Source of the DNA: an uncultured Candidatus Poseidoniales archaeon
GTDB taxonomy: Archaea; Thermoplasmatota; Poseidoniia; Poseidoniales; Thalassarchaeaceae
Assembly (NCBI GenBank): GCA_902601345.1
Contig: CACKMK010000002.1
Coordinates: forward strand, 43,571-107,570
Direction of reading: 5' to 3'
DNA: 64,000 nucleotides
Under the pieces are notes generated by a model. That model ran no database searches, was not told where the DNA came from, and saw nothing but the letters and a program-made list of their open reading frames with translations. Numbering within the stretch: position 1 is the first letter of the stretch; the number at the start of each line of letters is the position of its first letter. The translations under genes were made by a program, and so were the position numbers. Shown piece after piece: positions 1 through 64,000 of this stretch.

Positions 1-1
1 T

Positions 2-649
2 CGCAGCCGCTTCCCATGGTGTTGAGCCATCGTATGATTTTCCAATTGCGCCGACCTTTCCATTGGAAAATGGTGCCTTGCCGAGGTACTCGACAGCTGC
101 GTGGATGCCTAACTGTTCATCGAGACCCATGAGGTCCATGCAATGATTAGATTCCCCGGTTCCGAAAACGCTAACCTGTGCTACTCCGAAACCATGAGGT
201 ACAAAATTCTCAATTAGGAACCTCCCGAGTCTGTCTGCAGGAGTTAATGCGTCTACGTCGCCATCATCATAATATGGGCCTATTTCGGCAATGATCGGTA
301 CCTTACAATCTTCTTGGATCTCTGAAGAGTCCATATCACATCCTTCTATGATTGGAAGCCAGAGGCCTAGGTGGACTTCGGCCCCTCCTAATGCTCCAGC
401 ACCGCCGTCTGAAACAGTAATTTCAGGAACTGGGACAAAAATCGATCTCACGGTATCGATGGGATATGACCCATTAGAAGATACTCTACTGAATACATCA
501 TCGTCTCTGTAAATCAGGTTCGAACGATCTTCCACTCTGGGTAGCCAGTGTTCTTCTTCGACCTCCATAGATTCGGTAGAACCGTCTCCCATGCATCCCG
601 AAAATACTGGTGCCAACAAGAGTAGGATCGCTAGATAGGTTCGATGCAT
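2..649 (-). CDS. CocE/NonD-type alpha/beta hydrolase (peptidase S15, Xaa-Pro dipeptidyl-peptidase-like), N-terminal part; the gene runs off the window start
   Basis: Not in the ORF track because there is no stop inside the window. My reverse-strand translation from ATG 649-647 is open down to position 2. It reads MHRTYLAILLLLAPVFSGC (signal peptide plus lipobox-like Cys), VSVFGTGESNHCMD, then GAIGKSYDGSTPWEAAA (GxSYxG nucleophile elbow typical of S15/CocE). Confidence 0.6.
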   Translation of the reverse strand, partial: MHRTYLAILLLLAPVFSGCMGDGSTESMEVEEEHWLPRVEDRSNLIYRDDDVFSRVSSNGSYPIDTVRSIFVPVPEITVSDGGAGALGGAEVHLGLWLPIIEGCDMDSSEIQEDCKVPIIAEIGPYYDDGDVDALTPADRLGRFLIENFVPHGFGVAQVSVFGTGESNHCMDLMGLDEQLGIHAAVEYLGKAPFSNGKVGAIGKSYDGSTPWEAAA

Positions 650-724
650 TCGATATCGGTCCACTAATTGCACGGTTGGGCGAGTCTGCATGAATATTAG
701 GGATTAATGTCAGGGTGTTTCAGG

Positions 725-1183
725 CTATTCCTTCATCAACATCCTGAGTTCCTCGACTGAGCGTTGTTCGTCGAAGTAGACCACTTCTAGGGAGTCATAG
801 AGCTCCGAGTCTCCGAGTTCCTCCACCAACGGCAAAATCCTGCCATAAATTTCCGCCGCTGCCTTTTCTGTTTGGTACGCCTCTTCGAGTATTTCCTTGT
901 AATTTGAAGTATGAACTATCGGAGATGGGTCCCTCTCAGTTATTGCAGTTCCATCCAGTTTTACGATAGCGGAGCGAACTGTGGAAGCGTGCATCACAGA
1001 TTCGTTGACCTCATTGCTGAAGTGGGTTGATAGATGAAGCCGATGGATCCCTGACACGTATGCAGAATAGTGAGCATACATTGCTATTGCTCTCAGTTCC
1101 CAAGATAAAGCTTGATTTAGCGCTTCGACTAGTTGACTCTTTGGCATATTTCTGTGGTATGTGTTTGTGGCGAGTGCTATCAA
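725..1183 (-). CDS. ferritin-like four-helix-bundle protein (bacterioferritin/Dps superfamily)
   Basis: 152-aa ORF with ferritin-like helix motifs ELRAIAMYAHYS, NESVMHA, EEAYQTEKAAAEIY and YFDEQRSVEEL. Confidence 0.6.
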   Translation of the reverse strand: MIALATNTYHRNMPKSQLVEALNQALSWELRAIAMYAHYSAYVSGIHRLHLSTHFSNEVNESVMHASTVRSAIVKLDGTAITERDPSPIVHTSNYKEILEEAYQTEKAAAEIYGRILPLVEELGDSELYDSLEVVYFDEQRSVEELRMLMKE

Positions 1184-1248
1184 TACTCGTTTTTGAATAG
1201 AGTTTTTTCGGCCGCAACATATGTGTCTGTGTCCTGACTCGAGTAGAC

Positions 1249-2751
1249 GTGAGTGCGTACGAAGAATTACTGACGAGACTGAAAGATATCGACTTAATTA
1301 GACAAATAGGGAGCCTATTGAGTTGGGATCAGGAGGTGTTGATGCCTCCGAAGGCGGCTCCTCTGAGGGCAGAGCAACTTGCTTGGATTTCGAAGACTGC
1401 ACATGAGAGGCTAACTGATGACAGAGTAGGAGAAATATTGGATGAAATTGAGTCCAATGATGATATGGATGTAATTAAATCGGCGAATATCAGGCTTGCA
1501 AGGGAGGCTTTTGACAGGGCAACGAAGTTGCCTACAGAGTTCGTTGAAGAGATGGCGAAGCATCGTTCCAAGGCTCTGATTTCTTGGACTGAGGCGAGGG
1601 AGAAGGACGATTTCTCAATTTTCCGTGATGACCTCGAAATAGCGATTAGACATGCGAGGATGAAGGCCGATTTCTTCGGATATGATGGTCTGAGATACGA
1701 TGCGCTGCTCGATCTTTACGAAAGCGGTCTAACCGTGGAAAGACTCGACCCACTGTTTTCGGGTCTTAGGGAAAATGTGACACCCCTGATCAAGGAAGTA
1801 GTGGAAAGGGACGAAGGGCCGGATTTCTCATGGGTTACAGAAAGCACATGGAGTCAGAAAGCACAGGAAGAGCTGAGCCAAAGTGTTTCTGAGGCAATAG
1901 GTTTCGACTTCGGGGCAGGAAGGAGGGATCTGTCCACTCACCCATTCTGTGGGGGGCCTAATCCCGATGATGTAAGGTGGACAACTCGCTATAGTGAAGA
2001 GGAGCCGTTCGGATCCCTGTTTGGTTCAATGCATGAAACAGGTCACGGTACGTACGAACAAGGTAGACCTAGGGATTTGGACTTCCAACCGGCAGGAAAG
2101 GCAAACGGTCTTGGGATTCACGAGAGTCAAAGTCGCCTCTGGGAGAATCAGGTAGGGAGATCCCGGGAATTTTGTGAATGGTCCATCCCGTTGTGGAGGA
2201 AGTTCTTCCCAGAAAATATGGACGGAGTCAGCGCCGAGCAACTATGGCAGGCAGTTAATTTGGTGAAGCCTGGTTTAATCAGGGTTGATGCTGATGAGGC
2301 CACATACAATCTACACATCATGATCAGGTACGAGATCGAAAAGCAACTTATTGCTGGCGAAATAGATGTAGATGATCTTCCTGATGCTTGGGACGAAATG
2401 TACCATGAATACTTGGGAATTAGAGCTCCTTCCCGTACACTGGGAGTTCTTCAGGATATTCACTGGTCAATGGGTGCAATCGGCTACTTCCCAACGTACA
2501 CTCTCGGGAATCTTTACGCTGCTCAACTGCTCGAGTCAGCCAGAAAAGATCTCCCAGAACACGATACTCAGATTAGGGAGGGGGACTTCTCACCACTACT
2601 CAATTGGATGAGGGACAATGTCCACTCGAGGGGAAGCGTGCTGGAGCCAGCGGAGCTAATCAAGGAAGCAACTGGTCAGGACCCTTCCCCTGATGCTTTC
2701 ATAAGATATCTTAGCTCAAAGGTTGAGAGGCTTTACGGAGTTAGTGCTTAG
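1249..2751 (+). CDS. carboxypeptidase Taq-type metallopeptidase (M32 family)
   Basis: 500-aa ORF with HExxH (MHETGHGTY), HESQSRLWEN and IRVDADEATYNLHI, the hallmark M32 motifs. GTG start. Confidence 0.9.
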   Translation: MSAYEELLTRLKDIDLIRQIGSLLSWDQEVLMPPKAAPLRAEQLAWISKTAHERLTDDRVGEILDEIESNDDMDVIKSANIRLAREAFDRATKLPTEFVEEMAKHRSKALISWTEAREKDDFSIFRDDLEIAIRHARMKADFFGYDGLRYDALLDLYESGLTVERLDPLFSGLRENVTPLIKEVVERDEGPDFSWVTESTWSQKAQEELSQSVSEAIGFDFGAGRRDLSTHPFCGGPNPDDVRWTTRYSEEEPFGSLFGSMHETGHGTYEQGRPRDLDFQPAGKANGLGIHESQSRLWENQVGRSREFCEWSIPLWRKFFPENMDGVSAEQLWQAVNLVKPGLIRVDADEATYNLHIMIRYEIEKQLIAGEIDVDDLPDAWDEMYHEYLGIRAPSRTLGVLQDIHWSMGAIGYFPTYTLGNLYAAQLLESARKDLPEHDTQIREGDFSPLLNWMRDNVHSRGSVLEPAELIKEATGQDPSPDAFIRYLSSKVERLYGVSA

Positions 2752-2767
2752 AAGTGGTGAGGTGCAC

Positions 2768-3853
2768 ATGACAGTATTCAGTCTGACTGACTACTCCTCC
2801 CTGGTCAGGGAGATTGGAGGGGAGTGTGCCTTCGTTAGAGTCTCAGGGAAATTACTGGTGTCGGGCTCCAAATCAGGAGAGGTTGCCTGCTGGGATTTGG
2901 ACAACGGTAAAGAGATGTGGAGATCAAAGTTCGAGGGTCCTTGTTCTAATGCGGATTCGAATAAAGATTTCCTGTTCTTCACAGAGTCAGATAGAGTTCA
3001 TTCAATTGTGTTGTCCTCTGGAGATGAGGCTTGGTGCGTGGAACTGGAGGGTTCTAGCGATCTTGTTAGAGTTTCTTCAGAGTGCGTTTGGGTGACTTCG
3101 TCTGTTTACAACTTCGAGATTCAGGACTATTCAGAGGGTTCGGTATGGAAAATTGACTATTCAGGAAAAGTTAGGTGGAAGGGTGACACGATAGGAAGAG
3201 CCTGGTCTCTATCTGATTTTCAAGGACAAGCAATCATGGGACTAAGTAGGCCTAAGTGTGGATATGCCATTGCATCCGAAACAGGAATTGAATATCTTGA
3301 GTTGGAAGAAAATAAGCCGATAACTGCTGGATGTAAATTAGATGGAGGAGGGATAGTTTTCGGGCATAGCAATGGATCGGTAACTGAGATATATGGAGAA
3401 GTCTGCTCTACCGTCAGCGTAGGAGACTCTGCGATCCGCGCGGTGGATTGCGGGACTAGTTGGGTTGCAGGGCTCGATTCTGGAGTCGTTTCAACCGGCG
3501 AATCCCTAGGATCATGGAAAATAGAGTCTTTTGGCTCCATTGATGTAGTTTCATTCGGTCCTTCGTTGGACGATGTCGCAGGCATATGGTACTCATCTTG
3601 GGACGGTAAAGGAGGAGTTTTCCTAGTAGACTCTTCATTTGGGAGTCTGCAGCTCGAGCTCTCTCACGAATCTAGGATAGTAACCTGTTTCGCTACTGAG
3701 CATACGATTTGCTTTGGAGATATTAGCGGATGCATACATGTAATCGAGAAGGAGGTTCTCCGGCGTCGTTTCGGAAGGCTCCCAGAAGGAGATATCGAAT
3801 CTGGAAGAGAATCGGAGCTTAGAAAGAAAATACGTGCACTGCGAGGTGCCTAA
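2768..3853 (+). CDS. hypothetical beta-propeller (PQQ/WD40-like repeat) protein
   Basis: Repeated motifs such as SGEVACWDLDNGKEMWR suggest propeller blades. The start is moved to ATG 2768 (preceded by GGTGAGGTG) to avoid overlap with the M32 gene. The ORF track starts it at 2723. Confidence 0.5.
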   Translation: MTVFSLTDYSSLVREIGGECAFVRVSGKLLVSGSKSGEVACWDLDNGKEMWRSKFEGPCSNADSNKDFLFFTESDRVHSIVLSSGDEAWCVELEGSSDLVRVSSECVWVTSSVYNFEIQDYSEGSVWKIDYSGKVRWKGDTIGRAWSLSDFQGQAIMGLSRPKCGYAIASETGIEYLELEENKPITAGCKLDGGGIVFGHSNGSVTEIYGEVCSTVSVGDSAIRAVDCGTSWVAGLDSGVVSTGESLGSWKIESFGSIDVVSFGPSLDDVAGIWYSSWDGKGGVFLVDSSFGSLQLELSHESRIVTCFATEHTICFGDISGCIHVIEKEVLRRRFGRLPEGDIESGRESELRKKIRALRGA

Positions 3854-3918
3854 TTTACAGTGGAAAAACACCCCAAAAACCCCCTATTTCCAGTGAACTG
3901 CTCCATTATTGACGAAAT

Positions 3919-3926
3919 GTTTATGT
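3919..3926 (+). promoter_or_regulatory. TATA-like box (GTTTATGT) with upstream purine-rich CGAAA, candidate promoter of the ncRNA
   Basis: It is the only A/T-rich element in front of the GC-rich structured block, about 25-30 nt upstream of the proposed 5' end at 3951. This matches archaeal BRE/TATA spacing from general knowledge. Confidence 0.3.
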
Positions 3927-3950
3927 GCCACCCATAACCCTGTGTTTCTT

Positions 3951-4523
3951 GCCGCTCCGGGGGAGTGGTGTGAGGGCGCTTCGGCGCGACTCGCGGGCCA
4001 CAAAAACCGAGCCCCGAAACCGGGGCGGTAAAACCGAAATCCGAAAGGAAATCGGGGAATGGCTGGAGCGTCTGTGGACGCAAAGGCCGCGGCGAATAAA
4101 TCGGACGAACTGGAGGTAACGAAAGGGAGAGCGAGATAGGAGCTGAAGAGATACACATGCGTAGGGTGAAGAGAATGAACCTGGGTCATGTAGGTGGGGA
4201 ACGAGGCAGAGATAACCGGACGCAAGGAAGGGGAAGGAAACCAAGGGAAACACCGGGCAACAAGGGCGGGGAGACCCGTGGAGAAGCCAGTATCGAGACG
4301 TGAAAGGAAAAGCGGAGACGAAGTACCAGAAGCGGATGCGGCGAGTGAAAGGGAGATCTATTACGAGTCGGAAAATGACAAAGGAAGAGCATGAAGTTCC
4401 GGAGTCGTCTACCCGGGGGAACCCGGGCCTTCGGGCCCGGGGGACACCCGGACCCTGCGGAGTTAACAGGGGGGGAAGCTCCCCCATGTGCTGAACCCCC
4501 TGTTGCTCCCACCTAATATCGGC
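3951..4523 (+). ncRNA. candidate large structured non-coding RNA, class unknown
   Basis: It lies in the 705-bp gap between convergent genes, which has only stacked low-complexity ORFs on both strands. Perfect hairpins are capped by UUCG (3976-3987, 4422-4441) and GAAA (4040-4049 inside 4034-4055). There is a 9-bp helix at 4465-4473/4496-4504. The 5' and 3' ends can pair (3951-3954 with 4520-4523, 3961-3965 with 4506-4510). The core is purine-rich on the + strand. Ends are approximate. Confidence 0.6.
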
Positions 4524-4558
4524 CCAGAAATTTCCTGAAGACTAGTGGAAACTACTGC

Positions 4559-6160
4559 TTATTCCATTGGACCAGTCATATCACCAGGTCTGACCCATTC
4601 TTCGAACTGCTGCTCATTCACCAGGTCCAGTTGGATAGCACTTTGCCTTAGAGTAAGTCCCTTCTCATGGGCATTCTTAGCGATTTTAGCTGCATTGTCG
4701 TATCCGATGTGTGGATTCAGAGCGGTAACTAGCATCAATGAGTTCTCGAGGTGCTCGGCAATCTTTGCTTCGTTTGCGCTGAGCCCGAGTATGCAATTTT
4801 CAGAGAAAGATACACAGCTATCTGAAAGCAGCCTTGTGCTATGCAGGAGATTATGGATCATCAACGGCTTGAAAACGTTCAGTTCGAAGTTCCCCTGACT
4901 TCCACCGATGGAGATAGCGACGTGGTTCCCCATTACTTGGCAACAGACCATAGTCATGGCCTCAGACTGTGTTGGATTGACCTTGCCAGGCATTATACTA
5001 GAGCCTGGTTCATTCGCGGGTAGAGAGAGTTCTCCGAAACCACATCTAGGTCCGGATCCAAGCCATCTCACATCATTGGCTATCTTCATCAATGAGGCTG
5101 AAAGTGTATTCAAAGCGCCAGAAGCTGCTACGATGGCATCGTGAGCTGCTAGTTGTGCAAACTTATTCTCTGCACTGATGAAAGGTAGGCCTGTTTTTTC
5201 TGAAATCTTACCAGCGACTATCTCTGCGAAATCGGGATGAGTATTGAGGCCGGTTCCAACTGCAGTCCCTCCTAGTGCTAGTTCGTACAAATCGTTCAGA
5301 GCCGTTTGAATTCTAATCAAGTCGGCATCCAACATCGACACGTAAGCACCAAACTCCTGTCCAAGTGTTAGCGGAACGGCATCCATGAGGTGGGTTCTGC
5401 CGATTTTGACTATGTCAGAGAACTCTTCCTCCTTCTCCGCTAAAGAATGTCGAAGTTTCAGTACTGATGGAATTAGTCGATGTTGTATTTCCTCAGCTGC
5501 AGCGATGTGCATTGCGGTTGGAAACGTATCATTACTAGACTGCGCGCGGTTTACATGATCATTAGGGTGTACCGGAGATTTACTGCCCAGCTTTCCTCCG
5601 GATATCTCAATTGCCCTATTCGCAACAACCTCGTTTGCATTCATGTTCGTCTGAGTCCCAGAGCCCGTCTGCCAAATCCTGAGGGGGAAATGGGAGTCTA
5701 GAACCCCAGAAATCACCTCTTCACATGTTTCCGTGATCAGTTTTCCAATGTCATCTTCCAGTACTCCGAGCTTGACATTTGTCTCTGCTGCTGCCTGCTT
5801 TAGGATTCCGAATGCACGAATCACAGATCTAGGCATTCTATCTTCTCCTATGTCGAAGTTGATCAGAGACCTTGCTGTCTGTGCCCCATAATATCTATCA
5901 GCAGGAACTTCTATGTCCCCCATTGTATCGGTCTCAACCCTTACTTTGAGATTGGTCTTGTTCGGTTTTCGAGACTTTTTCTCTCCAGAGTTCGGCTTGT
6001 TGATAACGGCTCCAGAAAGGGAGCTTTCAATCATCTTGGAAATAGTGGCAGATCTTCCCTCTCCTCTGCCCTTACCAACCCTAGCGTCCAATCTTCTAGC
6101 AATATCCTCAGGAATACTGACTGAAATTATTCTACGATCACCGACCCGATGTTTCGCCAT
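4559..6160 (-). CDS. fumC: class II fumarate hydratase with an N-terminal ribbon-helix-helix (CopG/NikR-like) extension
   Basis: [13 protein letters not shown] and [16 protein letters not shown] are fumarate-lyase signatures, and the TQSEA variant is FumC-type. The FumC-homologous part starts near aa 71 ([27 protein letters not shown]). Residues 1-50 read as RHH ([40 protein letters not shown]). Confidence 0.9.
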
Positions 6161-6185
6161 AATAATACTATTAATAACTTATTAA

Positions 6186-6197
6186 TAAATATATTTA
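6186..6197 (-). promoter_or_regulatory. TATA-like element in the AT-rich 51-bp spacer upstream of the long (RHH) start of fumC
   Basis: The minus strand reads TAAATATATTTAT about 30 nt upstream of ATG 6160. The spacer 6161-6211 is almost pure A/T, which would fit a leaderless or short-leader archaeal transcript. Confidence 0.35.
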
Positions 6198-6211
6198 CTA
6201 CAGTCTAATCA

Positions 6212-6679
6212 TCATACTCTCTCTACACTGATTATCTTCTGAGGTGACACCGGTCTATCTCCGGGACGAGTCTCTGTGGACTCAATCTTCCTAACTACTT
6301 CCATCCCCTTAGCAACTTCGCCGAATACAGCATGGTTTCCATCGAGCCAGGGAGTGGGTACAGTAGTAAGAAAGAACTGGGAACCCCCCGTATCTCGTCC
6401 TGCGTTTGCCATAGAGAATATCCCTGGCCTGTCGTGTTTTTTCGATAATGCAGATGTCTCACATGGTATCTTCCAGCCGGGACCTCCGGTACCGGCTCTC
6501 CCATTGTTTGCATCTCTTGAATGTGGACATCCTCCTTGGATCATGAAATCTTTGATTATTCTGTGGAAGTGTAGGCCATCATAGAAGCCGTCGTCTACTA
6601 ATTTAAGGAAGTTGTTTGTTGTCTCTGGGCATTCCTCTGTGTACAATTGAATTTCTATCTCTCCCGCACTTGTTGTCAT
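6212..6679 (-). CDS. peptidyl-prolyl cis-trans isomerase, cyclophilin type
   Basis: FHRIIKDFMIQGG, GTGGPGW and SMANAGRDTGGSQFFLT are cyclophilin motifs. The likely start is MTTSAGEIEIQLY. The ORF track extends to 6721. Confidence 0.9.
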   Translation of the reverse strand: MTTSAGEIEIQLYTEECPETTNNFLKLVDDGFYDGLHFHRIIKDFMIQGGCPHSRDANNGRAGTGGPGWKIPCETSALSKKHDRPGIFSMANAGRDTGGSQFFLTTVPTPWLDGNHAVFGEVAKGMEVVRKIESTETRPGDRPVSPQKIISVERV

Positions 6680-6739
6680 TCTTACGTATGTCATATTGTA
6701 TGAGTAGAAAAACAGGTTCAATATGGTATTGTATTGCAG

Positions 6740-7138
6740 CTATGCAACTGTTGAGCCCGGCATAGTTCCTTCTGGGGCCTCCAACAGTCTGACTGTACCA
6801 TCCGCATCTAAAGCACCCAAGACCAGGAATTGGGAAACGAAGCCCGTGGGTAGTGTCTTCTCTCCTAGATTAATAGCCGCTACTACCATCCTTCCTATCA
6901 ATTGTGAACGGGAGTAGTTTGTAATCTGAGCCGAGCTCCAAAGCCTTCCAACTATGGGTCCAAAATCAACTCTAATCTTGTAAGATGGCTTTCTCATCTC
7001 TGGGAATTCCTGGACATCATCAATTATTCCGGCCCTCATATCCACAGAAAGAAATTCTCCGATTCCGATATACTCCTTTCTCTCAAGTTTGGATGGGTGG
7101 TATGGCAGACTTTCTGAATCAATGTCGTGCTGTCCCAT
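6740..7138 (-). CDS. tRNA-binding domain protein (CsaA/EMAP-like OB fold)
   Basis: VDMRAGIIDDVQEFPEMRKPSYKIRVDFGP followed by GRMVVAAINLGEKTL follows the CsaA/Trbp111 tRNA-binding domain pattern. Confidence 0.7.
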   Translation of the reverse strand: MGQHDIDSESLPYHPSKLERKEYIGIGEFLSVDMRAGIIDDVQEFPEMRKPSYKIRVDFGPIVGRLWSSAQITNYSRSQLIGRMVVAAINLGEKTLPTGFVSQFLVLGALDADGTVRLLEAPEGTMPGSTVA

Positions 7139-7142
7139 CTCT

Positions 7143-7727
7143 TCAACTCGCGATATCGGATTTAACGGTGAGAGGAATTAAGTTTATTCCAGCCTCCTCG
7201 AAGGCTTCCAATCCTCCCTCTTGTCTATCTAGTATAGTGATACAACAGACTACATCACAACCCATCTGATTGAGTGTTCTTGCCGCCTTCAAAGCGGACC
7301 CCCCGGTAGTTGTGACGTCCTCAAGAAGAACTACTCTATTCCCCGGCTGTAAACTAGACCCTTCTATCCCGGGAGGGTTTCCTGTCTTTCTCCCACCCCT
7401 GCCCTTTGGTTCCTTTCTGACAATAAAGCCTCTCAATGAGGATCCCTGTGCTGCCTTAGCGATTGTAATTCCTGTTAATGGTACAGCTCCTAATTCGAGG
7501 CCTCCAACTGCATCTACCTCCCCAATCTTCTTGATTTGATCATGAATTAGGATTCCAAGAAGATGAGCGCATTCCGGGTCCATCATAACTGGTTTCATGT
7601 CAAAGAAGTGCTTACTCTTTCTTCCACTGGCTAATGTGAAGGCCTCTTCCTCCGAGAAAAGATAAGCAAGATCGCGTATTCTGTAAATTAGTATTTCTCG
7701 GGCCTGTTCCACTGATGTTGAGGTCAT
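7143..7727 (-). CDS. pyrE: orotate phosphoribosyltransferase
   Basis: PRPP-binding motif VVLLEDVTTTGGS in a 194-aa type I PRTase with PyrE-like N-terminal layout. Confidence 0.9.
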   Translation of the reverse strand: MTSTSVEQAREILIYRIRDLAYLFSEEEAFTLASGRKSKHFFDMKPVMMDPECAHLLGILIHDQIKKIGEVDAVGGLELGAVPLTGITIAKAAQGSSLRGFIVRKEPKGRGGRKTGNPPGIEGSSLQPGNRVVLLEDVTTTGGSALKAARTLNQMGCDVVCCITILDRQEGGLEAFEEAGINLIPLTVKSDIAS

Positions 7728-7855
7728 TCTACCTGATATGGCCTTGACGTAATGTCATGAAGATTGCCTTCATTGAGGTGAATTTCGAGCAAGATGACGG
7801 TGAATGTTCTTGGACGGCCTCTTCGGAGTGGTTAGTGTTGTCGCGAGGGGAAGGC

Positions 7856-10800
7856 ATGTCCAAGAACATCAGAGCCGAGGAAATAGATGTAAAGAGGCTC
7901 GAGATTGAGCGTTCGGATTATTACGAATCTCTGGATAAGGAAATAGAGGAAGCGTATACAATCGCAGCGGAGGCAAAAAAGAAGGGTCTGGACTTTTCTG
8001 AGTCAGTTGAGATACCTAGAGCGTCGGATTTGGCTAGTAGAACCGAGAAGCTCCTTGAAGACCCGTACCTCTATGTTGATCCGGATCAAAGGGCTAAGCA
8101 GCCGCTGAAAATTGAGGGATATCTGAGGGAGCTGCTGCAGAAGCACGACAGGGAAAGTGCTGCAATAATGATCGCGATTCACGTTACAAAGGAGATGCAT
8201 TCTGCGACCGGTGACAGAAGGAGAGCTATTGATTCTGGACTAAGAGTGGGGTTGGCGGTCCTCACTGAGGCTGTCCTGGTGGCCCCATTGGATGGTATAG
8301 GCGAAGTCAGAATAATGAGCAACTCGGATGGATCTGAGTTTCTTTCAATTGATTTCTGCGGCCCCATCAGGGCTGCAGGGGGTACTGCTCAGGCTCTAGG
8401 TGTACTAATTGGTGACATTCTAAGAAGGGAAATAGGAGTGGGCAGATACATCCCAACTGTTCCCGAAGTAGAGAGGGTGAAAGAGGAGTTCGGGCTTTAT
8501 CGTGCGAATCTCCAGTTTAAGCCAGAACCAGAAGAGACAGACCTGATTGTCAACGAGTGCCCGGTGATGATCAACGGCGAAGAGACCGAGAGAATGGAGT
8601 GTGCGGGTTACAAGGAAGTTAGGAACATAGTGAATGACAATGGTTCTTTCAGAACCAGAGTAAGGGGAGGGGTGATGCTAGTAATCGCAGAGGGTCTATG
8701 CCTCAAGGCTCCAAAGATCCGCAGTCACACTGAGAGATTGGGGGTTCCGGGGTGGGATTTCATTTCCAAATTCGCTGATAAGAAGAAGGATGGAAAGTCG
8801 GAAACTACCGAATTGAAGAGTAGGGTTCTGGAAAAAGAAGGACGATACATGGAAGATGTGATTGCGGGCAGACCCGTTTTCGGAGAGCCGCGAGAACCCG
8901 GGGGCTTTAGGCTAAGATATGGTAGGAGTAGAGCTACAGGACTTGCAGCGGCTGGTCTGAATCCGATTACGATGGAAGCATTAGGAGGATTCCTATCAGT
9001 AGGGACTCAGATGAAGATCGAGGGGCCCGGGAAGGCCTGTGCAGTTACACCATGTGTGGACATTGATGGTCCAACCGTTCTACTGAGAAACGGGGAATTC
9101 GTTAGAGTAGGGAGTCAGGAGGAGTGGAAGAGGTGCGAGGGTGAATTGCTCTCGATATGGGATGCTGGGGAAATTCTACTTGGCTATGGGGAGTTTCTGG
9201 AGAATAACAAATCTCTTTCTCCATCCTCCTATTCTGTAGATTGGTGGTCGGTTGATCTTGCAGATTCTCTTGACTCGCATGAGAAAATAGAGTCTTTCGC
9301 TGAGATAATCGGAGTAAAAGTAGGGAAATTACCACCTGGAATGCCATTCAATGGAGCAATTAGCCGTGGAGGTGAATCTAGATTAGAGAGGTCTTTGAGG
9401 AAGAGGAGTTGGATTTCCTATCTCAAAAGTTTAGAGCTATCTTGGGATATGGTCAAAGAGATATGTGAGAGCTTTGGAACCGCTGTCCCCCCTCCATGGA
9501 ACCTCTGGTGGTCAGATTTGCCAATCCAGTTCCTACCTCCTTTAGCTAATGAAATTGAGTCTTATGGAAAAATCGAGGGTTCTTCCCTTAGGATAGGGAA
9601 GTCGGTGGAGGGATGGCCATACTCCTTCGATAAGGATTCAATTGGACTCGCAAATCCGATTCTTGGTGAGTGGCCACGTTGGACAGAAGTTTACCGCCAT
9701 GGATTAGTTAAGTCATCATTGATGACTCTAGGGCTTGTTCATCATCATGAGGGTTCTGATATCGTAATTCCTCTACATTGGGAGGGTCTGCTAGATGGTT
9801 TGGGTCTTGGAGAAGCAGACGGGAGAATCATAGTCAGGAGGGAGGTTGATTCACTGGTCTCGCAGACAGTAGGAAAGATTTCAGAAGTATTGAATTCCAA
9901 AAAAAAGGAAGACAGGGAGAAGAGAGCTGTTGACGACTATCTGGTTGAGAGGTCTCTTAGTTTGGTTCGAAAGGTCTCAGAGCTTCCTAGATGGGAAGAC
10001 TCGGTCCCCTGTAGAATCGGGGCTAGAATGGGTAGACCCGAGAAGTCCGGTGTTAGGGAAATGAGTCCGATGGTTCACTCGCTCTTCCCGATCGGAGAGA
10101 ATGGTGGACCTCAGAGGTTGGTTTCAGAAGCGTCCTCGAGAGGGGCTATCAGAGTAACAGTTGGTCCGAGGATCTGTCAAAAGTGCGGTAAGGAGACACC
10201 TCACGTAACTTGTCATCACCGACCGGACCCCAAGGAACCCATAGAGTGCGGAGGCAGGACCTTGGAAGGACCTTCAAGAAATAGGAGAGGTAGAAGGAAG
10301 GGAGAAATCACCGCAGTGAACCTAGGATCAATTCTGGAAGTAAAGCGGAGGAGGCTTGGTTTGGACAGGATTCCTAGCAAAATCAAGGCAGTGAAGGGAT
10401 TGGTCTCAAAGGATCAGGCTCCCGAGCAAATCGAGAAAGGGATACTGAGAGGATTACATGGTTTGTCTGTTTTCAGAGACGGAACAGCTAGATTCGACAT
10501 GAGTGACGTCCCAGTTACTCACTTCAGGCCATCAGAGATTGGTACGTCGTGGAAGAGGCTTGTTGAATTGGGATATACCCACGATCACGTTGGCGAGCCC
10601 CTGAAGAACGACGAACAACTACTGGAGTTGCTCCCCCAGGACTTCATTCCTTCCAGGTTAGCCTCCAATCATCTTCTTTCAACGTGCTCTTTCGTGGATG
10701 ATCTTTTGGTTAGATTCTACGAAATGCCACCATTCTACATAGCCAAGAACCCAGAAGACATTGTTGGGCATATCGCGATTGGGCTTGCGCCCCATACCTC

Positions 10801-11689
10801 AGGAGGTGTAGCGTGCCGAATAATCGGGTGGACCGATGCGTCTGCAGGCTACGCCCACCCGCTATTTCATGCTGCGAAGAGGCGTAACTGCGATGGGGAC
10901 GAGGATAGCATAATGATGCTGATGGATGGTCTACTGAATTTTACACAGACCATCCTGCCTGCGAACAGGGGAGGTAGAATGGATGCCCCCCTAGTTCTGA
11001 CGACTCGTCTTAATCCCAGCGAAATCGACAAGGAGGCTTTGAACGTGGATTGCGCCTGGTTTTACAGCAGAGATTTCTTTGAGTCTACTCTAGACCAGCC
11101 ACATCCAAAGGATATCAGGGACCTGATGGACATTGTAGAGGACCGTCTCGGGATGATTGGTGAAATTAGAGGCTACGGATGGACTCACGATTCTGGACCA
11201 TTGGACGCTGGTCCGGAGAATTCCTCATACAAGACGCTAGTCACGATGAAGGACAAGTTAGACAGACAACTGAGTCTAGGCAAGACTCTACGCCCAGTTG
11301 CTGCAGATAGAGTTGCCAAACAGGTAATCGAATCGCACTTCCTACCAGACATGAGGGGCAATCTGATGGCATACACTAGGCAGAAAATAAGATGTGTGAA
11401 GTGCGGCGAGTCATACCGGAGGATGCCGCTAGCGGGAAAGTGTATCAAGAATAAGCCGGCATCTGGTGGATTCTCAGGTGGAGAATTAGATTCGGGTTGC
11501 GGAGGGAACGTTGTACTGACTGTCTCTGAGGGCGCTGTTAGGAAGTACATCCAGATAACGGAGGACATCATGAATGAATTCGGAATAGATGACTACACAA
11601 AGCACAGGGTTGGGTGGATGTCTTCAAGCGTGGACTCGTTGTTCAATAATGACAAGGTTACCGTGATGACCCTTGAGGACTTCATCTAA
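7856..11689 (+). CDS. polC: DNA polymerase II (PolD) large subunit DP2
   Basis: Conserved archaeal DP2 blocks are present: GARMGRPEKS, HAAKRRNCDGDEDS, Zn-finger Cys clusters (CQKCG...C and CVKCG). The start is placed at MSKNIRAEE (ATG 7856 after GAGGGGAAGG). The ORF track starts at 7757. Confidence 0.95.
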   Translation: MSKNIRAEEIDVKRLEIERSDYYESLDKEIEEAYTIAAEAKKKGLDFSESVEIPRASDLASRTEKLLEDPYLYVDPDQRAKQPLKIEGYLRELLQKHDRESAAIMIAIHVTKEMHSATGDRRRAIDSGLRVGLAVLTEAVLVAPLDGIGEVRIMSNSDGSEFLSIDFCGPIRAAGGTAQALGVLIGDILRREIGVGRYIPTVPEVERVKEEFGLYRANLQFKPEPEETDLIVNECPVMINGEETERMECAGYKEVRNIVNDNGSFRTRVRGGVMLVIAEGLCLKAPKIRSHTERLGVPGWDFISKFADKKKDGKSETTELKSRVLEKEGRYMEDVIAGRPVFGEPREPGGFRLRYGRSRATGLAAAGLNPITMEALGGFLSVGTQMKIEGPGKACAVTPCVDIDGPTVLLRNGEFVRVGSQEEWKRCEGELLSIWDAGEILLGYGEFLENNKSLSPSSYSVDWWSVDLADSLDSHEKIESFAEIIGVKVGKLPPGMPFNGAISRGGESRLERSLRKRSWISYLKSLELSWDMVKEICESFGTAVPPPWNLWWSDLPIQFLPPLANEIESYGKIEGSSLRIGKSVEGWPYSFDKDSIGLANPILGEWPRWTEVYRHGLVKSSLMTLGLVHHHEGSDIVIPLHWEGLLDGLGLGEADGRIIVRREVDSLVSQTVGKISEVLNSKKKEDREKRAVDDYLVERSLSLVRKVSELPRWEDSVPCRIGARMGRPEKSGVREMSPMVHSLFPIGENGGPQRLVSEASSRGAIRVTVGPRICQKCGKETPHVTCHHRPDPKEPIECGGRTLEGPSRNRRGRRKGEITAVNLGSILEVKRRRLGLDRIPSKIKAVKGLVSKDQAPEQIEKGILRGLHGLSVFRDGTARFDMSDVPVTHFRPSEIGTSWKRLVELGYTHDHVGEPLKNDEQLLELLPQDFIPSRLASNHLLSTCSFVDDLLVRFYEMPPFYIAKNPEDIVGHIAIGLAPHTSGGVACRIIGWTDASAGYAHPLFHAAKRRNCDGDEDSIMMLMDGLLNFTQTILPANRGGRMDAPLVLTTRLNPSEIDKEALNVDCAWFYSRDFFESTLDQPHPKDIRDLMDIVEDRLGMIGEIRGYGWTHDSGPLDAGPENSSYKTLVTMKDKLDRQLSLGKTLRPVAADRVAKQVIESHFLPDMRGNLMAYTRQKIRCVKCGESYRRMPLAGKCIKNKPASGGFSGGELDSGCGGNVVLTVSEGAVRKYIQITEDIMNEFGIDDYTKHRVGWMSSSVDSLFNNDKVTVMTLEDFI

Positions 11690-12686
11690 TCAGGTATGAC
11701 AGAGGGTCTCCAAGAAGGAGCATTGGTAGTATTGCCAAGAAGAGGTAGACTAGAAATGGATGCTTGGTTGTTATCCAGACACTGTCCAAGCCCAATTCCT
11801 CGAGAAGCTCGAACTGCTTGTCCTTGTCATGGGCATTTGATAATCTCCTAGAGGGAAGTATCCGATCTACTGGACTCATCTCTCCGTTTTTCTCAATGAC
11901 CTCAGTCAGAATCCAAGATTGGTATGATTCAGAATCTGGGGCTTCCTTGAGATCTGAGATTCTTCTCTTCGTGGCGTGCCACGCCATCTTAAGATCTGAT
12001 AGTGAAGAAATATTGCCCCTCGCGGTGTTTTGAACGAAGATTATTGGTGGTGCAATCAGAAATGCAGCAGCGGCCCATATGAAGAGTACCATTGACGGGG
12101 GCATTCGGAATAGTGGGTCTTCCACCAGAGGGTACATCTGATCTGGCACGAATGCCCACGAGGGAAACACCAGAGTTACGAGAATCAGCGCCTTTACATC
12201 CGCTCCTCCTTGAATTAGCCCTATCCTCCATGAGCCATAGAAAATCGCAGAGGTCAGGAAAGCACCGTTCATACTCCACCAGAGAGTCGTTTCCTTTGAT
12301 TCATCGCCCAGAACCAAATCAACGAAATTTGTATCCGAGTAGACGTTCGCTCCGTACACGAATCCAACTAAACCCAGCGCATACACCACCGATAGGAGAG
12401 CCTGGTTTTGATTCCAATCCCTGAAATCTCGTGGATCCGGTGGGCCAGAGAAGCAGAAAGAATAGACTGCGACCAACGAGAATACCATGCATAGGTTGGC
12501 AATACCCATGTTCTCGGATACTATCTCCACCAAGAGGATGAGTACAACCGGGACAGACCATCTGACCCAGTGACTGTTCCTGACTGATAGTGTCTCCAAG
12601 TCTGAGCGTGCTGCAATGGCCATCATGATAGTTAGGGCCGAGATTCTCAGAGTGGACAGTAGGGGGTCGGCCACGATTGTTGACAA
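11682..12686 (-). CDS. archaeal prepilin/pre-archaellin signal peptidase (A24 family, FlaK/PibD-like)
   Basis: Polytopic membrane protein carrying the two aspartyl motifs (ARSDLETLSVRN and GGADVKALILV). It is the last gene in the archaellum cluster. Confidence 0.75.
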   Translation of the reverse strand: MSTIVADPLLSTLRISALTIMMAIAARSDLETLSVRNSHWVRWSVPVVLILLVEIVSENMGIANLCMVFSLVAVYSFCFSGPPDPRDFRDWNQNQALLSVVYALGLVGFVYGANVYSDTNFVDLVLGDESKETTLWWSMNGAFLTSAIFYGSWRIGLIQGGADVKALILVTLVFPSWAFVPDQMYPLVEDPLFRMPPSMVLFIWAAAAFLIAPPIIFVQNTARGNISSLSDLKMAWHATKRRISDLKEAPDSESYQSWILTEVIEKNGEMSPVDRILPSRRLSNAHDKDKQFELLEELGLDSVWITTKHPFLVYLFLAILPMLLLGDPLSYLIR

Positions 12687-12719
12687 ATGGCGAATGGCAT
12701 CAAGTCTTCTGCGCTATCG

Positions 12720-14522
12720 CTATGCTCCTGTCTGGAAAAGGCCCACTGACTGGTCCAGGATCCATGCGCTGAAGAAGTTCGCAAGACCTGCCACCCACAT
12801 CATCTGAATCATCTGTCCGAGGACCAGTGTGGTCCCGCCCCCTCTGATCCTAGCGGTTATGAGACCGAGAATGACAATTGAGATGACGATTAGGAAAGAT
12901 CCCATGTATTGGAAGACCCGGATATTCTGTTCAATCCCTCCTGTCTCTGCCAAAGCCGGTAACGCAACGTCTACGCCTCCGGCCGCGGTACCGACCTCAC
13001 CCGCTCCATCGACTAGTCCCTGAGCCACCGAAGCTATCGTCTCACCTAGACCGGCAATAATCGATGTAGTGATGTTGAGAGCGATAATCATCGCAATTAG
13101 GAGACCGTAGGAGACGCTCCTCATCACGTTGGCTGAAATCTGTCTCCTCTGCCTGAGCCCTAACAAACTAGTCGTACTCTGAGAGACCATGTCTCCAACC
13201 AGACCAGCCTCACCGGTGGAAGATGATCCCTCGATGAAAACCCTCGTGAACCTGGATACGAGCATTGAATTGTTGTCGGCTGCAAACCAATCCCATGAGT
13301 AGTCGCTGTCTATCCTCATGGACAGCCTCTTCTCAAGATTGGAGATTGAGTCGTCTAGGGCTCCGAAATCGATACCTGACAGCGCCTTTACCATGGCGCT
13401 GGGTTCCTGGGCCCTGGCTTGTGCAGTTCCTCCGAAGGCTCGAATGAACTCTGGGAAAGCGTCGTCCCTCCTTCTCACTCTTGTCTCCTCCTGAAGGGTT
13501 AGTAGGGCTGGTGCGAGCAGTGGCGACATCATAGCAGCAATCACCAGAAGTCCGAAGTAGTTCCACTGTTCGAACAGGATATCCGTCCCGTAGACAATGA
13601 AGACTGTGGAAATGAGTAATACCATTATCGTACCGAGTATGCCCGCAAAAATCCACGATCTACGCATGTCAATCGCCTGTTCTGTGTTGAATCCGTGTTT
13701 GGCGAAGAGGTCCTCGTCCGGAATAACCAGAGTGAATAGGTACCATGCTCCAATCTGTAGCAACGCGAAGAGTGTCCCCGTGAGGAGAACCCACCTCGCT
13801 CTTATTATCACCTCGAACGGATTCGATGTCTCCGCTCCCGTCTGGAAGAGTATGAGATGAAGGCCGGAAACCACTAGGAGAAGAAGCCCTGTTGTAGTCA
13901 GGGACACGAAGGTCTCCCTCAGAGTATCCAACTGCTCAAGCCTAGCATCGTAGATGGTGGTATAGGCCTGCTCGAAGGTCTCGTTCTCACTGGAGAAGAA
14001 CTCCCCGATTGGTTGCCCCACTTCCACGGAGAAGGCCATCCTGTCTAGGAAGTCGCTCCATATAGCCGACGGGCTCTGTCTTCCGACTATTCTTGCTGCC
14101 TCGGGTAGGTTAGTATGCCATTTGGTGACTAGGGTCTCTATCGCTTGGATCTCGTGAGCCAGTGCTCCGTAGTCACCCATCTCCTTCAGTACGTCGAACA
14201 TCCCCTTCTCGGCCGACTCTCCCATGGAAAGAATCCCCATCCTCGTCATGAACATGTGCATATCTTGCTCTATCTGGATTGCCTCTGCTGAAACCTGTGC
14301 CACCGGATAAGCAAGAGTGCCGGCAAAGGCCAGTGCCGGGAATAAGAGAATCATGAGTACTGCGGAAGGTCCCGTAATGACATCGCTCACGGTATACCAG
14401 ACTGCAATACCGGCGACTAGCCCCACTAAGGACACTGGCAGTGCGAAGAAAAGGAGGTAGTTCCTGAATGGCATTCCCAGACGGAGGAGTGCGATCTCCC
14501 ATGTGCTGGCCTTGTCCTCCAT
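12720..14522 (-). CDS. arlJ: archaellum assembly membrane platform protein ArlJ (FlaJ)
   Basis: 600-aa polytopic membrane protein immediately downstream of ArlI, with the size and position typical of FlaJ/TadC-like proteins. Confidence 0.85.
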   Translation of the reverse strand: MEDKASTWEIALLRLGMPFRNYLLFFALPVSLVGLVAGIAVWYTVSDVITGPSAVLMILLFPALAFAGTLAYPVAQVSAEAIQIEQDMHMFMTRMGILSMGESAEKGMFDVLKEMGDYGALAHEIQAIETLVTKWHTNLPEAARIVGRQSPSAIWSDFLDRMAFSVEVGQPIGEFFSSENETFEQAYTTIYDARLEQLDTLRETFVSLTTTGLLLLVVSGLHLILFQTGAETSNPFEVIIRARWVLLTGTLFALLQIGAWYLFTLVIPDEDLFAKHGFNTEQAIDMRRSWIFAGILGTIMVLLISTVFIVYGTDILFEQWNYFGLLVIAAMMSPLLAPALLTLQEETRVRRRDDAFPEFIRAFGGTAQARAQEPSAMVKALSGIDFGALDDSISNLEKRLSMRIDSDYSWDWFAADNNSMLVSRFTRVFIEGSSSTGEAGLVGDMVSQSTTSLLGLRQRRQISANVMRSVSYGLLIAMIIALNITTSIIAGLGETIASVAQGLVDGAGEVGTAAGGVDVALPALAETGGIEQNIRVFQYMGSFLIVISIVILGLITARIRGGGTTLVLGQMIQMMWVAGLANFFSAWILDQSVGLFQTGA

Positions 14523-14534
14523 ATGGAATCATTC

Positions 14535-16283
14535 CTAGTGATTGATTCCCGTCCAGGTCTCCAGTGCGGATGCAAACCTGTCCCAACCCTCTTTGTAGTA
14601 CACGTCTAATAAATCAAAAACGTCATCGTAGTGAGTTAGGTCTCTGTCGCACATCCTCTGGATGGCCTCTGTCCTTCTCTGCAACTCATCGTAGATGTCT
14701 CGCTTGCTCCGGAATCCCATCCTAGGGGCGATCTTGTTCTCCAGCATATCGGACTGGAACATCCCTCTGAAGTAGACCTCATCCGCCACTGGATCCCATT
14801 CGAACATATTTCTGGTGAGGATACCGTCAGCGGTCTTGTCGAATCCAATCACCTCGCTGACGCCGGTTATCCTCCTGGCTATACCCCCTCCTGGGGCTTC
14901 GACCACTTCCTGGAAGATTGCGAAGTTCAGGTTGTCGAAGAATCGGGCTGGGACGTTAATCGGGTCTCCTGTGAATCTCTGGATAAGCTTGACGATGTTA
15001 GAGGCGTGGAAGGTACCGACCACGGGGTGCCCTGTCTGCATAGCTTGGAAGGCGATTGCTCCCTCTACCCCCCTGATCTCCCCTATTATGATGTATCGGG
15101 GCCTGGATCTTAGTGCTGCCTTGAGCAGATCGAACATCTCCACTCTGGAGTCCTCATTCTTTGAGTCCCTGGTGATTAGCCTCTGCCATATTGTGTGAGC
15201 CACCTTGACCTCAGGAGTGTCCTCTGCTGTGTATATCTTGACATTGTGATCTATGAATGGGAGTACCGCGTTCAGCGTGGTGGTCTTTCCTGAGGCCGTC
15301 TCCCCCGAGACCAGCATGGACATCCCGGACTCCAGACCAAGCCAGATATATGCGGCCATCTGGGCGGATAGTGTCTTCCACTTGATCAACTGGATGATGG
15401 ATATGGTCTCCTCAGCGAACTTCCTTATCGTGAATGAAGAACCCTGGATAGAGACATCGTCGCTGTAGATTATGTTGATTCTAGAACCATCCAGCAGGGC
15501 ACCGTCGACAATCGGCTTGCTGTCAGATACTGGCCTCCCTATCCTTTCTGACATTGACCTCAGGTACTTGGTGAGAAGCTCCTGATCCCTGAATGCGATG
15601 TTTGAGGTAAGCATCGGGAAGACCTTGTGATCCATATTTATCCGAGATAGCCCGATCGAGTGAATATCCTCCAGCATCTCGTCGGCTAGAAGTGTCTCTA
15701 GAGGGCCGTTGTTAACTAGGTCCCTGACCACCACGTACTTGAGCCGATCGAGTTGTTCTGGTGTGACCTTGATTGGGGCCTCGCCCATGCCTATCAGTTC
15801 CCTTGCTTGGTTCACAACTGGATTGGAGAGAAGTGACGATGAAGTGGTGGTGGTCATCTCATCCATCATTTCGTGAATCATTGCGATGAATTCCTCGTCA
15901 TTGTCGAATCGCTCCTTCTGGGGAGCGTCTCTGAGGAGCCTTTCCACGATACGGTCCCTGATTTCGTCCTCCTCGTCTGTGATAGTTGGCTCTAGCCCGA
16001 ACCAGAAGGTGTTCCCTGCTCCTTCGGCTCCCTCAGGAGGGGAGTAGACATGTGCGAAGCAAGGAGGCTTTGTGGCGTAAATCAGGTTACGGGGGCTGAC
16101 GCTCTTCGCATCCCTGTCCAGAGGGCCATAGTAAATCGGCCTGGACCCGTGTTCTGCCTCGAACTGCTCGACCCATTCGCGGATATGTGGGTACTCGGCC
16201 ATGAGGCCACCGAGGTCGCCAGGCTCGATATTGAACTCTGGCTGTTTTCGGTCATCTTCGCTGGACTCTTGCTCGGTAACCAT
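14535..16283 (-). CDS. arlI: archaellum motor ATPase ArlI (FlaI), type II/IV secretion ATPase family
   Basis: Walker A SGETASGKTTTLNA, Walker B/Asp box region and IIGEIRG, in canonical position between arlH and arlJ. Confidence 0.95.
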   Translation of the reverse strand: MVTEQESSEDDRKQPEFNIEPGDLGGLMAEYPHIREWVEQFEAEHGSRPIYYGPLDRDAKSVSPRNLIYATKPPCFAHVYSPPEGAEGAGNTFWFGLEPTITDEEDEIRDRIVERLLRDAPQKERFDNDEEFIAMIHEMMDEMTTTTSSSLLSNPVVNQARELIGMGEAPIKVTPEQLDRLKYVVVRDLVNNGPLETLLADEMLEDIHSIGLSRINMDHKVFPMLTSNIAFRDQELLTKYLRSMSERIGRPVSDSKPIVDGALLDGSRINIIYSDDVSIQGSSFTIRKFAEETISIIQLIKWKTLSAQMAAYIWLGLESGMSMLVSGETASGKTTTLNAVLPFIDHNVKIYTAEDTPEVKVAHTIWQRLITRDSKNEDSRVEMFDLLKAALRSRPRYIIIGEIRGVEGAIAFQAMQTGHPVVGTFHASNIVKLIQRFTGDPINVPARFFDNLNFAIFQEVVEAPGGGIARRITGVSEVIGFDKTADGILTRNMFEWDPVADEVYFRGMFQSDMLENKIAPRMGFRSKRDIYDELQRRTEAIQRMCDRDLTHYDDVFDLLDVYYKEGWDRFASALETWTGINH

Positions 16284-16293
16284 TCAATCAACC

Positions 16294-16992
16294 TCATGCT
16301 ACAGCTGTGATATCCACGATGAATCCCATCTCGGGCATAACCTTCCATCCGATTCTCTCAGTCACTGGTCCCGCGGCTCGAAGGAATCGAGTGACGCTGA
16401 CGGTCCTGACAAGCTGTCCACCAACGACTGCGGTCATCATATCCAGCACGACCTCAGCGGAGTTCTTCATGTCCCTGAGGGTGTGGCTGTCCATCTCTTC
16501 GGGATCAATCGTCAATATCAGGGTACGACCCTCTGAGGTGAACTTCCGGAGAACCCTCAAAAGCTCCTTGCTCGACATATCATCTGGCATCAGCTCTGAG
16601 GCCCTGTCAATGATTACCACGTCTGCCTCCTTCGAGGCCGGTGACTCAAGTAGATTCAGCAGGGTTACTGGCTCTTCGGATGGTTCGGCAATGACTCCGA
16701 AGCTGGAAATCAGGTGGAATGATCCCTCGTCGATCCTCTTGTCCATGTAGTATCCGATGCTGGAAACCTGCTCAAGCCAGCCCCTCGTGGTTAGCTCGGT
16801 GGTGTATAGTGAGACTTTGACGTCGTTCGCTGTCATTCCGAATGACATTCGCTGTCCAATGATGCTCTTTCCGGAGCCAATGCCTCCGCAAACGAGCATC
16901 AGTGCCCTATTCGGGATGGCAGTCCCCATGCTCTGCCCCAGGCTGTCCTGGATTACCCCGAACTCGAAATTGTCGACGTTAGCTTGTGACAA
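16294..16992 (-). CDS. arlH: archaellum RecA/KaiC-like ATP-binding protein ArlH (FlaH)
   Basis: Walker A CGGIGSGKS in a 232-aa protein located between arlG and arlI. Confidence 0.85.
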   Translation of the reverse strand: MSQANVDNFEFGVIQDSLGQSMGTAIPNRALMLVCGGIGSGKSIIGQRMSFGMTANDVKVSLYTTELTTRGWLEQVSSIGYYMDKRIDEGSFHLISSFGVIAEPSEEPVTLLNLLESPASKEADVVIIDRASELMPDDMSSKELLRVLRKFTSEGRTLILTIDPEEMDSHTLRDMKNSAEVVLDMMTAVVGGQLVRTVSVTRFLRAAGPVTERIGWKVMPEMGFIVDITAVA

Positions 16993-17458
16993 GTCTTACT
17001 TCCTCCGAAACTGTGTATGCCCCAGCGTAACCCGTTGCAGTCGATACAACCGTTATTGTCATTATTACATCATTGGTGCCGGTGTAGCTGAGGGTATCGC
17101 TGGTATCGTCGACTGTGAACTGGACGATCTGCCCTTGTACCCAAGTCGTAGAACCGTCTGCGACTGACACGGTCATTGGGGTCCCCTCGATGTAGACTCC
17201 TATGGTTTCTAGGTCCAATTGCGTCTCGCCGGAATTCTGAATGTACAGTGTTGCCCTCTTCTCTGTGTCATCCCAACCTACATTGCTTGGGTCATTGACT
17301 AGGGATGCTCTGGTACGGACGTCCTCAGCGCCCTCCTTGCCCCTATCCTCGATTGCAGAGTCCATGTCCCCCCATGTGTCCAGGAGTACGCCTGAAACTA
17401 GGCCTGCTACTATCAACCCGGCAATGAGGAGAATGATCTCTGAGGGTCCGTTAGCCAT
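16979..17458 (-). CDS. arlG: archaellum protein ArlG (FlaG)-like
   Basis: Archaellin-like hydrophobic N-terminus (SEIILLIAGLIVAGLVSGVL) followed by a beta-rich domain. Its operon position matches flaG. Confidence 0.6.
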   Translation of the reverse strand: MANGPSEIILLIAGLIVAGLVSGVLLDTWGDMDSAIEDRGKEGAEDVRTRASLVNDPSNVGWDDTEKRATLYIQNSGETQLDLETIGVYIEGTPMTVSVADGSTTWVQGQIVQFTVDDTSDTLSYTGTNDVIMTITVVSTATGYAGAYTVSEEVRLVTS

Positions 17459-17469
17459 CTATTCTCACC

Positions 17470-18234
17470 TCATGAAATTGTTACCGAAACCGCGTCGTTG
17501 TAGTCGTATATGGCTAGGAATGCCCTGTCTGGGTCTGCGTCTACAGAGAATCCATGGCTTGCCAAGGATAAAGGGAATGGCTCTGTGGATATCTCCTCAC
17601 CGGGGAAGAGGTACAGGTTTCCCCCGGTATAGTGGTCTGTGAACTGGAATGGTATGCCCTGTTGAATAGGGGAGGTGTCCGAGAGCGTAATCACCACGTG
17701 AGACAATTCAACCGTCTCTGAGCCTGTGTTGCTGATGGATATGGTATTCTGGTCCTCGATCGCTGTGATTGTGTAGGTGGCTGTTCCATCGGAGCCATCG
17801 GAGCCGCAGTCTATCGTCACGACCTCGGCAACGGCGTATCCGTTTCCTGGTACAAGGGTGGCACCGTTGTATCCATCAACCTCACCATCGCCATTAGCAT
17901 CGAGGATTTCGATAGTTGCCCCAGCGCCTGAGGAGCTGCTGACTAGGTCGCATGTTGTCCCTGAGATGTAGTCGCTGCCCCCGGAGTTTACTCCACCCGT
18001 CCAAGAAAGGGTGGAGACTGGCCCCGTTGACTCCTGCTTGTCAGTGACGCTCACTATCACGACCTCAGGGTCGGGTAGCTCGTAATCCGTGTTCTTGATC
18101 GACTCGTTGACGCTGTCGACCAGTGTGACGGTGGCCATTCCGAAGATCATTATGAAGACGGTGCCGACGACCATCGCAGCTACGCTAGAACCAGCCAATA
18201 CCCATCCCCCTATGGAGTCCCCTGGGCCCTCCAA
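17470..18234 (-). CDS. arlF: archaellum protein ArlF (FlaF)-like, enlarged (254 aa)
   Basis: N-terminal TM (VLAGSSVAAMVVGTVFIMIFGMATV) plus a beta-rich domain, in the operon position of flaF. It contains a DANGDGEVDG motif. Confidence 0.55.
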   Translation of the reverse strand: MEGPGDSIGGWVLAGSSVAAMVVGTVFIMIFGMATVTLVDSVNESIKNTDYELPDPEVVIVSVTDKQESTGPVSTLSWTGGVNSGGSDYISGTTCDLVSSSSGAGATIEILDANGDGEVDGYNGATLVPGNGYAVAEVVTIDCGSDGSDGTATYTITAIEDQNTISISNTGSETVELSHVVITLSDTSPIQQGIPFQFTDHYTGGNLYLFPGEEISTEPFPLSLASHGFSVDADPDRAFLAIYDYNDAVSVTIS

Positions 18235-19028
18235 GCCTCGATCATCGCTGCGAAGGTCAGGAGCGTCCTGTTGTCAACCGCTGGTGCTCCCTCTGACTCT
18301 GCCCCGGCCTCTGCCAGCGCGGCGATTGAGCTCAGCGCCTTCTCCTCTGCCGCGGTGATCACTCCCGACTTGGAGGCGGCCTTTAGGAATCCCAGCGTGT
18401 CTGCCCCGCTCATGTTGTCGAGCAGAAGGGCTACTATCTTGGTGGGGTCAACTGACGGCCCGTGCATCAAGGCGTCTGCCTCCCCGCTCTTCAGGAAGGG
18501 GTTGACTGCCAAGGACTGGGCCTCGTAGAGGTCTAGGAGGCCCGGGCCTCCGGCCTTTCCACCGTGGGATAGAGGCCCTTCGACCTCGGACGCGGGAGAG
18601 TCTGCGGGTCGGCTAGTGACCTCTCCGTCATCGCCCACGGTGTGGATCACGTCCTGGGAAGCGCCTGCGGAGGCGCTAGCCGCAGATACCGAATCGGCTG
18701 CTATCTTCGCTGTCTGCTGGGCGGTCATCTTGATGTTGGCCTCCATCAGGTCCATTGCCGTCTCCAGCCTCTCGAACCTGTCCTTGACCATGTCCACCAG
18801 CTCCGGGATCTTGTCCTGCCCCTGGCTCGCCTGAGGGTCGCCGAGAACCCCGACCCTGGTCCCGGAGGGGGCGAAAAGCCACGCCTCTAGGTCCGTCGGC
18901 CTGAACTCGGTTGGGATGTCCACGTGCTCGACGCTTAGCCTGGCTACCTTGTCCAGCCTGGATGACATCCCGGGGTCGGCATCGGAGGAGCCACTAGAGC
19001 CAGACCTGAATTTGTCTAGTAATCCCAT
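18210..19028 (-). CDS. archaellum accessory protein, ArlC/D/E (FlaC/D/E)-like
   Basis: Soluble 272-aa acidic protein between the archaellins and arlF, where euryarchaeal flaC/D/E sit. The call rests on position and composition, not on a motif I can name. Confidence 0.45.
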   Translation of the reverse strand: MGLLDKFRSGSSGSSDADPGMSSRLDKVARLSVEHVDIPTEFRPTDLEAWLFAPSGTRVGVLGDPQASQGQDKIPELVDMVKDRFERLETAMDLMEANIKMTAQQTAKIAADSVSAASASAGASQDVIHTVGDDGEVTSRPADSPASEVEGPLSHGGKAGGPGLLDLYEAQSLAVNPFLKSGEADALMHGPSVDPTKIVALLLDNMSGADTLGFLKAASKSGVITAAEEKALSSIAALAEAGAESEGAPAVDNRTLLTFAAMIEAWRAQGTP

Positions 19029-19078
19029 TCCAACACCTCATGATCCCACCTCGCAAGGCACCTCTAACCCTAAAGGTC

Positions 19079-19723
19079 TCACATCATCGAGGAGCCCAAA
19101 GTCAGGGAGTGTACTGTAAACTCCGTTAGGGTCTCTCCACCGCCGTCTACGACTATGCGCATGTTCAGTGTCTCACCTTGGGTTGCAGTGGTGTCGCAAC
19201 CTGGGTTGACATCATCTGTGTCCACATCACCGTCACTGTCAACGTCCGAGTTTCCTAGGGTAACCGTGGTGTAGTAGGTGTTTCCGGCCGACAGCTCGGT
19301 AGTGCCGGCTATTGGAGTCTCGGTGATTATGCTGGATGCTGGGAGGGTTCCGTCGTCGAACCCGAGACCCAGTCCGGTGTGAGCGCTGAGATCGCACGTG
19401 ATATAGTAGGAGACGTCACCCGGGTAGATGCCGGTTGAACCGGACGATACCCTCCATACGACGTCGAACGTAGCCACGTGGCTTCCTGCTCCTATGTCGT
19501 CAGCGATGGTATTCACAATCAAGTCCGTGAGCGCGACCTTACCGGATATCTGCTGTCTGGTGTCGCTGCTGGTCTGCTCTGCGTTCTGCTGTAGCTCTTC
19601 GGCGGTCTTGATGATGATCGTCGAAGCAACTGCGGCCACTAGGATCAGGGCGATGAAGACGATCATCGCACCGATACCGATTGAGCCCGAGTCCTCTTTG
19701 TCCCTTGGAATTCTCTCGTTCAT
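19079..19723 (-). CDS. arlB: archaellin (ArlB/FlaB), second copy
   Basis: Class III signal peptide followed by SIGIGAMIVFIALILVAAVASTIIIKTAEELQQNAEQTSSDTR. The start is placed at ATG 19723 (GGGAGG lies 7 nt upstream). The ORF track starts at 19738. Confidence 0.9.
   Translation of the reverse strand: MNERIPRDKEDSGSIGIGAMIVFIALILVAAVASTIIIKTAEELQQNAEQTSSDTRQQISGKVALTDLIVNTIADDIGAGSHVATFDVVWRVSSGSTGIYPGDVSYYITCDLSAHTGLGLGFDDGTLPASSIITETPIAGTTELSAGNTYYTTVTLGNSDVDSDGDVDTDDVNPGCDTTATQGETLNMRIVVDGGGETLTEFTVHSLTLGSSMM
19560..19681. repeat. 122-bp segment identical to 20205-20326 (archaellin N-terminal domain)
   Basis: Direct comparison of the two stretches (gtgtcgctgctggtctgctctgcgttctgctgtagc...atcgcaccgataccgat) shows no mismatch, while the flanking sequence diverges. 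Confidence 0.9.
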
Positions 19724-19738
19724 GCTATCGCCTCCCAT

Positions 19739-20374
19739 CTAAACCACCGATGCCCCCGAGGTTAGTGAGTCTATCTTCAGTTCTGTAACGGTCGTGCCAC
19801 CATCGGTTACGATGATCTTGAGGAGCATCGTCTCGCCGATTCCGCCTAGGGCGTCGCAGTCCCCTCCGTTGGTTATTATGTCGAAGCGGAATACGGTTCC
19901 AGCGTCCATCTCAAGGGACCCGAAGTCGGAGCCGTCGAGGTTGTCCGCGTTCTGTGACTCTGTTCCGTCGATGGTGCCACCTTCAGCATCGGTTCCCCCT
20001 AGTGCGGAGGTGCCGAGGTTACCTGCTACGAGCCCGTAGCTTGCACTGTCACCGCATGTGAGGAGCCAGTTGATGTTCTGGGCAACCAGGTTCTGGGCTC
20101 CAGCGGCGACCTTGGCCGTGAAGACCATGCTCTCGACGTCGGTCGCGCTCGATGTGTTCACCAGCGCCTGTACGATGTTGATCTTCCCGGAAATCTCCTT
20201 CCTCGTGTCGCTGCTGGTCTGCTCTGCGTTCTGCTGTAGCTCTTCGGCGGTCTTGATGATGATCGTCGAAGCAACTGCGGCCACTAGGATCAGGGCGATG
20301 AAGACGATCATCGCACCGATACCGATGGAGCCTTCCTCTCGGTTTCTTTCTACTGTCTGGTATTCTTCGCTCAT
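19739..20374 (-). CDS. arlB: archaellin (ArlB/FlaB), first copy
   Basis: Its hydrophobic N-terminal domain is identical to the downstream paralog, and the C-terminal beta domain is divergent. GGTGA lies 8 nt upstream of the ATG. Confidence 0.9.
   Translation of the reverse strand: MSEEYQTVERNREEGSIGIGAMIVFIALILVAAVASTIIIKTAEELQQNAEQTSSDTRKEISGKINIVQALVNTSSATDVESMVFTAKVAAGAQNLVAQNINWLLTCGDSASYGLVAGNLGTSALGGTDAEGGTIDGTESQNADNLDGSDFGSLEMDAGTVFRFDIITNGGDCDALGGIGETMLLKIIVTDGGTTVTELKIDSLTSGASVV
20205..20326. repeat. 122-bp segment identical to 19560-19681 (archaellin N-terminal domain)
   Basis: See the partner copy at 19560-19681. Confidence 0.9.
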
Positions 20375-20410
20375 TGCGTGTTCACCCGTGCCCCCCTGTG
20401 AATGCTAATC

Positions 20411-20419
20411 ATTTATGAT
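20411..20419 (-). promoter_or_regulatory. TATA-like element (minus strand ATCATAAAT) upstream of the first archaellin
   Basis: A/T-rich box about 40 nt upstream of ATG 20374, in the 88-bp gap after the 347-aa gene. Confidence 0.35.
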
Positions 20420-20435
20420 ATTACTGGAAAATGTG

Positions 20436-20448
20436 CTGGATAATCCAG
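20436..20448. promoter_or_regulatory. perfect 6-1-6 palindrome CTGGAT-A-ATCCAG just upstream of the archaellin TATA-like box
   Basis: Read directly from the sequence. It lies between the stop of the 347-aa gene (20463) and the putative archaellin promoter. Confidence 0.3.
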
Positions 20449-20462
20449 TTCTGAGCGGTAAA

Positions 20463-21506
20463 TTAGCTACCGATTCCTACTGCTTCTCGCAGGTTCAGTA
20501 CCTCGATGGGAACGTGAACGACATCCCCTGGTCCAAGGTTCTCCACGAGTGGGAGCCTCATCGTCTCGAATCCCTCTGGCATCCATGGATCCAACAGGAG
20601 ACCCTGCATGATGTTCGGAGTCCTGTTTTCTACCCTGGTCTGGACATTCAGGCTACCGTACTCGACGTCATATCCGGTGGTGATGTTCAGGCTGCTTCCA
20701 AGGAGTGCTGTGGATGGGAAGGATCCGGATGGCCTGATCTCGATCCCGATCTCGATGAAGCCATCTGGGGGTATCTCGGGAATCTCGCACATCTTCGGAG
20801 TGGCAGACCACCCGTACGGTATTGGCGGGGCAAGCCTCATTGTGGAGATGTTGTTCTCGCCGGTGTTCTCTAGTGTAATTACCATCAGGGCGTGGTCCTT
20901 GCCCTCTGGCCATGTCGTCCCTATAGAAAGGAAGAAGCTGTTCACTAGGAAGGGGCTGGCAGCCTCGTTGACAGCGACTGGGCCGAGTGCGCTGATTGCG
21001 TCCTCGAACGCCTTTGCCGCGGACGAGAGGTCGGAGTCGAGTGCCTCCTTACCCTGGTTGACCAGCGTGAGTGCGATGTCCTCTATGTCGCTGAGCTCAC
21101 CCATCTCGTTGAGGTGCCTTCCAAGGGTGTTCAGTGACCTCTCGAGTCCGTCTTTGCCCATCGATGCGACTGCGCCCTCTACGCAATCTGCTGCTGCTCC
21201 CCAGTTCCCCTCCCTGAGGTGCTGCAGGCCTAGCATTGTCAGGTCCCAGGCGTTGCGATCGCCTTCTGACATCTGCTCGAGCTCCTCGAGGGATCGCTCT
21301 AGCGATGATAGCGCCCTGTAGAGGTCCATGATCTGTCCTTCTGCCTCTTCGACCTCCTTCGATAGGTCTCTCAGCATCTTTCTGGCGCCTATAGGCCTGT
21401 TTGCCCAGATTGCGAATTGGATGTTCTCGGCCTCTTCCTCGATGTAGTCGATCCGCTTGAGAGTGGCCTCGGCCCCTCCCGTTGCGGGTGCCTTCGTCCG
21501 TGCCAT
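20463..21506 (-). CDS. hypothetical protein: N-terminal coiled-coil/helical half plus C-terminal CARDB-like beta-sandwich, no signal peptide
   Basis: 347-aa ORF. A heptad-like region (EVEEAEGQIMDLYRALSSLERSLEELEQ) is followed by VITLENTGENNISTMRL-type strands. Its start lies 1 nt after the stop of the 1731-aa gene (TGA G ATG), with GGAGGGAGG inside the upstream gene's last codons. Confidence 0.7.
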   Translation of the reverse strand: MARTKAPATGGAEATLKRIDYIEEEAENIQFAIWANRPIGARKMLRDLSKEVEEAEGQIMDLYRALSSLERSLEELEQMSEGDRNAWDLTMLGLQHLREGNWGAAADCVEGAVASMGKDGLERSLNTLGRHLNEMGELSDIEDIALTLVNQGKEALDSDLSSAAKAFEDAISALGPVAVNEAASPFLVNSFFLSIGTTWPEGKDHALMVITLENTGENNISTMRLAPPIPYGWSATPKMCEIPEIPPDGFIEIGIEIRPSGSFPSTALLGSSLNITTGYDVEYGSLNVQTRVENRTPNIMQGLLLDPWMPEGFETMRLPLVENLGPGDVVHVPIEVLNLREAVGIGS

Positions 21507-21507
21507 C

Positions 21508-24500
21508 TCAGTTCCTCCCTCCTGGCTTCTGACCTGCCCTTCCGAGGATCTTCTTGATTCTGATAGCTCGGAGCTCTATATCAGCGAGTTCGCTGTAAAG
21601 CCTGTCGTAAGAGCTGTCCAGGAATTTCAGGATGATGTGCACTAGGATGGGCGAGGCGATCATGAATCCGATTATGGATATCAACGACGATGCCCCCAGA
21701 TCTATGGCGAGGGATGGTGAGATTAGTACGAATGGAAGGAAGGCGTAGGGAGAGCAGGAGATGATGGCGCGGAGCTCGTTCCTAGTGTTCTGCTGTTCCT
21801 TGTCGTGATCCTCCAACAGCGCCATCGTTCCGATTCTGGCCTTCTTCCTGTCGTCATGGATCGCCTGGAGCTCGCTGGAGGATAGCCATGCTACAAGCCC
21901 TGCGAACAAGATGGAGGCTAGAGCGCAAAGAAGTGATAGGATCGTGGAGGCGCCGGTTAGCGAGAGGGCCCCGAATGCCATTGCTGCCACGTACGAGGAC
22001 GCATGCAGGCGGCTCTCTTGCTCTTCCAGTCCCTGTCTGATGAGCGATACCGCCAAGAGGAGTAGGAGTGCTGCGATTAGAAGTGCGGACGGGAGTTGCA
22101 GACCGGATAGTTCGACGGCTGGGGTGGACCATGAGTCAATGGACAGGTCCTCCGTCCTGACGTCATTTTCTACGACGTTGCCGAAGATTCCGCCCATCTG
22201 CATTATGATGTCCGGATAGGTGATGGATGCGGAGCAAGTCAGTGTCTCTGAGGACTTGTACCATGGGATTGGGTTTAGTTCCACGGCCCAGGAAGCAGTG
22301 AAGTTCCCGTTTGCCTCAAGAGCTGGTATCGGGTACGATGCGAACATGTTCGTCACGTCTGCGTAAGGCGTGGGAGTGCAGTCGAGGTTCAGTTGGGACT
22401 GTGTTGGCATTACTGCGTATCCTGCGTTAATTACGGTAACGTCGATCCAAGTGCTCTCCCCCTCTACGCCCTCCCCCCTGAATGTGATGCTGTTGACGAG
22501 GGGATCCGTCGATTCTGTCATCCTGAGTCTGACGACTAGATCCGTCGAGTACTCCGTTGTCTTGGGCTCCTCTGGGTGTCTTAGTTGCAGGTAGATGTTC
22601 CATCCGTCTCCCGCTGCAACCCCGTCCAGCTGCTTCTCGGGGATAATTACCTGGAGTACGATTGTGCCCCCGTGAGCGGAGTCTGGGCTCCCTCCCTCAT
22701 AGGGAGTGGTGGCGTCGAGTTCCCAATCCGAGTTGCATGTCTCTTCCGTCGCGTCCGTGGCGGCGATACCGAATCCATCTATGTCTGCTAGTTCGCACTT
22801 CGCAGTACCTGCATCGGTGTCGTGATCGATGTATAGCCACCAATGCACCTTGGGGTAGCTGGCTGAGTCCACGAGGCGTTCTGGGGGGTCTGCTGATGCA
22901 TCGTAGGGGTCCATATCCCCGTTCAATGCCAGTGTGTAGGACCTCGGGTCGAATGAGCTGTCTCGGTAGTTTATGTCCACCCATGGTATCTCTATCTGCC
23001 TGCAATTCGGGTCGTCGTTGTTTTCGCACTGGTACTGGCCGGCGGCATCGGCGCTCAAGGTGTAAGTGTCATCGGTCTGGGCTCTGACGACGGTGATTGG
23101 GAAGGAGTTCTGCTGGGTCTCCATCGCGGCGTCCACTGGTACTCTCTTCAGGATGAATGTTCCTTGCTCGCCCTTGATCGTGTCATTATGTGTCATTGCG
23201 AATTCGAAGCTAATTGAGCTGGTCTGCCCAACCTGCAGGTACAGGTTTGTAGAGCCTAGCGAGTTTCGGACTTCGAACCTATCTGGCTTCGAATCGTCCT
23301 GTTCCGTGTCTATGGTTTCCCACTGTATTGTGAGGTTGATCGGTGCGTTGCCCTTGTTCTCCATTTCGAATTCGATTGACCTGTCCACCCCTGGGACTAT
23401 TGCTATCCTCTGTGGGGACTTGGTCAATTCCACATCGAAGACGGGGAGGACCTTGATTTTGAGCGTCGAAGTCCCAGCTGGGACGCCCCCACCCATTGCG
23501 ACCCTCTCTGACAATGGAACGGGCTGGGCCACTCCATCGACCATTTTTGTTGCAGGCCATGTGGGGAACGGGTCGGTGATGTTTACCGCTCTCATGGTTA
23601 GGTTGTGGATGACGTCGGCTACGAGAATCTGGTCTCCGTCCCTGAGAGGGGGCAGTGTGATGCTGAGGAGTACGGTACGAGACTCATACTGGTCTAGTGA
23701 GAATCCGGATTCGTTGACCTGGTAAGACCAGTTGGTCATTCCCTCTGGGAAGGTCACAGTCAAGTTCAGTGTCTCCATGAGGTTGCCGTCGTTCCGTAAA
23801 ACCACCTCTAGGTCGAGGGTGTTCCCCGGGGCTACCTGCATTTCGGTGGGAGCTATGAATAGTATTGCATGGTCAGGAGCAACCTGAACCTTCCATTCGC
23901 TTGTGGACATTAACTGGCCGTCGTGAGACGCATTCAGGAAGAAAGTCTGGTTTTCATCTGCTCTCGAGTCCTCTCCAGCAGTGGAGTAAATCCTGACGAT
24001 TCCCTGCGACCCTGCCGGGACCAACAGTGTGGATTCGGTCACACAGGGCTGCATCTCCTCAGAGAAGCAGACCCTGATCTTGTCGACATCGAGATTGTCC
24101 AGGGACAGGTTGTATGTGACGTTCTTGTTTCCTGTGTTATTGAGCAGGGCAATCAGGGTCTTCTGGCCGACTCTGCTGTCCAATGAGGGGGAAGGGGTGA
24201 TTACCGCCGTGGAAGTAGGGGGGTAGAGTTCTGCCGAGATGACTTCGGTGAGGGTGAAGAGGGCAGGGGCATATGCAAGCAGTTCTCCAGTTTCCGTGGA
24301 GTTGGCGTACACCCAGACCTGATGTGTCTCATCCGCTCTGGCTGAGGCCGGGGGAGTGGCGGTGACCGTTATTGGCCGCTGATTCTGGGTTGATGAACCG
24401 TCATTGTACAGATTCGTCATGGAGGGTACGAGGTTCGCCGCGGTGGACCCCAGGGTGATGGTCCATCCAGGCTTAGGGACGTATCCGATGGTGAAGTTTG

Positions 24501-26703
24501 CTGGATCGTTCCCTGTGTTCTCCAAAACCACCTCAGAGGATATGGGGGTCCCAGGGTCCCCATTGGCTGCTCCTGAGGAAGTCAGCTCTGCCGACCAGAG
24601 TTCTGCTATTGACATGGAAACCGTGGCTGTGGCATTACGGGAAATTGCCCCGGAGAAAGCAGCCCAAGATGATGTCGCCATGAACGAGAAGTTGAGGTGA
24701 CCCGCCGATGGGTATTGGAAGTCTGGGGTGGGGCCGAAGCTCAGTCCCACCATTCCGTATCCGGTTTCTCCTGGCAGGAGTTCCAAGGTCGAGGCGGAGG
24801 ATGAGGAAGAGGTCTGGACCGTAGCCGTCCAACGCGAATTCTCGATGAGGCTGGAGCCAGCCGGGGTATCCTGAAGAAAGACCTTCCCATTGCTACAGGT
24901 GGATTGCGTCCAAGGGCTACCCGATGCAGCAGTGGTTGGCGCTAGGGAGGTACACGGCATGGCGCTGAGGGATACTTGGGCCAAGGTGTTGTTTGAGCCG
25001 AGATTGTGAACTATCGTCACTTCGAAGCCGACGAACCTGTCGGTATTGCCCCCGATGATGTCATTGACTGAAATATCATCGATTTCACTGGTCACGGAGA
25101 TGTCCAACTCAACAATGCTGTCTATCATTAGCGTCGTCTGGTTGACTGCTGGGACTCCCCCCTGTAGGGGGATTGCTTGGACCATCAGATCCACTCTTTC
25201 TATGGAGGAGACCTTCCAGGACGGGTTCAGTGGCATCTCTAGCTCCGGGGTGGTGATTGTTACGGGAAGTGTCCTGGTCTCATTTGGCAGCAGTACGTCG
25301 GTGATTGTGACAGGTGAGTCTATGATCCAGTACGGCACCGATTCCGTCGCTCCGACATCTATCTGATACTGGGCTGGTGCGGTACCGGTGTTCATCAGGG
25401 TGTATTGTAGGGTCCTGGGGGAACCGGGGGTGATGTTCGCGAAGTTTTCTCCCATCGAATGGCTGTGGTTTTGGAAAATCTCCGCGCTGAATGTACCTCC
25501 TGCCATGACCATTGTGCTGGCTGAGAGGACGTAACCCGCCGTGTCGCTTTGAATTGTTAGGGTCACAATTACGGCGTCTCCATTGGCGGCATCCGCGGGA
25601 ACATCGACCGGGATCTGAATTGCATGGGTTTGCTGGGCGCCTACATTGAGAAGGTTGGTGGAGGAATGTATCTGATCCGTGATATTTACCCAGTAGTTGG
25701 CGGGGTCGGAGTTGTTGCTCTGTGTCACGGTGAAGTTGTCCTCAACGGTTCCAGAGTTCTGTAGTATGAAGTTCAGAGTTGCCTGCGAACCTGGGTCGAC
25801 GTTCCGGTTGTTGGCTGGTATTAGCGATGCCCTTAGGGCTACGAAGCTCACTATTCTGGAGTCGATTGTGACCGAGCCCTGTGTAGAGCCCGACACAAGT
25901 ATGCTACCACTAAGGGTGTAATCTCCTTCAAGTCCGGAGCCATCGAACGATATTGTGATATTAGCAGGGGTTGGAGGATCTGCAAGGCTTCCGGGAAGCA
26001 ATTCTTCTGTACTCGAGGAGAGGGGGACGCTCGAACCACCCAGCGACGGAGTTAGTGTTAGCTGGGCTGTGACGTCGACTGGTTGATTGCCCGTGTTGAC
26101 CACGGTGATTGCTCCTTCCCAGAGTGCTCTCGCTAGGGAAGACCCATCGGATGGTAGGGAGTCTGCGATGTCTGAGGCAGACTCCACCTCAGCGACGCTT
26201 ACACCGGATAGAGACATCTGGTTATTGCTCGAGTCCGAGTCGGAGGATGATGATGCCGGGATCCATGACGCAGTTATCTCATATCCTGTTCCTGAGAGGG
26301 AAGAGGCGTCCCAGTACATCACGCTGTTTACCTGTCCTCCAGGAGTGATGGTGGCAGTCCTGTTGTCAACGACGACCCCGTTAACCTTGAGCGTTACATT
26401 GCCTTCGGCAGTAGACCCGCCCTGATTGGTAGTCCCGACAACAATCACGTGATCAACAGGAGCCAGTGTGGGGGTTCCTCCAACCGTAGCGGAGGGTGTG
26501 GTGACGTCTAGATCGGTTACTACCACATCTGGGCCCATTTGACGAGTCGAGCTTGGCATTGGGTTCTCTTCGTCTGTAGCAACGGGAATACCAGCGAGCA
26601 GGGGGGAGAGGAAAAGTAGAGCGACTAGAATCGTGGCCTTGCTAGCCGTTCTAGTTGTCCTATGTAGGTTTCTTGAGGATTCTTGACTGGAATCTTTCAG
26701 CAT
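21508..26703 (-). CDS. giant cell-surface protein: signal peptide, at least 8 CARDB/Ig-like beta-sandwich repeats, C-terminal multi-pass membrane domain
   Basis: The 1731-aa ORF has an N-terminal signal/TM (ATILVALLFLSPLLAGIPVA). A recurring strand motif appears as VVNTGNQPVDV, ILQNSGTVEDNF, LMNTGTAPAQY, LENTGNDPANF, LNNTGNKNVTY, LRNDGNLMETL, MENKGNAPINL and VINAGYAVMPT. It carries many N-x-S/T sequons. The last ~270 aa hold about 5 hydrophobic helices. GAGGAGGGGAG lies upstream of ATG 26703. Confidence 0.85.
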   Translation of the reverse strand: MLKDSSQESSRNLHRTTRTASKATILVALLFLSPLLAGIPVATDEENPMPSSTRQMGPDVVVTDLDVTTPSATVGGTPTLAPVDHVIVVGTTNQGGSTAEGNVTLKVNGVVVDNRTATITPGGQVNSVMYWDASSLSGTGYEITASWIPASSSSDSDSSNNQMSLSGVSVAEVESASDIADSLPSDGSSLARALWEGAITVVNTGNQPVDVTAQLTLTPSLGGSSVPLSSSTEELLPGSLADPPTPANITISFDGSGLEGDYTLSGSILVSGSTQGSVTIDSRIVSFVALRASLIPANNRNVDPGSQATLNFILQNSGTVEDNFTVTQSNNSDPANYWVNITDQIHSSTNLLNVGAQQTHAIQIPVDVPADAANGDAVIVTLTIQSDTAGYVLSASTMVMAGGTFSAEIFQNHSHSMGENFANITPGSPRTLQYTLMNTGTAPAQYQIDVGATESVPYWIIDSPVTITDVLLPNETRTLPVTITTPELEMPLNPSWKVSSIERVDLMVQAIPLQGGVPAVNQTTLMIDSIVELDISVTSEIDDISVNDIIGGNTDRFVGFEVTIVHNLGSNNTLAQVSLSAMPCTSLAPTTAASGSPWTQSTCSNGKVFLQDTPAGSSLIENSRWTATVQTSSSSSASTLELLPGETGYGMVGLSFGPTPDFQYPSAGHLNFSFMATSSWAAFSGAISRNATATVSMSIAELWSAELTSSGAANGDPGTPISSEVVLENTGNDPANFTIGYVPKPGWTITLGSTAANLVPSMTNLYNDGSSTQNQRPITVTATPPASARADETHQVWVYANSTETGELLAYAPALFTLTEVISAELYPPTSTAVITPSPSLDSRVGQKTLIALLNNTGNKNVTYNLSLDNLDVDKIRVCFSEEMQPCVTESTLLVPAGSQGIVRIYSTAGEDSRADENQTFFLNASHDGQLMSTSEWKVQVAPDHAILFIAPTEMQVAPGNTLDLEVVLRNDGNLMETLNLTVTFPEGMTNWSYQVNESGFSLDQYESRTVLLSITLPPLRDGDQILVADVIHNLTMRAVNITDPFPTWPATKMVDGVAQPVPLSERVAMGGGVPAGTSTLKIKVLPVFDVELTKSPQRIAIVPGVDRSIEFEMENKGNAPINLTIQWETIDTEQDDSKPDRFEVRNSLGSTNLYLQVGQTSSISFEFAMTHNDTIKGEQGTFILKRVPVDAAMETQQNSFPITVVRAQTDDTYTLSADAAGQYQCENNDDPNCRQIEIPWVDINYRDSSFDPRSYTLALNGDMDPYDASADPPERLVDSASYPKVHWWLYIDHDTDAGTAKCELADIDGFGIAATDATEETCNSDWELDATTPYEGGSPDSAHGGTIVLQVIIPEKQLDGVAAGDGWNIYLQLRHPEEPKTTEYSTDLVVRLRMTESTDPLVNSITFRGEGVEGESTWIDVTVINAGYAVMPTQSQLNLDCTPTPYADVTNMFASYPIPALEANGNFTASWAVELNPIPWYKSSETLTCSASITYPDIIMQMGGIFGNVVENDVRTEDLSIDSWSTPAVELSGLQLPSALLIAALLLLLAVSLIRQGLEEQESRLHASSYVAAMAFGALSLTGASTILSLLCALASILFAGLVAWLSSSELQAIHDDRKKARIGTMALLEDHDKEQQNTRNELRAIISCSPYAFLPFVLISPSLAIDLGASSLISIIGFMIASPILVHIILKFLDSSYDRLYSELADIELRAIRIKKILGRAGQKPGGRN

Positions 26704-26832
26704 CGCTTCCGCTCCCCTCCTCGTAGAGGAGACTAACCTTCATTATGAAATAACCGGAGGAAATAATTGCACTTCTTAGTTCATCTGGGTTGCAACCGAT
26801 GTTATGAAAAGTCACTGCTCAGGTTCGCTCAC

Positions 26833-28014
26833 GTGGCGGACGCTGTATCCCTCGTTGTCATCGGTCTTATTCTGATGGCGACCTTCAATGGCTTGTTTCG
26901 AATTCTGCGTTCGCAAAATAGGAGGACAATCCTCCCTTCTACAAGGAGGAACGTCCCAGAGGAGGTTCTCGCAGGATCTACATCTAGAAGGAGAAGGGGA
27001 AGGGGAAGAGATCGTTCTGGCACTCCAACCGTATCCAGTTCACTAGGGGAGGGCTCTGAGGCAATTGGTGCCGGAGTGCAGGAAGCAGAGATATCAGAAA
27101 AGGGCGCTTCTGCACTCGAGAAGAGGCTCGAGAGGGAAGGAGCAAAGAGGGGTTCTGTCCAGATCAGTCTGATGTGGGATAATTGGAATGATCTCGACCT
27201 ACATGTAATCACCCCATCTGGAGAGCACATCTATCACGATAACAGGACATCAAATTGCGGTGGTGAGCTAGATGTAGACATGAACTTCAAGCCTACTTCG
27301 AAATCCCCAGTTGAGAATATTGTCTGGACGAAAACCCCTCCTCCAGGAGTCTACAGAGTTGGAGTCAGGCACTACAAAATCCATACAAAAGGGTTGTTCT
27401 CATGGGTACCTCTTCTACGAAGAATACACAATAAGAACGAGACAGATTTCACGGTCAGCCTGACAATTGGTGAGAGCAAACGGTTCTACGAGGGGGCCCT
27501 TGTCAAGAGTAATGACCTGCAATTCGTCGCTAAGTTCGCCATAGCTGGTCCAGATGGAGAAGTGCCTCAGCCTTCGGCGAGTGATGAGGAATTGGCTGAG
27601 GATACAAAGGAGGATTTCACCGAGGCTAGAGATGTGGATGAGCTTAGGAGAAGGGTGGGGACGGTTCAAGACGGTGCATCGGTGAGTCTCAACTGGGAAG
27701 GTAGTTCTGACTTGGGGCTCTCAATAATTGATTCTAATGGCGAGGAGTTGTCTTTCTTCAATCCGGAGGGATTGGGAGGAGGGAAATTCGATATGGATGG
27801 TTACGACCCTGAGTCCGGCTCCAGAGAGATAAGATGGGCCTCTTCTCCTCCATCCGGGACTTACTCGGTGGTTGTGAGGCACTTTGAGACAGAAGGTGAA
27901 GAAGGAGAGGTTCAGTTCGAGGTTAATGTGAACAACGGTGGGGATAGACAGCAATTCTCCGGATCTATCCAATCGGATGGCTCGTCTGTAGAGGCCGGAA
28001 GTTTCGAAATCTAG
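26833..28014 (+). CDS. membrane-anchored protein with two DUF2135/YfaP-C-like domains
   Basis: It has an N-terminal TM ([18 protein letters not shown]) and an Arg-rich linker. Two homologous modules follow: [24 protein letters not shown]...GGELDVDMN...[13 protein letters not shown] and [23 protein letters not shown]...GGGKFDMDG...[13 protein letters not shown]. The start is uncertain (GTG 26833 or TTG 26767). Confidence 0.6.
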
Positions 28015-28778
28015 CCGTCCCAAAGTCCTTGGATCTGCAGAATTGATTTCATCCACTGCAGTTTCTGGAGCTTGGAGGACTCCTCAGTATCTCCTGACCA
28101 TCGGCCCACAATATCAGATCTGGTGCCTAGGAGCTTGATGTTTCCTTTACGCGCCCCTAATGCCGTTAGGAAGCATGCTGCGCGGTCCCCATCCGTAAAC
28201 CCACCAGGGTTGTACATTCCGTCGATTGGATTCCGCGTTTGGTGGGTTAGTATAAGCTCAGGGGGGTTTGTCTGTTCCTCGGCCAATCCTAGTAGGCTGT
28301 CCCAGTCTTCTCTATTGTCTCCATGGGCATGTAGTACGAACGGTATTGATCTTCTAACTGCTTGATAGGTCCCTTCTCCACCATCGGCATCGCTAACCAT
28401 GCACACCACGCGGGACCATGCCTTCTCAGAAAGTGAGGCGGGCATCTCTGAAATCGCTCCAACTGCTCCATCTGCAGCTACAATGAGCGTTGGACCATCC
28501 AGAATAGAGGCTATCTCATCTGGTTCTACGGCTGCTCCGAGGATTGCTACCCGCGCTTCCCTAATCACTATTCTTCGGTAAATCTTCGATAGAGTTGCAG
28601 CTCTATTATGCCTGGCCCAGATTGCCACCGTTGAGTCTTCGACCCTTCGAAGCATCGAAACTGCGCTATCTTTGTCGTCCTCCTCGGTCCAACCGAAGTA
28701 TTCTCTGACTTCATTCTGAACACCAACCAACGTTGGAGAAGATGGCGTCAAGTCAGAGGGAGTTTCTTGTTTCGTCAT
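28011..28778 (-). CDS. mptE: 6-hydroxymethylpterin diphosphokinase MptE-like protein (DUF115 family)
   Basis: VSDADGG, HAHGDN and GGFTDGDRA motifs match the MptE/DUF115 pattern. The start is moved to MTKQETP (28778), because the track's 29060 start overlaps priL by 224 bp. Confidence 0.7.
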
Positions 28779-28836
28779 GCTCTCCACTGGAAGGGCTCGG
28801 TAAGTATTCAAGAACCCTCGCGGAACTCTTGAGTTT

Positions 28837-30006
28837 GTGCCGATGCCAATCAGAGCTCCTGAAATCGATGACGAGGGTTTGCTTGCTAGGTATCCCTTTC
28901 TGCCACAGGGAAGGTCATTCATTCGTAAGATGTTGGAAGAGAACGGAATAACTGTTGAGGATCTAATTGAAGCCCCTTGGCTCGAGGATGTGAGAGTTAG
29001 GGGCAGGTTAAGGCTGGTGGATTCAGTTTTACAGCAGGAGGATGTGGCATCCTCTTCCACAATTGACCTTTCAACAGACGTTGGGAGGATGACTGAGACA
29101 CTGTCCTTCCTTCATGCAATGCTAGTAGTCTGTGCATCATTCGATGAGAGGCTGCTTTCCAGATGGATTGAGGGCGAGTCTAGCAGAGCGGATAAGTTAC
29201 TGGGTATGGACTCCAAGAACTTCAATTTGCTTTCCTCTTCTTTTCTTTCCGATATTGTAGTGGAAAGTAATAGCGAGGGGTCTGAAATATACTGGATTCC
29301 AATGGTAGACTTCATCGAGCTTAGCCCAAAAATTTCCGGCAAATACTGGAGATTGGTAAATAGGCCTTTGAGAGACGGTTGGGTTTGTCTGGATTCTGGA
29401 GCTGGAGAGACAGGGAGAGAGAGGGCTTCTCGACTGATAAAGGAGAGAGTTAGAGAGAGTCTGAGGGTTAGTTGTGAAGATAGAATTTCCAGGATGGATG
29501 ATGAGTTTGCAGCTAAGTTCGCAGACCCGGTAGATAGGATTACTGGACTGCTTTCTGAGAGAGTCAAGGAGGAGATGCCTATGACGGCAGCAGTCAGGGA
29601 TGACTGGCCTCCGTGTTTTGAATCGGCTGTTTCTGAGTTGAACCAGGGGGTAAATGTAAATCATGTTGGAAGGGTCTTCCTTGCCGCTTTCTCAAGATCG
29701 ATAGGACTTCAGCAGGAGCAAACCTGCAACTTCTTTTCCAATGCCCCTGACTATGACGCTGACACTACATCATACCAAGTGGGTCAGATTTACGAAAGAG
29801 AGTATACCCCTCATGGATGCTCTTCTCTAAAAACGAACGCCAGATGCCCCGTGCAAATAGGAGAGGACCCCCTCTGTGATCAAGAATGGTTGACTCATCC
29901 TCTGAAGTATATCAGAGCAAAGCAGAGGAGGAGGTATGGCTCGGGCAATGCCGGATCTGACGGATATGCCAATGACTCAGATAGCGATTCTGCCAATTCC
30001 TCATAA
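28837..30006 (+). CDS. priL: DNA primase large subunit PriL
   Basis: N-terminal YPFLPQG motif and a C-terminal Fe-S domain with PPCF, C and HGCSSLKTNARCP cysteines. Confidence 0.8.
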   Translation: MPMPIRAPEIDDEGLLARYPFLPQGRSFIRKMLEENGITVEDLIEAPWLEDVRVRGRLRLVDSVLQQEDVASSSTIDLSTDVGRMTETLSFLHAMLVVCASFDERLLSRWIEGESSRADKLLGMDSKNFNLLSSSFLSDIVVESNSEGSEIYWIPMVDFIELSPKISGKYWRLVNRPLRDGWVCLDSGAGETGRERASRLIKERVRESLRVSCEDRISRMDDEFAAKFADPVDRITGLLSERVKEEMPMTAAVRDDWPPCFESAVSELNQGVNVNHVGRVFLAAFSRSIGLQQEQTCNFFSNAPDYDADTTSYQVGQIYEREYTPHGCSSLKTNARCPVQIGEDPLCDQEWLTHPLKYIRAKQRRRYGSGNAGSDGYANDSDSDSANSS

Positions 30007-30039
30007 GTAGGTGCTTACCAACCACTGACAAGGGAGGGC

Positions 30040-31167
30040 GTGATCATAGTACGAACACTGGTTCTCACAATTGACAGAGACAATGATTTGGGTGTGAAAT
30101 CGGGGATAAGAGGGCCGGTTGTTGGTAGGAAATCCTGCTTGACGGCAGCTCTCAGATTGGGTATCGCGGACCCTGAGGAGTCCGATACAAACGCGATTCT
30201 TGGTGCACTGCACCACCATGATAGGCTGGCAGAAGGAGCTGCTGCAAGCGATGAGGTTCAGATCGCTATTCTAACAGGTGACGTGAGGGTAGGACCTAGG
30301 AGCGATAGGTCGATAGCTAGCCAGTTGGACGAGGTGATTCAGGATTTCCAACCAGATGCAGCACTCCTTGTTACGGACGGCGCTGATGACGAAGCTTCTC
30401 TGCCTATAGTTACCTCGAGGGTGAGAGTGGACACGGTGGAGAAGGTAATAGTCAGGCAGTCAAAGGGAATCGAGGGCACCTACTACTACATCGTGAAGGC
30501 AATAGAGGACCCCAGATTCAGGTCTAGACTTCTAGTTCCACTCGCAGTTTTCCTAATCATAATTGGTCTGGGCCTAATCCTACCAAACGGAATAGCTCTC
30601 ATCGGCTCTCTACCACTTTTGATAGGATTGTGGGTCTTGGGCAAGGGGCTAGGTCTTGAGGCACAAATGGAGAGGGTAGCCATGGAGATGAGAGACAGCG
30701 CTACTGGGGGGCTTTTCTCGTCATTACTATGGGGGATGTCAATTGTGAGTTTGTTCCTGGCAGTTGCTACTGTTTGGGCGGGATGGGACGATCCTGTTCC
30801 AGATGGGAATTCTCAGTTCGAGCACTTACTAGGGCTTGTTGATGAGGTTCTACAATGGATTGTGGGTTCCGTATTCTCGTTCTTACTTGCTCTGGGAGTT
30901 CTGAGGTGGAAGGAGGGTTCCTTCACAGGGAGGAGCGTTCTACTAATTGGTCTTGGGGTAGTATTCTACACCTTCGTTGCGGCAACAATCGACGTGGCAC
31001 TCGTGATTTCATCAGGGCAGGAATATAGTCCCACATTCAATCAACTAGGGGATGATTGGGGGCTACCAATAATGTCCATGGTAATGTACTACCTTCTGAG
31101 AACCATAGTCCAATCATTCTCCGAGGACGATGACTTAGTCCAAGGAAGTCGTTTCTGGGGAGTATGA
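30040..31167 (+). CDS. DUF373-family archaeal membrane protein
   Basis: N-terminal soluble domain LVLTIDRDNDLG (as in DUF373) followed by multiple TM helices. GTG start. Confidence 0.65.
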   Translation: MIIVRTLVLTIDRDNDLGVKSGIRGPVVGRKSCLTAALRLGIADPEESDTNAILGALHHHDRLAEGAAASDEVQIAILTGDVRVGPRSDRSIASQLDEVIQDFQPDAALLVTDGADDEASLPIVTSRVRVDTVEKVIVRQSKGIEGTYYYIVKAIEDPRFRSRLLVPLAVFLIIIGLGLILPNGIALIGSLPLLIGLWVLGKGLGLEAQMERVAMEMRDSATGGLFSSLLWGMSIVSLFLAVATVWAGWDDPVPDGNSQFEHLLGLVDEVLQWIVGSVFSFLLALGVLRWKEGSFTGRSVLLIGLGVVFYTFVAATIDVALVISSGQEYSPTFNQLGDDWGLPIMSMVMYYLLRTIVQSFSEDDDLVQGSRFWGV

Positions 31168-31406
31168 TGGGAAAAGTAACTGCATCCATACTTTGGACCG
31201 GTTCGAAGGAAAGAGGGGAGGCGCTGCTGGCAGCGATAATCCCCGACGATCCAGATGATTTCACGGTTGAGTTATTGGATTTCAGTGACCACGTAGAGTT
31301 GAGGATAGGAGTTATCGCGGACGGGCTGGGTCGATCGAGATCATCGGTAGATGACATTCTTGCCTGCTTGTCAGCAGCTGAGTCCGGGCTTGACTCTCTA
31401 GATTGA
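31164..31406 (+). CDS. pcc1: KEOPS complex subunit Pcc1-like
   Basis: 80-aa protein with the Pcc1 pattern (A..L..AIIPD ... ELRIGVIADGLGRSRSSVDDILACL). Its start overlaps the upstream stop (ATGATGG). Confidence 0.5.
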   Translation: MMGKVTASILWTGSKERGEALLAAIIPDDPDDFTVELLDFSDHVELRIGVIADGLGRSRSSVDDILACLSAAESGLDSLD

Positions 31407-31525
31407 CCTTAACGAGTACTAGTACTATTCAAGGGTGGGCTTGCAGTCCATGATGCGTGGAAGGACTGCCGCATGACCGATCCCACTTGTTATGCAATGC
31501 AAATGAAGTTCCTAATCCGACAAAA

Positions 31526-32398
31526 ATGTTTCAGGATTCAATAAGGAGATGGTTGATTGCTCACTTGTCAGATGACTCTGCAACGGATGGAAAAATGGGA
31601 AGTATTGTTGAGGCAGTGGTGATATCGAAAAGTGCAGGAGTGTTCTGTGGCAGAATTCCAGTGGACTTGCTTTTCGCCGAGTGGTTTCCCTCCTGTGAGC
31701 TGACTTGGAATGTCGAAGAAGGAGGGGATATCAAAGTAGGTAGCCAGATTCTCTCTATCTCTGGGCCATCGGATAGTGTCTTGAGTTGTGAGAGGGTTGT
31801 GCTGAACATTCTTGGTAGGCTATCAGGCATTACCACTAGGACCTCCGAATGGGTAAGCGAGTCAGGAGATGTTTCTATAGCATGCACAAGAAAAACTGCA
31901 TGGGGGTTGATGGACAAATGGGCCGTACATATGGGAGGAGGACTAACCCATCGGCTCAGTAGGACAGATGCATTGATGATTAAGGAAAATGATTTGAGCG
32001 TAATCGGCTCTAAAGATGGTGTTGAATCAGCAATTTCATCCGCAATCTCCTCCATTGATTTTGAGAAGAATCCCGGATTTGTTGTAATCGAGGTTCAGGA
32101 CTCTGCGCAGGCGATTTCAGCCGCCGAGTCCTGGTCAGAAAATCAGAAAATCAGAGGAAGGGAGGAAAGAATAGTGATACTGCTAGACAATATGGGACCA
32201 AGTGGGTGCAGGTCTGCAGAAATTCTTCTGAGAGAGTCTGGGTTAAGGGAGTGGTGCATTCTCGAGGGATCAGGAGGAGTAACATTGGATGATTTGCATA
32301 CCTGGATTGAGAATTCCATGGTAGATGTGATATCTTCAAGCTCGGTAAACATGGGAGTCCCCCCGCTGGATCTCTCAATGCTAATTGGAGGGAGTTGA
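31526..32398 (+). CDS. nadC: nicotinate-nucleotide pyrophosphorylase (quinolinate phosphoribosyltransferase)
   Basis: ERVVLNILGRLSGITTRT, TRKTAWG and HMGGGLTHRLSRTDALMIKEND follow the NadC pattern. The start is placed at ATG 31526. The track starts at 31457. Confidence 0.85.
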   Translation: MFQDSIRRWLIAHLSDDSATDGKMGSIVEAVVISKSAGVFCGRIPVDLLFAEWFPSCELTWNVEEGGDIKVGSQILSISGPSDSVLSCERVVLNILGRLSGITTRTSEWVSESGDVSIACTRKTAWGLMDKWAVHMGGGLTHRLSRTDALMIKENDLSVIGSKDGVESAISSAISSIDFEKNPGFVVIEVQDSAQAISAAESWSENQKIRGREERIVILLDNMGPSGCRSAEILLRESGLREWCILEGSGGVTLDDLHTWIENSMVDVISSSSVNMGVPPLDLSMLIGGS

Positions 32399-33183
32399 TG
32401 GCCAGGATTCCCGATAGCCACCCTAGGAAGAAATCCCTAGAGTCAAGGCAGAAGATAGTGGATGGCAGCTCCATGGGTCTGCTTGCGGACTCGGCAATGA
32501 TTGCTCATGGCAGAGGAGAGGCTTTCGACTATCTGCTCGGAGAGAGGACCACGGAGTCAGCCAGAGAGGCCATTCGTGAGAGTGCGGCTCGCCTCAGGAA
32601 TGCCAGAAGACCGATCATCTCAGTTAACGGAAACACGACAGTCCTAGCAGGCGACGGAGCGATTAGGTTGGCTGCAGTCCTTGGTTGTCCTATTGAGGTG
32701 AACCTCTACTACAGAACCCCAAGCAGGGTCAAGGGGCTGATCTCGCTATTGGAAGAAGGGAAGTTTAAGCTGTCCCAAGAGGCTGCCCCTGACGGGTTCT
32801 ATCGGGACTGGAAGGAAAGAGTCGAGGGAGTGTCGATTCTAGGGGAATCTCCTAATTTCAAGATAGAAGGTTTGGAGGGGCCACGTTCAAACTGCACTGT
32901 AGAAGGAATAGGCGGAGCTGATACTATCCTTGTCCCTCTTGAGGACGGTGACAGGTGCGAGGCACTGATCAGTCTTGACAAGGAGGTCATAGTGGTCGAT
33001 CTGAACCCTCTTTCAAGAAGTGCTAGGATGGCCTCGGTGACGATAGTAGACGAGGTTTCCAGAGCGTTCGAGGGTATTCTGTCCTGTCTACTCAATGACT
33101 CCGATTACAAACAGACAGAATGGGATAATCAGAAATCTTTGAGAGGGTCCCTGCAGGAGATTTGTGAACATTTCTCAGAATAG
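32395..33183 (+). CDS. archaeal 4-phosphopantoate--beta-alanine ligase (phosphopantothenate synthetase)
   Basis: AHGRGEAFDYLLGERT and PIISVNGNTTVLAG match the MJ0209/DUF137 family used in archaeal CoA synthesis. The start overlaps the nadC stop. Confidence 0.75.
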   Translation: MMARIPDSHPRKKSLESRQKIVDGSSMGLLADSAMIAHGRGEAFDYLLGERTTESAREAIRESAARLRNARRPIISVNGNTTVLAGDGAIRLAAVLGCPIEVNLYYRTPSRVKGLISLLEEGKFKLSQEAAPDGFYRDWKERVEGVSILGESPNFKIEGLEGPRSNCTVEGIGGADTILVPLEDGDRCEALISLDKEVIVVDLNPLSRSARMASVTIVDEVSRAFEGILSCLLNDSDYKQTEWDNQKSLRGSLQEICEHFSE

Positions 33184-33198
33184 GTCCTAATGTCCTGT

Positions 33199-34413
33199 TC
33201 AGCTGCCTAACTCTGTGAGAATAGCCGCACATCTGGACGCTATGGCCTCGCCGACCTCCGTGGTTGAGGCCTTGCCTCCCAAGTCGTAAGTAACGGGTCC
33301 TCCAGAAGACATGTGTTCTGAAATCGCTCTCTCAATGACTTCTGCGCACAATATCGCTTCCTGATCGTCATTCTTCAAACCAAGAGAATCGAACATCAAT
33401 TGTACAGAAGATATTGCTGCAATGGGATTCACTTTGTTCTGTCCTGCATATTTCGGGCTGGACCCGTGAACTGGCTCGAACAGCATGTGTTCGTCTCCTA
33501 TGTTGGCGCTGGCCGCCATACCCATCCCACCCTGAAGTACTGAGGCTAGATCTGTGGCTATATCTCCAAACATGTTCGGAAGAACGACTACATCGAGATC
33601 CTCTGGACTCCTGACTAGCCACATAGTGAATGCATCGATGAACGCCTCGTTGGTTACAATGCCATGGTATTCAGATGAGACCTCTCTGAAAACATCCCTG
33701 AATAGTCTGCATCCCCTAGTGACGTTGCTCTTGTCTACGCATGTTACCTTCTGAACGCTACCAAATCTGGATTCACGTCTTTTAGCTAGTTCAAATGAGA
33801 AACGGATAACTCTCTCGCTACCCTTCCGCGATATCGGCCTAACGTCCCAGCCTACTTCTCCTTCCAGACCCGGGAATCCGTCGATTACAAGCGGTTCGTC
33901 CCTTTCCTCTCCTCTGGCTGCCATTCCAGATCTCCTTAACAGGGCATGGTATAGGCCCTCGGTATTTTCTCTCACCATTACGACGTCTACGAGTTCGTTG
34001 TCCCAAACATCAATGAAAGTCCCATGCACCTTGTGCTTGACACCCTTGTAGAGTTTGACTGGTCTAACGTTAGCATACAGATCTAATGCTGACCTCAGTC
34101 CCAGAAGTGCCTGCCCTCCGGCAATATCACCATTTGGGAGAGTAGCGCCCGGCCAGCCAACTGCACCGACTACAATGGCATCAGATTCATCTCTGCAGTG
34201 TTCGAAAGAACCAGTTGGCCATTCCTCACCAGTATCCAGATAGTGTTGGCCGCCACAAGGAATCTCGGTGGTTTCCATTGAAATTGCTCCTGAATCGTGG
34301 AAGGTTGAGAGCAACCGCTTTACCTCTTCCATAACCTCTCGACCAGTCCCATCCCCGGGCAAAAGTGCCAATCTGTACGGCGCCATTGACCGGGGCACAA
34401 CCTTTTCATTCAT
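33199..34413 (-). CDS. isocitrate/isopropylmalate/homoisocitrate dehydrogenase family enzyme
   Basis: LLPGDGTGREV, DLYANVRP, VRENTEGLY and NMFGDIATDLAS are family motifs. The start is placed at MNEKV (34413). The track's 34713 start adds 100 aa of Ser/Leu-rich sequence overlapping the next gene. Confidence 0.85.
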   Translation of the reverse strand: MNEKVVPRSMAPYRLALLPGDGTGREVMEEVKRLLSTFHDSGAISMETTEIPCGGQHYLDTGEEWPTGSFEHCRDESDAIVVGAVGWPGATLPNGDIAGGQALLGLRSALDLYANVRPVKLYKGVKHKVHGTFIDVWDNELVDVVMVRENTEGLYHALLRRSGMAARGEERDEPLVIDGFPGLEGEVGWDVRPISRKGSERVIRFSFELAKRRESRFGSVQKVTCVDKSNVTRGCRLFRDVFREVSSEYHGIVTNEAFIDAFTMWLVRSPEDLDVVVLPNMFGDIATDLASVLQGGMGMAASANIGDEHMLFEPVHGSSPKYAGQNKVNPIAAISSVQLMFDSLGLKNDDQEAILCAEVIERAISEHMSSGGPVTYDLGGKASTTEVGEAIASRCAAILTELGS

Positions 34414-34483
34414 CAATCCAACCCCATGGAGAGGTTTTCTCACAGAGCAGATAATTGATAGACGGTCAAGTTGACAACAAGAT

Positions 34484-35092
34484 ATGGGAACCAACTCAGA
34501 AGAGGATAAGAGCGGACCGAAAATCGACATCAGAACACTACCGGAGTCCGTATCCCTCCTCTGGGAGTCAATGCTACGCAAAAATCCAAACTGGGACTTA
34601 TCTGAGTGGCTAGACGAAAGAGCCAATGAAGAGTTGGAACTTCTGGAGTCGCACCTCGGCAGGGAGAAGCTCAGGTACGAGCAAAGACTCCATAGAATAG
34701 AGAATCTCTCCAAACAGATGAGCAGGAGGAGGGAGAGCGCTGGGACATCTCCATTGCCCGATCCAAACCAGCGGAATCTCTTCGATGTATACGGTCCTTC
34801 GGAGGAGGTCCCCCCTGCCGAAGGAAAGGAAATCGATGGAGTGCCATTAGTTGACCTCGGATCGCTTTCGGCTGATGATGACCTCCTGCTGGCTTACATT
34901 AGTCAGAAGATTCTGATTGTAATAGAGGAGGCAAATGAGAAGGGAGAGGGTTTGCATTTCGACAATATAATTCGGTTGATGGAGTCTCCTGGGATAACCT
35001 CAGAGGACATTGATGAGTCGATATCTTGGCTTCTTCAGAAGAACGAGATTATTGAGATAGAAAGAGACGTTTTTGTCATCAGCTCAAAATAA
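34484..35092 (+). CDS. hypothetical protein with a probable C-terminal winged-helix domain
   Basis: 202-aa acidic ORF. The C-terminal ~70 aa (LLLAYISQKILIVIEEANEKGEGLHFDNIIRLMESPGITSEDIDESISWLLQKNEIIEIERDVFVI) has a wHTH-like pattern. Confidence 0.5.
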   Translation: MGTNSEEDKSGPKIDIRTLPESVSLLWESMLRKNPNWDLSEWLDERANEELELLESHLGREKLRYEQRLHRIENLSKQMSRRRESAGTSPLPDPNQRNLFDVYGPSEEVPPAEGKEIDGVPLVDLGSLSADDDLLLAYISQKILIVIEEANEKGEGLHFDNIIRLMESPGITSEDIDESISWLLQKNEIIEIERDVFVISSK

Positions 35093-35149
35093 TCGTGGTG
35101 GTAATCAATACAACCATTCAAACACGAAGAGCGAATCGGTGGGTTACCT

Positions 35150-37105
35150 ATGACGAGCGAAACTTCTGGGTGGTATGCAAGGCTGGATCATGAGTGTCCA
35201 GAAAGGACCCGACAGATCGGAATTTGGCTTGATTCATGGCTTGAGGCAACCAAGAAAGGGCTCCCTATAGCAGCCACTCTCCCAAACAATTGGCCAACCC
35301 TTCCTGCAGGTCTGCTCAGCAACCCAGGAACGGTTTTAGATCACCTGATTGCTAGGTTTGATGCCCAAAGCGATGGGCGTTCCCCGAGGGGAGTTTACGC
35401 ACCTCCAGCGCGATTTGTAGATGCGATATTGTACGACGAGCTGCGGCATGGAAGGGGTAAGAAGAAAGAGCCCCCCGCTACTCTCTCTCTAGCTGCTCTT
35501 CCACCTAGTTTCAGAGGGTTTGCAAAACAGATTAACGAGAACATCGATGAGAATGGGGACTCCGAAAGCGACAGTCTGGAGATGGATAATAGAACGATGT
35601 CGGGAATTCCGATTCCGTTTGCAGACCCTTGTGTAGGGGGCGGTCTCTTCGTTGAGAGAATATTGAGGATACACTCTGAAAGAATTTCAGGAAACACACC
35701 GAATGAGAGGAGAGAGGATACCCTGCGACTCTTGGAGGGACTACAGTTGGTGGACAGTTCCGAGGTGGCAGTGACTTCGGCGAGGAAGAGAATCGTGATT
35801 GTTCTTGCCAGGCTAGATCTTGTAGATCTGGACGGAGAGGGGAACGAAGGAAAGATTGGTCTCAGTGAGGCAGAGATGATTATCGAGAGTAACGTTCGTT
35901 GTGTTGATCCTCTACTTGGCGAGTGGCCTTGGAACGAAGGCCCCATGCTTCTAGTTTCACGCCCTCCGTGGCTCAGAATCAAGGATAGGTTCAGAGGACA
36001 TCCAGATGGGAGTGCTCTTAGAAAGAGGCTATCCTGTCAGCTAAGGGAATTCAAGGAGTCAGATGGAAGAACCAGATTCTCAGCAATCAAAGGGAATGTG
36101 AACCTGTACAGACTTTACATCGAGAGATCAATGCAGTTGTGTCAGAAAGGAGGAAGGGCTAGGCTAGTAGTGCCCAGTTCGGTTCTGAGAGAAAAAAGCA
36201 GTCTGCCGCTCAGAAAATTGCTTGTTGAGTCAAACCAATGGGATTCAGTCTGGTCGTTTCCAGAAGACCACAAATTGCTCTTTGGGGGTTCACAAGGAGT
36301 ATCTGTAATCGGTGTTACCGTTGGAGAGGAAACCGATGTTCTAACCAGCTTCGGACCTCTGCAGACCAATGACCTCTCATCGGGCAATGGACTTGTGTCC
36401 GACGCTCCATTCTTTGAATTAGAAAGAGGGCCATGGTCCTCATGGACGGATGCATCATATGCCGTTCCAAAGATGCCCAGATCGTCGATTGAAAGGACTA
36501 GGACCTTGTCAGCAATAGGAAAACTGGCAGATAAGCCTCGTTTGGTCGAAGACGGAACGGGCTTGAATCCGAGTACTAGAGTCATCAAAGTCAGGGTAGG
36601 GGAGGTTGAGAGGTCTTCCTGGGAGGACGAGATATGCGAATGGAGGGAGGGTCTTCTTCCATTTGTAAGGGCATCTCACATCCATTTCGAGGATGGTAGA
36701 GGGGTGATTAGGCACCCCGCTTTTGATGCCAACAATGTAGGCGAACTAGAGGCTAGTAATTCTGGATGGTCAGGACCCAAAAATATGGCCGTCCAGTCTA
36801 GAATCGCCTGTCAGGCGGTGGTGAATCCTAACTCAGAGAGGAGACTGGTGTGGGCGGTTGTTCCAGAGGGCTGCGTTATCGGGAACTCGGTTAGCTTCCT
36901 CGATCTGCCTCCCGAGGTTACAGAGCGGCTAAAGGATAGGTTCGGAACCATTGAAGAGGGTTTGAGAGTCCTTGCTAGCCAACTGAATTCAGAAGATCTG
37001 GATCTGTGGTCCAAAGCTTGGGCGGCAAATAACAATGTGAATAACTATGAAATCGAGACTCTACCGTTCGAAATAGAGGGTGGAGAGTTTGGATTGCCTG
37101 CCTAG
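35150..37105 (+). CDS. Eco57I/TaqI-type (gamma-class) N6-adenine methyltransferase-like protein with degenerate catalytic motif
   Basis: GVYAPPARFV stands where the conserved TP-containing block usually reads (Y/F)(Y/F)TP. Motif I is FADPCVGGGLFV. Motif IV is VSRPPW (35957-35971) instead of (N/D/S)PP(Y/F/W). NLYRLYIERSMQLCQKGGRARLVVPSSVL covers motifs V-VIII. The C-terminal region looks like a target-recognition domain. Confidence 0.65.
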   Translation: MTSETSGWYARLDHECPERTRQIGIWLDSWLEATKKGLPIAATLPNNWPTLPAGLLSNPGTVLDHLIARFDAQSDGRSPRGVYAPPARFVDAILYDELRHGRGKKKEPPATLSLAALPPSFRGFAKQINENIDENGDSESDSLEMDNRTMSGIPIPFADPCVGGGLFVERILRIHSERISGNTPNERREDTLRLLEGLQLVDSSEVAVTSARKRIVIVLARLDLVDLDGEGNEGKIGLSEAEMIIESNVRCVDPLLGEWPWNEGPMLLVSRPPWLRIKDRFRGHPDGSALRKRLSCQLREFKESDGRTRFSAIKGNVNLYRLYIERSMQLCQKGGRARLVVPSSVLREKSSLPLRKLLVESNQWDSVWSFPEDHKLLFGGSQGVSVIGVTVGEETDVLTSFGPLQTNDLSSGNGLVSDAPFFELERGPWSSWTDASYAVPKMPRSSIERTRTLSAIGKLADKPRLVEDGTGLNPSTRVIKVRVGEVERSSWEDEICEWREGLLPFVRASHIHFEDGRGVIRHPAFDANNVGELEASNSGWSGPKNMAVQSRIACQAVVNPNSERRLVWAVVPEGCVIGNSVSFLDLPPEVTERLKDRFGTIEEGLRVLASQLNSEDLDLWSKAWAANNNVNNYEIETLPFEIEGGEFGLPA

Positions 37106-37248
37106 AGGGATAACGGGCGTAGGATAATTTGCAGATTTCGGATTTTGGTTTCCTAGTTCCGGAAAACCACCCATATCGAGAATGGATTAATATCCATGGT
37201 TTGCGTACGCGGGACGTTCCGAACTTGGAATGCATTTAGGAGAGCAGC

Positions 37249-37827
37249 ATGGGAATCAATCCAAAGATCGGAATTACTGGTCTCCCACGCTCGGGAAAGT
37301 CAGCTGTACTTCAGAAAGTTGTAGACATGATCTCCCAAGAGGGTAGTGGCTTCAGGAGGACCAAGGGTCCTAGTCCCCCTGAGCACATCATTGGGGGCAT
37401 GAGGTGCGAGCCAGTAATTGAGAACGGAGAGAGGGTTGGATATGCTTGCGTAAACATTCTTACCGGTGAGAAAGGGGTAATGGCCCATAGAGAAATAGAC
37501 TCTAGGAATCGCATACTTGGTTTCGGCATAGACCCAAGTGAGATTGATAGGGTTGGGGTTCCCGCGATAATTGACAGTATAGGAAACTGCGAGATCTTAG
37601 TGATTGACGAGGTCGGGAAGTTCACTGTTGAAAGCGAGGGGTTCGTCAATTCGGTTAGGTTGGCACTACAGCATGACCTACCTACTCTGCTGACTCTTCA
37701 CAAGAAAAGTCGTCACCCTCTATTGCAGGATATCCGGAGGAGGGATGACGCTCGTATACTGGAGGTGACTCCAGTGAACAGGTCGCTGCTTCCATACAAG
37801 ATTCACAAGTTAATCCAAGAGTTGTGA
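37249..37827 (+). CDS. THEP1-like nucleoside-triphosphatase (COG1618)
   Basis: Walker A GLPRSGKS, then GGMRCEPVIENGERVGY and Walker B VIDEVGKF, in a 192-aa protein as in archaeal THEP1/MJ1559. Confidence 0.7.
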   Translation: MGINPKIGITGLPRSGKSAVLQKVVDMISQEGSGFRRTKGPSPPEHIIGGMRCEPVIENGERVGYACVNILTGEKGVMAHREIDSRNRILGFGIDPSEIDRVGVPAIIDSIGNCEILVIDEVGKFTVESEGFVNSVRLALQHDLPTLLTLHKKSRHPLLQDIRRRDDARILEVTPVNRSLLPYKIHKLIQEL

Positions 37828-37873
37828 TGCTAACTTAGGTCAAGTTGATTGGAAGTGTCGAATTCGTGAAGCC

Positions 37874-38230
37874 ATGGATTCTCCGGCTTCGAGGATGAGC
37901 AGGCTCCTGTCGGGATTCATTCTCTGTCTACTGGCGGTGACATCCATTGCAGTCGTAGATGGCAGATTCACTGATTTTTCAGAGTTCGGAGTCTTCTCGG
38001 TAGTCTGTGCAATCTCGGTCTTAGCATCGGTTCTTCTTGTCTCATTAGCAGCGGGCAGGGGGAAGGAACACGGGAGATGGCCTACAGACTCAATGATCAG
38101 TAGAGAAGCCGAAGAGGCTATGATATCTAGGTTGGAGAAAGAGAGGGAGGAGGCCAGCATGCAGGGTCTTAGTTCCAAATGGGCAAGGATGGAGATGGAG
38201 CACCTGGAGTCAAAACACAGTGAGGAGTAG
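37874..38230 (+). CDS. hypothetical small membrane protein (2 TM plus charged C-terminal tail)
   Basis: Two hydrophobic helices and an E/R/K-rich tail. I prefer it to the antisense 195-aa Ser-rich ORF, which also overlaps gcvH. Confidence 0.4.
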   Translation: MDSPASRMSRLLSGFILCLLAVTSIAVVDGRFTDFSEFGVFSVVCAISVLASVLLVSLAAGRGKEHGRWPTDSMISREAEEAMISRLEKEREEASMQGLSSKWARMEMEHLESKHSEE

Positions 38231-38281
38231 GGAGCGAAAACTTGACCCCATGTCCACTGCACGCGCTGTTTGGTAGTTGGT

Positions 38282-38665
38282 ATGGGAGACGTTCCTGAAG
38301 AGCTGAAATACACCGAGGAGCATGAGTGGGTTAGAGTTGAAGGAGACGAGGTGAGTATAGGAATAACTGACTTTGCCCAGAATGCCCTGACTGAGGTGGT
38401 CTGGGTAGAGCTTCCCGAGACCGACATCGAGGTGAGCGCGATGGAGTCTTTTGCGAGTGTCGAATCTGTGAAGTCGGTTAGCGAGATTTATGCCCCTGTC
38501 GCCGGTACCGTAACTGAAGTCAACCATTCTCTGGAGGATTCTCCAGAGCAGATAAACGAGGACCCATATGGCTCGGGGTGGATATGCAAAATCAATGTAG
38601 GTCCTGATTTGGATCTGAGTGGGCTTCTGGATGCAGGCAGTTACTCCAAACTTATCGGAGAATGA
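38282..38665 (+). CDS. gcvH: glycine cleavage system H protein
   Basis: YTEEHEWVRVEGD, the lipoyl-lysine block VESVKSVSEIYAPVAG and EDPYGSGW. The start is placed at ATG 38282. The track starts at 38270. Confidence 0.9.
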   Translation: MGDVPEELKYTEEHEWVRVEGDEVSIGITDFAQNALTEVVWVELPETDIEVSAMESFASVESVKSVSEIYAPVAGTVTEVNHSLEDSPEQINEDPYGSGWICKINVGPDLDLSGLLDAGSYSKLIGE

Positions 38666-39207
38666 CCATGGGGTCTACTCGGCCTGTACACATCTACGTT
38701 GACGGTTCATGTGGAGAGAATCGTAATGTTACATCAGATACCAAGGCTGGATGGGGGTTCTGTGTAATCTCAGAGGACACCGGGTCTGGAAATGGTAAGG
38801 GGAGTCTCTTGATGGAATCATTTGGACATGTCGTCACAAATCCAGAGGATGATGGGTTTTTGGGTGCCGAAGTGGGTTCTAACAACACCGCCGAGCTATC
38901 GGCCATCGCCCATGCTCTGAGGTGGGTTATTCTGGAGAAGGGAGTAGGGGCAGCAATAGTGAGGAGTGACTCGACTTATGCGTTGAATATAGCCTCGGGG
39001 ACTTGGGAGGCGAAGGCAAATCAAGAATTAGCAAGGAGAGTGAGTTCTTTGTGGAAGGAAGTGTCTGGCCTTATGATGCTGAGTGGTGAGCATGTGCCTG
39101 CTCACACCGGTCATAGGTGGAATGAGCGAGCTGATCACCTAGCGTTCAGGGCTATGAAAGGAGAACCCCCGCTACCTCTGCAGTTCTGGAAACCCGGGAA
39201 GAGGTAG
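38662..39207 (+). CDS. rnhA: ribonuclease HI (type 1 RNase H)
   Basis: IYVDGSC, TNNTAELSAIAHAL and HVPAHTGHRWNERADHLA contain the DEDD catalytic residues. The start overlaps the gcvH stop (ATGA). Confidence 0.85.
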   Translation: MTMGSTRPVHIYVDGSCGENRNVTSDTKAGWGFCVISEDTGSGNGKGSLLMESFGHVVTNPEDDGFLGAEVGSNNTAELSAIAHALRWVILEKGVGAAIVRSDSTYALNIASGTWEAKANQELARRVSSLWKEVSGLMMLSGEHVPAHTGHRWNERADHLAFRAMKGEPPLPLQFWKPGKR

Positions 39208-39208
39208 T

Positions 39209-39622
39209 TCACTCCTCTTTTAGAGGGCCTATGACGAGGTATACGTATACGGCCTGGAGACCCAGAAGGAGTCCAACTAGAACCAAGATGAGCCCGGTTG
39301 GATCAGGAAGGTGAGGTTGCATAGGATTCCCAGCTACCCAGGAAATTGCTAGAAATCCTATGGAGGCATATAGAACTAGTCTGGCGGACTCCTCTGGTTT
39401 CTCCCAAAGGTCAATCCAAGGGACTAGTCCCTTTCTCTTGAATGTTCGACGATACCAAGCCACATAGGCTAAGGATGCCCCTACAAGACCGATTACTCCT
39501 CTGGAAAAACTGGAGTCTTCCCAAGGTCCGCTCGGTGCGACGCCGAACACTAGGGCATCGAGAATCAACAGCACGGCTGCGACTGCATGCGGCTTCCACT
39601 GCGGCTCGCTTTGGCTTACCAT
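39209..39622 (-). CDS. hypothetical membrane protein (about 4 TM)
   Basis: 137-aa ORF with four hydrophobic segments and no recognisable motif. Confidence 0.5.
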   Translation of the reverse strand: MVSQSEPQWKPHAVAAVLLILDALVFGVAPSGPWEDSSFSRGVIGLVGASLAYVAWYRRTFKRKGLVPWIDLWEKPEESARLVLYASIGFLAISWVAGNPMQPHLPDPTGLILVLVGLLLGLQAVYVYLVIGPLKEE

Positions 39623-39684
39623 GGAATGACCAGGTCGAGCCGCAGTAATGATGTATTGCTCTCATCTGCGAAGCCTGAGAAGAC

Positions 39685-40638
39685 ATGGAAGAAGTTGCGT
39701 TCTCCGATATCGTCGAGGCTGCTAAAGCGCTCGAAGGAGTAATCGTAAGGACTCCAGTTGTAAATTCCGCGAAAATTGACGAAATCGCTGGAAGGAAGGT
39801 TTTCATGAAGTGTGAGAATGCCCAACACGTCAAGGCGTTCAAATTCCGAGGGGCTTCTAATGCGGTAAGAGTCCTCGGGGACGACGCAGAGGATGGTCTT
39901 TGCACTCACAGCAGCGGGAACCATGGACAGGCAGTCGCTTTGGCTGCAAAGCACAGGGGAGTCCCTGCCTACATCGTGATGCCTAACAACGCTCCCAAGG
40001 TTAAGATCAACGGCGTCATTAGCCATGGTGCAGAGGTGATCCTCTGCGAGCCTAACCTAGATGCGAGGATTTCTACTGCAAATTCGGTGCTTGAAAGGAC
40101 CGGGGCGACCTTCATCCATCCTTTTGACAACCTCAGCGTCATAGCCGGACAGGGAACTGCAGCGAAAGAGATGATAGAGGATTGTGAGGGACTAGATGCC
40201 GTCTTGTCCCCCATTGGCGGAGGTGGCCTGATGTCTGGGACATGCATTTCCACCCGGGCTCTACTTCCGGAAGCTCGAATTTTCGGAGCAGAGCCAGAAG
40301 GGGCTGATGATGCTGCTAGATCTCTGGAGACCGGGGAGTATGTGTCCCAGACAGATCCCGATACTATCTGTGATGGCCTTTTGACCAGCATGGGCCAGAA
40401 GACATGGCCAATCATCAAGAGGCACGTAGAAGAAATTGTCACCGTTAATGACGATGCTGTGCTGGGGGCAATGTCGCTGATTCACGAAGAGTTCGGGATG
40501 GTCGTGGAACCCAGTGGAGCCATATCCCTGGCAGCAGTGCTCAAGGATGAGTTCAGAGAAAAGAAAGGAATCGGATCTATTGGAATTATTCTGTGTGGTG
40601 GAAACGTAGACCCTGAGAATCTCCCCTTCACCCTTTGA
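39685..40638 (+). CDS. PLP-dependent threonine/serine dehydratase (serine racemase-like, fold type II)
   Basis: KCENAQHVKAFKFRGA (PLP lysine), SSGNHGQA and GGGGLMSG are family motifs. Confidence 0.85.
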   Translation: MEEVAFSDIVEAAKALEGVIVRTPVVNSAKIDEIAGRKVFMKCENAQHVKAFKFRGASNAVRVLGDDAEDGLCTHSSGNHGQAVALAAKHRGVPAYIVMPNNAPKVKINGVISHGAEVILCEPNLDARISTANSVLERTGATFIHPFDNLSVIAGQGTAAKEMIEDCEGLDAVLSPIGGGGLMSGTCISTRALLPEARIFGAEPEGADDAARSLETGEYVSQTDPDTICDGLLTSMGQKTWPIIKRHVEEIVTVNDDAVLGAMSLIHEEFGMVVEPSGAISLAAVLKDEFREKKGIGSIGIILCGGNVDPENLPFTL

Positions 40639-40682
40639 ATCTATGCTAACAGATTATATCCTTATGGTGAGCCTAGTACCCA

Positions 40683-41693
40683 ATGGCCCTAGTATTTGAT
40701 AGGATTAAATCGACGCCCGGCGAAGCACTGCTTCTTCTGACTGCCTTGGTAACCCTGGTTTACTCGTTGAACTTCATGTTCTTCTCGGTGTGTTACACTA
40801 CTGCAGGAGAAGATTGCTTCACCTTACTAAATAATGGTGCGCCCATTGGTGATCCAGCATACGGTGCTGGCGCACCAGAGTTCGCATTCAACGGCATCCT
40901 GATGTTCGGGCTTTTCATATCGACCATGCTGATTCTCAATGAGGGCGCGCGTGGCATGTGGAAGGTGATGCTCCCCGTTCTCGCTGGACTAGTCGTAGCT
41001 AGCGCGGTAATCTGGATATTCTGGAACGATGCTAGCGAGTCTAGCGAGGCCCCCAAGTTCCTCACTCCCATCGTGACCTTGGCTTATGCCGGAGCGTACA
41101 TGATGCTCCGTTCGGAGGATCAGGTTCACGAGGGTTTGGATTCGCTCTCGTTCGGTATCGGTATCAAGGACCCAGTGGCTATGATGGGCCTGATCTTGGT
41201 CATCGCAACGGGGATATTCTACGTGTTCAGGCAGATAGCTGACCCACAATCCGTGATTGACGCGGTCACTCCGGGGAATGCCACAGATGGCCTCCTAGCT
41301 CCGTCTGAAGTTACTGTGGCCTTCACAGGGGCTCTTCTACTAACTTACGTACTTTGGGCAGTCGTTATCCTGACCCAAGGGGCCAAGGGGATGTGGGCAG
41401 TAGCTCACCCTGCACTCTTCGCTTTCCTTACCGTGACGATAGCCAACTACTTCGGATTCGTCTTTGGTCCGATTAGAGAGTTCTCAGAGCAGAATGAGAT
41501 GGATGCGATTTCGGGACCGGCGACCATGCTCGTATTCCTCTTGGTCTACCTCAGGCTAAGGGACGAGGGCATCGAGGATGGCATGACCATCCAAGGTGAG
41601 TCGCAGGATTCTGCAGGATTCGATCGTTTCTTCGTGGTGGGTGCAATCATGATATCAGCAGCATTTATGATCGTACAGATATCTGGTCTGTGA
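40683..41693 (+). CDS. hypothetical polytopic membrane protein
   Basis: 336-aa ORF with about 9 hydrophobic segments and no recognisable motif. Confidence 0.55.
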   Translation: MALVFDRIKSTPGEALLLLTALVTLVYSLNFMFFSVCYTTAGEDCFTLLNNGAPIGDPAYGAGAPEFAFNGILMFGLFISTMLILNEGARGMWKVMLPVLAGLVVASAVIWIFWNDASESSEAPKFLTPIVTLAYAGAYMMLRSEDQVHEGLDSLSFGIGIKDPVAMMGLILVIATGIFYVFRQIADPQSVIDAVTPGNATDGLLAPSEVTVAFTGALLLTYVLWAVVILTQGAKGMWAVAHPALFAFLTVTIANYFGFVFGPIREFSEQNEMDAISGPATMLVFLLVYLRLRDEGIEDGMTIQGESQDSAGFDRFFVVGAIMISAAFMIVQISGL

Positions 41694-41698
41694 ATAGG

Positions 41699-41772
41699 TG
41701 GAGCACGAGCCGGGATTTGCACCCGGGTCCATGGATCTGCAGTCCATTGCATAGCTGCTCTGCCACTCGTGC
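41699..41772 (-). tRNA. tRNA-Cys (anticodon GCA), CCA encoded
   Basis: The minus strand reads GCACGAG-UG-GCAG-AGCAGCU-AUGC-A-AUGGA-CUGCAGA-UCCAU-GGAC-CCGGG-UGCAAAU-CCCGG-CUCGUGC-U-CCA. It has a perfect 7-bp acceptor, a 5-bp anticodon stem and a 5-bp T stem. Discriminator U73 is typical for Cys. The D and T loops are non-canonical. Confidence 0.8.
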
Positions 41773-41856
41773 TTCACCCCGCCGACCGTACTTTCTCTCT
41801 TGAAGGCTGTCCGCGTTTCGGCATACCTTCATTGGGTGGGTGCCGGTGTGAAAGGC

Positions 41857-42993
41857 ATGCCCCGGGTGTCTTCCCGTTTCGAGGGTCTCGGCGTCGGTTT
41901 CGCCCCTTATCTCCAGCCTCCAGGTCCCGAGGTCGTCAGATGGACCGTTGGCGAACCCGGTTTCGAAACCCCATCCCCTATCGTCGATGCTGCGATTAGG
42001 GGTCTCGAGGAAGGGAAGACGAAGTACACCAGAGGACCGGGATCAGTAGAACTATGCAATGCCGTTTCCGAATACCTCAGAACTCACCATGACATCGAGG
42101 CAAGGGCGGAAGATATCGTAGTCACTCCAGGGGCGAAGCAGGCTCTTCTATACTCATTCTTGATTACAACTATGCCGGGAGACGAAGCTATTCTCCTTTC
42201 CCCATCATGGGCATCATACGAACCCATGCTGGAATTCATCGGAGCCGTGCCCGTGAATGTAAATGTGAAGATGGACAACTTTCACCCTGATTTGGAAGCA
42301 ATTAGAGAGGCTGTAACCGAGAAGACCAAAATGATCCTCATCAATTCTCCATGCAATCCGACTGGAGCCGTATTCACTCCTGAGGAAATCAGGGGGATTG
42401 TGGATATAGCGGTTGAGAATGACTTGTGGATAGTTTCTGACGAGATTTACGGAAGAATGGTTTGGGTGGATTGGCCTCACGTTTCTCCGTCAACAATGCC
42501 CGGTGGAATGGAGAGGACCATTGTGGTCAATGGTTGGTCAAAGTCTTGGGCTATGACCGGGATGAGAGTAGGTTTTCTCACTGGTCCAAGCGAAGCGATG
42601 AGAGCAGCGGTGAAGAGCCAGGCCAACTCAGCATCCCATATCCCGACATTCATGATGGATGCAGCCAAGGTAGCGCTGGAATGCGAGGACTCGGTACAGG
42701 AGTTCAACAGTGAGTATAGGAAGAGAAGGAATCTGATGACGGAAGGGCTATCTTCCATCCCAGGAATAAGGGTCCCGGAACCAGAGGGTGCTTTCTACGT
42801 ATTCGCAGACGTAACAGGGACTGGGATGACCGATATCGAATTCGCAGATGGGGCATTAGAAGCAGGAGTGCAACTAATTCCGGCCTCTTTGATTACGGGA
42901 GGCGAGGGTTTCGTCAGGATCTCATATGCTGCTGATGAAGAGGACATTATGGAGGGTTTGAGGAGACTCAAGTCCTGGCTATTGCAAGAGTGA
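41857..42993 (+). CDS. class I/II PLP-dependent aminotransferase (aspartate aminotransferase-like)
   Basis: NSPCNPTGAV and the PLP-lysine block GWSKSWAMTGMRVGF. The start is placed at ATG 41857, because the track start at 41800 would abut the tRNA. Confidence 0.85.
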   Translation: MPRVSSRFEGLGVGFAPYLQPPGPEVVRWTVGEPGFETPSPIVDAAIRGLEEGKTKYTRGPGSVELCNAVSEYLRTHHDIEARAEDIVVTPGAKQALLYSFLITTMPGDEAILLSPSWASYEPMLEFIGAVPVNVNVKMDNFHPDLEAIREAVTEKTKMILINSPCNPTGAVFTPEEIRGIVDIAVENDLWIVSDEIYGRMVWVDWPHVSPSTMPGGMERTIVVNGWSKSWAMTGMRVGFLTGPSEAMRAAVKSQANSASHIPTFMMDAAKVALECEDSVQEFNSEYRKRRNLMTEGLSSIPGIRVPEPEGAFYVFADVTGTGMTDIEFADGALEAGVQLIPASLITGGEGFVRISYAADEEDIMEGLRRLKSWLLQE

Positions 42994-43006
42994 GTTTGAA
43001 ATCTCG

Positions 43007-43408
43007 GTGACTTGGCTCGGGACTGTGGACGATATCGAATCTGCAGGTTCCCATGTCCTTCTTGACTATGTCAACTACAGGAGGGGAGAAACTGGAGACG
43101 GAGAATGGGTACTATCGGTTCTAAGGGAGTGCGTAAGAGAGTCAGGAGTGAGGGAGGTCCATTCACACGTAGAGATATTCGATGGAGAAGATAGCCCCCC
43201 TGGTTTTGCTGCTGTAGTTCTTATCGATGAGAGCCATGTAACGGCACATTGCTACTCGGAGAGGGGAATTCTAGCCGTCGACGTCTTCACATGTGGAGAT
43301 AGCGATCCCTCTGAGGTAGCAGCCATGATCAATGACACGCTGGTATCCGAGATTCCCGGCTTGAGGAGAGTTTTCGAGAAGAGAGTCGAACGATTCAGGA
43401 GTGATTAG
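43007..43408 (+). CDS. speH: S-adenosylmethionine decarboxylase proenzyme (SpeH type)
   Basis: Self-processing/active-site block ESHVTAHCYSE and AVDVFTCGD in a 133-aa protein. GTG start. Confidence 0.8.
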   Translation: MTWLGTVDDIESAGSHVLLDYVNYRRGETGDGEWVLSVLRECVRESGVREVHSHVEIFDGEDSPPGFAAVVLIDESHVTAHCYSERGILAVDVFTCGDSDPSEVAAMINDTLVSEIPGLRRVFEKRVERFRSD

Positions 43409-44353
43409 ATGGGAATTAGGGACTTCATCGAAACCCACTATTCTCACTTCAATGCCGGTGAACTGGCGAAATGCATAGATTCCCTAAGGGAGTTCCTAGA
43501 TGGAGGAGGGAGACTGATGATCACTCTAGCAGGAGCGATGTCCACTGCAGAGGTCGGAAAGAGCCTAGCCCCTGCAATCAGGTCTCAGAAAGTGCATGCA
43601 ATTTGCTGCACCGGAGCAAATCTGGAAGAGGAGTTGTTTGGCCTCTTCTCTAGATCTGAATACGAGCATGTTCCAAACTGGAGGCATCAGAGCAAGGAAG
43701 AGGATGCTGAGCTTCACCAAAGAGGAATGAACCGTGTTACTGACGTAGCAATCCCGGAAAGTACGTTCACCAAGGTGGGGGAATCATTGATGTCACTGTG
43801 GGAGGAATCCGAGGCCGTGGGGGACAGTCGCTTCCCGCACGAATACGTATACGACCTGCTACTTCACGAAGACCTCGAGGTCTCCTCGGCACCTGAGGAT
43901 TCGTGGTTAGTAGCGGCTGCTGATGCCAATCTTCCTATTTTCACCCCTGGCTGGGAGGACTCAACACTCGGGAACCTGCTTTCTGCTAGGGTCATAGACT
44001 GCACGCTCAAGAGCAATGCGATTGTGAGAGGCGGATTAGACGCGATGCAATCTCTTGCAGATTGGTATCGAGAGGATGACTCTCCCACGGGTATGCTACA
44101 AGTTGGAGGCGGAATTTCAGGAGATTTCGCGATCTCAGTCGTACCTATGCTTAGGCAGGACGCGGGAGTGGAGGTTCCACTTTGGGCATGGTTTGCTCAA
44201 ATCTCTGAGTCCAGTCCTTCATACGGCGGCTATTCTGGAGCTCCTCCAACTGAGAAGATTAGCTGGGGCAAATTGGGAGTCGAGACTCCTCAGTTCGTAA
44301 TCGAGTCAGATGCAAGCATCGTACTTCCCCTGATCCTTTGCTCATTGGAATAG
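43409..44353 (+). CDS. dys: deoxyhypusine synthase
   Basis: ITLAGAMSTAEVG, CCTGANLEEE and the C-terminal catalytic-lysine block EKISWGK follow the DHS pattern. Confidence 0.85.
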   Translation: MGIRDFIETHYSHFNAGELAKCIDSLREFLDGGGRLMITLAGAMSTAEVGKSLAPAIRSQKVHAICCTGANLEEELFGLFSRSEYEHVPNWRHQSKEEDAELHQRGMNRVTDVAIPESTFTKVGESLMSLWEESEAVGDSRFPHEYVYDLLLHEDLEVSSAPEDSWLVAAADANLPIFTPGWEDSTLGNLLSARVIDCTLKSNAIVRGGLDAMQSLADWYREDDSPTGMLQVGGGISGDFAISVVPMLRQDAGVEVPLWAWFAQISESSPSYGGYSGAPPTEKISWGKLGVETPQFVIESDASIVLPLILCSLE

Positions 44354-45586
44354 TTGAGAGTAGTTCCCAACCTCCTCTGATATTCGAATCAGTTGGTTGT
44401 ACTTCGATGTCCTGTCTGACCTAGCCGGTGCCCCCGTCTTGATCTGCATTGAGTTTGTACCAACGGCCAAATCGGAAATTATGTCGTCAGAAGTCTCTCC
44501 TGACCTATGACTGATTATAGTCCCAAAACCAGCCTCTCTTGACTTTCGAATCACTTCCATAGTCTCAGTGAAGGTCCCAATCTGGTTCAATTTGATTAGT
44601 ATAGCATTTGAGGCATGGATAGAGATTCCTTTCTCGAGCCTCTTAGGATTAGTCACATACAGGTCATCACCGACTATCTGTACCCTGTGTCCTTCTCTGG
44701 AGGTGAATTCCTTCCAAGAGTCCCAATCGTCTTCTCCGAATGGGTCCTCGATTGACACAATTGGATACTCATCCAACCAATCAGAGTATTTTTTGCCGAG
44801 ATCTGTTCCAGATATTAGTTCTCCATCAATTAGGTAGTTTGAGCCATCGAAGAATTCCTGTGCTGCTACGTCTAAGGCTATGGAGACCTCTTTCCCTGGA
44901 GTGTATCCTGCTGCCTCTATTGCTTCTCTGACCAAACGTAGTCCCTCTTCGTTCCTAGGAAGATTCGGGGCGAAGCCACCTTCGTCCCCCACTCCGCCAA
45001 GCAGTCCCTCTTCCTTTAATTTGGTCTTGAGGGAATGGTAAATCTCGACTCCCGATCTCAGAGCCTCCGAGAAGGATTGGAAACCGTGAGGGACGACCAT
45101 AAATTCCTGCACATCGACATTCGATTCGGCGTGTGCTCCGCCGTTCAGAATATTCATCATCGGAACTGGCAGACTGATCTCGTCTCCGTGACAAATATGC
45201 TTCCAAAGTTCTCCTTCTGAAGAAGCCCTCAAGCATGCCAAGGAGGCTCCCAATATGGCGTTGGCCCCCAAGGAACCTTTGTTCTCAGAGCCATCCAATT
45301 CTATCAGTAGAGAGTCAATACTCTCCTGTTCAGAAGGATTCATTCCGATCAGTGCCTCTCTGATTGGACCGTTGACATTGTCAACCGCCTTTTGAACTCC
45401 CTTACCCATCCACTGAGTCCCGCCATCTCTCAATTCTACTGCTTCATGTGTTCCAGTGCTTGCTCCCGAAGGAACCGCTGCCCTACCCTTCAATACACCA
45501 TCGACATAGCAGTCGACTTCAATGGTTGGATTCCCTCTTGAATCGATGATAGCCCTAGCGAAGATGTCGCTGATAGCGGCACCCAT
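44342..45586 (-). CDS. eno: enolase (phosphopyruvate hydratase)
   Basis: IIDSRGNPTIEVD near the N-terminus and the SHRSGETSDDIISDLAVG signature. The start is placed at MGAAISDIFAR. The track extends to 45649. Confidence 0.95.
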   Translation of the reverse strand: MGAAISDIFARAIIDSRGNPTIEVDCYVDGVLKGRAAVPSGASTGTHEAVELRDGGTQWMGKGVQKAVDNVNGPIREALIGMNPSEQESIDSLLIELDGSENKGSLGANAILGASLACLRASSEGELWKHICHGDEISLPVPMMNILNGGAHAESNVDVQEFMVVPHGFQSFSEALRSGVEIYHSLKTKLKEEGLLGGVGDEGGFAPNLPRNEEGLRLVREAIEAAGYTPGKEVSIALDVAAQEFFDGSNYLIDGELISGTDLGKKYSDWLDEYPIVSIEDPFGEDDWDSWKEFTSREGHRVQIVGDDLYVTNPKRLEKGISIHASNAILIKLNQIGTFTETMEVIRKSREAGFGTIISHRSGETSDDIISDLAVGTNSMQIKTGAPARSDRTSKYNQLIRISEEVGNYSQLFQ

Positions 45587-45633
45587 TGATGCGCCCACGG
45601 GACCCTGACTTCTCAAGGTAGCGATTCGAATGG

Positions 45634-46068
45634 CTATCTGTTTAGCCAACTAAGCCACCGAGAGACCTTACTCTGCATCTCTGGGACTTCCAACTCTGAT
45701 CTGCATGAGCATTCCCAGCACAGTTGCTCCTCATTAGGTGAAATTGAGAATAGTTCGGCTCTAATTAGTACTCCATCTGCATCATTAGATTTGGAACGGT
45801 TATCGTCTACGAAGCAGTGCAACAAGTGCTTTGGGTAATGGTGGATTCTTCCAGACTTGGGGCAGCATAACATAGCGCTCCTAGGGAGGAAGATGAGCGA
45901 GGAGCCAGTAGCTGGGTCAAGTTCGTGTCCCTCGATCTTGGTTCCATCCAACAGGGATGCCACGTCAATATGATGCCACTGAGATTCTGAATGTGGGATA
46001 TCTAGTCCAGACACGTCATCAAGGTACTCCTGAATCCTGAGTTGGGAGGCTGCTTCCTCCTTAGTCAT
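45634..46068 (-). CDS. hypothetical Cys/His-rich protein
   Basis: The ORF has clustered Cys/His (CCPKSGRIHHYPKHLLHC and CWECSC). The start is placed at MTKEEAAS (46068), because the upstream extension runs into the AT-rich promoter region. Confidence 0.45.
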   Translation of the reverse strand: MTKEEAASQLRIQEYLDDVSGLDIPHSESQWHHIDVASLLDGTKIEGHELDPATGSSLIFLPRSAMLCCPKSGRIHHYPKHLLHCFVDDNRSKSNDADGVLIRAELFSISPNEEQLCWECSCRSELEVPEMQSKVSRWLSWLNR

Positions 46069-46210
46069 GGCTAACCAAGATGGGTCGTCCCATTTGAATA
46101 CAACCAATTTTATTGATTTAAACAATAACAAGAAAAGTGTCTTTTTATGAAGAAAAATGTTCGATAATACCAAGAAATAACCATAAGTTGCATGTTTTTC
46201 GGAGAAGAGT

Positions 46211-46633
46211 ATGAGTAATGTTGATTCACTAGACAGATCTATTCTATCCTTCCTCAGAGAGTCTGCAAGGGCCCCCTACGTAGAGATAGCCAAAGGAGTC
46301 GGAGTCACAGAAAGGACTGTTCGAACTAGAATCAAAAGGCTAGAGGATGAGGGCGTAATCAGAGGATATACGGTTAGAGAGTCCGGAATAGGGCTCACTG
46401 CGCTGATTCGTCTCAAAGTTGGTTCGGGTACCGAGATTGGTTCTCTGGCTGGTGAGTTCTCGGGATGGGCTGGCGTTGAGTGCGTATACGAAATAAGCGG
46501 CGATGCAGATTTAGTTGCGGTGGTTCACGTTGATGATACCGTGGCTCTGAGGGACATGCTGGACAGAATGTGGTTAGCAGCACCCGGAGACATCAGTTCG
46601 ACTCAGACCGAACTAGTCCTAGAACAGTACTAG
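46211..46633 (+). CDS. lrp: Lrp/AsnC family transcriptional regulator
   Basis: HTH block YVEIAKGVGVTERTVRTRIKRLEDEGVIRGYT plus a C-terminal RAM/ACT-like domain, 140 aa. Confidence 0.9.
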   Translation: MSNVDSLDRSILSFLRESARAPYVEIAKGVGVTERTVRTRIKRLEDEGVIRGYTVRESGIGLTALIRLKVGSGTEIGSLAGEFSGWAGVECVYEISGDADLVAVVHVDDTVALRDMLDRMWLAAPGDISSTQTELVLEQY

Positions 46634-46647
46634 AGTAGGAATATTGT

Positions 46648-47502
46648 CTATTCGGGTTTGCAAAGAAGATATCTGAAATACTGAATCCTCCCTAACTTTA
46701 GGGACTCGTAAACAGGAGTGCCGGGCACCCCCCCGAAGGTCTCGAAGCTTTTCCTGAGAGATGGCGGAGCACTTTGGCGTATCATCTCCCTCCTGTCCTC
46801 ATCGATAATATCCAATGCGTCCACTACGTTTTCAGTCACGTCCGTCCATGACTCTATGGTAAATCCGGACTGGACGAAACTCTCGTGCATTTTCTCCATG
46901 GTCTTCTTATCCCTCATATCGGTCCAGCAGAACTTTCCACCTGGCTTTAGGACCCTGAATACCTCAGAGACGAAGGCTGGAATATCAGCATAGCAATGGG
47001 ATGATTCGACATTGTACACGATATCAAACGATTGATCTGGTAGAGCAAGTTGCTGAGCGTTTCCAACTCTGAATTCTAAATTATCCTGGTCTGAAAACCA
47101 CCCTTGAGAGAGTCGTATCGCCTCATCTGAATAGTCGACTGCAAGAAGGGATTTTGGATTGTATTTCCTTGATACCCAACTCGCTCCTCCTCCCCTTCCA
47201 GACCCTACTTCGAGGACTTCTTTTCCCTCAATCTCAACATCCCTAATATTCATGTTGTAAAGTTGGATGAATAGCCTGTCTCCCTCATCCTCGGGGGATA
47301 ATTCGAGTTCATCTCCATCTTTGAATCCATAGTTCATGAATCGGAAGTTGTGGTCTTTCTGTGATCTTGCCATCCTCTGATATAGACCTCTCCACATTCT
47401 CATCCTAATCCGGGGAGGAGCCAGTCGCATTACAGAGTAGAATATCCTCGCAGGGATGCCGGTTGACAAATTAGCACCTATTCTTTCCACTTTACTGAAC
47501 AA
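46648..47502 (-). CDS. class I SAM-dependent methyltransferase
   Basis: Motif I VLEVGSGRGGGASW and post-I DYSDEAI in a Rossmann-like layout. The substrate is unknown. Confidence 0.8.
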   Translation of the reverse strand: MFSKVERIGANLSTGIPARIFYSVMRLAPPRIRMRMWRGLYQRMARSQKDHNFRFMNYGFKDGDELELSPEDEGDRLFIQLYNMNIRDVEIEGKEVLEVGSGRGGGASWVSRKYNPKSLLAVDYSDEAIRLSQGWFSDQDNLEFRVGNAQQLALPDQSFDIVYNVESSHCYADIPAFVSEVFRVLKPGGKFCWTDMRDKKTMEKMHESFVQSGFTIESWTDVTENVVDALDIIDEDRREMIRQSAPPSLRKSFETFGGVPGTPVYESLKLGRIQYFRYLLCKPE

Positions 47503-48032
47503 CCGATACTCTCTGTCCTAGACACGGACACCTTCTGCCCTGAGGTAAGCTCGTTTATTGCGTCGTCTAGTTCGGAAGTAGTAGCGTGTGACGGATCTCT
47601 GGGAGAGTCATCCAGGCGACCCCTGTAAACCACGATTGATTCCTTATTCAGGAGGTAGAATTCCGGGGTCCTCTCCGCGCTGTAGGCAATTGCAACCTCC
47701 TGGGTTGAGTCGTGGAGGTATGGATATGTCATACCCTTTTTAGCTCTCTTTACCATGTTCTCCCATGAATCCGATTCATACTTGACTGGGTCATTTGAGT
47801 TGATTCCAACGAACCCCAGGCCCTTGCTTCTGGCTACATTAGCTGCGTCCTCTATTCTGGGCTCTGACCCCACTACATACGGGCAGTGATTGCAAGTGAA
47901 GAAGACAACAGTACCGTTCTCTCCCATGGTATCACTGAGTGTGATGGTCTTCTCGCCTGAGTTTTCGTTGGCGTTTGGAAGTTCGAAATTAGGGGCCAAT
48001 TCTCCCGGTTCAAGTTTCTTCAAGAAATGCAT
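47478..48032 (-). CDS. thioredoxin-fold redoxin (AhpC/TSA-TlpA-like) with CxxC
   Basis: VVFFTCNHCPYV (CNHC active site) in a 184-aa thioredoxin-like fold. Confidence 0.75.
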   Translation of the reverse strand: MHFLKKLEPGELAPNFELPNANENSGEKTITLSDTMGENGTVVFFTCNHCPYVVGSEPRIEDAANVARSKGLGFVGINSNDPVKYESDSWENMVKRAKKGMTYPYLHDSTQEVAIAYSAERTPEFYLLNKESIVVYRGRLDDSPRDPSHATTSELDDAINELTSGQKVSVSRTESIGCSVKWKE

Positions 48033-48058
48033 GTATTAACGCCAGGGTAGCACATTGT

Positions 48059-50347
48059 TCAATCCTTTGGAACGAGGGCTTCCCTCTTGGTATTGATTTG
48101 CTCTCGACACTCCTCCAACCTCCTCCTTGCCAGTCTATTCTGAGAGTCAACATCGAGTACCTTACGCCAAGCTGTAGCGGCTTTCTCTACATCTCTACCT
48201 TCATGAAGAATTGCAGCGATACGGAGTCTCGCGTCCAGGTGTTGTGGGTCGGTCCTGACTGCAGCCTCGAAATCAGAAATTGCCTTCTCAGATCTTCCGA
48301 AGTCAACATACAGAAGTCCTCTTTGATACCATGCCTCCGAAAGATTAGGATTCTCCTCTATGGCTTTGTTTAGAGGTTTCTCCGCCTGTTCTGACCTGCC
48401 CATTGCTATCATACATGTACCCAAGTGGACTAATCCCATCGAATGGTTATGACTTAACTTTAGGAGTTCTCTTAACTCGAATTCAGCATTTTCCCAATCG
48501 CCCTGATTCATTAGTATCTCCGACTTCCTCAAGCGACCTAGTTCATGATTGGGTCGTTCCTCCACCAATTGGGTGGCATCATCTAATGCCATTGCCAAAT
48601 CGTCACAGAGAAGGGCTGCTGATGATCTGTTTAGTCTGGCCCTGGCATGTTTTGGGTCGAAACTTAGAGTATCGGAGAATAGCTTGATCGCCTCTCTAAA
48701 ACGACCGTGCTTGGCTGCGATGATTCCCCGGATGAACGGTACGGTTTGATTGTCCTTCAGAGTAGTTGTTGCCTCCAGAGTTAGTGCGTTCGCCTGCTCC
48801 AAGTCTCCAACCTCCAAGCATAACTGTGCTTCCTCCAGCGAAATCGAGGGGTGTTCTGGAATCAGCCTCCGCGCTCTCACCAGAGCAACTTCTGCCTCAT
48901 CGAAGGCACCTTGGTATCTGAGTGCTCTAGCCCTCCCAAGCCAGGCTAAACCTGACTCCCTATCAATCTCAATCGCTCTATCGAAAGAGACGAGTGCGTC
49001 AATCACTGGAATCTGATCGACTTTGCCGGTCTCATCACGATGATGGTCTGCGTCAACTAGACTGAGTCTTCCTTTCATGATGTGCAATGAAGACGAGTTC
49101 CAGGCTTCCTCCGGTGCTTCTTCCAGAGTTTGAAGAGCGGAGTCCGGTGATCCGCTGCTTAACCAGAGTTGACTCAGTCTACCTCTGGCCTCTGAATCTC
49201 CTGGAGAGTTGCGGAGATGTTCCTCTAGAACCTCTATTGAGGCATCTGTCCTACCGTCGTTTTCGAGTATCTCGGACTCTAAAATAACAGTATATTCGCC
49301 CAAGGCGTTTGCCCTTCTAAGGGATTTCATTGCCTCTTTCATGGGGCCAGCCTCGGCAGCAACCAATCTGGCCTTGAGAGACCATGCCTGGCCGAAATTT
49401 TGATCCCTCTTGATTGCCGATTCTACCGACTCCAGTGCTGGTCTGAACTCTCCCAGCATCAGTTGCTTGGTTGCCTTTTCGACCAAAGTCGATGCTGTTC
49501 CTGACGAATAATCGCCTCTGTCATCTGACTCCTTCGCTCTTTGGGATATTTGAGAGAGATCGCCATCTATTGCAGATAGAGATGTCGAGGCGCCCAAGCC
49601 CTCTAGTCTCTTCGTGTTCCTACCATATCGTTCGTCTTCAGTACCGTCCAACAGAACGAGTTGCTCATTTAGTAAGCTGATATCATCCGGAACAATCGCA
49701 AGTAGCCTCTCTAGAGTCCTATCAAGAGAGTCAAGATCTCCGCTTTTCCTCAGGATGTCAGAAAGTGAGCGGAGAGCTGCTTCGTCCTCTGGATCTAAGT
49801 CGTTCGCTCTATGATAACAGTCTGCGGCCCAATCAAACCTTTCGATGGAGTGGAAAAGTTCACCCAATCTCCGATGCTCATTGGCAGACAGTTCAACATC
49901 CTCAGCCTTCATCTCAGCCTCTGTGAGGATGGCAGCTAGCCTCTTAGAAAGCGGTTTAAGTCCCTGGAGTATTATTCTCTCTTCTTCAGGGTCGCCCTCT
50001 TCATAGTGCTCCAGCAAAGACTTAGCTGCATGGCTCGCTATCGCGCATGACTCGCTATTACTGACTGGTATGCCTTGATTGAACAGTAACGACTCTGCTG
50101 CCTCTAGTGACTTATGTACTCCGAGTAGCTCATGGACTTCAGGAGCGTCGGAAAGAATGGTGTCGACGCCCCGGGAAAGAAGATCTAACTTCTCCGAGGT
50201 TTGTACCAGATTTCCTTTCATGGAACCGATCTTAGATGCAAGCTTCTGTCTCTGTCTAAGTACAGACTTGTGCTTTATCCACAAAACAAATAGAGTGATC
50301 GACAGTATCCCGTAGAGAGTCATGACGACCATGGTGGTCTCTTGCAT
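48059..50347 (-). CDS. membrane-anchored tetratricopeptide (TPR) repeat protein
   Basis: N-terminal TM (MVVMTLYGILSITLFVLWI) followed by about 700 aa of TPR-like repeats (for example WYQRGLLYVDFGRSEKAISDFEAAVRTDP). Confidence 0.75.
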   Translation of the reverse strand: MQETTMVVMTLYGILSITLFVLWIKHKSVLRQRQKLASKIGSMKGNLVQTSEKLDLLSRGVDTILSDAPEVHELLGVHKSLEAAESLLFNQGIPVSNSESCAIASHAAKSLLEHYEEGDPEEERIILQGLKPLSKRLAAILTEAEMKAEDVELSANEHRRLGELFHSIERFDWAADCYHRANDLDPEDEAALRSLSDILRKSGDLDSLDRTLERLLAIVPDDISLLNEQLVLLDGTEDERYGRNTKRLEGLGASTSLSAIDGDLSQISQRAKESDDRGDYSSGTASTLVEKATKQLMLGEFRPALESVESAIKRDQNFGQAWSLKARLVAAEAGPMKEAMKSLRRANALGEYTVILESEILENDGRTDASIEVLEEHLRNSPGDSEARGRLSQLWLSSGSPDSALQTLEEAPEEAWNSSSLHIMKGRLSLVDADHHRDETGKVDQIPVIDALVSFDRAIEIDRESGLAWLGRARALRYQGAFDEAEVALVRARRLIPEHPSISLEEAQLCLEVGDLEQANALTLEATTTLKDNQTVPFIRGIIAAKHGRFREAIKLFSDTLSFDPKHARARLNRSSAALLCDDLAMALDDATQLVEERPNHELGRLRKSEILMNQGDWENAEFELRELLKLSHNHSMGLVHLGTCMIAMGRSEQAEKPLNKAIEENPNLSEAWYQRGLLYVDFGRSEKAISDFEAAVRTDPQHLDARLRIAAILHEGRDVEKAATAWRKVLDVDSQNRLARRRLEECREQINTKREALVPKD

Positions 50348-50453
50348 CGCTCCCAGCGGACATGAGAGACTTTTGATGGCTTCTGCTAAGAATGCCCCTC
50401 AGATGGCCATTAACCCTGGGTCAAAGAACAGCCATACAAGTGTTAGTTGTATC

Positions 50454-51623
50454 TCATTCCAAATCTCTAATGGAGTATGCCTGAACTCCAAGTTTCAGAG
50501 ATTGAGGGCCCACTGTCTTGCCTACGACATTGTTTATTCCAGCGCCCGACGCTAGTTCATGAATCCGATCTGTCACCTTACCCGAGAATACTAGCCCTTG
50601 GGCTCCTTCTATTTCACCGAGAGCAGACTCTAGGTCCTTCGCACTAACAGGCTCAGAGCCGCTTCCATCGGCCTGGACAATTACTGTGTAGTTTCTCTTG
50701 AGTCCGTCCATCATAGGTGCCCATCCCTTGATCTCATCTGATGCTTCCATAGTCGGTTTTCCTTTCCCGACCGATGCGTCATCGTCCTTTTGGATTTCTG
50801 TCTGAATCCTGGCGACGGCCTTGGATGCCGGTTCTTTCTGTCCTAGGCACTTGGTCACAACCTTGCCCTCCAGATGCTCGACTTCCCTACTCTGCGGTGC
50901 AAATGCTACATGGGTTAGTGACTTACCTAGTGTACCGCTAATCTCCATCAACAGAAGCTTGCCTCCTCGATCTCCATCAAGGAAAGCGGTAACTGTCTTC
51001 TTCTTGGATGCCAACTCCGCCAGTTCCGGCTTGATTCCGGAACCCATGGTCGCGATAGCATTGTTAATCCCGTACTTCAATAGGTTTCGGACATCATTTC
51101 TACCCTCAACTATGATGATTGCGTCCGAGTTCTTCACATTCGGGCCGGCAGTCATCTCTTGGTAGTCTGTCTCTGTATCGAGTGTCAACACTGCTCTGAC
51201 CTCATCGAGGATGTTCTTTGACTCCCCGGATGCAGAGTTCACAATGTTCAGGAGAAGCTGCTTTGCTCTGTCAATGACGTGGTCTCTCTTAGCAGACCTA
51301 ACGTTCTCTATCTCCTTAACCTTGATTACGGCCTTGCATGGTCCTATCCTGTCGATAGTCTCCAGGGCAGCACCGATTACTGCAGTGCTAACCTGATCTA
51401 TCGAGGAAGAAACTTCTAGTGTTCCCTGGACACGTCCCTTGTGGTTGTTTAAACTCACATCCACGTGTCCGATTCTCCCGGTCTGCTGGAGTTTCCTTAG
51501 CTGCAGCCCTTCTCCTAGAAGTCCCTCGGTCTGGCCGAAAATAGCACCTACGACGTCTTTGCGCGCCACGGTACCATCGACTCTAATTGTTGCATGTATT
51601 ACGTATTTTCCTTCATTTGCCAT
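50454..51623 (-). CDS. dnaG: archaeal DnaG-type primase / exosome-associated TOPRIM protein
   Basis: N-terminal YVIHATIRVDGTVARKDVVGAIFGQTEGLLG and the TOPRIM block AIIIVEGRNDV...LDGDRGG. The start is placed at MANEGKY (51623). The track's extension to 51782 crosses a GC-rich hairpin cluster. Confidence 0.9.
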   Translation of the reverse strand: MANEGKYVIHATIRVDGTVARKDVVGAIFGQTEGLLGEGLQLRKLQQTGRIGHVDVSLNNHKGRVQGTLEVSSSIDQVSTAVIGAALETIDRIGPCKAVIKVKEIENVRSAKRDHVIDRAKQLLLNIVNSASGESKNILDEVRAVLTLDTETDYQEMTAGPNVKNSDAIIIVEGRNDVRNLLKYGINNAIATMGSGIKPELAELASKKKTVTAFLDGDRGGKLLLMEISGTLGKSLTHVAFAPQSREVEHLEGKVVTKCLGQKEPASKAVARIQTEIQKDDDASVGKGKPTMEASDEIKGWAPMMDGLKRNYTVIVQADGSGSEPVSAKDLESALGEIEGAQGLVFSGKVTDRIHELASGAGINNVVGKTVGPQSLKLGVQAYSIRDLE

Positions 51624-51840
51624 ATTGTTCAAATCCTTTGCTTCTCGGCCCCAAACCGGGGCCTTGCCCCCTATTTTGCCAGTTTGGCTCGGGGGGTTCG
51701 GATGGGCGCAAGGCGCCCGCGAGTGGGCTGATAAGCAACTTACCGGGCGATAGGGGTATTCATGAATCCTCCTGTTTACCAATGGGTCTTTACTGAAGCG
51801 ATATACCCAGTGGTTAAGTCTAGTATGTATATCGGAGTTC

Positions 51841-52329
51841 GTGGTGGAAGAGTCCTGGCTCGAAGATGATCGGTCTCAAGTATTCATGAACGCATCTATG
51901 CTGGCTCTTAGAGACGGGCAATTATCTAATGGAGAGAAGAGAATCTTGGTGAAGCTAGCACACGCGCTGAGGCTCCAGGAGGACGAGCCCAAGCGGATTT
52001 ACGATGCTATTCTATCAGGAGAGACGGACAGGACCAGTGGAGATAAGTTAGGGCATAGCGAGAAGATACTAGTGTACGGCCAAGTTCTGGAAGCAATGCT
52101 AATCCACACGGATCGTTCAGAAGAGGTGATCGCTCAAATTGCATATCTTAGAAAGATGTTCGCTATTGAGGAGGCTGAGCACAGGGCTATTGCAAGAAGT
52201 CTGGATCGGCAGTTAGAAGAAATAGTCCATCGGTCTTTCATAGACGAGTATCGAGTCCGTCTGAACGAGACTGGAGATGCGCTAAGACAGATTTCTTCAC
52301 AGCTACTGGAGCGAGTTGTTCGTCGATAG
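51841..52329 (+). CDS. TerB-like (tellurite-resistance TerB/DjlA-N fold) protein, tentative
   Basis: Two half-repeats of the pattern 'DG.l...E..il..la..l.l.e.E', namely ALRDGQLSNGEKRILVKLAHALRLQEDE and EEVIAQIAYLRKMFAIEEAE. GTG start. Confidence 0.4.
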   Translation: MVEESWLEDDRSQVFMNASMLALRDGQLSNGEKRILVKLAHALRLQEDEPKRIYDAILSGETDRTSGDKLGHSEKILVYGQVLEAMLIHTDRSEEVIAQIAYLRKMFAIEEAEHRAIARSLDRQLEEIVHRSFIDEYRVRLNETGDALRQISSQLLERVVRR

Positions 52330-52362
52330 CGTCAAATTGCCAATAGGGAATCAGTAGTTGAA

Positions 52363-53007
52363 ATGAGTGGAGTATTGGTACTTGATGAGTTCCTTGAGAG
52401 CCAACCGAAGAGAGTGCACAGATCATACAGGAAGTTAGCTAGAGTAGTTCGTGAGGCATACCCGATAGGGGTACCAGCACTGATCATGAAATCAAGTACA
52501 GATAGACTGGGAGCGTCTGCCGGTTACTCTTTCCACCTTGGAACACCGGATGACATCCTCAGAAGGATTGCTTCCTGGCTGATTACATATGCTAAGGGAA
52601 ATCAGGACGTGCTATGGAGACTGATGCGAGAGCTGTGGTCCAGGCACGGAAGAGAGGATGTTGCTCTTTCCGCGCTGCTTCTAGCGAATTTGGACCACCA
52701 GGCAGCTGGTACCGACCCGTGGGATATACTGTCTTCATTGATTAATACCAAGGAGCCTGCAGATGCGCTCCTGCTAAGTATTGAGGAGGTGCTTAGAGCA
52801 GGTCATGGAGGGCCAAGTAATGTGCAGTATAGATCATGGTGCTCTGGTAGGATGGTGCAGACTCACCTAGCGCTTATATCAGCGTTCGCTAGCCAAAACT
52901 CGGGTCTAGACATCTCTCCGGAGGTTATTGCACTGCTCCTTGATGTAGATGTCCCGGACGGCGATACTCTTCTTGGCCGAATCAGAGACAGGTTTTCGGA
53001 ACTCTAA
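52363..53007 (+). CDS. hypothetical alpha-helical (HEAT/AlkD-like?) protein
   Basis: 214-aa all-helical ORF. The resemblance to DNA-alkylation-repair HEAT-like proteins is weak and unverified. Confidence 0.4.
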   Translation: MSGVLVLDEFLESQPKRVHRSYRKLARVVREAYPIGVPALIMKSSTDRLGASAGYSFHLGTPDDILRRIASWLITYAKGNQDVLWRLMRELWSRHGREDVALSALLLANLDHQAAGTDPWDILSSLINTKEPADALLLSIEEVLRAGHGGPSNVQYRSWCSGRMVQTHLALISAFASQNSGLDISPEVIALLLDVDVPDGDTLLGRIRDRFSEL

Positions 53008-53044
53008 CAATAGTACTAATTCGTCCTTAGCCTCCGTAATTGCC

Positions 53045-53254
53045 ATGGTCGAGCGCCTGTTGCCATCGGATGACCCCGTAGCAGAGGAAGTTCTAGAGTG
53101 GACAATTAAGAGAGATGCCCAAGATATTGCCCAGTTAATGGAGTGGCTAGTAGGAACCACTGCAAGGAAGGATCGAGAGATGCTCATAAACCGTGCATTG
53201 GATTTAATGGAAGAGATTGATCATGCATTAAAGCGACTTGACGAGCTAAGGTGA
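53045..53254 (+). CDS. hypothetical small helical protein
   Basis: The coding-looking part of the 101-aa track ORF starts at MVERLLPSDDP. The upstream 32 codons overlap the previous gene and look non-coding. Confidence 0.35.
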   Translation: MVERLLPSDDPVAEEVLEWTIKRDAQDIAQLMEWLVGTTARKDREMLINRALDLMEEIDHALKRLDELR

Positions 53255-53258
53255 ACTT

Positions 53259-53816
53259 ATGCGGTCTCTATTGCTTGCAGGGGGGAAATCGTCTAGGATG
53301 GGGATAGATAAAGCAATGATTGAGGTAGATGGCTACTCAATGATTTCGAGAGTAGTCAAGGCACTGACTCTCGCAGGATTGGAGCCAATCAGAATCGCTG
53401 TGGCTAGTCCTGAAGACATCGAGAAATATGGAAGCGTAGTAGGCCCGGACGCAGATGTTGAATGGGTTTTGGATGCCAGAACTCACGCTGGTCCAATTGA
53501 TGCTATTAAGGAGGCGCTTCTAGACTCTGGATGCGGTGAAATCCTACAGCTAGCGGCAGTAGACTACCCATGGGTGACAGAGGAGTTGTTCATCTCTCTG
53601 CAGGAGGGTTTGGATGATGATAATGCTCTAATCATGCCCCATGATGGAGAGGTTTCCCACCCTCTCCTAGCATTGATTCGGAGCGAGGACGTTCTAGGAA
53701 TCCTGCATTCTGACAGGAGGTCCCTCAGAGCGCAGTTCGCAGAGGTCAAGCATTCAATACTAATTGAAGAGCCAGAAATCCTTCGGAACGCGAACTCACC
53801 CGAGGACCTCAAGTGA
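53259..53816 (+). CDS. mobA: molybdenum cofactor guanylyltransferase (MobA-like nucleotidyltransferase)
   Basis: N-terminal LLLAGGKSSRMGIDKAMIEVDG motif, 185 aa. Confidence 0.8.
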   Translation: MRSLLLAGGKSSRMGIDKAMIEVDGYSMISRVVKALTLAGLEPIRIAVASPEDIEKYGSVVGPDADVEWVLDARTHAGPIDAIKEALLDSGCGEILQLAAVDYPWVTEELFISLQEGLDDDNALIMPHDGEVSHPLLALIRSEDVLGILHSDRRSLRAQFAEVKHSILIEEPEILRNANSPEDLK

Positions 53817-54488
53817 AACCCCCCCATTGCAGAGTAGATCGATAATCTCGGGATATAGAGTATGCTCGACCTTCCTGACTCTATCCTGGAGTGACTCCTC
53901 ATCGTCGTCAGGGAGAATAGGCACTTCTCTTTGAGCGAGAATGGGGCCTGAATCGACGCCCTCATCAACCAGATGTACGGTACACCCCGTGGTTTTCACA
54001 CCTGCAGCGAGTGCGTCTCGGTGAGCATGCGCCCCAGGGAAATCTGGAAGTAGAGAGGGATGAATATTCAGGAGCCTCCCCTTCCATATTGCTACGAAAG
54101 ATGGTGTCAGGATTCTCATATACCCACTGAGAACAACTAGTTCAACACCGGAAGATTTGAGTTGTCGTAGAATCATACTCTCATGTGCTAAACGACGCTC
54201 GGTGCTCTGCAGTCCCAGCGGAAGTGGGATTCCCATCGTGGCGATTCCTGCACTCCTTCCATGCTCTAGTCCTCCAGCATTTTCACTATCTGCAATTACC
54301 AAAACTGTCCGATGACTCCTAGGCTTGGAAAATTGGAACGACAATATGGAAGATAGTCCCGAACCGCCTCCTGAAATCAGAACGGCCAACCTCAGAGGCT
54401 CTTCGATAGAAGCGGCTCTAGGTAGAATGAATGGCGCCTCCATGCCTTTCTGGTGAGGAGTTTCCGCTTGAGTCTTCGGATTACTCAA
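53796..54488 (-). CDS. purN: phosphoribosylglycinamide formyltransferase
   Basis: VLISGGGSGL, VLSGYMRIL, NIHPSLLP and GCTVHLVDEGVDSGPILAQ are PurN motifs. Confidence 0.9.
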   Translation of the reverse strand: MSNPKTQAETPHQKGMEAPFILPRAASIEEPLRLAVLISGGGSGLSSILSFQFSKPRSHRTVLVIADSENAGGLEHGRSAGIATMGIPLPLGLQSTERRLAHESMILRQLKSSGVELVVLSGYMRILTPSFVAIWKGRLLNIHPSLLPDFPGAHAHRDALAAGVKTTGCTVHLVDEGVDSGPILAQREVPILPDDDEESLQDRVRKVEHTLYPEIIDLLCNGGVSLEVLG

Positions 54489-54525
54489 ACTTAAACGAAG
54501 GCGGGGTTACCAATGGACGTAGTTC

Positions 54526-55017
54526 ATGGAAAGAACAGCCACCATTGACGAAATTGTTGAGAGATATTGCGTATCCAGCAATCCCTTTCTGAGTCGTTTA
54601 TACCTGGGGTTAGGATTTATGTTCATAGGTTTCGCTATAATCGGCCTTTGGGTTCCAGGATGGCCTACGGTTTCATGGGCTGTACCAGCGGCCTTCCTCT
54701 TCTCATACTCCAGCGAGAGAATGTTCAGGTGGACTCTTACGAATCGGTTCTTCGGCTCCGCGATGTTCGATTACTATGCAACTGGAAAGACGGTGCCGAG
54801 TCATGCAAAAGTGGCAATCATTGTGCTTATTGCGTTGATGTCTGCCGCATCGGCGACCCTCGTCTGGAAGGTTTCTACACTTGGTGATGGAAAAATTTTC
54901 GAGCCATCCTCATGGAATGGTGCTGATCCGGGATATGGGGCTGTGACCATTATCCTAGTCGGGCTTTTCGGTATGTATTACGTGGCAACCAGAGTCAGAA
55001 TCAGAGAAATAGGCTGA
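54526..55017 (+). CDS. DUF454 (YbaN-like) inner-membrane protein
   Basis: LGLGFMFIGFAIIGLWVPGWPTVSW is the characteristic DUF454 N-terminal block. About 4 TM. Confidence 0.7.
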   Translation: MERTATIDEIVERYCVSSNPFLSRLYLGLGFMFIGFAIIGLWVPGWPTVSWAVPAAFLFSYSSERMFRWTLTNRFFGSAMFDYYATGKTVPSHAKVAIIVLIALMSAASATLVWKVSTLGDGKIFEPSSWNGADPGYGAVTIILVGLFGMYYVATRVRIREIG

Positions 55018-55062
55018 CTCAAACTCTTTTTGCAGGTGGCCAGTCCGAGGGCTTTGAGAAAC

Positions 55063-56205
55063 ATGGACTTTGACACAATCTCAGTAAGAGGCAAGAGCAA
55101 GCCAGACCCGACAACGGGTGCGATAGTACCCCCGATATACCAGACTGCGACCTATGTATTGGAGGAGATAGGGGTCGACAAGGGGTTCGACTACACTCGC
55201 TCATCCAATCCCACCAGGCAGGATCTGGAGGAGCACTTGGCCGCGTTGGAGGGAGGCAAATATGGGATTGCTTTCTCCAGTGGAATGGCAAGTGCGGATA
55301 GTTGTATGAAGCTTCTAAAACAGGGCGATCACGTTGTCTGCTGCGATGACGTGTATGGTGGGACTGCGAGACTTTTCAACAACCTGATGACGAACTACGG
55401 AGTCGAGTTCACCTACGTTGACTCACAAGTGGCGGAGAATGTCCAGAAGGCTATACGTCCAGAGACGAAGATGGTGTGGGTAGAAACCCCAACAAATCCA
55501 CTTTTGAAGGTTACAGATCTAGAGGCTGTAGGGAATATCGCAAAGAGTAATGATCTGCTTTACGTTGTGGATACCACTTTCGCGACCCCGGTTTTCCTCA
55601 GGCCTCTTGAGTATGGGGCTGATCTGGTGCTTCACAGTACCACGAAGTATCTGAGTGGACATAACCAGATTATCGGGGGTGCAATAATTACCGATAGAGA
55701 CGATCTATATAATCAGTTGAAGTACATCCAAAAGAGCGTTGGGGCCGTCCCTAGCCCGTTCGATTGCTGGTTGGTGATTATGGGTCTGAAGACTCTTCAT
55801 CTCAGGATGCATAGACATTGGGAGAACGCGGAGAAGATAGCGTCCTACTTGGAGGGACATCCAAAGGTATCCAAGGTGGTCTATCCTGGATTGGAGTCAC
55901 ATCCCATGCACAAAGTTGCCAAAAGTCAGATGAAAGGGTACAGTGGGATGATCTCATTCGAGTTGGAGGGAGGATTGGAGGCTGGTAAGAAGTTAATGAA
56001 TTCGGTCGAGTTGTGCCTCCTTGCCGAGAGCCTGGGTGCTGTGGAAACTATGATCACCCATCCTGCAACTATGACTCATGCGGAGGTTCCTCGAGAGGAG
56101 CGTTTGTCCAGAGGGTTTGAAGACGGCTTGGTCAGGCTCTCTGTGGGAATCGAGGACCCAGATGACCTGATTGCTGATTTGGAGAAGGCCTTCGAAAAGG
56201 TGTGA
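55063..56205 (+). CDS. Cys/Met-metabolism PLP enzyme (cystathionine gamma-lyase/gamma-synthase/beta-lyase family)
   Basis: PPIYQTATY and the PLP-lysine block HSTTKYLSGHN. The start is placed at ATG 55063 (MDFDTISVRG). The track starts at 55030. Confidence 0.9.
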   Translation: MDFDTISVRGKSKPDPTTGAIVPPIYQTATYVLEEIGVDKGFDYTRSSNPTRQDLEEHLAALEGGKYGIAFSSGMASADSCMKLLKQGDHVVCCDDVYGGTARLFNNLMTNYGVEFTYVDSQVAENVQKAIRPETKMVWVETPTNPLLKVTDLEAVGNIAKSNDLLYVVDTTFATPVFLRPLEYGADLVLHSTTKYLSGHNQIIGGAIITDRDDLYNQLKYIQKSVGAVPSPFDCWLVIMGLKTLHLRMHRHWENAEKIASYLEGHPKVSKVVYPGLESHPMHKVAKSQMKGYSGMISFELEGGLEAGKKLMNSVELCLLAESLGAVETMITHPATMTHAEVPREERLSRGFEDGLVRLSVGIEDPDDLIADLEKAFEKV

Positions 56206-57243
56206 TTATTCCCACTCGTCTGGCTCCCAACCGTTCTCTCTAAGCCAGTCGTCGTTATAGAACTTCGAAAGATATGGATTACCGGCATCTGGGAGAACTG
56301 CGACCACCATGGCTTCCTCGCCATTTTCCTCTGCCTCGTTGGCAATATCGATAGCCACCTTGATCGAGCCCCCACATGAGCCTCCGCAGAACATCCCCTC
56401 CCTCCTTGCAAGGGCTCTCGCCCATTGGAAGCACTCTCCGTCATCGACCTGACGAATCTCGTCAATTACAGAGAAATCGGTTGCAGATGGGATAAAATCC
56501 TCTCCGAATCCTTCGACCTTGTACGTGTCTGGCTGCCCCATGGTCCCCTCTTCGAACCATTGTTTGAGAATAGAGCCAACTGCGTCGACCCCAACGATCT
56601 TTGGTGGTTCTGATCCATTTGACTCGGCCATCTCCTTCAATGACTTGGAGGTGCCAGAAATCGTCCCACCAGTTCCCATAGTGGCTACGAAGTGGGTTAT
56701 CTTTCCCTGAGTCTGCTCCCAAATCTCCGGTCCTGTTGAGAGGTAGTGAGTCAATGGATTCGCCTCGTGAGAGTATTGGTCAGGATACCAGGCTCCTGGT
56801 ATATCTCTTGCCAGTCTAGCAGCTACTTCGTAGTACGAACGGGGATCCTCCTTCTCTACTGCGGTCGGACAGACGTGAACCTCAGCTCCCATAGCCCGTA
56901 GGAGGTCTATCTTCTCCTTACTCATTTTATCTGCCATGGTGAAGATGCAGCGATAGCCCCGCTGTGCAGCAACCATTGCTAGCCCTATTCCAGTGTTTCC
57001 AGAAGTTCCCTCGACGATCGTCCCTCCTGGTTTCAGTAGTCCTTTCTCCTCAGCGTCTAGAACCATCTGCAGACCGATTCTATCCTTTATCGATCCTCCC
57101 GGGTTACATCTCTCAAGCTTGACCCAGACGGAAGATTTTCTCAGTTCCTCCGTAATTCTATTCAATCGAATGAGGGGCGTATTGCCTATGGCCGATACCA
57201 AGTCCTCATAGGTATTGGAACGTGGTTGGGACGGGTTGGGCAC
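56206..57243 (-). CDS. cysteine synthase / cystathionine beta-synthase family PLP enzyme (no CBS domains)
   Basis: TPLIRLNRI, KLERCNPGGSIKDR (PLP lysine) and TSGNTGIGLA are family motifs. Confidence 0.9.
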   Translation of the reverse strand: MPNPSQPRSNTYEDLVSAIGNTPLIRLNRITEELRKSSVWVKLERCNPGGSIKDRIGLQMVLDAEEKGLLKPGGTIVEGTSGNTGIGLAMVAAQRGYRCIFTMADKMSKEKIDLLRAMGAEVHVCPTAVEKEDPRSYYEVAARLARDIPGAWYPDQYSHEANPLTHYLSTGPEIWEQTQGKITHFVATMGTGGTISGTSKSLKEMAESNGSEPPKIVGVDAVGSILKQWFEEGTMGQPDTYKVEGFGEDFIPSATDFSVIDEIRQVDDGECFQWARALARREGMFCGGSCGGSIKVAIDIANEAEENGEEAMVVAVLPDAGNPYLSKFYNDDWLRENGWEPDEWE

Positions 57244-57276
57244 AGTGGTGCATCGAACCCCGCTGTATGATGGTTT

Positions 57277-57621
57277 TCACTCAGAGTTTCTTGATGATTT
57301 GTAGTAGTTCCATCCAGCAAAAGGTAGGCTCCAGAAGAGGCCGCCCAAGGCGGCGAATGGGATGAGCAATAGCCAGTAGGAATACTCGTCAAGTGATGGG
57401 CCTCCGAAAGTTGCACCGAATACAGGAAAAACGAACGTTCCAAAAGAGGTTGGAACGAGGTGATATAGACTAAGTCTCACATTGAGTTTTTCCTCCCATA
57501 TTTTCTGAGTTAGAATCGGGGGCAATAGGGCTATACAAAGAAAGCCGATTGCCGCACTGCCGCATGACTCGAATATCATATCACCTAGAGACAGAAGTAG
57601 AAGCATCAAGATAGCAATCAT
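57277..57621 (-). CDS. hypothetical small membrane protein
   Basis: 114-aa ORF with 3-4 hydrophobic segments and no motif. Confidence 0.45.
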   Translation of the reverse strand: MIAILMLLLLSLGDMIFESCGSAAIGFLCIALLPPILTQKIWEEKLNVRLSLYHLVPTSFGTFVFPVFGATFGGPSLDEYSYWLLLIPFAALGGLFWSLPFAGWNYYKSSRNSE

Positions 57622-57674
57622 TCCGCCGGATACCGCTCCGCTGGAGAGGATTTGCTTCCAATTCAGGTACTCAC

Positions 57675-59258
57675 CTAATGTCTGAAGAGCCGGATTCCTG
57701 TAAATATCATTGCCATATCATGCTGGTTAGCGGCCTCGATTACTTCATCGTCACGAATTGAGCCTCCTGGTTGCACAATACTGGTAATCCCGATTTCATT
57801 TGATGTGTCTATCCCATCGCGGAAGGGAAAGAAGGCATCGGATATCATCATGGCTCCCTTTGCTCTTTCACCCGCCCTTCTTGCCGCTATTCGGACTGAC
57901 TCCACCCGACTAGTCTGCCCGGGACCGACTCCCACGGTAGAGTAACCATTCTCTGTCTTAACTACTAGAATAATCGCATTAGACTGGACTTCGGCAATCA
58001 CGGAAGTACCGAACCTAGCCAGATTTAGCTCGTCCCCGTCAAGCGTCTTTTCGGTGACATGGCTTACATTTTCCCAATCGATGTTAGGAATGCCTTGGAT
58101 TTGAGATAGCCAACCTCCCTGTACTTGTCGAATCTTCGGTTCATCTGTAAGTTCGCCTAATGGATCAAGAGTCAGAATTCTCCTATTCTTGCTCTCAGAG
58201 AGAATCTCCAAGGCATCCGATTCGTAACCCGGTGCAATCATACATTCAAAGAAGTGATTTCCGATTGACTCGGCGGTTTCTCTCTCAACCACCTGATCGA
58301 ATGCGATCACGCATCCGAATGCGCTCTCTGGGTCGCTGGCCAGAGAGTTTTCCCAGGCAGAAACCTGATTCTCGGAGATAGAGGCCCCACAGGGATTTGT
58401 GTGCTTGATGACTACACAAGAGTGAGTACCGAAATCGCAAGTCTGCGAAATAGACCTGACTAGCCTCAGCGCGGCGTCGAGATCCAAGTAGTTGTTGTAT
58501 GAGAGGGGTTTGCCACCATGTTGAACTGCTCTTGAGAGCCCTCTTGGCGCCCCAGGAGATGGGAAGAAAGAAGCCGGTTGGTGAGGATTCTCCCCATACC
58601 TTAGTTCTACACCCTGATCTGAGGTCGTCAGAATTCTATTTGGTATCGTACTTTCTGTGAACCTTCCCCACAACTCGTTAGAAACCGCAGAGTCGTAAGC
58701 TGCGGTAGATTGGAATGCAGATATTGCCAAGTCCCTCCTCAACCCCAAATCGACCCCAGAGGGGTTCCCTTCGGTTTTCGAAAGCGCTTCCAGTACCGAT
58801 CTATGCTGATCTGGGTGTGTGATTACAATGACGTCTGAATGGTTCTTTGCCGCCGATCTCACCATCGCCGGTCCACCAATATCAATCATCTCAATCAGTT
58901 CTTGTTCGCTTGCCGGGGGGTCTCGCGCAGCGGTTTCTTCGAAAGGATACAGGTTTACGCATACCATTTCTATTGACCCATATCCCATTTCCACTAGTTT
59001 TTCCATATCCTGTTTCGAATCGCGTCTGGCAAGTATCCCTCCGTGGACCGCGGGGTGTAGGGTCTTGACCCTGCCATCGAATATCTCAGGGTGACCGGTA
59101 GCTTCGGATACATCCATTACTTCGATTCCCGAATCTCTGAGTCTGGTTGCTGTTCCACCCGTCGATAGGATTGCCCAGCCCATGGATTGTAATGATGCAG
59201 CCAGTTCTTCGATTCCGGTTTTGTCCCAGACGCTGATCAGCGCTGTGGGTCGCTCCAT
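57675..59258 (-). CDS. purH: bifunctional AICAR transformylase / IMP cyclohydrolase
   Basis: ALISVWDKTGIEELA (MGS-like N domain), DIGGPAMVRSAAKNH and IVQPGGSIRD are PurH motifs. 527 aa. Confidence 0.95.
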   Translation of the reverse strand: MERPTALISVWDKTGIEELAASLQSMGWAILSTGGTATRLRDSGIEVMDVSEATGHPEIFDGRVKTLHPAVHGGILARRDSKQDMEKLVEMGYGSIEMVCVNLYPFEETAARDPPASEQELIEMIDIGGPAMVRSAAKNHSDVIVITHPDQHRSVLEALSKTEGNPSGVDLGLRRDLAISAFQSTAAYDSAVSNELWGRFTESTIPNRILTTSDQGVELRYGENPHQPASFFPSPGAPRGLSRAVQHGGKPLSYNNYLDLDAALRLVRSISQTCDFGTHSCVVIKHTNPCGASISENQVSAWENSLASDPESAFGCVIAFDQVVERETAESIGNHFFECMIAPGYESDALEILSESKNRRILTLDPLGELTDEPKIRQVQGGWLSQIQGIPNIDWENVSHVTEKTLDGDELNLARFGTSVIAEVQSNAIILVVKTENGYSTVGVGPGQTSRVESVRIAARRAGERAKGAMMISDAFFPFRDGIDTSNEIGITSIVQPGGSIRDDEVIEAANQHDMAMIFTGIRLFRH

Positions 59259-59298
59259 GGGAACCCGTGTGTGAAGGAGGCTTGAAGGTTCGTGGTCG

Positions 59299-60921
59299 CT
59301 ATTCGCCCCTAGCTGAAATGACCTGATCTATTCGTAGCATCCCCATTGCCGTCTCGGTGGCCGATTGCAAGGAGTTCTCAATTACTGACCTAGGGTGCCA
59401 GACCCTTTCGACTACCCATTTCTTGCCGTCCTCGGAAATTCCAACGGGAGGCTCCTCCAGTGATGTAGATCTTAGTTCCAGAATACGGTCCAGCGGCTCC
59501 CCTCCAGCGTTCTCAACAAGTGTGGAGGGGATCGTCTCCATGGCTCTAGCAAACGCCTCCATTGCAAGTCTCTCCCTCCCTGACTGTTTCTCTGAAGCCA
59601 ATCTAACTGCATGAGCTATTCTGCTGTGGATAGATCCTGCGCCCGGAAGGACGTATTCATTCAGTGCTAAGGAAGTAGATCTGAGCGAGTCGTGTATTCC
59701 TCTGATTACCTCCTCTGTACCTGTCTCACCTGCACCTCCTATCTCTATAGTCACAACTGATGGATTTGGGCATCCCTCAATCCGAATCACGTCTTCTACC
59801 TCATTAGTGGCTGGCTTCCTCTCCCATGACGCGCTACCGCACTGCCCCAGGTCAGACTCCTCTATATCTAGCGGGCTTTCTACTATCCTAGCTCCCGTTG
59901 CACCAGAAGCGTTTCTCAATTCAGAAGAGTCCAGTCCTTCCACGACTAGAACAGATTTCTGGCAGAGCATATGAAGGACGTCCTTGTCGATCTCACCGGA
60001 GCAAAGAACTACACTTGCACCAGATTCGAGGATACTTCTGGAAATTTCCTCCTTCCGGTACTTCTCGGCTTCGATGAAAGAGTCCAAGTCGTCAGCACTC
60101 GTGATTTTCATTTCTGCATCTCTGGACATTTCTCTAATCTTCAGTTCTCCGTTTAGACACACCACCTTCGCATCTCGTAAGTCGTTGGGTAGGTTGTCCA
60201 TCAGTACTCGTCTACGTAGGATAATCCCGTTTACCAATCGAGAGTCCCTGATGCTCCCAGTTCCGCTCTTGAACATGGAAACGTGTTGGGCGGATGCCTC
60301 TCCCCTGTTGTCTAACACTGTGCTGAGAGCCTTGACAATTAGAGGTGGGAAGAACCCGAGGGCGGTGTCTGCAACTTTACCACTGAGAGACGTCTTGGCC
60401 ACTTCCAATAGCTTCTTGTCATCGCATTTTCTCAGGTCTGACTCTATCTGTAATCTAGCGGTCTGGAGTGATAATTCGTATCCATCGACCAGGGTTAGAG
60501 GGTGGAGGCCCTTCCTGAATAGGTTATTCGCCTCGATTAGCAGTGAACCGCAGAGTAGCATCGTGGTTGTTACCCCGTCACCGCAGTCCTCCTCTTGCGA
60601 CTCTGCCATCGAGACCATCATCTTGGCAGCAGGGTGCCTTACCAGAAGCTCAGCCACTATCTTCGCTCCGTCGTTGGTGACTGCTGTGGTACCGTCCGTC
60701 TTGTAGAGCATCTTATCTAGACCTCTGGGTCCGAATGTTGGCTTCAGAAGATCAGAGAATACTCTCGCTGCGACGATGAGTTTCTCTTGGACCTCTGTAC
60801 TGCTGGTGACCTTGGTGCTTCGTGAGGTGATTGCGACCTTGGGTCCATCTGAGTCCCCTCCCATGAGGGTTTCCGGCACGAAGGGCTGACATGAATGCTT
60901 TGAGGAGGCAAAACGCACCAA
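59299..60921 (-). CDS. ths: thermosome subunit (group II chaperonin)
   Basis: FGPRGLDKMLY, VTNDGAKI and GDGVTTT are group II chaperonin motifs. The true start may be the internal Met at 60864. Confidence 0.9.
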   Translation of the reverse strand: MVRFASSKHSCQPFVPETLMGGDSDGPKVAITSRSTKVTSSTEVQEKLIVAARVFSDLLKPTFGPRGLDKMLYKTDGTTAVTNDGAKIVAELLVRHPAAKMMVSMAESQEEDCGDGVTTTMLLCGSLLIEANNLFRKGLHPLTLVDGYELSLQTARLQIESDLRKCDDKKLLEVAKTSLSGKVADTALGFFPPLIVKALSTVLDNRGEASAQHVSMFKSGTGSIRDSRLVNGIILRRRVLMDNLPNDLRDAKVVCLNGELKIREMSRDAEMKITSADDLDSFIEAEKYRKEEISRSILESGASVVLCSGEIDKDVLHMLCQKSVLVVEGLDSSELRNASGATGARIVESPLDIEESDLGQCGSASWERKPATNEVEDVIRIEGCPNPSVVTIEIGGAGETGTEEVIRGIHDSLRSTSLALNEYVLPGAGSIHSRIAHAVRLASEKQSGRERLAMEAFARAMETIPSTLVENAGGEPLDRILELRSTSLEEPPVGISEDGKKWVVERVWHPRSVIENSLQSATETAMGMLRIDQVISARGE

Positions 60922-60972
60922 TTGTTAGTAAAAGATACGAATGTCTATGATAGTTAAAACTCAGGAATTATT

Positions 60973-61920
60973 GTGAAAATACGACGTAAGGCTGTCATAT
61001 TCGTTTCCTCTATGATGCTGATCTGCTGCTTTTCGACCATTGGTTCAGCTCAAATTCTCCCCGAGGCTGATGTGGAGTGCGAGGATTTGGTTACGTTGGA
61101 CATATCTCCTGGTTCTACAAGACAAGCAATTGTTAATTGCGAACTGACAAATCCTACTTCCGGACCTGAGAGTATAGAAATCTCGTATCAATCTGGAAAC
61201 CTGGACGTAGCCGGTCCGGGAAGCATGACTGTGGAAGGTGGGGAGTCTGTAGATTTCCAGATTGCTGTAGAATCTACAGGCGAAATTCCAGCCGGGATGT
61301 ATGATATCAACGTGAGTGTCGTAGTCACTGAGTGGAACGGAGTGCCAGTGAGTGTGTTTGGGTTCTCAGATGAGGATGTGATCGAAGTGGAAGTTCTACC
61401 ATACACCGTATGCTCTTCATCCGGTCCTTCTGCGATATTCTCTGAGGCGGGAGAAGATGTATTGTTCTCAGTTGTTTACAGTTGCGACAGCAACGAAGAG
61501 AACTCTCTGGAAGTCTCGCTACACCTCCTAGAGAAGGGGAGTAGCCAGGAGACTATGTGGCCCTCTGGGTTCAATGATATGTCCGTAGATACTTGTAGAG
61601 TGGAAAATCCTATGGGCTCAGTCAACTGTGATTTTGTCCTGACCACCCCCTCCAATCTTCAGAGCAAATGGGAGGGTTGTCTAATCATAGTAGATGAAAT
61701 GACGGATCCGAACTGGGGATGTTCTAGCGAGTTCGCTTTCTCGCTCACTGTTAATGAGAAGGAGACCGTGGTTCCATCTGTTGGTTTGGATGTTAATGGA
61801 ACGTTTCTTGAAGACTTTGGCATTACCGAGGAGAATCAGAGTTTGTTGATTGGAGTAGGTTTGGGAGGAGCAATTCTGATGCTTTCACTATTCTTTCTTT
61901 ACAGGAGAAGAAGAGGCTAG
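60973..61920 (+). CDS. secreted/cell-surface beta-sandwich protein with C-terminal TM anchor
   Basis: Signal peptide (AVIFVSSMMLICCFSTIGSA), beta-rich body and a C-terminal LLIGVGLGGAILMLSLFFLYRRRRG anchor. GTG start. Confidence 0.65.
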   Translation: MKIRRKAVIFVSSMMLICCFSTIGSAQILPEADVECEDLVTLDISPGSTRQAIVNCELTNPTSGPESIEISYQSGNLDVAGPGSMTVEGGESVDFQIAVESTGEIPAGMYDINVSVVVTEWNGVPVSVFGFSDEDVIEVEVLPYTVCSSSGPSAIFSEAGEDVLFSVVYSCDSNEENSLEVSLHLLEKGSSQETMWPSGFNDMSVDTCRVENPMGSVNCDFVLTTPSNLQSKWEGCLIIVDEMTDPNWGCSSEFAFSLTVNEKETVVPSVGLDVNGTFLEDFGITEENQSLLIGVGLGGAILMLSLFFLYRRRRG

Positions 61921-62276
61921 CCCAATACGGTGACCATCCATCTGATTGACAGGGAAGAGGTGGCTCCGAGAGCCAACGAGGCAACTGATTCGAAGTTGAA
62001 TGTGTTCGTGTAAATATAGAATAGGGAAAGTGTGAGTAGGAGGAAGACGCCCAGGTCTAATATCTCGTTCTTTCCGAATCCTGATCTCTGGATGATATGA
62101 TCCCGCTCCTTAATGCCCAAAACGATAGTTGCCAGAGCTGCTGCAAGAATGGAATGCCCTACGATCCAGCCTAATGTTTCGCCGAACAGGACGACTAAAT
62201 CGTCCTGGAACCCAGCAAGGATGGTTGATGCAATGTTCACCATGGACCTGCGGTCAGGCTCTGAACCTTTGAACAA
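61917..62276 (-). CDS. hypothetical membrane protein
   Basis: 119-aa ORF with three hydrophobic segments. Confidence 0.45.
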   Translation of the reverse strand: MFKGSEPDRRSMVNIASTILAGFQDDLVVLFGETLGWIVGHSILAAALATIVLGIKERDHIIQRSGFGKNEILDLGVFLLLTLSLFYIYTNTFNFESVASLALGATSSLSIRWMVTVLG

Positions 62277-62377
62277 TATGTAAGTGAGTGCACCTTAGTT
62301 GGCCGTAATGAGTGGGCTTGAACCTCGCTATTGTGGGGATTTATTACGAATGCCCATGCAGAAGAATCGGGGATCAG

Positions 62378-63034
62378 ATGTATATTCCGGGGGCTTGGAC
62401 ACTGAAGCAACTCATTACAGATCCTGGGTCCCTATTCGATAGGTCTCCAAAGAACCCGGATGGGACCAAGATAGTGACCGAAGAGAGTGAGTTAGTAGAA
62501 ATGTTCCTCAAGGAGCCGATTGACATTTGGGTAAATTCGTTCGGAGGGGCACGCTCAAACTTCATCGTAAACCTGCTGGAGCACAAATACACGGTCAGGA
62601 ATGAGGCACACAGGGTCAAGGGGTGTCATTACATCAGACCTCTAGATGTAGGGGTCCAAATGGGTGCCTTCTGCTTTGTGGATGACTTCGGCTTGGCTCT
62701 GAGCTCTCAGATAAACAGAGGCTTCACTTTCAACTACAACAAACTAAGAGACGACACCAGCGAATTCTCTGTGGAAAGATGGATCGAGAAGGTATCCAAG
62801 CAAATTGACAATTGGACGGCGGGGAGTTTCTTTCCGGTGATTCTGATAAACACGGATCGAATTACGGAAAATGCAGCTGAATTCGAGAAAACCTTCGAAG
62901 TTCCATTTTCTGGTTTTCAGGTAAGAAAGACGAGGGAAATGCATCCGAGCCTGGAGCCATTCCACGAGCACATCTCCGAAGTAAATGATAAATTGGCAGA
63001 ACTCCCGGATTTTGCTACTTTAGGAGTAAATTAG
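62378..63034 (+). CDS. hypothetical protein (possible transferase in a surface-modification cluster)
   Basis: ORF with coding-like composition and no motif I can name. The start is placed at MYIPGAW (62378). The track starts at 62312. Confidence 0.45.
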   Translation: MYIPGAWTLKQLITDPGSLFDRSPKNPDGTKIVTEESELVEMFLKEPIDIWVNSFGGARSNFIVNLLEHKYTVRNEAHRVKGCHYIRPLDVGVQMGAFCFVDDFGLALSSQINRGFTFNYNKLRDDTSEFSVERWIEKVSKQIDNWTAGSFFPVILINTDRITENAAEFEKTFEVPFSGFQVRKTREMHPSLEPFHEHISEVNDKLAELPDFATLGVN

Positions 63035-63044
63035 AGGTATCAGT

Positions 63045-63740
63045 TTGACTATTTCTAGGGAAGATTCAGCGAGGATTTACTCGATTCTGGATAAGTCAGG
63101 GGTTTTTTCCGGGGGTAGCCAGAATGACTTCCATGATGCAGGAGAAAACCAATTGGCCATACTTACTCATTTTGGATTAATGGCGTCTTCATTGGTCTTG
63201 GACATCGGCTGCGGCTGCCTTAGAGGAGGCAGGTGGCTCATTCCCTACCTAAATTCGGACTGTTACTTCGGTGTGGAGCCTAATGTAGAAATGCTTGAGA
63301 TAGGGAAGAAAGTAGTAATCGATTCTAAAATACTACGAGATAAGAAACCAAAATTCAACACGAATTCAGACTTCGAGTTCGATGTATTCGGAACAACTTT
63401 CGATTATTTCATCGCAAGATCAATATGGACCCATTCTTCCAAAAAACAGATAGAAAAGATGCTTGACCAGTTTGTCAGACATTCGTCCCCCTCGGCTAGA
63501 TTCCTGACTTCTTACATGAGGCCAAGAATACCATTCCTCGACGGCTACAAGGGAGAGAGTTGGATTGGCAAGAGTCACGAATCTGATCAACCAGGAATTG
63601 CTAGGCATAGTCTAAGATGGATAAAAAGGGCCTGTTTAAACAGGGGACTGAAGGTAAGTAGTATAGATGAGCCAAATCTGAACTACGGAGCACAAATATG
63701 GCTGTTGATAGAGAGGACGCAGGAGGATACTGACCTCTAA
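63045..63740 (+). CDS. class I SAM-dependent methyltransferase
   Basis: Motif I VLDIGCGCLRGG followed by YFGVEPN. TTG start. Confidence 0.65.
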   Translation: MTISREDSARIYSILDKSGVFSGGSQNDFHDAGENQLAILTHFGLMASSLVLDIGCGCLRGGRWLIPYLNSDCYFGVEPNVEMLEIGKKVVIDSKILRDKKPKFNTNSDFEFDVFGTTFDYFIARSIWTHSSKKQIEKMLDQFVRHSSPSARFLTSYMRPRIPFLDGYKGESWIGKSHESDQPGIARHSLRWIKRACLNRGLKVSSIDEPNLNYGAQIWLLIERTQEDTDL

Positions 63741-63749
63741 TGTGTATCA

Positions 63750-64000
63750 TTATACGGTAGTGATCGAATCTATCGATTTCTTGAGTCGTTCCACGTGTCT
63801 TTCAGGAGTAAGGCCTAGTTCCTGGATTCGCGTCACACCTTCCCTTGCCCATGACTCTCTCGTTTCCTCATCCTTGGCTTGTTCGAAGGCTTTCCTCCAA
63901 GCTTCGAGGTCGCCTCTGCCAAGCAGTCTTCCGTTTACCCCGTCGACGATTGTATCTGTATACCCTCCAAAATCAACAAACAACGGGGGCGTTCCTATGG
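63750..64000 (-). CDS. glycosyltransferase family 1 (GT-B), C-terminal part; the gene continues beyond the window end
   Basis: FGGYTDTIVDGVNGRLL followed by a helical tail is the typical GT1 C-terminus. The reading frame stays open to the window edge. Confidence 0.6.
   Translation of the reverse strand, partial: IGTPPLFVDFGGYTDTIVDGVNGRLLGRGDLEAWRKAFEQAKDEETRESWAREGVTRIQELGLTPERHVERLKKSIDSITTV

Follow-up and report, generated by a model that had tools for sequence, protein, structure and literature searches.

We report a giant surface protein gene of marine group II archaea that is strictly linked to the archaellum (arl) genes and is absent together with them from relatives lacking the operon. 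The gene lies in a window of 64,000 nt (the whole stretch of DNA analysed here) from a member of the Poseidoniales within MGIIb, and its family is confined to this order. Since the gene is present or absent together with the arl genes, its product of 1731 aa (hereafter the giant) is, judged from sequence comparisons, probably an undescribed accessory part of the archaellum and not an ordinary cell-wall protein. The genomic link to the arl genes is strong, while the mechanism is inferred. In our preferred reading, to which we give a probability of about 40%, the giant would be a Poseidoniales-specific envelope scaffold or stator anchor of the archaellum, tied to the cytoplasm via the product of the following gene, p347. 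The features of the locus are compiled in Table 1.

Table 1. Features of the giant gene and its neighbours in the window
Feature	Position	Strand	Basis or remark
up415, TM, Arg-rich stretch, two PPC/DUF2135-like domains	26767..28014	(+)	Pfam PPC 26.1 bits
Putative purine-rich SD-like sequence GAGGAGGGGAG	26712-26722	(-)	8 nt upstream of the giant's ATG
Giant gene, 1731-aa surface protein, including stop	21508..26703	(-)	ATG start
Predicted N-terminal Sec-type signal peptide, ~aa 1-42	26578..26703	(-)	Hydrophobic segment and family N-termini
Acidic ectodomain, ~aa 43-1534: ~ten Ig/CARDB-like repeats (predicted beta-sandwiches) and a distinct Cys-containing region	22102..26577	(-)	
Five-helix membrane module with predicted cytoplasmic loop and tail, aa 1535-1731	21511..22101	(-)	
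Predicted cytoplasmic loop SSSELQAIHDDRKKARIG...NTRKELRAIISC, aa 1608-1650	21754..21882	(-)	Best-conserved stretch of the giant
p347, 347 aa	20463..21506	(-)	ATG 1 nt past the giant's stop
arlB1, archaellin	19739-20374	(-)	Pfam Arch_flagellin E = 3e-18
arlB2, archaellin	19079-19738	(-)	Pfam Arch_flagellin E = 8e-12
p272, ArlC/D/E-position protein	18210-19028	(-)	Position; weak FlaC_arch, E = 0.039
p254, ArlF-position protein with N-terminal TM	17470-18234	(-)	Position; no match
arlG-like	16979-17458	(-)	Pfam Arch_flagellin
arlH	16294-16992	(-)	KaiC-type ATPase
arlI	14535-16283	(-)	T2SSE
arlJ	12720-14522	(-)	T2SSF
pep334, A24/FlaK-like prepilin peptidase	11682..12686	(-)	Arc_PepC_II 28.8 bits (cut-off 29.9); FlaK_Arch weak

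The original prediction, made from the sequence of the window, had called an open reading frame of 1731 aa with an SD-like sequence of its own and an N-terminal signal or TM segment, and all three were recovered; the frame starts with ATG. Purine-rich runs similar to that of the giant also precede p347 (GGAGGGAGG, within the end of the giant gene) and arlB1. The hydrophobic segment spans aa 19-44. As short h-regions and AxA-type sites are found at the N-termini of the MGIIa giants, the N-terminus, judged across the family, looks like a cleavable Sec signal. A pilin-like protein with a class III signal was considered as well and rejected: the window's giant itself carries K-A-T-I-L-V, but the [KR][GA] motif is not conserved across the family, the MGIIa N-termini are Sec-like, and the Arch_flagellin model gave no match to the giant in the Pfam search.

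The ectodomain is acidic (D+E = 168 versus K+R = 58). The N-x-G strand motif, for which at least eight recurrences had been predicted, was found ten times (aa 93, 203, 316, 438, 567, 729, 856, 971, 1116 and 1426), and these positions are invariant or nearly so in 17 homologs of 35-66% identity. Tandem repeats of ~110-130 aa are related to one another within the giant. In the profile-profile self-comparison, domains D2, D3, D5, D6, D7 and D8 were interlinked, with weaker connections for D1, D4 and D9; hhalign of the domain sub-alignments yielded probabilities of 95.5% for D3-D8 and 94.3% for D3-D5, and 72-79% for D2-D6, D2-D8, D2-D5, D5-D6 and D2-D3. The Cys-containing region at aa 1206-1395 was unrelated to the repeats in the hhalign self-comparison. 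Taking the Ig-like/CARDB-type class as defined by Pfam PF07705, PF10633, PF11614 and PF23619, FixG_C (30.4 bits, cut-off 25.6) and Ig_VWA7 (29.3 bits, cut-off 27) matched at aa 300-390; among 17 family members, matches were obtained with Ig_VWA7 in 12, with FixG_C in 10 and with CARDB and NPCBM_assoc in 6 each. Full length and domain order are maintained across the Poseidoniales, and the best-kept part of the ectodomain is its membrane-distal N-terminal third, aa 150-500. The "very many" N-x-S/T sequons noticed originally amount to a modest enrichment (28 observed versus 17 expected, z = 3) that is lacking in a distant MGIIb clade; sequon richness as a family trait is thus true of part of the family only.

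At its C-terminus, the giant shows neither a single anchor nor a PGF-CTERM-type ending, as had been predicted. The PGF motif is absent, the NCBIfam sorting-signal models gave no match at E <= 1, and there are instead five hydrophobic helices (aa 1535-1555, 1571-1590, 1592-1610, 1650-1668 and 1672-1695) and, after them, a basic amphipathic tail of 37 aa. Helix number and tail agree with the prediction, whereas the length of ~270 aa does not; the module begins at about aa 1535 (nt 22101) and measures ~197 aa. All of its K/R-rich segments fall on the predicted inner side, and three conserved basic segments, a short loop, a 43-aa loop and the amphipathic tail, would be cytoplasmic. Mean identity to the query at about aa 1601-1650, the region of the longer loop, is 78% compared with 35-70% elsewhere in the protein (18 diverse members). 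This loop contains invariant residues and its motif persists in MGIIa; the tail is likewise conserved. A profile of the membrane module matched only 39 clusters among 1.84 billion representatives, and every match lay at the C-terminus of a protein of ~1,550-1,700 aa or of a fragment. The searches returned no known anchor, sorting signal or fold matching the five-helix module. An internal duplication of the module, with two TM hairpins each followed by an EL[QR]AI helix, was rejected (hhalign probability 0.3%); the short EL[QR]AI motif alone recurs.

In the gene string downstream of the giant, the two ArlB, ArlG-like, ArlH, ArlI and ArlJ proteins and the peptidase were verified by Pfam and NCBIfam models, whereas the predicted ArlCDE-like and ArlF-like identities of p272 and p254 rest on gene position and weak matches, unlike those of their HMM-backed neighbours. 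Both genes are retained in related loci, and pep334 is missing along with the arl block in arl-less loci.

The gene p347 always follows directly after the giant. Its SD-like run sits within the last codons of the giant gene, and the MGIIa counterparts show an overlap of 4-8 nt; considering also the 1-nt gap in the window, p347 is judged to be translationally coupled to the giant. The protein has no signal peptide, and its AF2 model shows six helices in the N-terminal domain and an Ig-like beta-sandwich at the C-terminus (the models of the membrane module and of p347 are of moderate confidence, pLDDT 71 and 68). It is better conserved than the giant, with 54-56% identity where the giant has 33-35%. 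Fold searches with p347 gave only generic matches (helical bundles, Ig-like folds), no meaningful PDB match was obtained by sequence or profile for the giant, p347 or up415, and FlaC_arch and Arch_fla_DE matched neither the giant nor p347 at E <= 10.

The cytoplasmic loop, the tail and p347 are all far better conserved than the ectodomain, which would suit a role inside the cell: membrane module and p347 might form a cytoplasmic ring or cap, attached to the membrane, that keeps ArlH/ArlI/ArlJ in place and replaces ArlX or ArlCDE, with the ectodomain as a secondary addition. ArlX of the Thermoproteota and ArlC/D/E of the Euryarchaeota are lineage-specific coiled-coil or helical cytoplasmic parts docking the ArlH/I/J motor, and the cytoplasmic loops of the giant together with p347 could play a similar part. 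Furthermore, the helical domain of p347 is coiled-coil-like, as in ArlX and ArlC, and Pfam recognised no canonical ArlC/D/E here, p272 having a weak FlaC match only. Nevertheless, we consider this role unlikely. For a cytoplasmic scaffold, ~1,490 aa of extracellular repeats conserved at full length would be superfluous, the ArlCDE position is already taken by the conserved p272, and neither sequence nor fold similarity to ArlX or ArlCDE was found. Moreover, ArlX lacks an ectodomain and has a single TM at its N-terminus, and ArlCDE link the archaellum to CheF-based chemotaxis, which the Poseidoniales do not have.

Searches of 5.8 billion and 1.84 billion proteins placed the giant family in the Poseidoniales only. 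We obtained 72 full-length homologs at 33-100% identity and remoter MGIIa homologs at 23-30%. The 52 species-genome and 72 metagenome loci with a giant showed arl context wherever flanking DNA was present. Counting only loci with enough flanking DNA, all species-genome loci had p347 (42/42), ArlB (32/32) and ArlI (23/23) after the giant, and the metagenome counts were 33/33 and 22/22. No giant was found at a non-arl locus in the genome, metagenome and profile searches. These loci were mostly collected with the giant or up415 as bait, and the up415 bait gave no archaellum-less loci because up415 was found only beside the giant. The unbiased sample consists of five contexts chosen via PriL. Three of them (L140, L142, L143) carry both arl genes and giant and two (L141, L144) carry neither, so that giant and arl genes were present or absent together across arl-bearing and arl-less relatives. 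In L141 and L144 the whole block between PolD and PriL is missing, and PolD adjoins a 250-aa gene and PriL. A 1718-aa protein of the archaellum-less L141 was considered as a homolog of the giant; it has thrombospondin-type repeats and a single TM and is unrelated. According to published surveys, about half of the MGIIb genera lack the archaellum operon (PMC6461757; PMC6336850). Unannotated conserved hypothetical proteins syntenic in the MGII motility region have been depicted before (Tully 2019; PMC6336850, Fig. 4); the giant gene is not singled out in the available part of that text.

These data bear on the suggestion, contained in the original prediction, of an S-layer gene that merely neighbours the operon. 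The design of the giant is indeed like that of an ordinary S-layer or bulk surface glycoprotein, and of CARDB/COG1361-type surface proteins, with signal peptide, tandem acidic Ig-like repeats, sequons and a C-terminal membrane anchor; moreover, synteny in MGIIb extends to the wider neighbourhood (PolD, PriL, DUF373), as would be expected from inherited gene order. However, S-layer and CARDB/COG1361-type proteins are anchored by PGF-CTERM or a lone helix and not by a polytopic five-helix module with a conserved cytoplasmic bundle, and no S-layer family in Pfam or NCBIfam matched the giant at the thresholds used. A bulk surface protein should be present regardless of appendages, yet the giant is missing with the arl genes from L141 and L144, relatives that still need an envelope, and no copy was found at another locus; its distribution tracks the archaellum and not the lineage. 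In MGIIa-type contigs, the order giant-p347-arlB-arlB-...-arlJ is retained at 23-25% identity, although the flanks differ, with AcnX and a redoxin on one side and HhH-GPD and PolX on the other. As the order is kept despite different flanks, general synteny is not the explanation. The apparent translational coupling to a cytoplasmic partner also argues against a bulk glycoprotein, as does the GC3 that the giant shares with the arl genes in the window (giant 0.64, p347 0.70, arlB to arlJ 0.57-0.77, flanks 0.45-0.54). A GC3 island is, however, not a general signature of the module; it was seen in the window and L142 but not in L002 or L056. Joint absence and linkage despite different flanks hence largely refute the neighbouring S-layer gene, which we regard as very improbable, and they support the other option raised originally, an undescribed envelope component linked to the archaellum, for which anchoring or surface sensing would be candidate functions.

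In the scaffold reading that we prefer, the giant would be exported via its Sec signal, its ~1,490-aa glycosylatable acidic ectodomain would stand on the outside of the cell, and the five-helix module, found nowhere else, would fix it in the membrane. Its cytoplasmic segments would dock the cytoplasmic p347, and the pair might constitute a trans-membrane scaffold around the archaellum base. On the outside, this scaffold could provide a fixed envelope structure that the ArlF/ArlG stator, or the filament as it emerges, can grip, and on the inside it could tie this structure to the motor complex. This presupposes that the Poseidoniales require an anchor of their own. Such an anchor would be of consequence in the Thermoplasmatota, the phylum whose cultured Thermoplasmatales have no canonical S-layer. 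The motor is believed to be held at the S-layer by ArlF/G, whose anchoring in the S-layer-less Thermoplasmatales has been stated as an open question (PMC12448462). ArlF/ArlG are extracellular beta-sandwich proteins that fix the motor to the envelope (Banerjee 2015, Tsai 2019, via PMC12448462); the giant is proposed as, or as supplier of, their envelope-side partner. They are small, archaellin-derived proteins with a single N-terminal helix, whereas the giant, roughly ten times their size, has a Sec signal, carries a C-terminal five-helix anchor and lacks an Arch_flagellin match, and ArlG-like and ArlF-position genes exist besides it. We tentatively suggest further that giant and p347 may be a new trans-envelope stator, a self-contained anchor brought by the motor and composed of Ig-repeat scaffold, five-helix module and cytoplasmic adaptor. 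If true, such a stator would enable a lineage that has no canonical S-layer to withstand the counter-rotation of the motor or to sense load.

The conservation of aa 150-500 speaks against the scaffold to some extent, as for this membrane-distal part it is not obviously predicted by a membrane-near role beside ArlG. It is also awkward for an archaellum-coupled adhesin or surface sensor, since adhesin tips are usually variable. In such a sensor, the Ig-repeat ectodomain would grip particles or algal surfaces, while the cytoplasmic loops and p347 would signal attachment or load to either the motor or gene expression, allowing a lineage without chemotaxis to switch between swimming and sticking. 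Long Ig-repeat stalks are characteristic of adhesins, the conserved cytoplasmic face suggests trans-membrane communication, the linkage evidence is shared with the scaffold, and the Poseidoniales have no chemotaxis genes, their archaellum having been proposed to serve adhesion (PMC6461757; PMC6864105). On the other hand, no known adhesion or ligand-binding domain was found in the giant with Pfam and NCBIfam, and kinase, HAMP and GGDEF-like signalling domains are absent from giant and p347. In addition, other large adhesin-like proteins, with thrombospondin type 3 repeats, were seen in the arl-less genomes; therefore, adhesion as such does not require the giant. Altogether, an adhesin or sensor appears possible but rather doubtful.

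The original prediction had regarded the placement of such a gene as outside the canonical operon. It is less unprecedented than it had seemed, because S-layer-like Ig-fold proteins occur in the archaellum loci of Methanococcales and Thermococcales (bioRxiv 10.64898/2026.04.22.720090). Like the giant, the Methanococcales (arCOG05057) and Thermococcales proteins are large, secreted and multi-Ig-fold and lie beside arl genes (Makarova et al. 2016, PMC4858521; bioRxiv 10.64898/2026.04.22.720090); a local adaptation of the envelope to the archaellum has been proposed as their role but not shown (bioRxiv 10.64898/2026.04.22.720090). No sequence relationship was detected to this class, which is known here by description, as searches with the giant returned Poseidoniales only; a relationship to arCOG05057 would be either below the reach of HMMER or absent. 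The giant differs in its five-helix module with a conserved cytoplasmic face and in its coupled p347, neither being described for these proteins in the available parts of the sources.

Marine group II rank among the most abundant surface-ocean archaea, and whether their archaellum serves swimming or attachment is unsettled (PMC6461757, PMC6336850). Giant and p347, which occur order-wide and travel with the arl genes, are concrete candidates for the questions of motor anchoring and of swimming versus attachment. They also add two or three families, now annotated as "hypothetical" or "uncharacterized membrane protein", to a parts list for detecting the archaellum in Poseidoniales.

A third such gene, up415, is transcribed divergently from the giant and adjoins it in 60/60 metagenome loci with upstream DNA. 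It is absent from the two arl-less loci and not adjacent to the giant in two MGIIa-type contexts, and it may be a further module-specific part of the stator suggested above. Its true start is probably ~20 codons further downstream. On the other side of the pair, the 88-nt gap after p347 probably contains a separate promoter for arlB, and giant and p347 may therefore be a transcription unit of their own, a point against the preferred reading.

The 1731-aa surface protein (giant) appears to be a dedicated component of the archaellum (arl) module, a reading to which we assign a probability of about 0.85. Scanning one genome per species (GTDB) with an alignment of its family yielded 52 giant loci (27–96% identity), all from Poseidoniales. 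Wherever enough downstream DNA was available, giant was followed by the gene for the 347-aa protein p347 (42/42), by archaellins (32/32) and by ArlI (23/23). In MGIIb, the group of Poseidoniales (marine group II) to which the window belongs, the flanks of the giant-arl block (the divergent upstream gene up415, PriL and PolD) are syntenic as well; therefore, distant members with other flanks were examined. Two contigs of the MGIIa type, the second group, carry AcnX and a redoxin on one side and HhH-GPD and PolX on the other, and retain the order giant-p347-arlB-arlB-...-arlJ. With up415 as bait, 80 metagenome loci were recovered; giant adjoins up415 in all 60 with upstream DNA, and p347 (33/33) and ArlB (22/22) come next.

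Five contexts, reached through homologs of PriL, the large subunit of a primase encoded nearby, provided a small sample independent of giant and up415 as baits. Three of these (L140, L142 and L143) contain up415, giant, p347 and archaellins. In L141 (GCA_902607915.1) and L144 (GCA_036228425.1), PolD DP2 is directly followed by a 250-aa gene and PriL, and no trace of up415, giant, p347, arl genes or the peptidase was found at this context. Among these relatives, giant and archaellum genes were thus present together or absent together. The GC3 values of giant (0.64) and p347 (0.70) in the window resemble those of arlB to arlJ (0.57–0.77), while the flanks, including PolD, peptidase, up415, PriL and beyond, range from 0.45 to 0.54. 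Gene order, exchanged flanks, the second bait, the PriL sample and composition together argue for counting giant and p347 among the genes of the archaellum module, with which they are, judging from sequence, gained and lost jointly. The original prediction had left two options. A surface gene merely neighbouring the operon is very unlikely in view of the order kept between other flanks and the joint absence in L141 and L144; for an envelope component tied to the archaellum, the linkage part is supported by this absence and by the downstream counts in species genomes. Published surveys place the operon throughout MGIIa and in about half of MGIIb genera, with chemotaxis genes absent (PMC6461757, PMC6336850, PMC6864105). 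The compositional island recurs in L142 and is missing from L002 and L056; either lateral spread of the module within MGIIb or expression-linked codon bias might explain it.

Features of the giant-archaellum region (window coordinates unless another locus is named)
Feature	Coordinates	Strand	Remarks
up415	26767-28014	+	transcribed divergently from giant
133-aa ORF	26829-27230	-	antisense to up415, just upstream of giant
GAGGAGGGGAG	26712-26722		8 nt upstream of giant ATG
giant	21508-26703	-	1731 codons, ATG start
p347	20463-21506	-	347 aa, first gene downstream of giant
Two archaellins	19079-20374	-	downstream of p347
272-aa protein		-	ArlC/D/E position; weak FlaC match
254-aa protein		-	ArlF position; N-terminal helix
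ArlG-like, ArlH, ArlI, ArlJ		-	downstream in same string
A24/FlaK-like peptidase		-	end of listed downstream string
Compositional island (GC3)	12720-26703		arlJ to giant gene
tRNA gene	41702-41772	-	single; only Rfam match in window
Giant gene, L140	2819-7823	-	called as two ORFs, 919 + 765 aa
Extra upstream gene, L056	9346-9777		MGIIa-type
Extra upstream gene, L058	5615-6040		MGIIa-type; overlaps giant
Extra upstream gene, L059	5425-5856		MGIIa-type; overlaps giant
~1,720-aa protein, L141	14851-20007	-	few kb from PriL; unrelated to giant
~1,720-aa protein, L144	10580-15745	-	few kb from PriL; unrelated to giant

Genes along the giant-arl string are closely spaced or overlap. Only 1 nt separates the giant stop from the p347 ATG, with GGAGGGAGG within the last giant codons, and in the MGIIa-type contigs the two genes overlap by 4–8 nt. 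An 88-nt gap containing an AT-rich box precedes arlB1 and may hold a separate promoter. p347 has neither a signal peptide nor a hydrophobic segment and is better conserved than giant in the same comparisons (54–56% versus 33–35% identity). Its model (pLDDT 68) combines a six-helix N-terminal domain with a C-terminal beta-sandwich; fold searches with p347 returned only generic matches to helical bundles and, weakly, to MSP, PapD or transglutaminase-type Ig folds. Both archaellins share the near-identical stretch GSIGIGAMIVFIALILVAAVASTIIIKTAEELQQNAEQTSSDTR and diverge after it, a pattern suggesting that the N-terminal helix was recently duplicated or underwent gene conversion.

The open reading frame, hydropathy, repeat motif, profile and Pfam results confirmed the earlier description of giant with two corrections. 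Hydropathy placed a single N-terminal hydrophobic segment at aa 19–44, followed up to the C-terminal helix cluster by an acidic region (D+E = 168, K+R = 58). The recurring N-x-G strand motif was found at ten positions (aa 93, 203, 316, 438, 567, 729, 856, 971, 1116 and 1426), with little or no variation across 17 homologs (35–66% identity). In profile-profile comparisons of domain sub-alignments, the repeat domains D2, D3, D5, D6, D7 and D8 were mutually related (62–95% probability), with weaker links for D1, D4 and D9; the region at aa 1206–1395 was distinct from them. Pfam Ig-like models exceeded their cut-offs at aa 300–390, and CARDB, NPCBM_assoc, fn3_5 and related Ig models matched other family members; by these profiles, the ectodomain is assigned to the Ig-like/CARDB repeat class. 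The claim of very many N-x-S/T sequons was reduced to a modest excess (28 observed versus ~17 expected from composition, z = 3.0), common to the closer homologs and absent in the most distant MGIIb clade. Likewise, the C-terminal membrane part does comprise five helices but spans ~197 aa rather than ~270. Pilin-like proteins with a class III signal and PGF-CTERM proteins were considered for giant and rejected.

The five hydrophobic segments (aa 1535–1555, 1571–1590, 1592–1610, 1650–1668 and 1672–1695) are followed by a basic tail. If the ectodomain faces outward, a five-helix topology would bring every K/R-rich segment of this module inside, in accordance with the positive-inside rule. Among 18 diverse members, conservation peaks in the predicted cytoplasmic loop at aa 1601–1650 (78% identity to the query), and the last two helices and tail remain well conserved (64–66%). 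Conserved motifs are SSSELQAIHDDRKKARIG, NTRKELRAIISC and LDxSYDRLYxELAxIELRAIKIKKILG, of which the MGIIa proteins keep recognisable versions; these additionally carry long acidic C-terminal tails. The AF2 model (pLDDT 71, pTM 0.63) is all helical, with long cytoplasmic helices extending from TM3 and TM5 and one extra helix before TM4.

Among 5.8 billion clustered proteins, giant had 72 full-length relatives (1571–1736 aa, 33–100% identity), the named ones being Candidatus Thalassarchaeaceae or Poseidoniales and annotated as 'hypothetical protein' or 'uncharacterized membrane protein'. Used on its own as a profile, the membrane module (aa 1530–1731) matched 39 clusters among 1.84 billion representatives, always at the C-terminus of ~1,550–1,700-aa proteins or fragments. 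The most distant full-length members (23–28% identity) bear the names Poseidoniaceae or Poseidonia, that is, MGIIa. The names and the module search indicate a family confined to the order Poseidoniales, occurring in both its families with one fixed architecture. Tully 2019 (PMC6336850, Fig. 4) described synteny of orthologous proteins without annotation in the motility region of MGII; in those parts of the MGII literature covered here, no description or interpretation of giant was found.

Giant is exported, carries Ig repeats and is held in the membrane by a unique polytopic module whose inner face is conserved; it is translationally coupled to the conserved cytoplasmic protein p347, and both are inherited and lost with arl. 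We tentatively propose a stator or envelope scaffold, in which the cytoplasmic loops of giant would bind p347 and the pair would form a trans-membrane scaffold at the archaellum base that outside would serve ArlF/ArlG or the filament as a fixed structure in the envelope and inside would connect to the motor. This proposal fits the literature because ArlF/G are believed to require a partner in the envelope, the route in S-layer-less Thermoplasmatales being described as unresolved (PMC12448462), and because S-layer-like Ig-fold proteins occur in archaellum loci of Methanococcales and Thermococcales, with a proposed role in local envelope adaptation (bioRxiv 10.64898/2026.04.22.720090; PMC4858521). 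Giant would be functionally closest to these proteins; it differs from them in lacking detectable homologs outside Poseidoniales, in its anchor, which is polytopic and presents a conserved face to the cytoplasm, and in its coupled partner p347. A bulk S-layer protein is highly improbable; giant belongs to no recognisable S-layer family. A mainly cytoplasmic ring anchor resembling ArlX or ArlCDE would place the weight on the conserved inner face and is doubtful; giant showed no relationship to ArlC/D/E or ArlX. A weak point of the scaffold proposal is that the membrane-distal third is the best-conserved part of the ectodomain (maximum at aa 150–500, minimum at aa 1050–1350). An archaellum-coupled adhesin or load sensor is somewhat less likely than the scaffold.

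Several minor observations concern the surroundings. Behind its N-terminal helix, up415 has a stretch rich in Arg and two PPC/DUF2135-like domains; it may be a further module-specific gene, is not adjacent to giant in the two MGIIa-type contigs, and its annotated TTG start is probably ~20 codons too early. Since conservation lies in the up415 frame, the ORF antisense to it is probably not a real gene. The extra genes of the MGIIa-type loci, directly upstream of giant, encode very basic, non-membrane proteins of 141–143 aa, with no counterpart in the MGIIb window. The L141 protein of ~1,720 aa close to PriL was rejected as a giant homolog: it contains many Asp-rich thrombospondin type 3-like repeats and a single C-terminal helix, and no equivalent was seen at the corresponding position of the window. 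In L140, the split of the giant gene is due to a frameshift or to an error in the long-read assembly.

Follow-up and report, generated by a model that had tools for sequence, protein, structure and literature searches.

The window analysed here is a stretch of 64,000 nucleotides from a Thalassarchaeaceae (Marine Group IIb) archaeon and belongs to its core chromosome. It encodes a gamma-class methyltransferase homolog, an orphan, whose motif IV departs from the canonical form: it reads RPPW, with Arg271 in the position of the catalytic Asn. From comparison with orthologs bearing Asn (N-type), Arg (R-type) or Lys (K-type) at this position, we infer a loss of methyl transfer and a binding role: the R-type protein could, with about an even chance, be a neofunctionalised, probably non-methylating DNA-binding derivative. 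The features of the locus are as follows.

34484 to 35092, plus strand: 202-aa acidic protein with a long helix, a disordered acidic linker and a C-terminal winged helix (model, fold matches)
35150 to 37105, plus strand: methyltransferase homolog of 651 aa, gamma-class N6-adenine DNA type, R-type member of the Poseidoniales xPPWLRIKD family (open reading frame, Pfam/NCBIfam/PADLOC, AlphaFold2, fold matches)
35150 to 35374, plus strand: family-specific N-terminal helical extension, aa 1-75, preceding the motif X block (model, ortholog alignment)
35390 to 35407, plus strand: motif X-like block GVYAPP, aa 81-86, which is GxYYTP in canonical enzymes (alignment)
35618 to 35653, plus strand: motif I, the AdoMet-binding loop FADPCVGGGLFV, aa 157-168 (alignment)
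35741 to 35755, plus strand: motif II LQLVD with the acidic residue D202 (conservation)
35891 to 35914, plus strand: motif III NVRCVDPL with D253 (conservation)
35957 to 35971, plus strand: motif IV S-R-P-P-W, aa 270-274 (sequence, alignment)
36347 to 37069, plus strand: C-terminal target-recognition domain of the TaqI/CamA/Alw26I type, ~aa 400-640 (profile and fold alignments)
37249 to 37827, plus strand: NTPase_1, a THEP1-type P-loop NTPase and invariant downstream neighbour (Pfam PF03266, E=6.6e-34)

Both open reading frames, of 202 and 651 residues, lie where the original prediction had placed them. The methyltransferase assignment of the larger protein is statistically real: its best-scoring named family is NCBIfam TIGR02987 (E=2e-21), the PADLOC model MTase_II matches at 1e-17, and Pfam Eco57I (PF07669) reaches 30 bits against a cut-off of 25.3, over residues 307-374 only, with no Pfam match on the N- and C-terminal parts. 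The TIGR02987 score of 76.2 bits is below the curated cut-off of 353.5, as are those of the N-type orthologs (83-89 bits) and of the cassette-borne relatives P0290 and P0303 (235-284 bits), which read NPPY and are encoded alongside an m5C methyltransferase (PF00145) and an endonuclease (PF09665). A sequence search of the PDB returned a single marginal match, to TaqI (E=0.15), aligning its residues 130-181 with residues 307-358 of the query, and in the TaqI alignment RPPW falls at the relative place of NPPY 105-108. In a search of 1.8 billion proteins, the nearest canonical relatives are Alw26I-type m6A methyltransferases, with identities of 23-25%. These matches indicate that the family shares descent with the m6A methyltransferases of Alw26I/Eco31I/Esp3I-type IIS systems (TIGR02987). 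Those enzymes and the window protein agree in gamma-class motif order and in the kind of C-terminal recognition domain, but differ in the motifs themselves, NPPY and GxYYTx there compared to RPPW and GVYAPP in the window protein, which also has a 75-residue N-terminal extension and lacks the m5C methyltransferase and RE_Alw26IDE partners.

The AlphaFold2 model of the 651-aa protein (pLDDT 83.6) matches CamA, M.BseCI, PglX and M.TaqI over its full length, with E-values of 6e-17 to 1e-11. The top structural match is CamA of Clostridioides difficile (PDB 7LNI), with an E-value of 6e-17 over ~640 aligned columns, despite a sequence identity of only ~12%. Like the window protein, CamA is a lineage-wide orphan that combines an N-terminal methyltransferase and a C-terminal recognition domain in a single polypeptide, and holds the flipped base in an aromatic cage. 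However, CamA carries NPPY and has proven enzymatic activity on CAAAAA, whereas the window protein has Arg at the Asn165 position. M.TaqI (PDB 2IBS and others) matches the fold at E=1e-11, with a TM score of 0.62-0.64 normalised to TaqI, but is part of a restriction-modification system and ~230 residues shorter than the window protein.

As originally predicted, the protein shows the gamma-class motif order (X-I-II-III-IV-...-VIII, followed by the C-terminal recognition domain, on a Rossmann-type fold), which is borne out by the alignment with canonical relatives and by the fold matches. The GVYAPP block and motif I were likewise found at their predicted positions; the former aligns opposite G(I/V)YYT(S/D/P) of Alw26I-type relatives, and FADPCVGGG of the latter opposite FLEPCVGGG or FLEPCVGGGAF(L/V). 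Together with D202 and with D253, which is invariant in alignment A2, FADPCVGGG completes the AdoMet-binding residues, all of which are present. The original prediction had V-S-R-P-P-W at 35957-35971; these positions hold S-R-P-P-W, and the full motif begins one codon earlier, at 35954. Compared to the catalytic pattern (D/N/S)-P-P-(Y/F/W), the PPW is present but the first residue is Arg (codon CGC, 35960-35962), and RPPW is aligned opposite NPPY of canonical relatives. The target-recognition domain is covered by TIGR02987 at query residues 534-640 and by PADLOC MTase_II over residues 303-640, with RIxCQ, RRLxW, NS, LNS and NNNVNNYE among the conserved C-terminal blocks. At the opposite end, the N-terminal extension is modelled with high pLDDT as helices 3-15, 19-36 and 59-74, and has many invariant Trp, Pro and Leu positions among 45 orthologs; it has no equivalent in the first ~60-80 residues of canonical relatives, which themselves lie outside the TIGR02987 match.

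The gene is embedded among housekeeping genes, namely those for PriL, DUF373, NadC, phosphopantothenate synthetase, a dehydrogenase, GcvH, RNase H and PolD, and the core synteny (PriL, NadC, GcvH, RNase H) is kept across the whole archaeal family. An Rfam scan of the window gave one tRNA and nothing else. In line with the original prediction, precomputed Pfam annotation of the syntenic loci contains no endonuclease, helicase, BREX or DISARM component within ~6 kb on each side. Moreover, tblastn searches of the window and of 91 related loci (1.26 Mb in total) gave no match to either the endonuclease or the m5C methyltransferase of the Alw26I type, other endonuclease types being judged by the Pfam annotation of neighbouring genes. 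The housekeeping neighbours and the lack of Alw26I-type partners rule out a defence-island context. The gene thus has the attributes of a lineage-wide orphan, with no cognate endonuclease found, presence throughout the lineage and a fixed chromosomal position, and the comparison points to a vertically inherited core gene, not a mobile cassette. Two neighbours had been overlooked originally. The NTPase_1 gene follows on the same strand at a distance of 119-280 bp in all 81 loci with downstream sequence, one of them at 893 bp, and is kept in six of six distant N-type loci with rearranged flanks. Upstream, N-type genomes outside the clade of the window carry TerB-like genes, which represent the ancestral arrangement.

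The upstream 202-aa protein is acidic and ends in a winged helix, as had been proposed. It has a pI of 4.5, and its winged-helix domain a pI of 4.2 with 16 D+E versus 6 K+R; residues 134-199, the C-terminal 65 residues, adopt an H-beta-H-H-beta-beta topology. Every top Foldseek match is a winged helix, with target-normalised TM scores of up to 0.87 and weak E-values of 4e-3 to 0.1, and the best matches of the acidic domain include the protein-interaction winged-helix domains of MCM and Rpa2; no match was found in Pfam, NCBIfam or PADLOC. The gene adjoins the methyltransferase gene in every locus of the Thalassarchaeaceae crown, but the coupling suggested in the original prediction fails beyond this family. 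In the MGIIa-like loci L086, L090 and L091, the homolog lies ~4-5.5 kb from the methyltransferase gene, beside isocitrate/isopropylmalate dehydrogenase (Iso_dh), and it is missing from the flanks of the N-type loci L087-L089. The 202-aa gene is a local neighbour, not a functional partner conserved beyond Thalassarchaeaceae. Nor is its product a diverged TerB, as tblastn gave no similarity in either direction and the true homologs are those beside Iso_dh.

Relatives of the window protein are encoded in 337 GTDB species genomes. We kept 80 species loci, all from Poseidoniales-type or unclassified-archaeon MAGs, in which the motif IV residue is Arg in 61, Asn in 18 and Lys in 4. At the protein level the residue at position 271 is strictly partitioned, being Asn in 136/136 N-type, Arg in 58/58 R-type and Lys in 6/6 K-type proteins. 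NPPW is found in all 136 N-type orthologs examined, MGIIa included, and in all 120 relatives of P0242, Poseidoniaceae included; none of ~75 canonical relatives recovered has a basic residue at this position. One HPPW protein, P0265, was excluded as evidence, being an internally deleted fragment of 149 aa. The original prediction had considered that close homologs with a canonical motif might mark the Arg as a strain-specific change. Canonical NPPW does occur in MGIIb-O1 orthologs of ~55% identity and in all MGIIa relatives, but Arg is fixed throughout the R-type, in orthologs that reach down to 55% identity to the window protein. Because these MGIIb-O1 and MGIIa proteins have NPPW, sequence comparison indicates that NPPW is the ancestral state and that RPPW was derived from it at the level of clades, within a canonical family.

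Thalassarchaeaceae form five well-supported clades, of which three have Arg, one has Lys and one has Asn. The K clade is sister to the R1 clade of the window in 89% of bootstraps, whereas R-type monophyly is recovered in 0%, which does not support a single clean origin of Arg. The N(O1) clade is nested among the R clades in 62% of bootstraps and lies outside all R and K clades in only 21%. The minimum history suggested by these trees is one change from Asn to a basic residue and one exchange between Arg and Lys.

Purifying selection acts both on the protein and on Arg itself. The dN/dS values are 0.03-0.11, and 0.03-0.07 for the window gene against its close relatives, as low as in N-type clades, and all six Arg codons are in use at position 271 across lineages. 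The fixed N271R is thus a catalytic residue replaced under purifying selection, as in a pseudo-methyltransferase. In addition, position 271 is the sole column fixed differently between N-type and R-type, and the column comparison of the two types revealed no second-site changes co-varying with the switch. The pocket is otherwise mostly kept, judging by the alignments: D159 and G165 are 100% conserved, P272-P273-W274 is 100% conserved in the R-type, D202 is present in 136/136 N-type and 56/58 R-type proteins, D253 in 134/136 and 56/58, and Y83 in 57/58 R-type proteins. Mild relaxation is seen at three R-type positions. Thr85, found in 135/136 N-type proteins, is Pro in 17/58 R-type proteins, that of the window among them; G163 is replaced in 15% of R-type versus 1.5% of N-type proteins, and F167 in 31% versus 0%. 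By contrast, the pocket is clearly degraded in K-type proteins, which read GIGSIQ and have lost the Tyr30 equivalent, the TP block and the motif I Pro.

The family, an orphan methyltransferase homolog inherited vertically across Poseidoniales and represented in the window by its Thalassarchaeaceae form, goes back to a common stock with the Alw26I/Eco31I/Esp3I-type enzymes, has lost its endonuclease and m5C partners and is located in the core chromosome. The ancestral protein shows every feature of an active DNA adenine methyltransferase, NPPW included. A basic residue then replaced the catalytic Asn over a large part of Thalassarchaeaceae, and selection has held it since. The side chain of Asn or Asp acts as acceptor for the hydrogen bond or proton of the adenine amino group; since a cationic guanidinium cannot replace it as acceptor, the R-type would probably no longer methylate adenine N6 efficiently. 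In characterised enzymes, the D/N residue forms a hydrogen bond with the target adenine, and its loss in the D-to-A mutants of RlmJ, EcoDam and EcoRV abolishes activity (PMC3814359); in M.PtoI, the double mutation N360A/W363A causes severe impairment (PMC10050889). The R-type protein retains its fold and target-recognition domain, the aromatic base cage of Y83 and W274 and the majority of its cofactor contacts, with signs of relaxed catalytic constraint at T85, G163 and F167. It would most likely be a sequence-specific DNA-binding protein, possibly still flipping a base and binding AdoMet, in which Arg271 perhaps provides a selected contact with the flipped base, with the backbone or with the cofactor.

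The main rival to the DNA-binding derivative is a still-active orphan DNA adenine methyltransferase in which Arg271 is tolerated or beneficial, for example as hydrogen-bond donor to adenine N1, with N6 activated by the carbonyl of Pro272; we regard it as less likely. The structure of CamA lends it substance, as Asn165 there contacts adenine N1 as a donor and the Pro166 carbonyl takes N6 (PMC8187626), a donor role that Arg could in principle mimic. The near-complete retention of the cofactor-binding residues, aromatic cage and PPW and a dN/dS as low as in N-type clades suit an active enzyme, and the nesting of N(O1) among R clades would be readily explained if Asn and Arg were functionally interchangeable. 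Within clades, however, Asn and Arg are unmixed, the ~75 canonical relatives offer no basic residue, the D/N-to-A mutants of related enzymes are dead, and a cation near the sulfonium methyl and the amino nucleophile would be chemically unfavourable. Moreover, in TaqI, whose NPPY contains the catalytic N105, this residue is positioned by T23 (PMC3814359), and the corresponding T85 is gone in the subclade of the window; the Lys-bearing sister clade, with its visibly degraded cofactor and base pocket, also speaks against activity.

A changed substrate or chemistry is improbable. The R-type would then remain AdoMet-dependent but act on another base, atom or molecule; its Arg would recognise a carbonyl, a phosphate or a modified base. 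An Arg selected without substitutions across six codons beside an intact AdoMet site fits a repurposed site better than an abandoned one, but a new substrate normally reshapes more than one residue, whereas no other position co-varies with the switch and the recognition domain and remaining pocket are as conserved as in the N-type. The literature searched also offers no precedent, as RPPW, KPPW, RPPY and KPPY were not found there as methyltransferase motifs. The weakest reading, a decaying or strain-specific defective copy, or the methylating component of a mobile defence system (R-M, BREX, DISARM) with its partners out of view, is already contradicted and very improbable: one public annotation does name an ortholog BREX-1 PglX, and PADLOC gives weak matches to type II/IIG and PglX models, but PglX models reach only 11 bits (PADLOC, E=0.012) or do not match (NCBIfam BREX models), the 1.26 Mb of loci hold no endonuclease or m5C partners, core synteny is kept, and 80 species carry an uninterrupted reading frame, at a dN/dS of 0.03-0.11. 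A strain-specific mutation or pseudogene is likewise rejected by the fixation of Arg in three deep clades through six codons at a dN/dS of at most 0.1. Among the three options that the original prediction had left, an inactive reader, changed chemistry and a tolerated substitution, the sequence evidence leans toward the inactive reader.

A parallel for the DNA-binding derivative is METTL14 (EPPL), the catalytically inactive methyltransferase paralog of the METTL3-METTL14 writer, in which the fold is likewise under purifying selection and the first residue of (D/N)PP(Y/F/W) is replaced; proteins of this type have been proposed to bind nucleic acid without methyl transfer. METTL14, however, is an MT-A70 (beta-class-like) protein with a degenerate cofactor pocket and an obligate partner of its active paralog, whereas the window protein has a mostly intact cofactor pocket, RPPW and no evident active paralog partner. 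A protein with no need for a cofactor or a flipped base should shed the residues conserved for them, as METTL14 did, an observation that speaks against the DNA-binding derivative. Against it also stands a marine metaepigenome study, which reported GATC as the only motif consistently methylated in archaeal MAGs (PMC8919816). It is plausible, at somewhat less than an even chance, that the R-type protein is a pseudo-methyltransferase in which AdoMet binding and the flipping of a base at a specific DNA sequence persist without methylation, Arg271 holding the base or cofactor. The THEP1-type NTPase, whose gene is always adjacent, could be a partner of such a protein.

In the surface ocean, the uncultured Marine Group II rank with the most abundant archaea, and to our knowledge almost nothing is known of their DNA modification and gene regulation. 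Within the order, the family described here is a core gene that is almost universal and lacks annotation. With Asn, Arg or Lys at the catalytic position among close relatives, it provides a ready-made natural experiment, and the contrast between sister clades bears on the conversion of a DNA methyltransferase into a non-catalytic reader by one residue, as well as on the role of an order-wide orphan methyltransferase in archaea. An active R-type enzyme would widen the accepted (D/N/S)PP(Y/F/W) rule for annotating amino-methyltransferases; if it is instead a pseudo-methyltransferase, one of the most abundant planktonic archaeal groups would possess a metabolite-sensitive DNA reader or regulator.

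The methyltransferase-like gene and its upstream neighbour were both called as ORFs on the same strand. GVYAPP, FADPCVGGGLFV and S-R-P-P-W, singled out by the original prediction, are all present in the encoded 651-aa protein; its V-S-R-P-P-W was as described except for coordinates whose 5' end was short by one codon.

34484-35092, + strand: ORF of the 202-aa protein
35150-37105, + strand: ORF of the 651-aa methyltransferase-like protein
Residues 81-86 of the 651-aa protein: GVYAPP
Residues 157-168 of the 651-aa protein: FADPCVGGGLFV
35957-35971: SRPPW, residues 270-274 of the 651-aa protein
35960-35962: codon CGC of Arg271
37249-37827, + strand: THEP1-type NTPase (PF03266)

Profile searches matched the Pfam Eco57I methylase domain to the portion after motif IV only (residues 307-374, 30 bits), and PADLOC type II methyltransferase models also matched. 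The top NCBIfam match was the Alw26I/Eco31I/Esp3I adenine methyltransferase family, yet its score of 76 bits is short of the 353.5-bit cut-off, which leaves the protein outside TIGR02987. It lacks the catalytic residue of gamma-class DNA adenine methyltransferases, and BREX membership tests were negative. From 45 orthologs, AlphaFold2 gave a confident model (pLDDT 83.6, pTM 0.80) that matched over its full length CamA (E=6e-17), M.BseCI, PglX/BrxX and M.TaqI, which are DNA adenine methyltransferases bearing a C-terminal recognition domain. Alignment against the nearest canonical relatives paired GVYAPP with G(I/V)YYT(S/D/P), FADPCVGGG with FLEPCVGGG, LQLVD with the motif II acidic residue and RPPW with NPPY, and placed D253 in motif III; a marginal sequence alignment with TaqI is consistent with the RPPW/NPPY placement. 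As the profile matches, fold matches and motif alignments agree, the gamma-class reading originally proposed is sound, as is the placement of Arg271 as the first residue of motif IV. The window protein descends from, and would work like, gamma-class DNA adenine methyltransferases.

NPPW occurs without exception in the 120 relatives of the outgroup ortholog P0242, Poseidoniaceae (MGIIa) among them. Of the 80 species loci closest to the window, 61 read RPPW, 18 NPPW and 4 KPPW, plus one KPPWV, the 18 NPPW loci forming a clade that includes genomes labelled MGIIb-O1. Aligning 201 sequences showed Asn at position 271 in 136/136 N-type, Arg in 58/58 R-type and Lys in 6/6 K-type sequences; no other protein column is fixed differently between N-type and R-type. 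The Arg is encoded by AGA, AGG, CGC, CGT, CGA and CGG across lineages; these many synonymous changes with zero replacements indicate selection on the Arg itself. Pairwise dN/dS is 0.03-0.11, similar in the R, K and N clades.

A bootstrapped neighbour-joining gene tree resolved five clades at 96-100%: R1 (containing the window protein), R2, R3, N(O1) and K. K grouped with R1 at 89%, N(O1) fell outside all R and K sequences in only 21% of replicates, and no replicate recovered all R-type sequences as one group. At a minimum, this tree suggests that Asn gave way once to a basic residue and that one Arg/Lys exchange took place; additional events, or a reversal, are possible. A third basic residue at position 271 occurs in P0265, a 149-aa metagenomic fragment reading HPPWLRIKD, which has an internal deletion, diverges past GHENG and may be a misassembly or pseudogene. 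An R1-type and an R2-type copy, 72% and 56% identical to the protein of the window, lie on two contigs, L034 and L050, of one MAG (CAXEUQ01, ERR599032_concoct_73); mixed binning is a likelier cause than true paralogy. MAGs of each type have come from long-read metagenomes, among them LRMED-022 (N-type, L075), LRMED-030 (R-type, L054) and PACB-20200310-m80 (K-type, L080).

Most of the remaining R-type active site is conserved, with D159, G165 and P272-P273-W274 at 100%, Y83 at 98% and D202 and D253 at 97%. R-type proteins are looser than N-type ones at positions 163 (non-Gly in 15% versus 1.5%), 167 (non-Phe in 31% versus 0%) and 85, which is Thr in 135/136 N-type proteins and Pro in 17/58 R-type proteins, including that of the window, where it underlies the GVYAPP reading. 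In TaqI-type enzymes, the equivalent Thr positions the catalytic Asn (PMC3814359). The K clade is further altered, having GIGSIQ in place of the aromatic residue and TP, and has lost the motif I Pro.

An exhaustive homolog search of 1.8 billion representative proteins showed a sharp score break, with full-length orthologs down to 49-52% identity above it and generic NPPY methyltransferases of 23-38% identity below; all orthologs share an xPPWLRIKD signature. A survey of GTDB with a single genome for each species detected the family in 337 species. The 80 loci kept come from MAGs titled as Poseidoniales-type or unclassified archaeon, and near homologs carry the label Candidatus Thalassarchaeaceae or Poseidoniales. 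P0290 and P0303, the closest canonical relatives, reach 261-284 bits with TIGR02987 and belong to complete type IIS cassettes that also encode an m5C methyltransferase (PF00145) and an RE_Alw26IDE endonuclease (PF09665).

L092 297-4519: compact three-gene Alw26I-type IIS cassette (m6A methyltransferase, m5C methyltransferase, RE_Alw26IDE)
L094 479-4698: compact three-gene cassette of the same type and content

These cassettes likely show the ancestral context of the Poseidoniales family. Homologs of the m5C methyltransferase and of RE_Alw26IDE were absent from the window and from 1.26 Mb of Poseidoniales loci. Because the closest canonical relatives sit in such cassettes and these partners are absent, we infer that the Poseidoniales family is an orphan, vertically inherited offshoot of Alw26I-type restriction-modification methyltransferase stock.

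The locus lies in the core chromosome. Its surroundings hold housekeeping genes for primase large subunit, DUF373, NadC, phosphopantothenate synthetase, an isocitrate/isopropylmalate-type dehydrogenase, THEP1-type NTPase, GcvH, RNase H and PolD DP2, which rule out a defence island, together with an archaellum/pilus-type operon.

7757-11689, + strand: full-length PolD large subunit (DP2), each of its three Pfam domains present
11682-26703, - strand: archaellum/pilus-type cluster and following block
11682-12686, - strand: peptidase A24-like gene of the cluster
12720-14522, - strand: T2SSF-like gene of the cluster
14535-16283, - strand: T2SSE-like ATPase gene of the cluster
21508-26703, - strand: 1731-aa protein with Ig-like domains

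The block after the pilus-type genes has raised G+C (0.52-0.59) and strongly negative AT skew, with the Ig-like protein at its end. The sole Rfam match in the window is a tRNA gene at 41702-41772 (-).

The one neighbour never apart from the methyltransferase-like gene is the THEP1-type NTPase, which follows it on the same strand at a distance of 119-280 bp in 81/81 informative loci (893 bp in one) at 64-95% identity, and is kept in 6/6 distant N-type loci even when neither flank is shared. The association may reflect a functional link or deep synteny, between which its constancy does not discriminate. The six distant loci, from N-type Poseidoniales genomes outside the Thalassarchaeaceae crown, carry one or two TerB-like genes directly 5' of the methyltransferase gene, mostly as a tandem pair of ~140 aa each.

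L086 6058-6917: TerB/DUF533-like genes
L087 5481-6842: TerB/DUF533-like, called as a single 453-aa gene
L088 3019-3971: TerB/DUF533-like genes
L089 4992-5887: TerB/DUF533-like genes
L090 5046-5905: TerB/DUF533-like genes
L091 5054-5939: TerB/DUF533-like genes

Together with the methyltransferase and the downstream NTPase_1 they form a module that persists where flanks are rearranged; TerB-like genes were found neither in any of the 80+ crown loci nor in the 64-kb window.

The 202-aa protein matched no Pfam, NCBIfam or PADLOC family. Its predicted model shows a long helix at residues 39-86, an acidic linker that is disordered and, at the C terminus, a winged helix, and every top fold match was a winged-helix domain, led by those of MCM and Rpa2 at weak E-values. 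The best matches are protein-interaction domains of replication factors, namely the MCM C-terminal winged helix and that of P. abyssi Rpa2 (25% identity, rmsd 1.5 Å). A primase large-subunit gene (28837-30006) lies 4.5 kb upstream. A DNA-binding role appears doubtful because the modelled winged-helix domain is very acidic (pI 4.2). The adjacency behind the coupling originally suggested holds across the crown, where the 202-aa gene is directly 5' of the methyltransferase-like gene in every locus, N-type ones included, but not beyond it. In the MGIIa-like L086, L090 and L091, the homolog (30-37% identity) adjoins the dehydrogenase gene, with sugar-nucleotide genes and two TerB-like genes between it and the methyltransferase gene; this homolog was not found in the flanks of L087-L089. 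The adjacency in the window thus looks like the product of a deletion rather than an ancestral operon.

The motif IV Asp/Asn of m6A methyltransferases serves as acceptor for a hydrogen bond or proton of the adenine amino group, and RlmJ, EcoDam and EcoRV all lose their activity on D-to-A mutation (PMC3814359). A cationic Arg271 could not serve as this acceptor; given also the loosened positions and the degradation seen in the K sister clade, loss of efficient N6-methylation would be the most likely outcome. Since position 271 is not free to drift, Arg must have some role, most likely touching the flipped base, the backbone or the cofactor. A poor N6-methylator that still binds a specific DNA sequence, with Arg271 making such a contact, is an evenly balanced proposition. 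The main rival, an enzyme that is still active, is a distinctly weaker prospect, favoured by the largely intact cofactor and base pocket. In CamA, Tyr30 and Tyr168 stack on the flipped adenine, while Asn165 touches its N1 and the Pro166 carbonyl its N6 (PMC8187626), a geometry that an Arg might partly imitate. A changed substrate or chemistry is improbable, as no other protein position changes along with the switch.

CamA, likewise an orphan conserved across a whole lineage, may be the nearest functional analogue. The nearest conceptual analogue of an R-type protein that methylates poorly is a pseudo-methyltransferase such as METTL14, from which the window family differs in its largely intact cofactor pocket. 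A marine metaepigenome study found GATC to be the sole motif consistently methylated in archaeal MAGs and draws no tie between it and the Poseidoniales gene (PMC8919816). Our literature search found no work on this family or on (R/K)PP(W/Y) motifs. The family is of interest chiefly for its natural N/R/K series across sister clades, with which the question can be tested directly.
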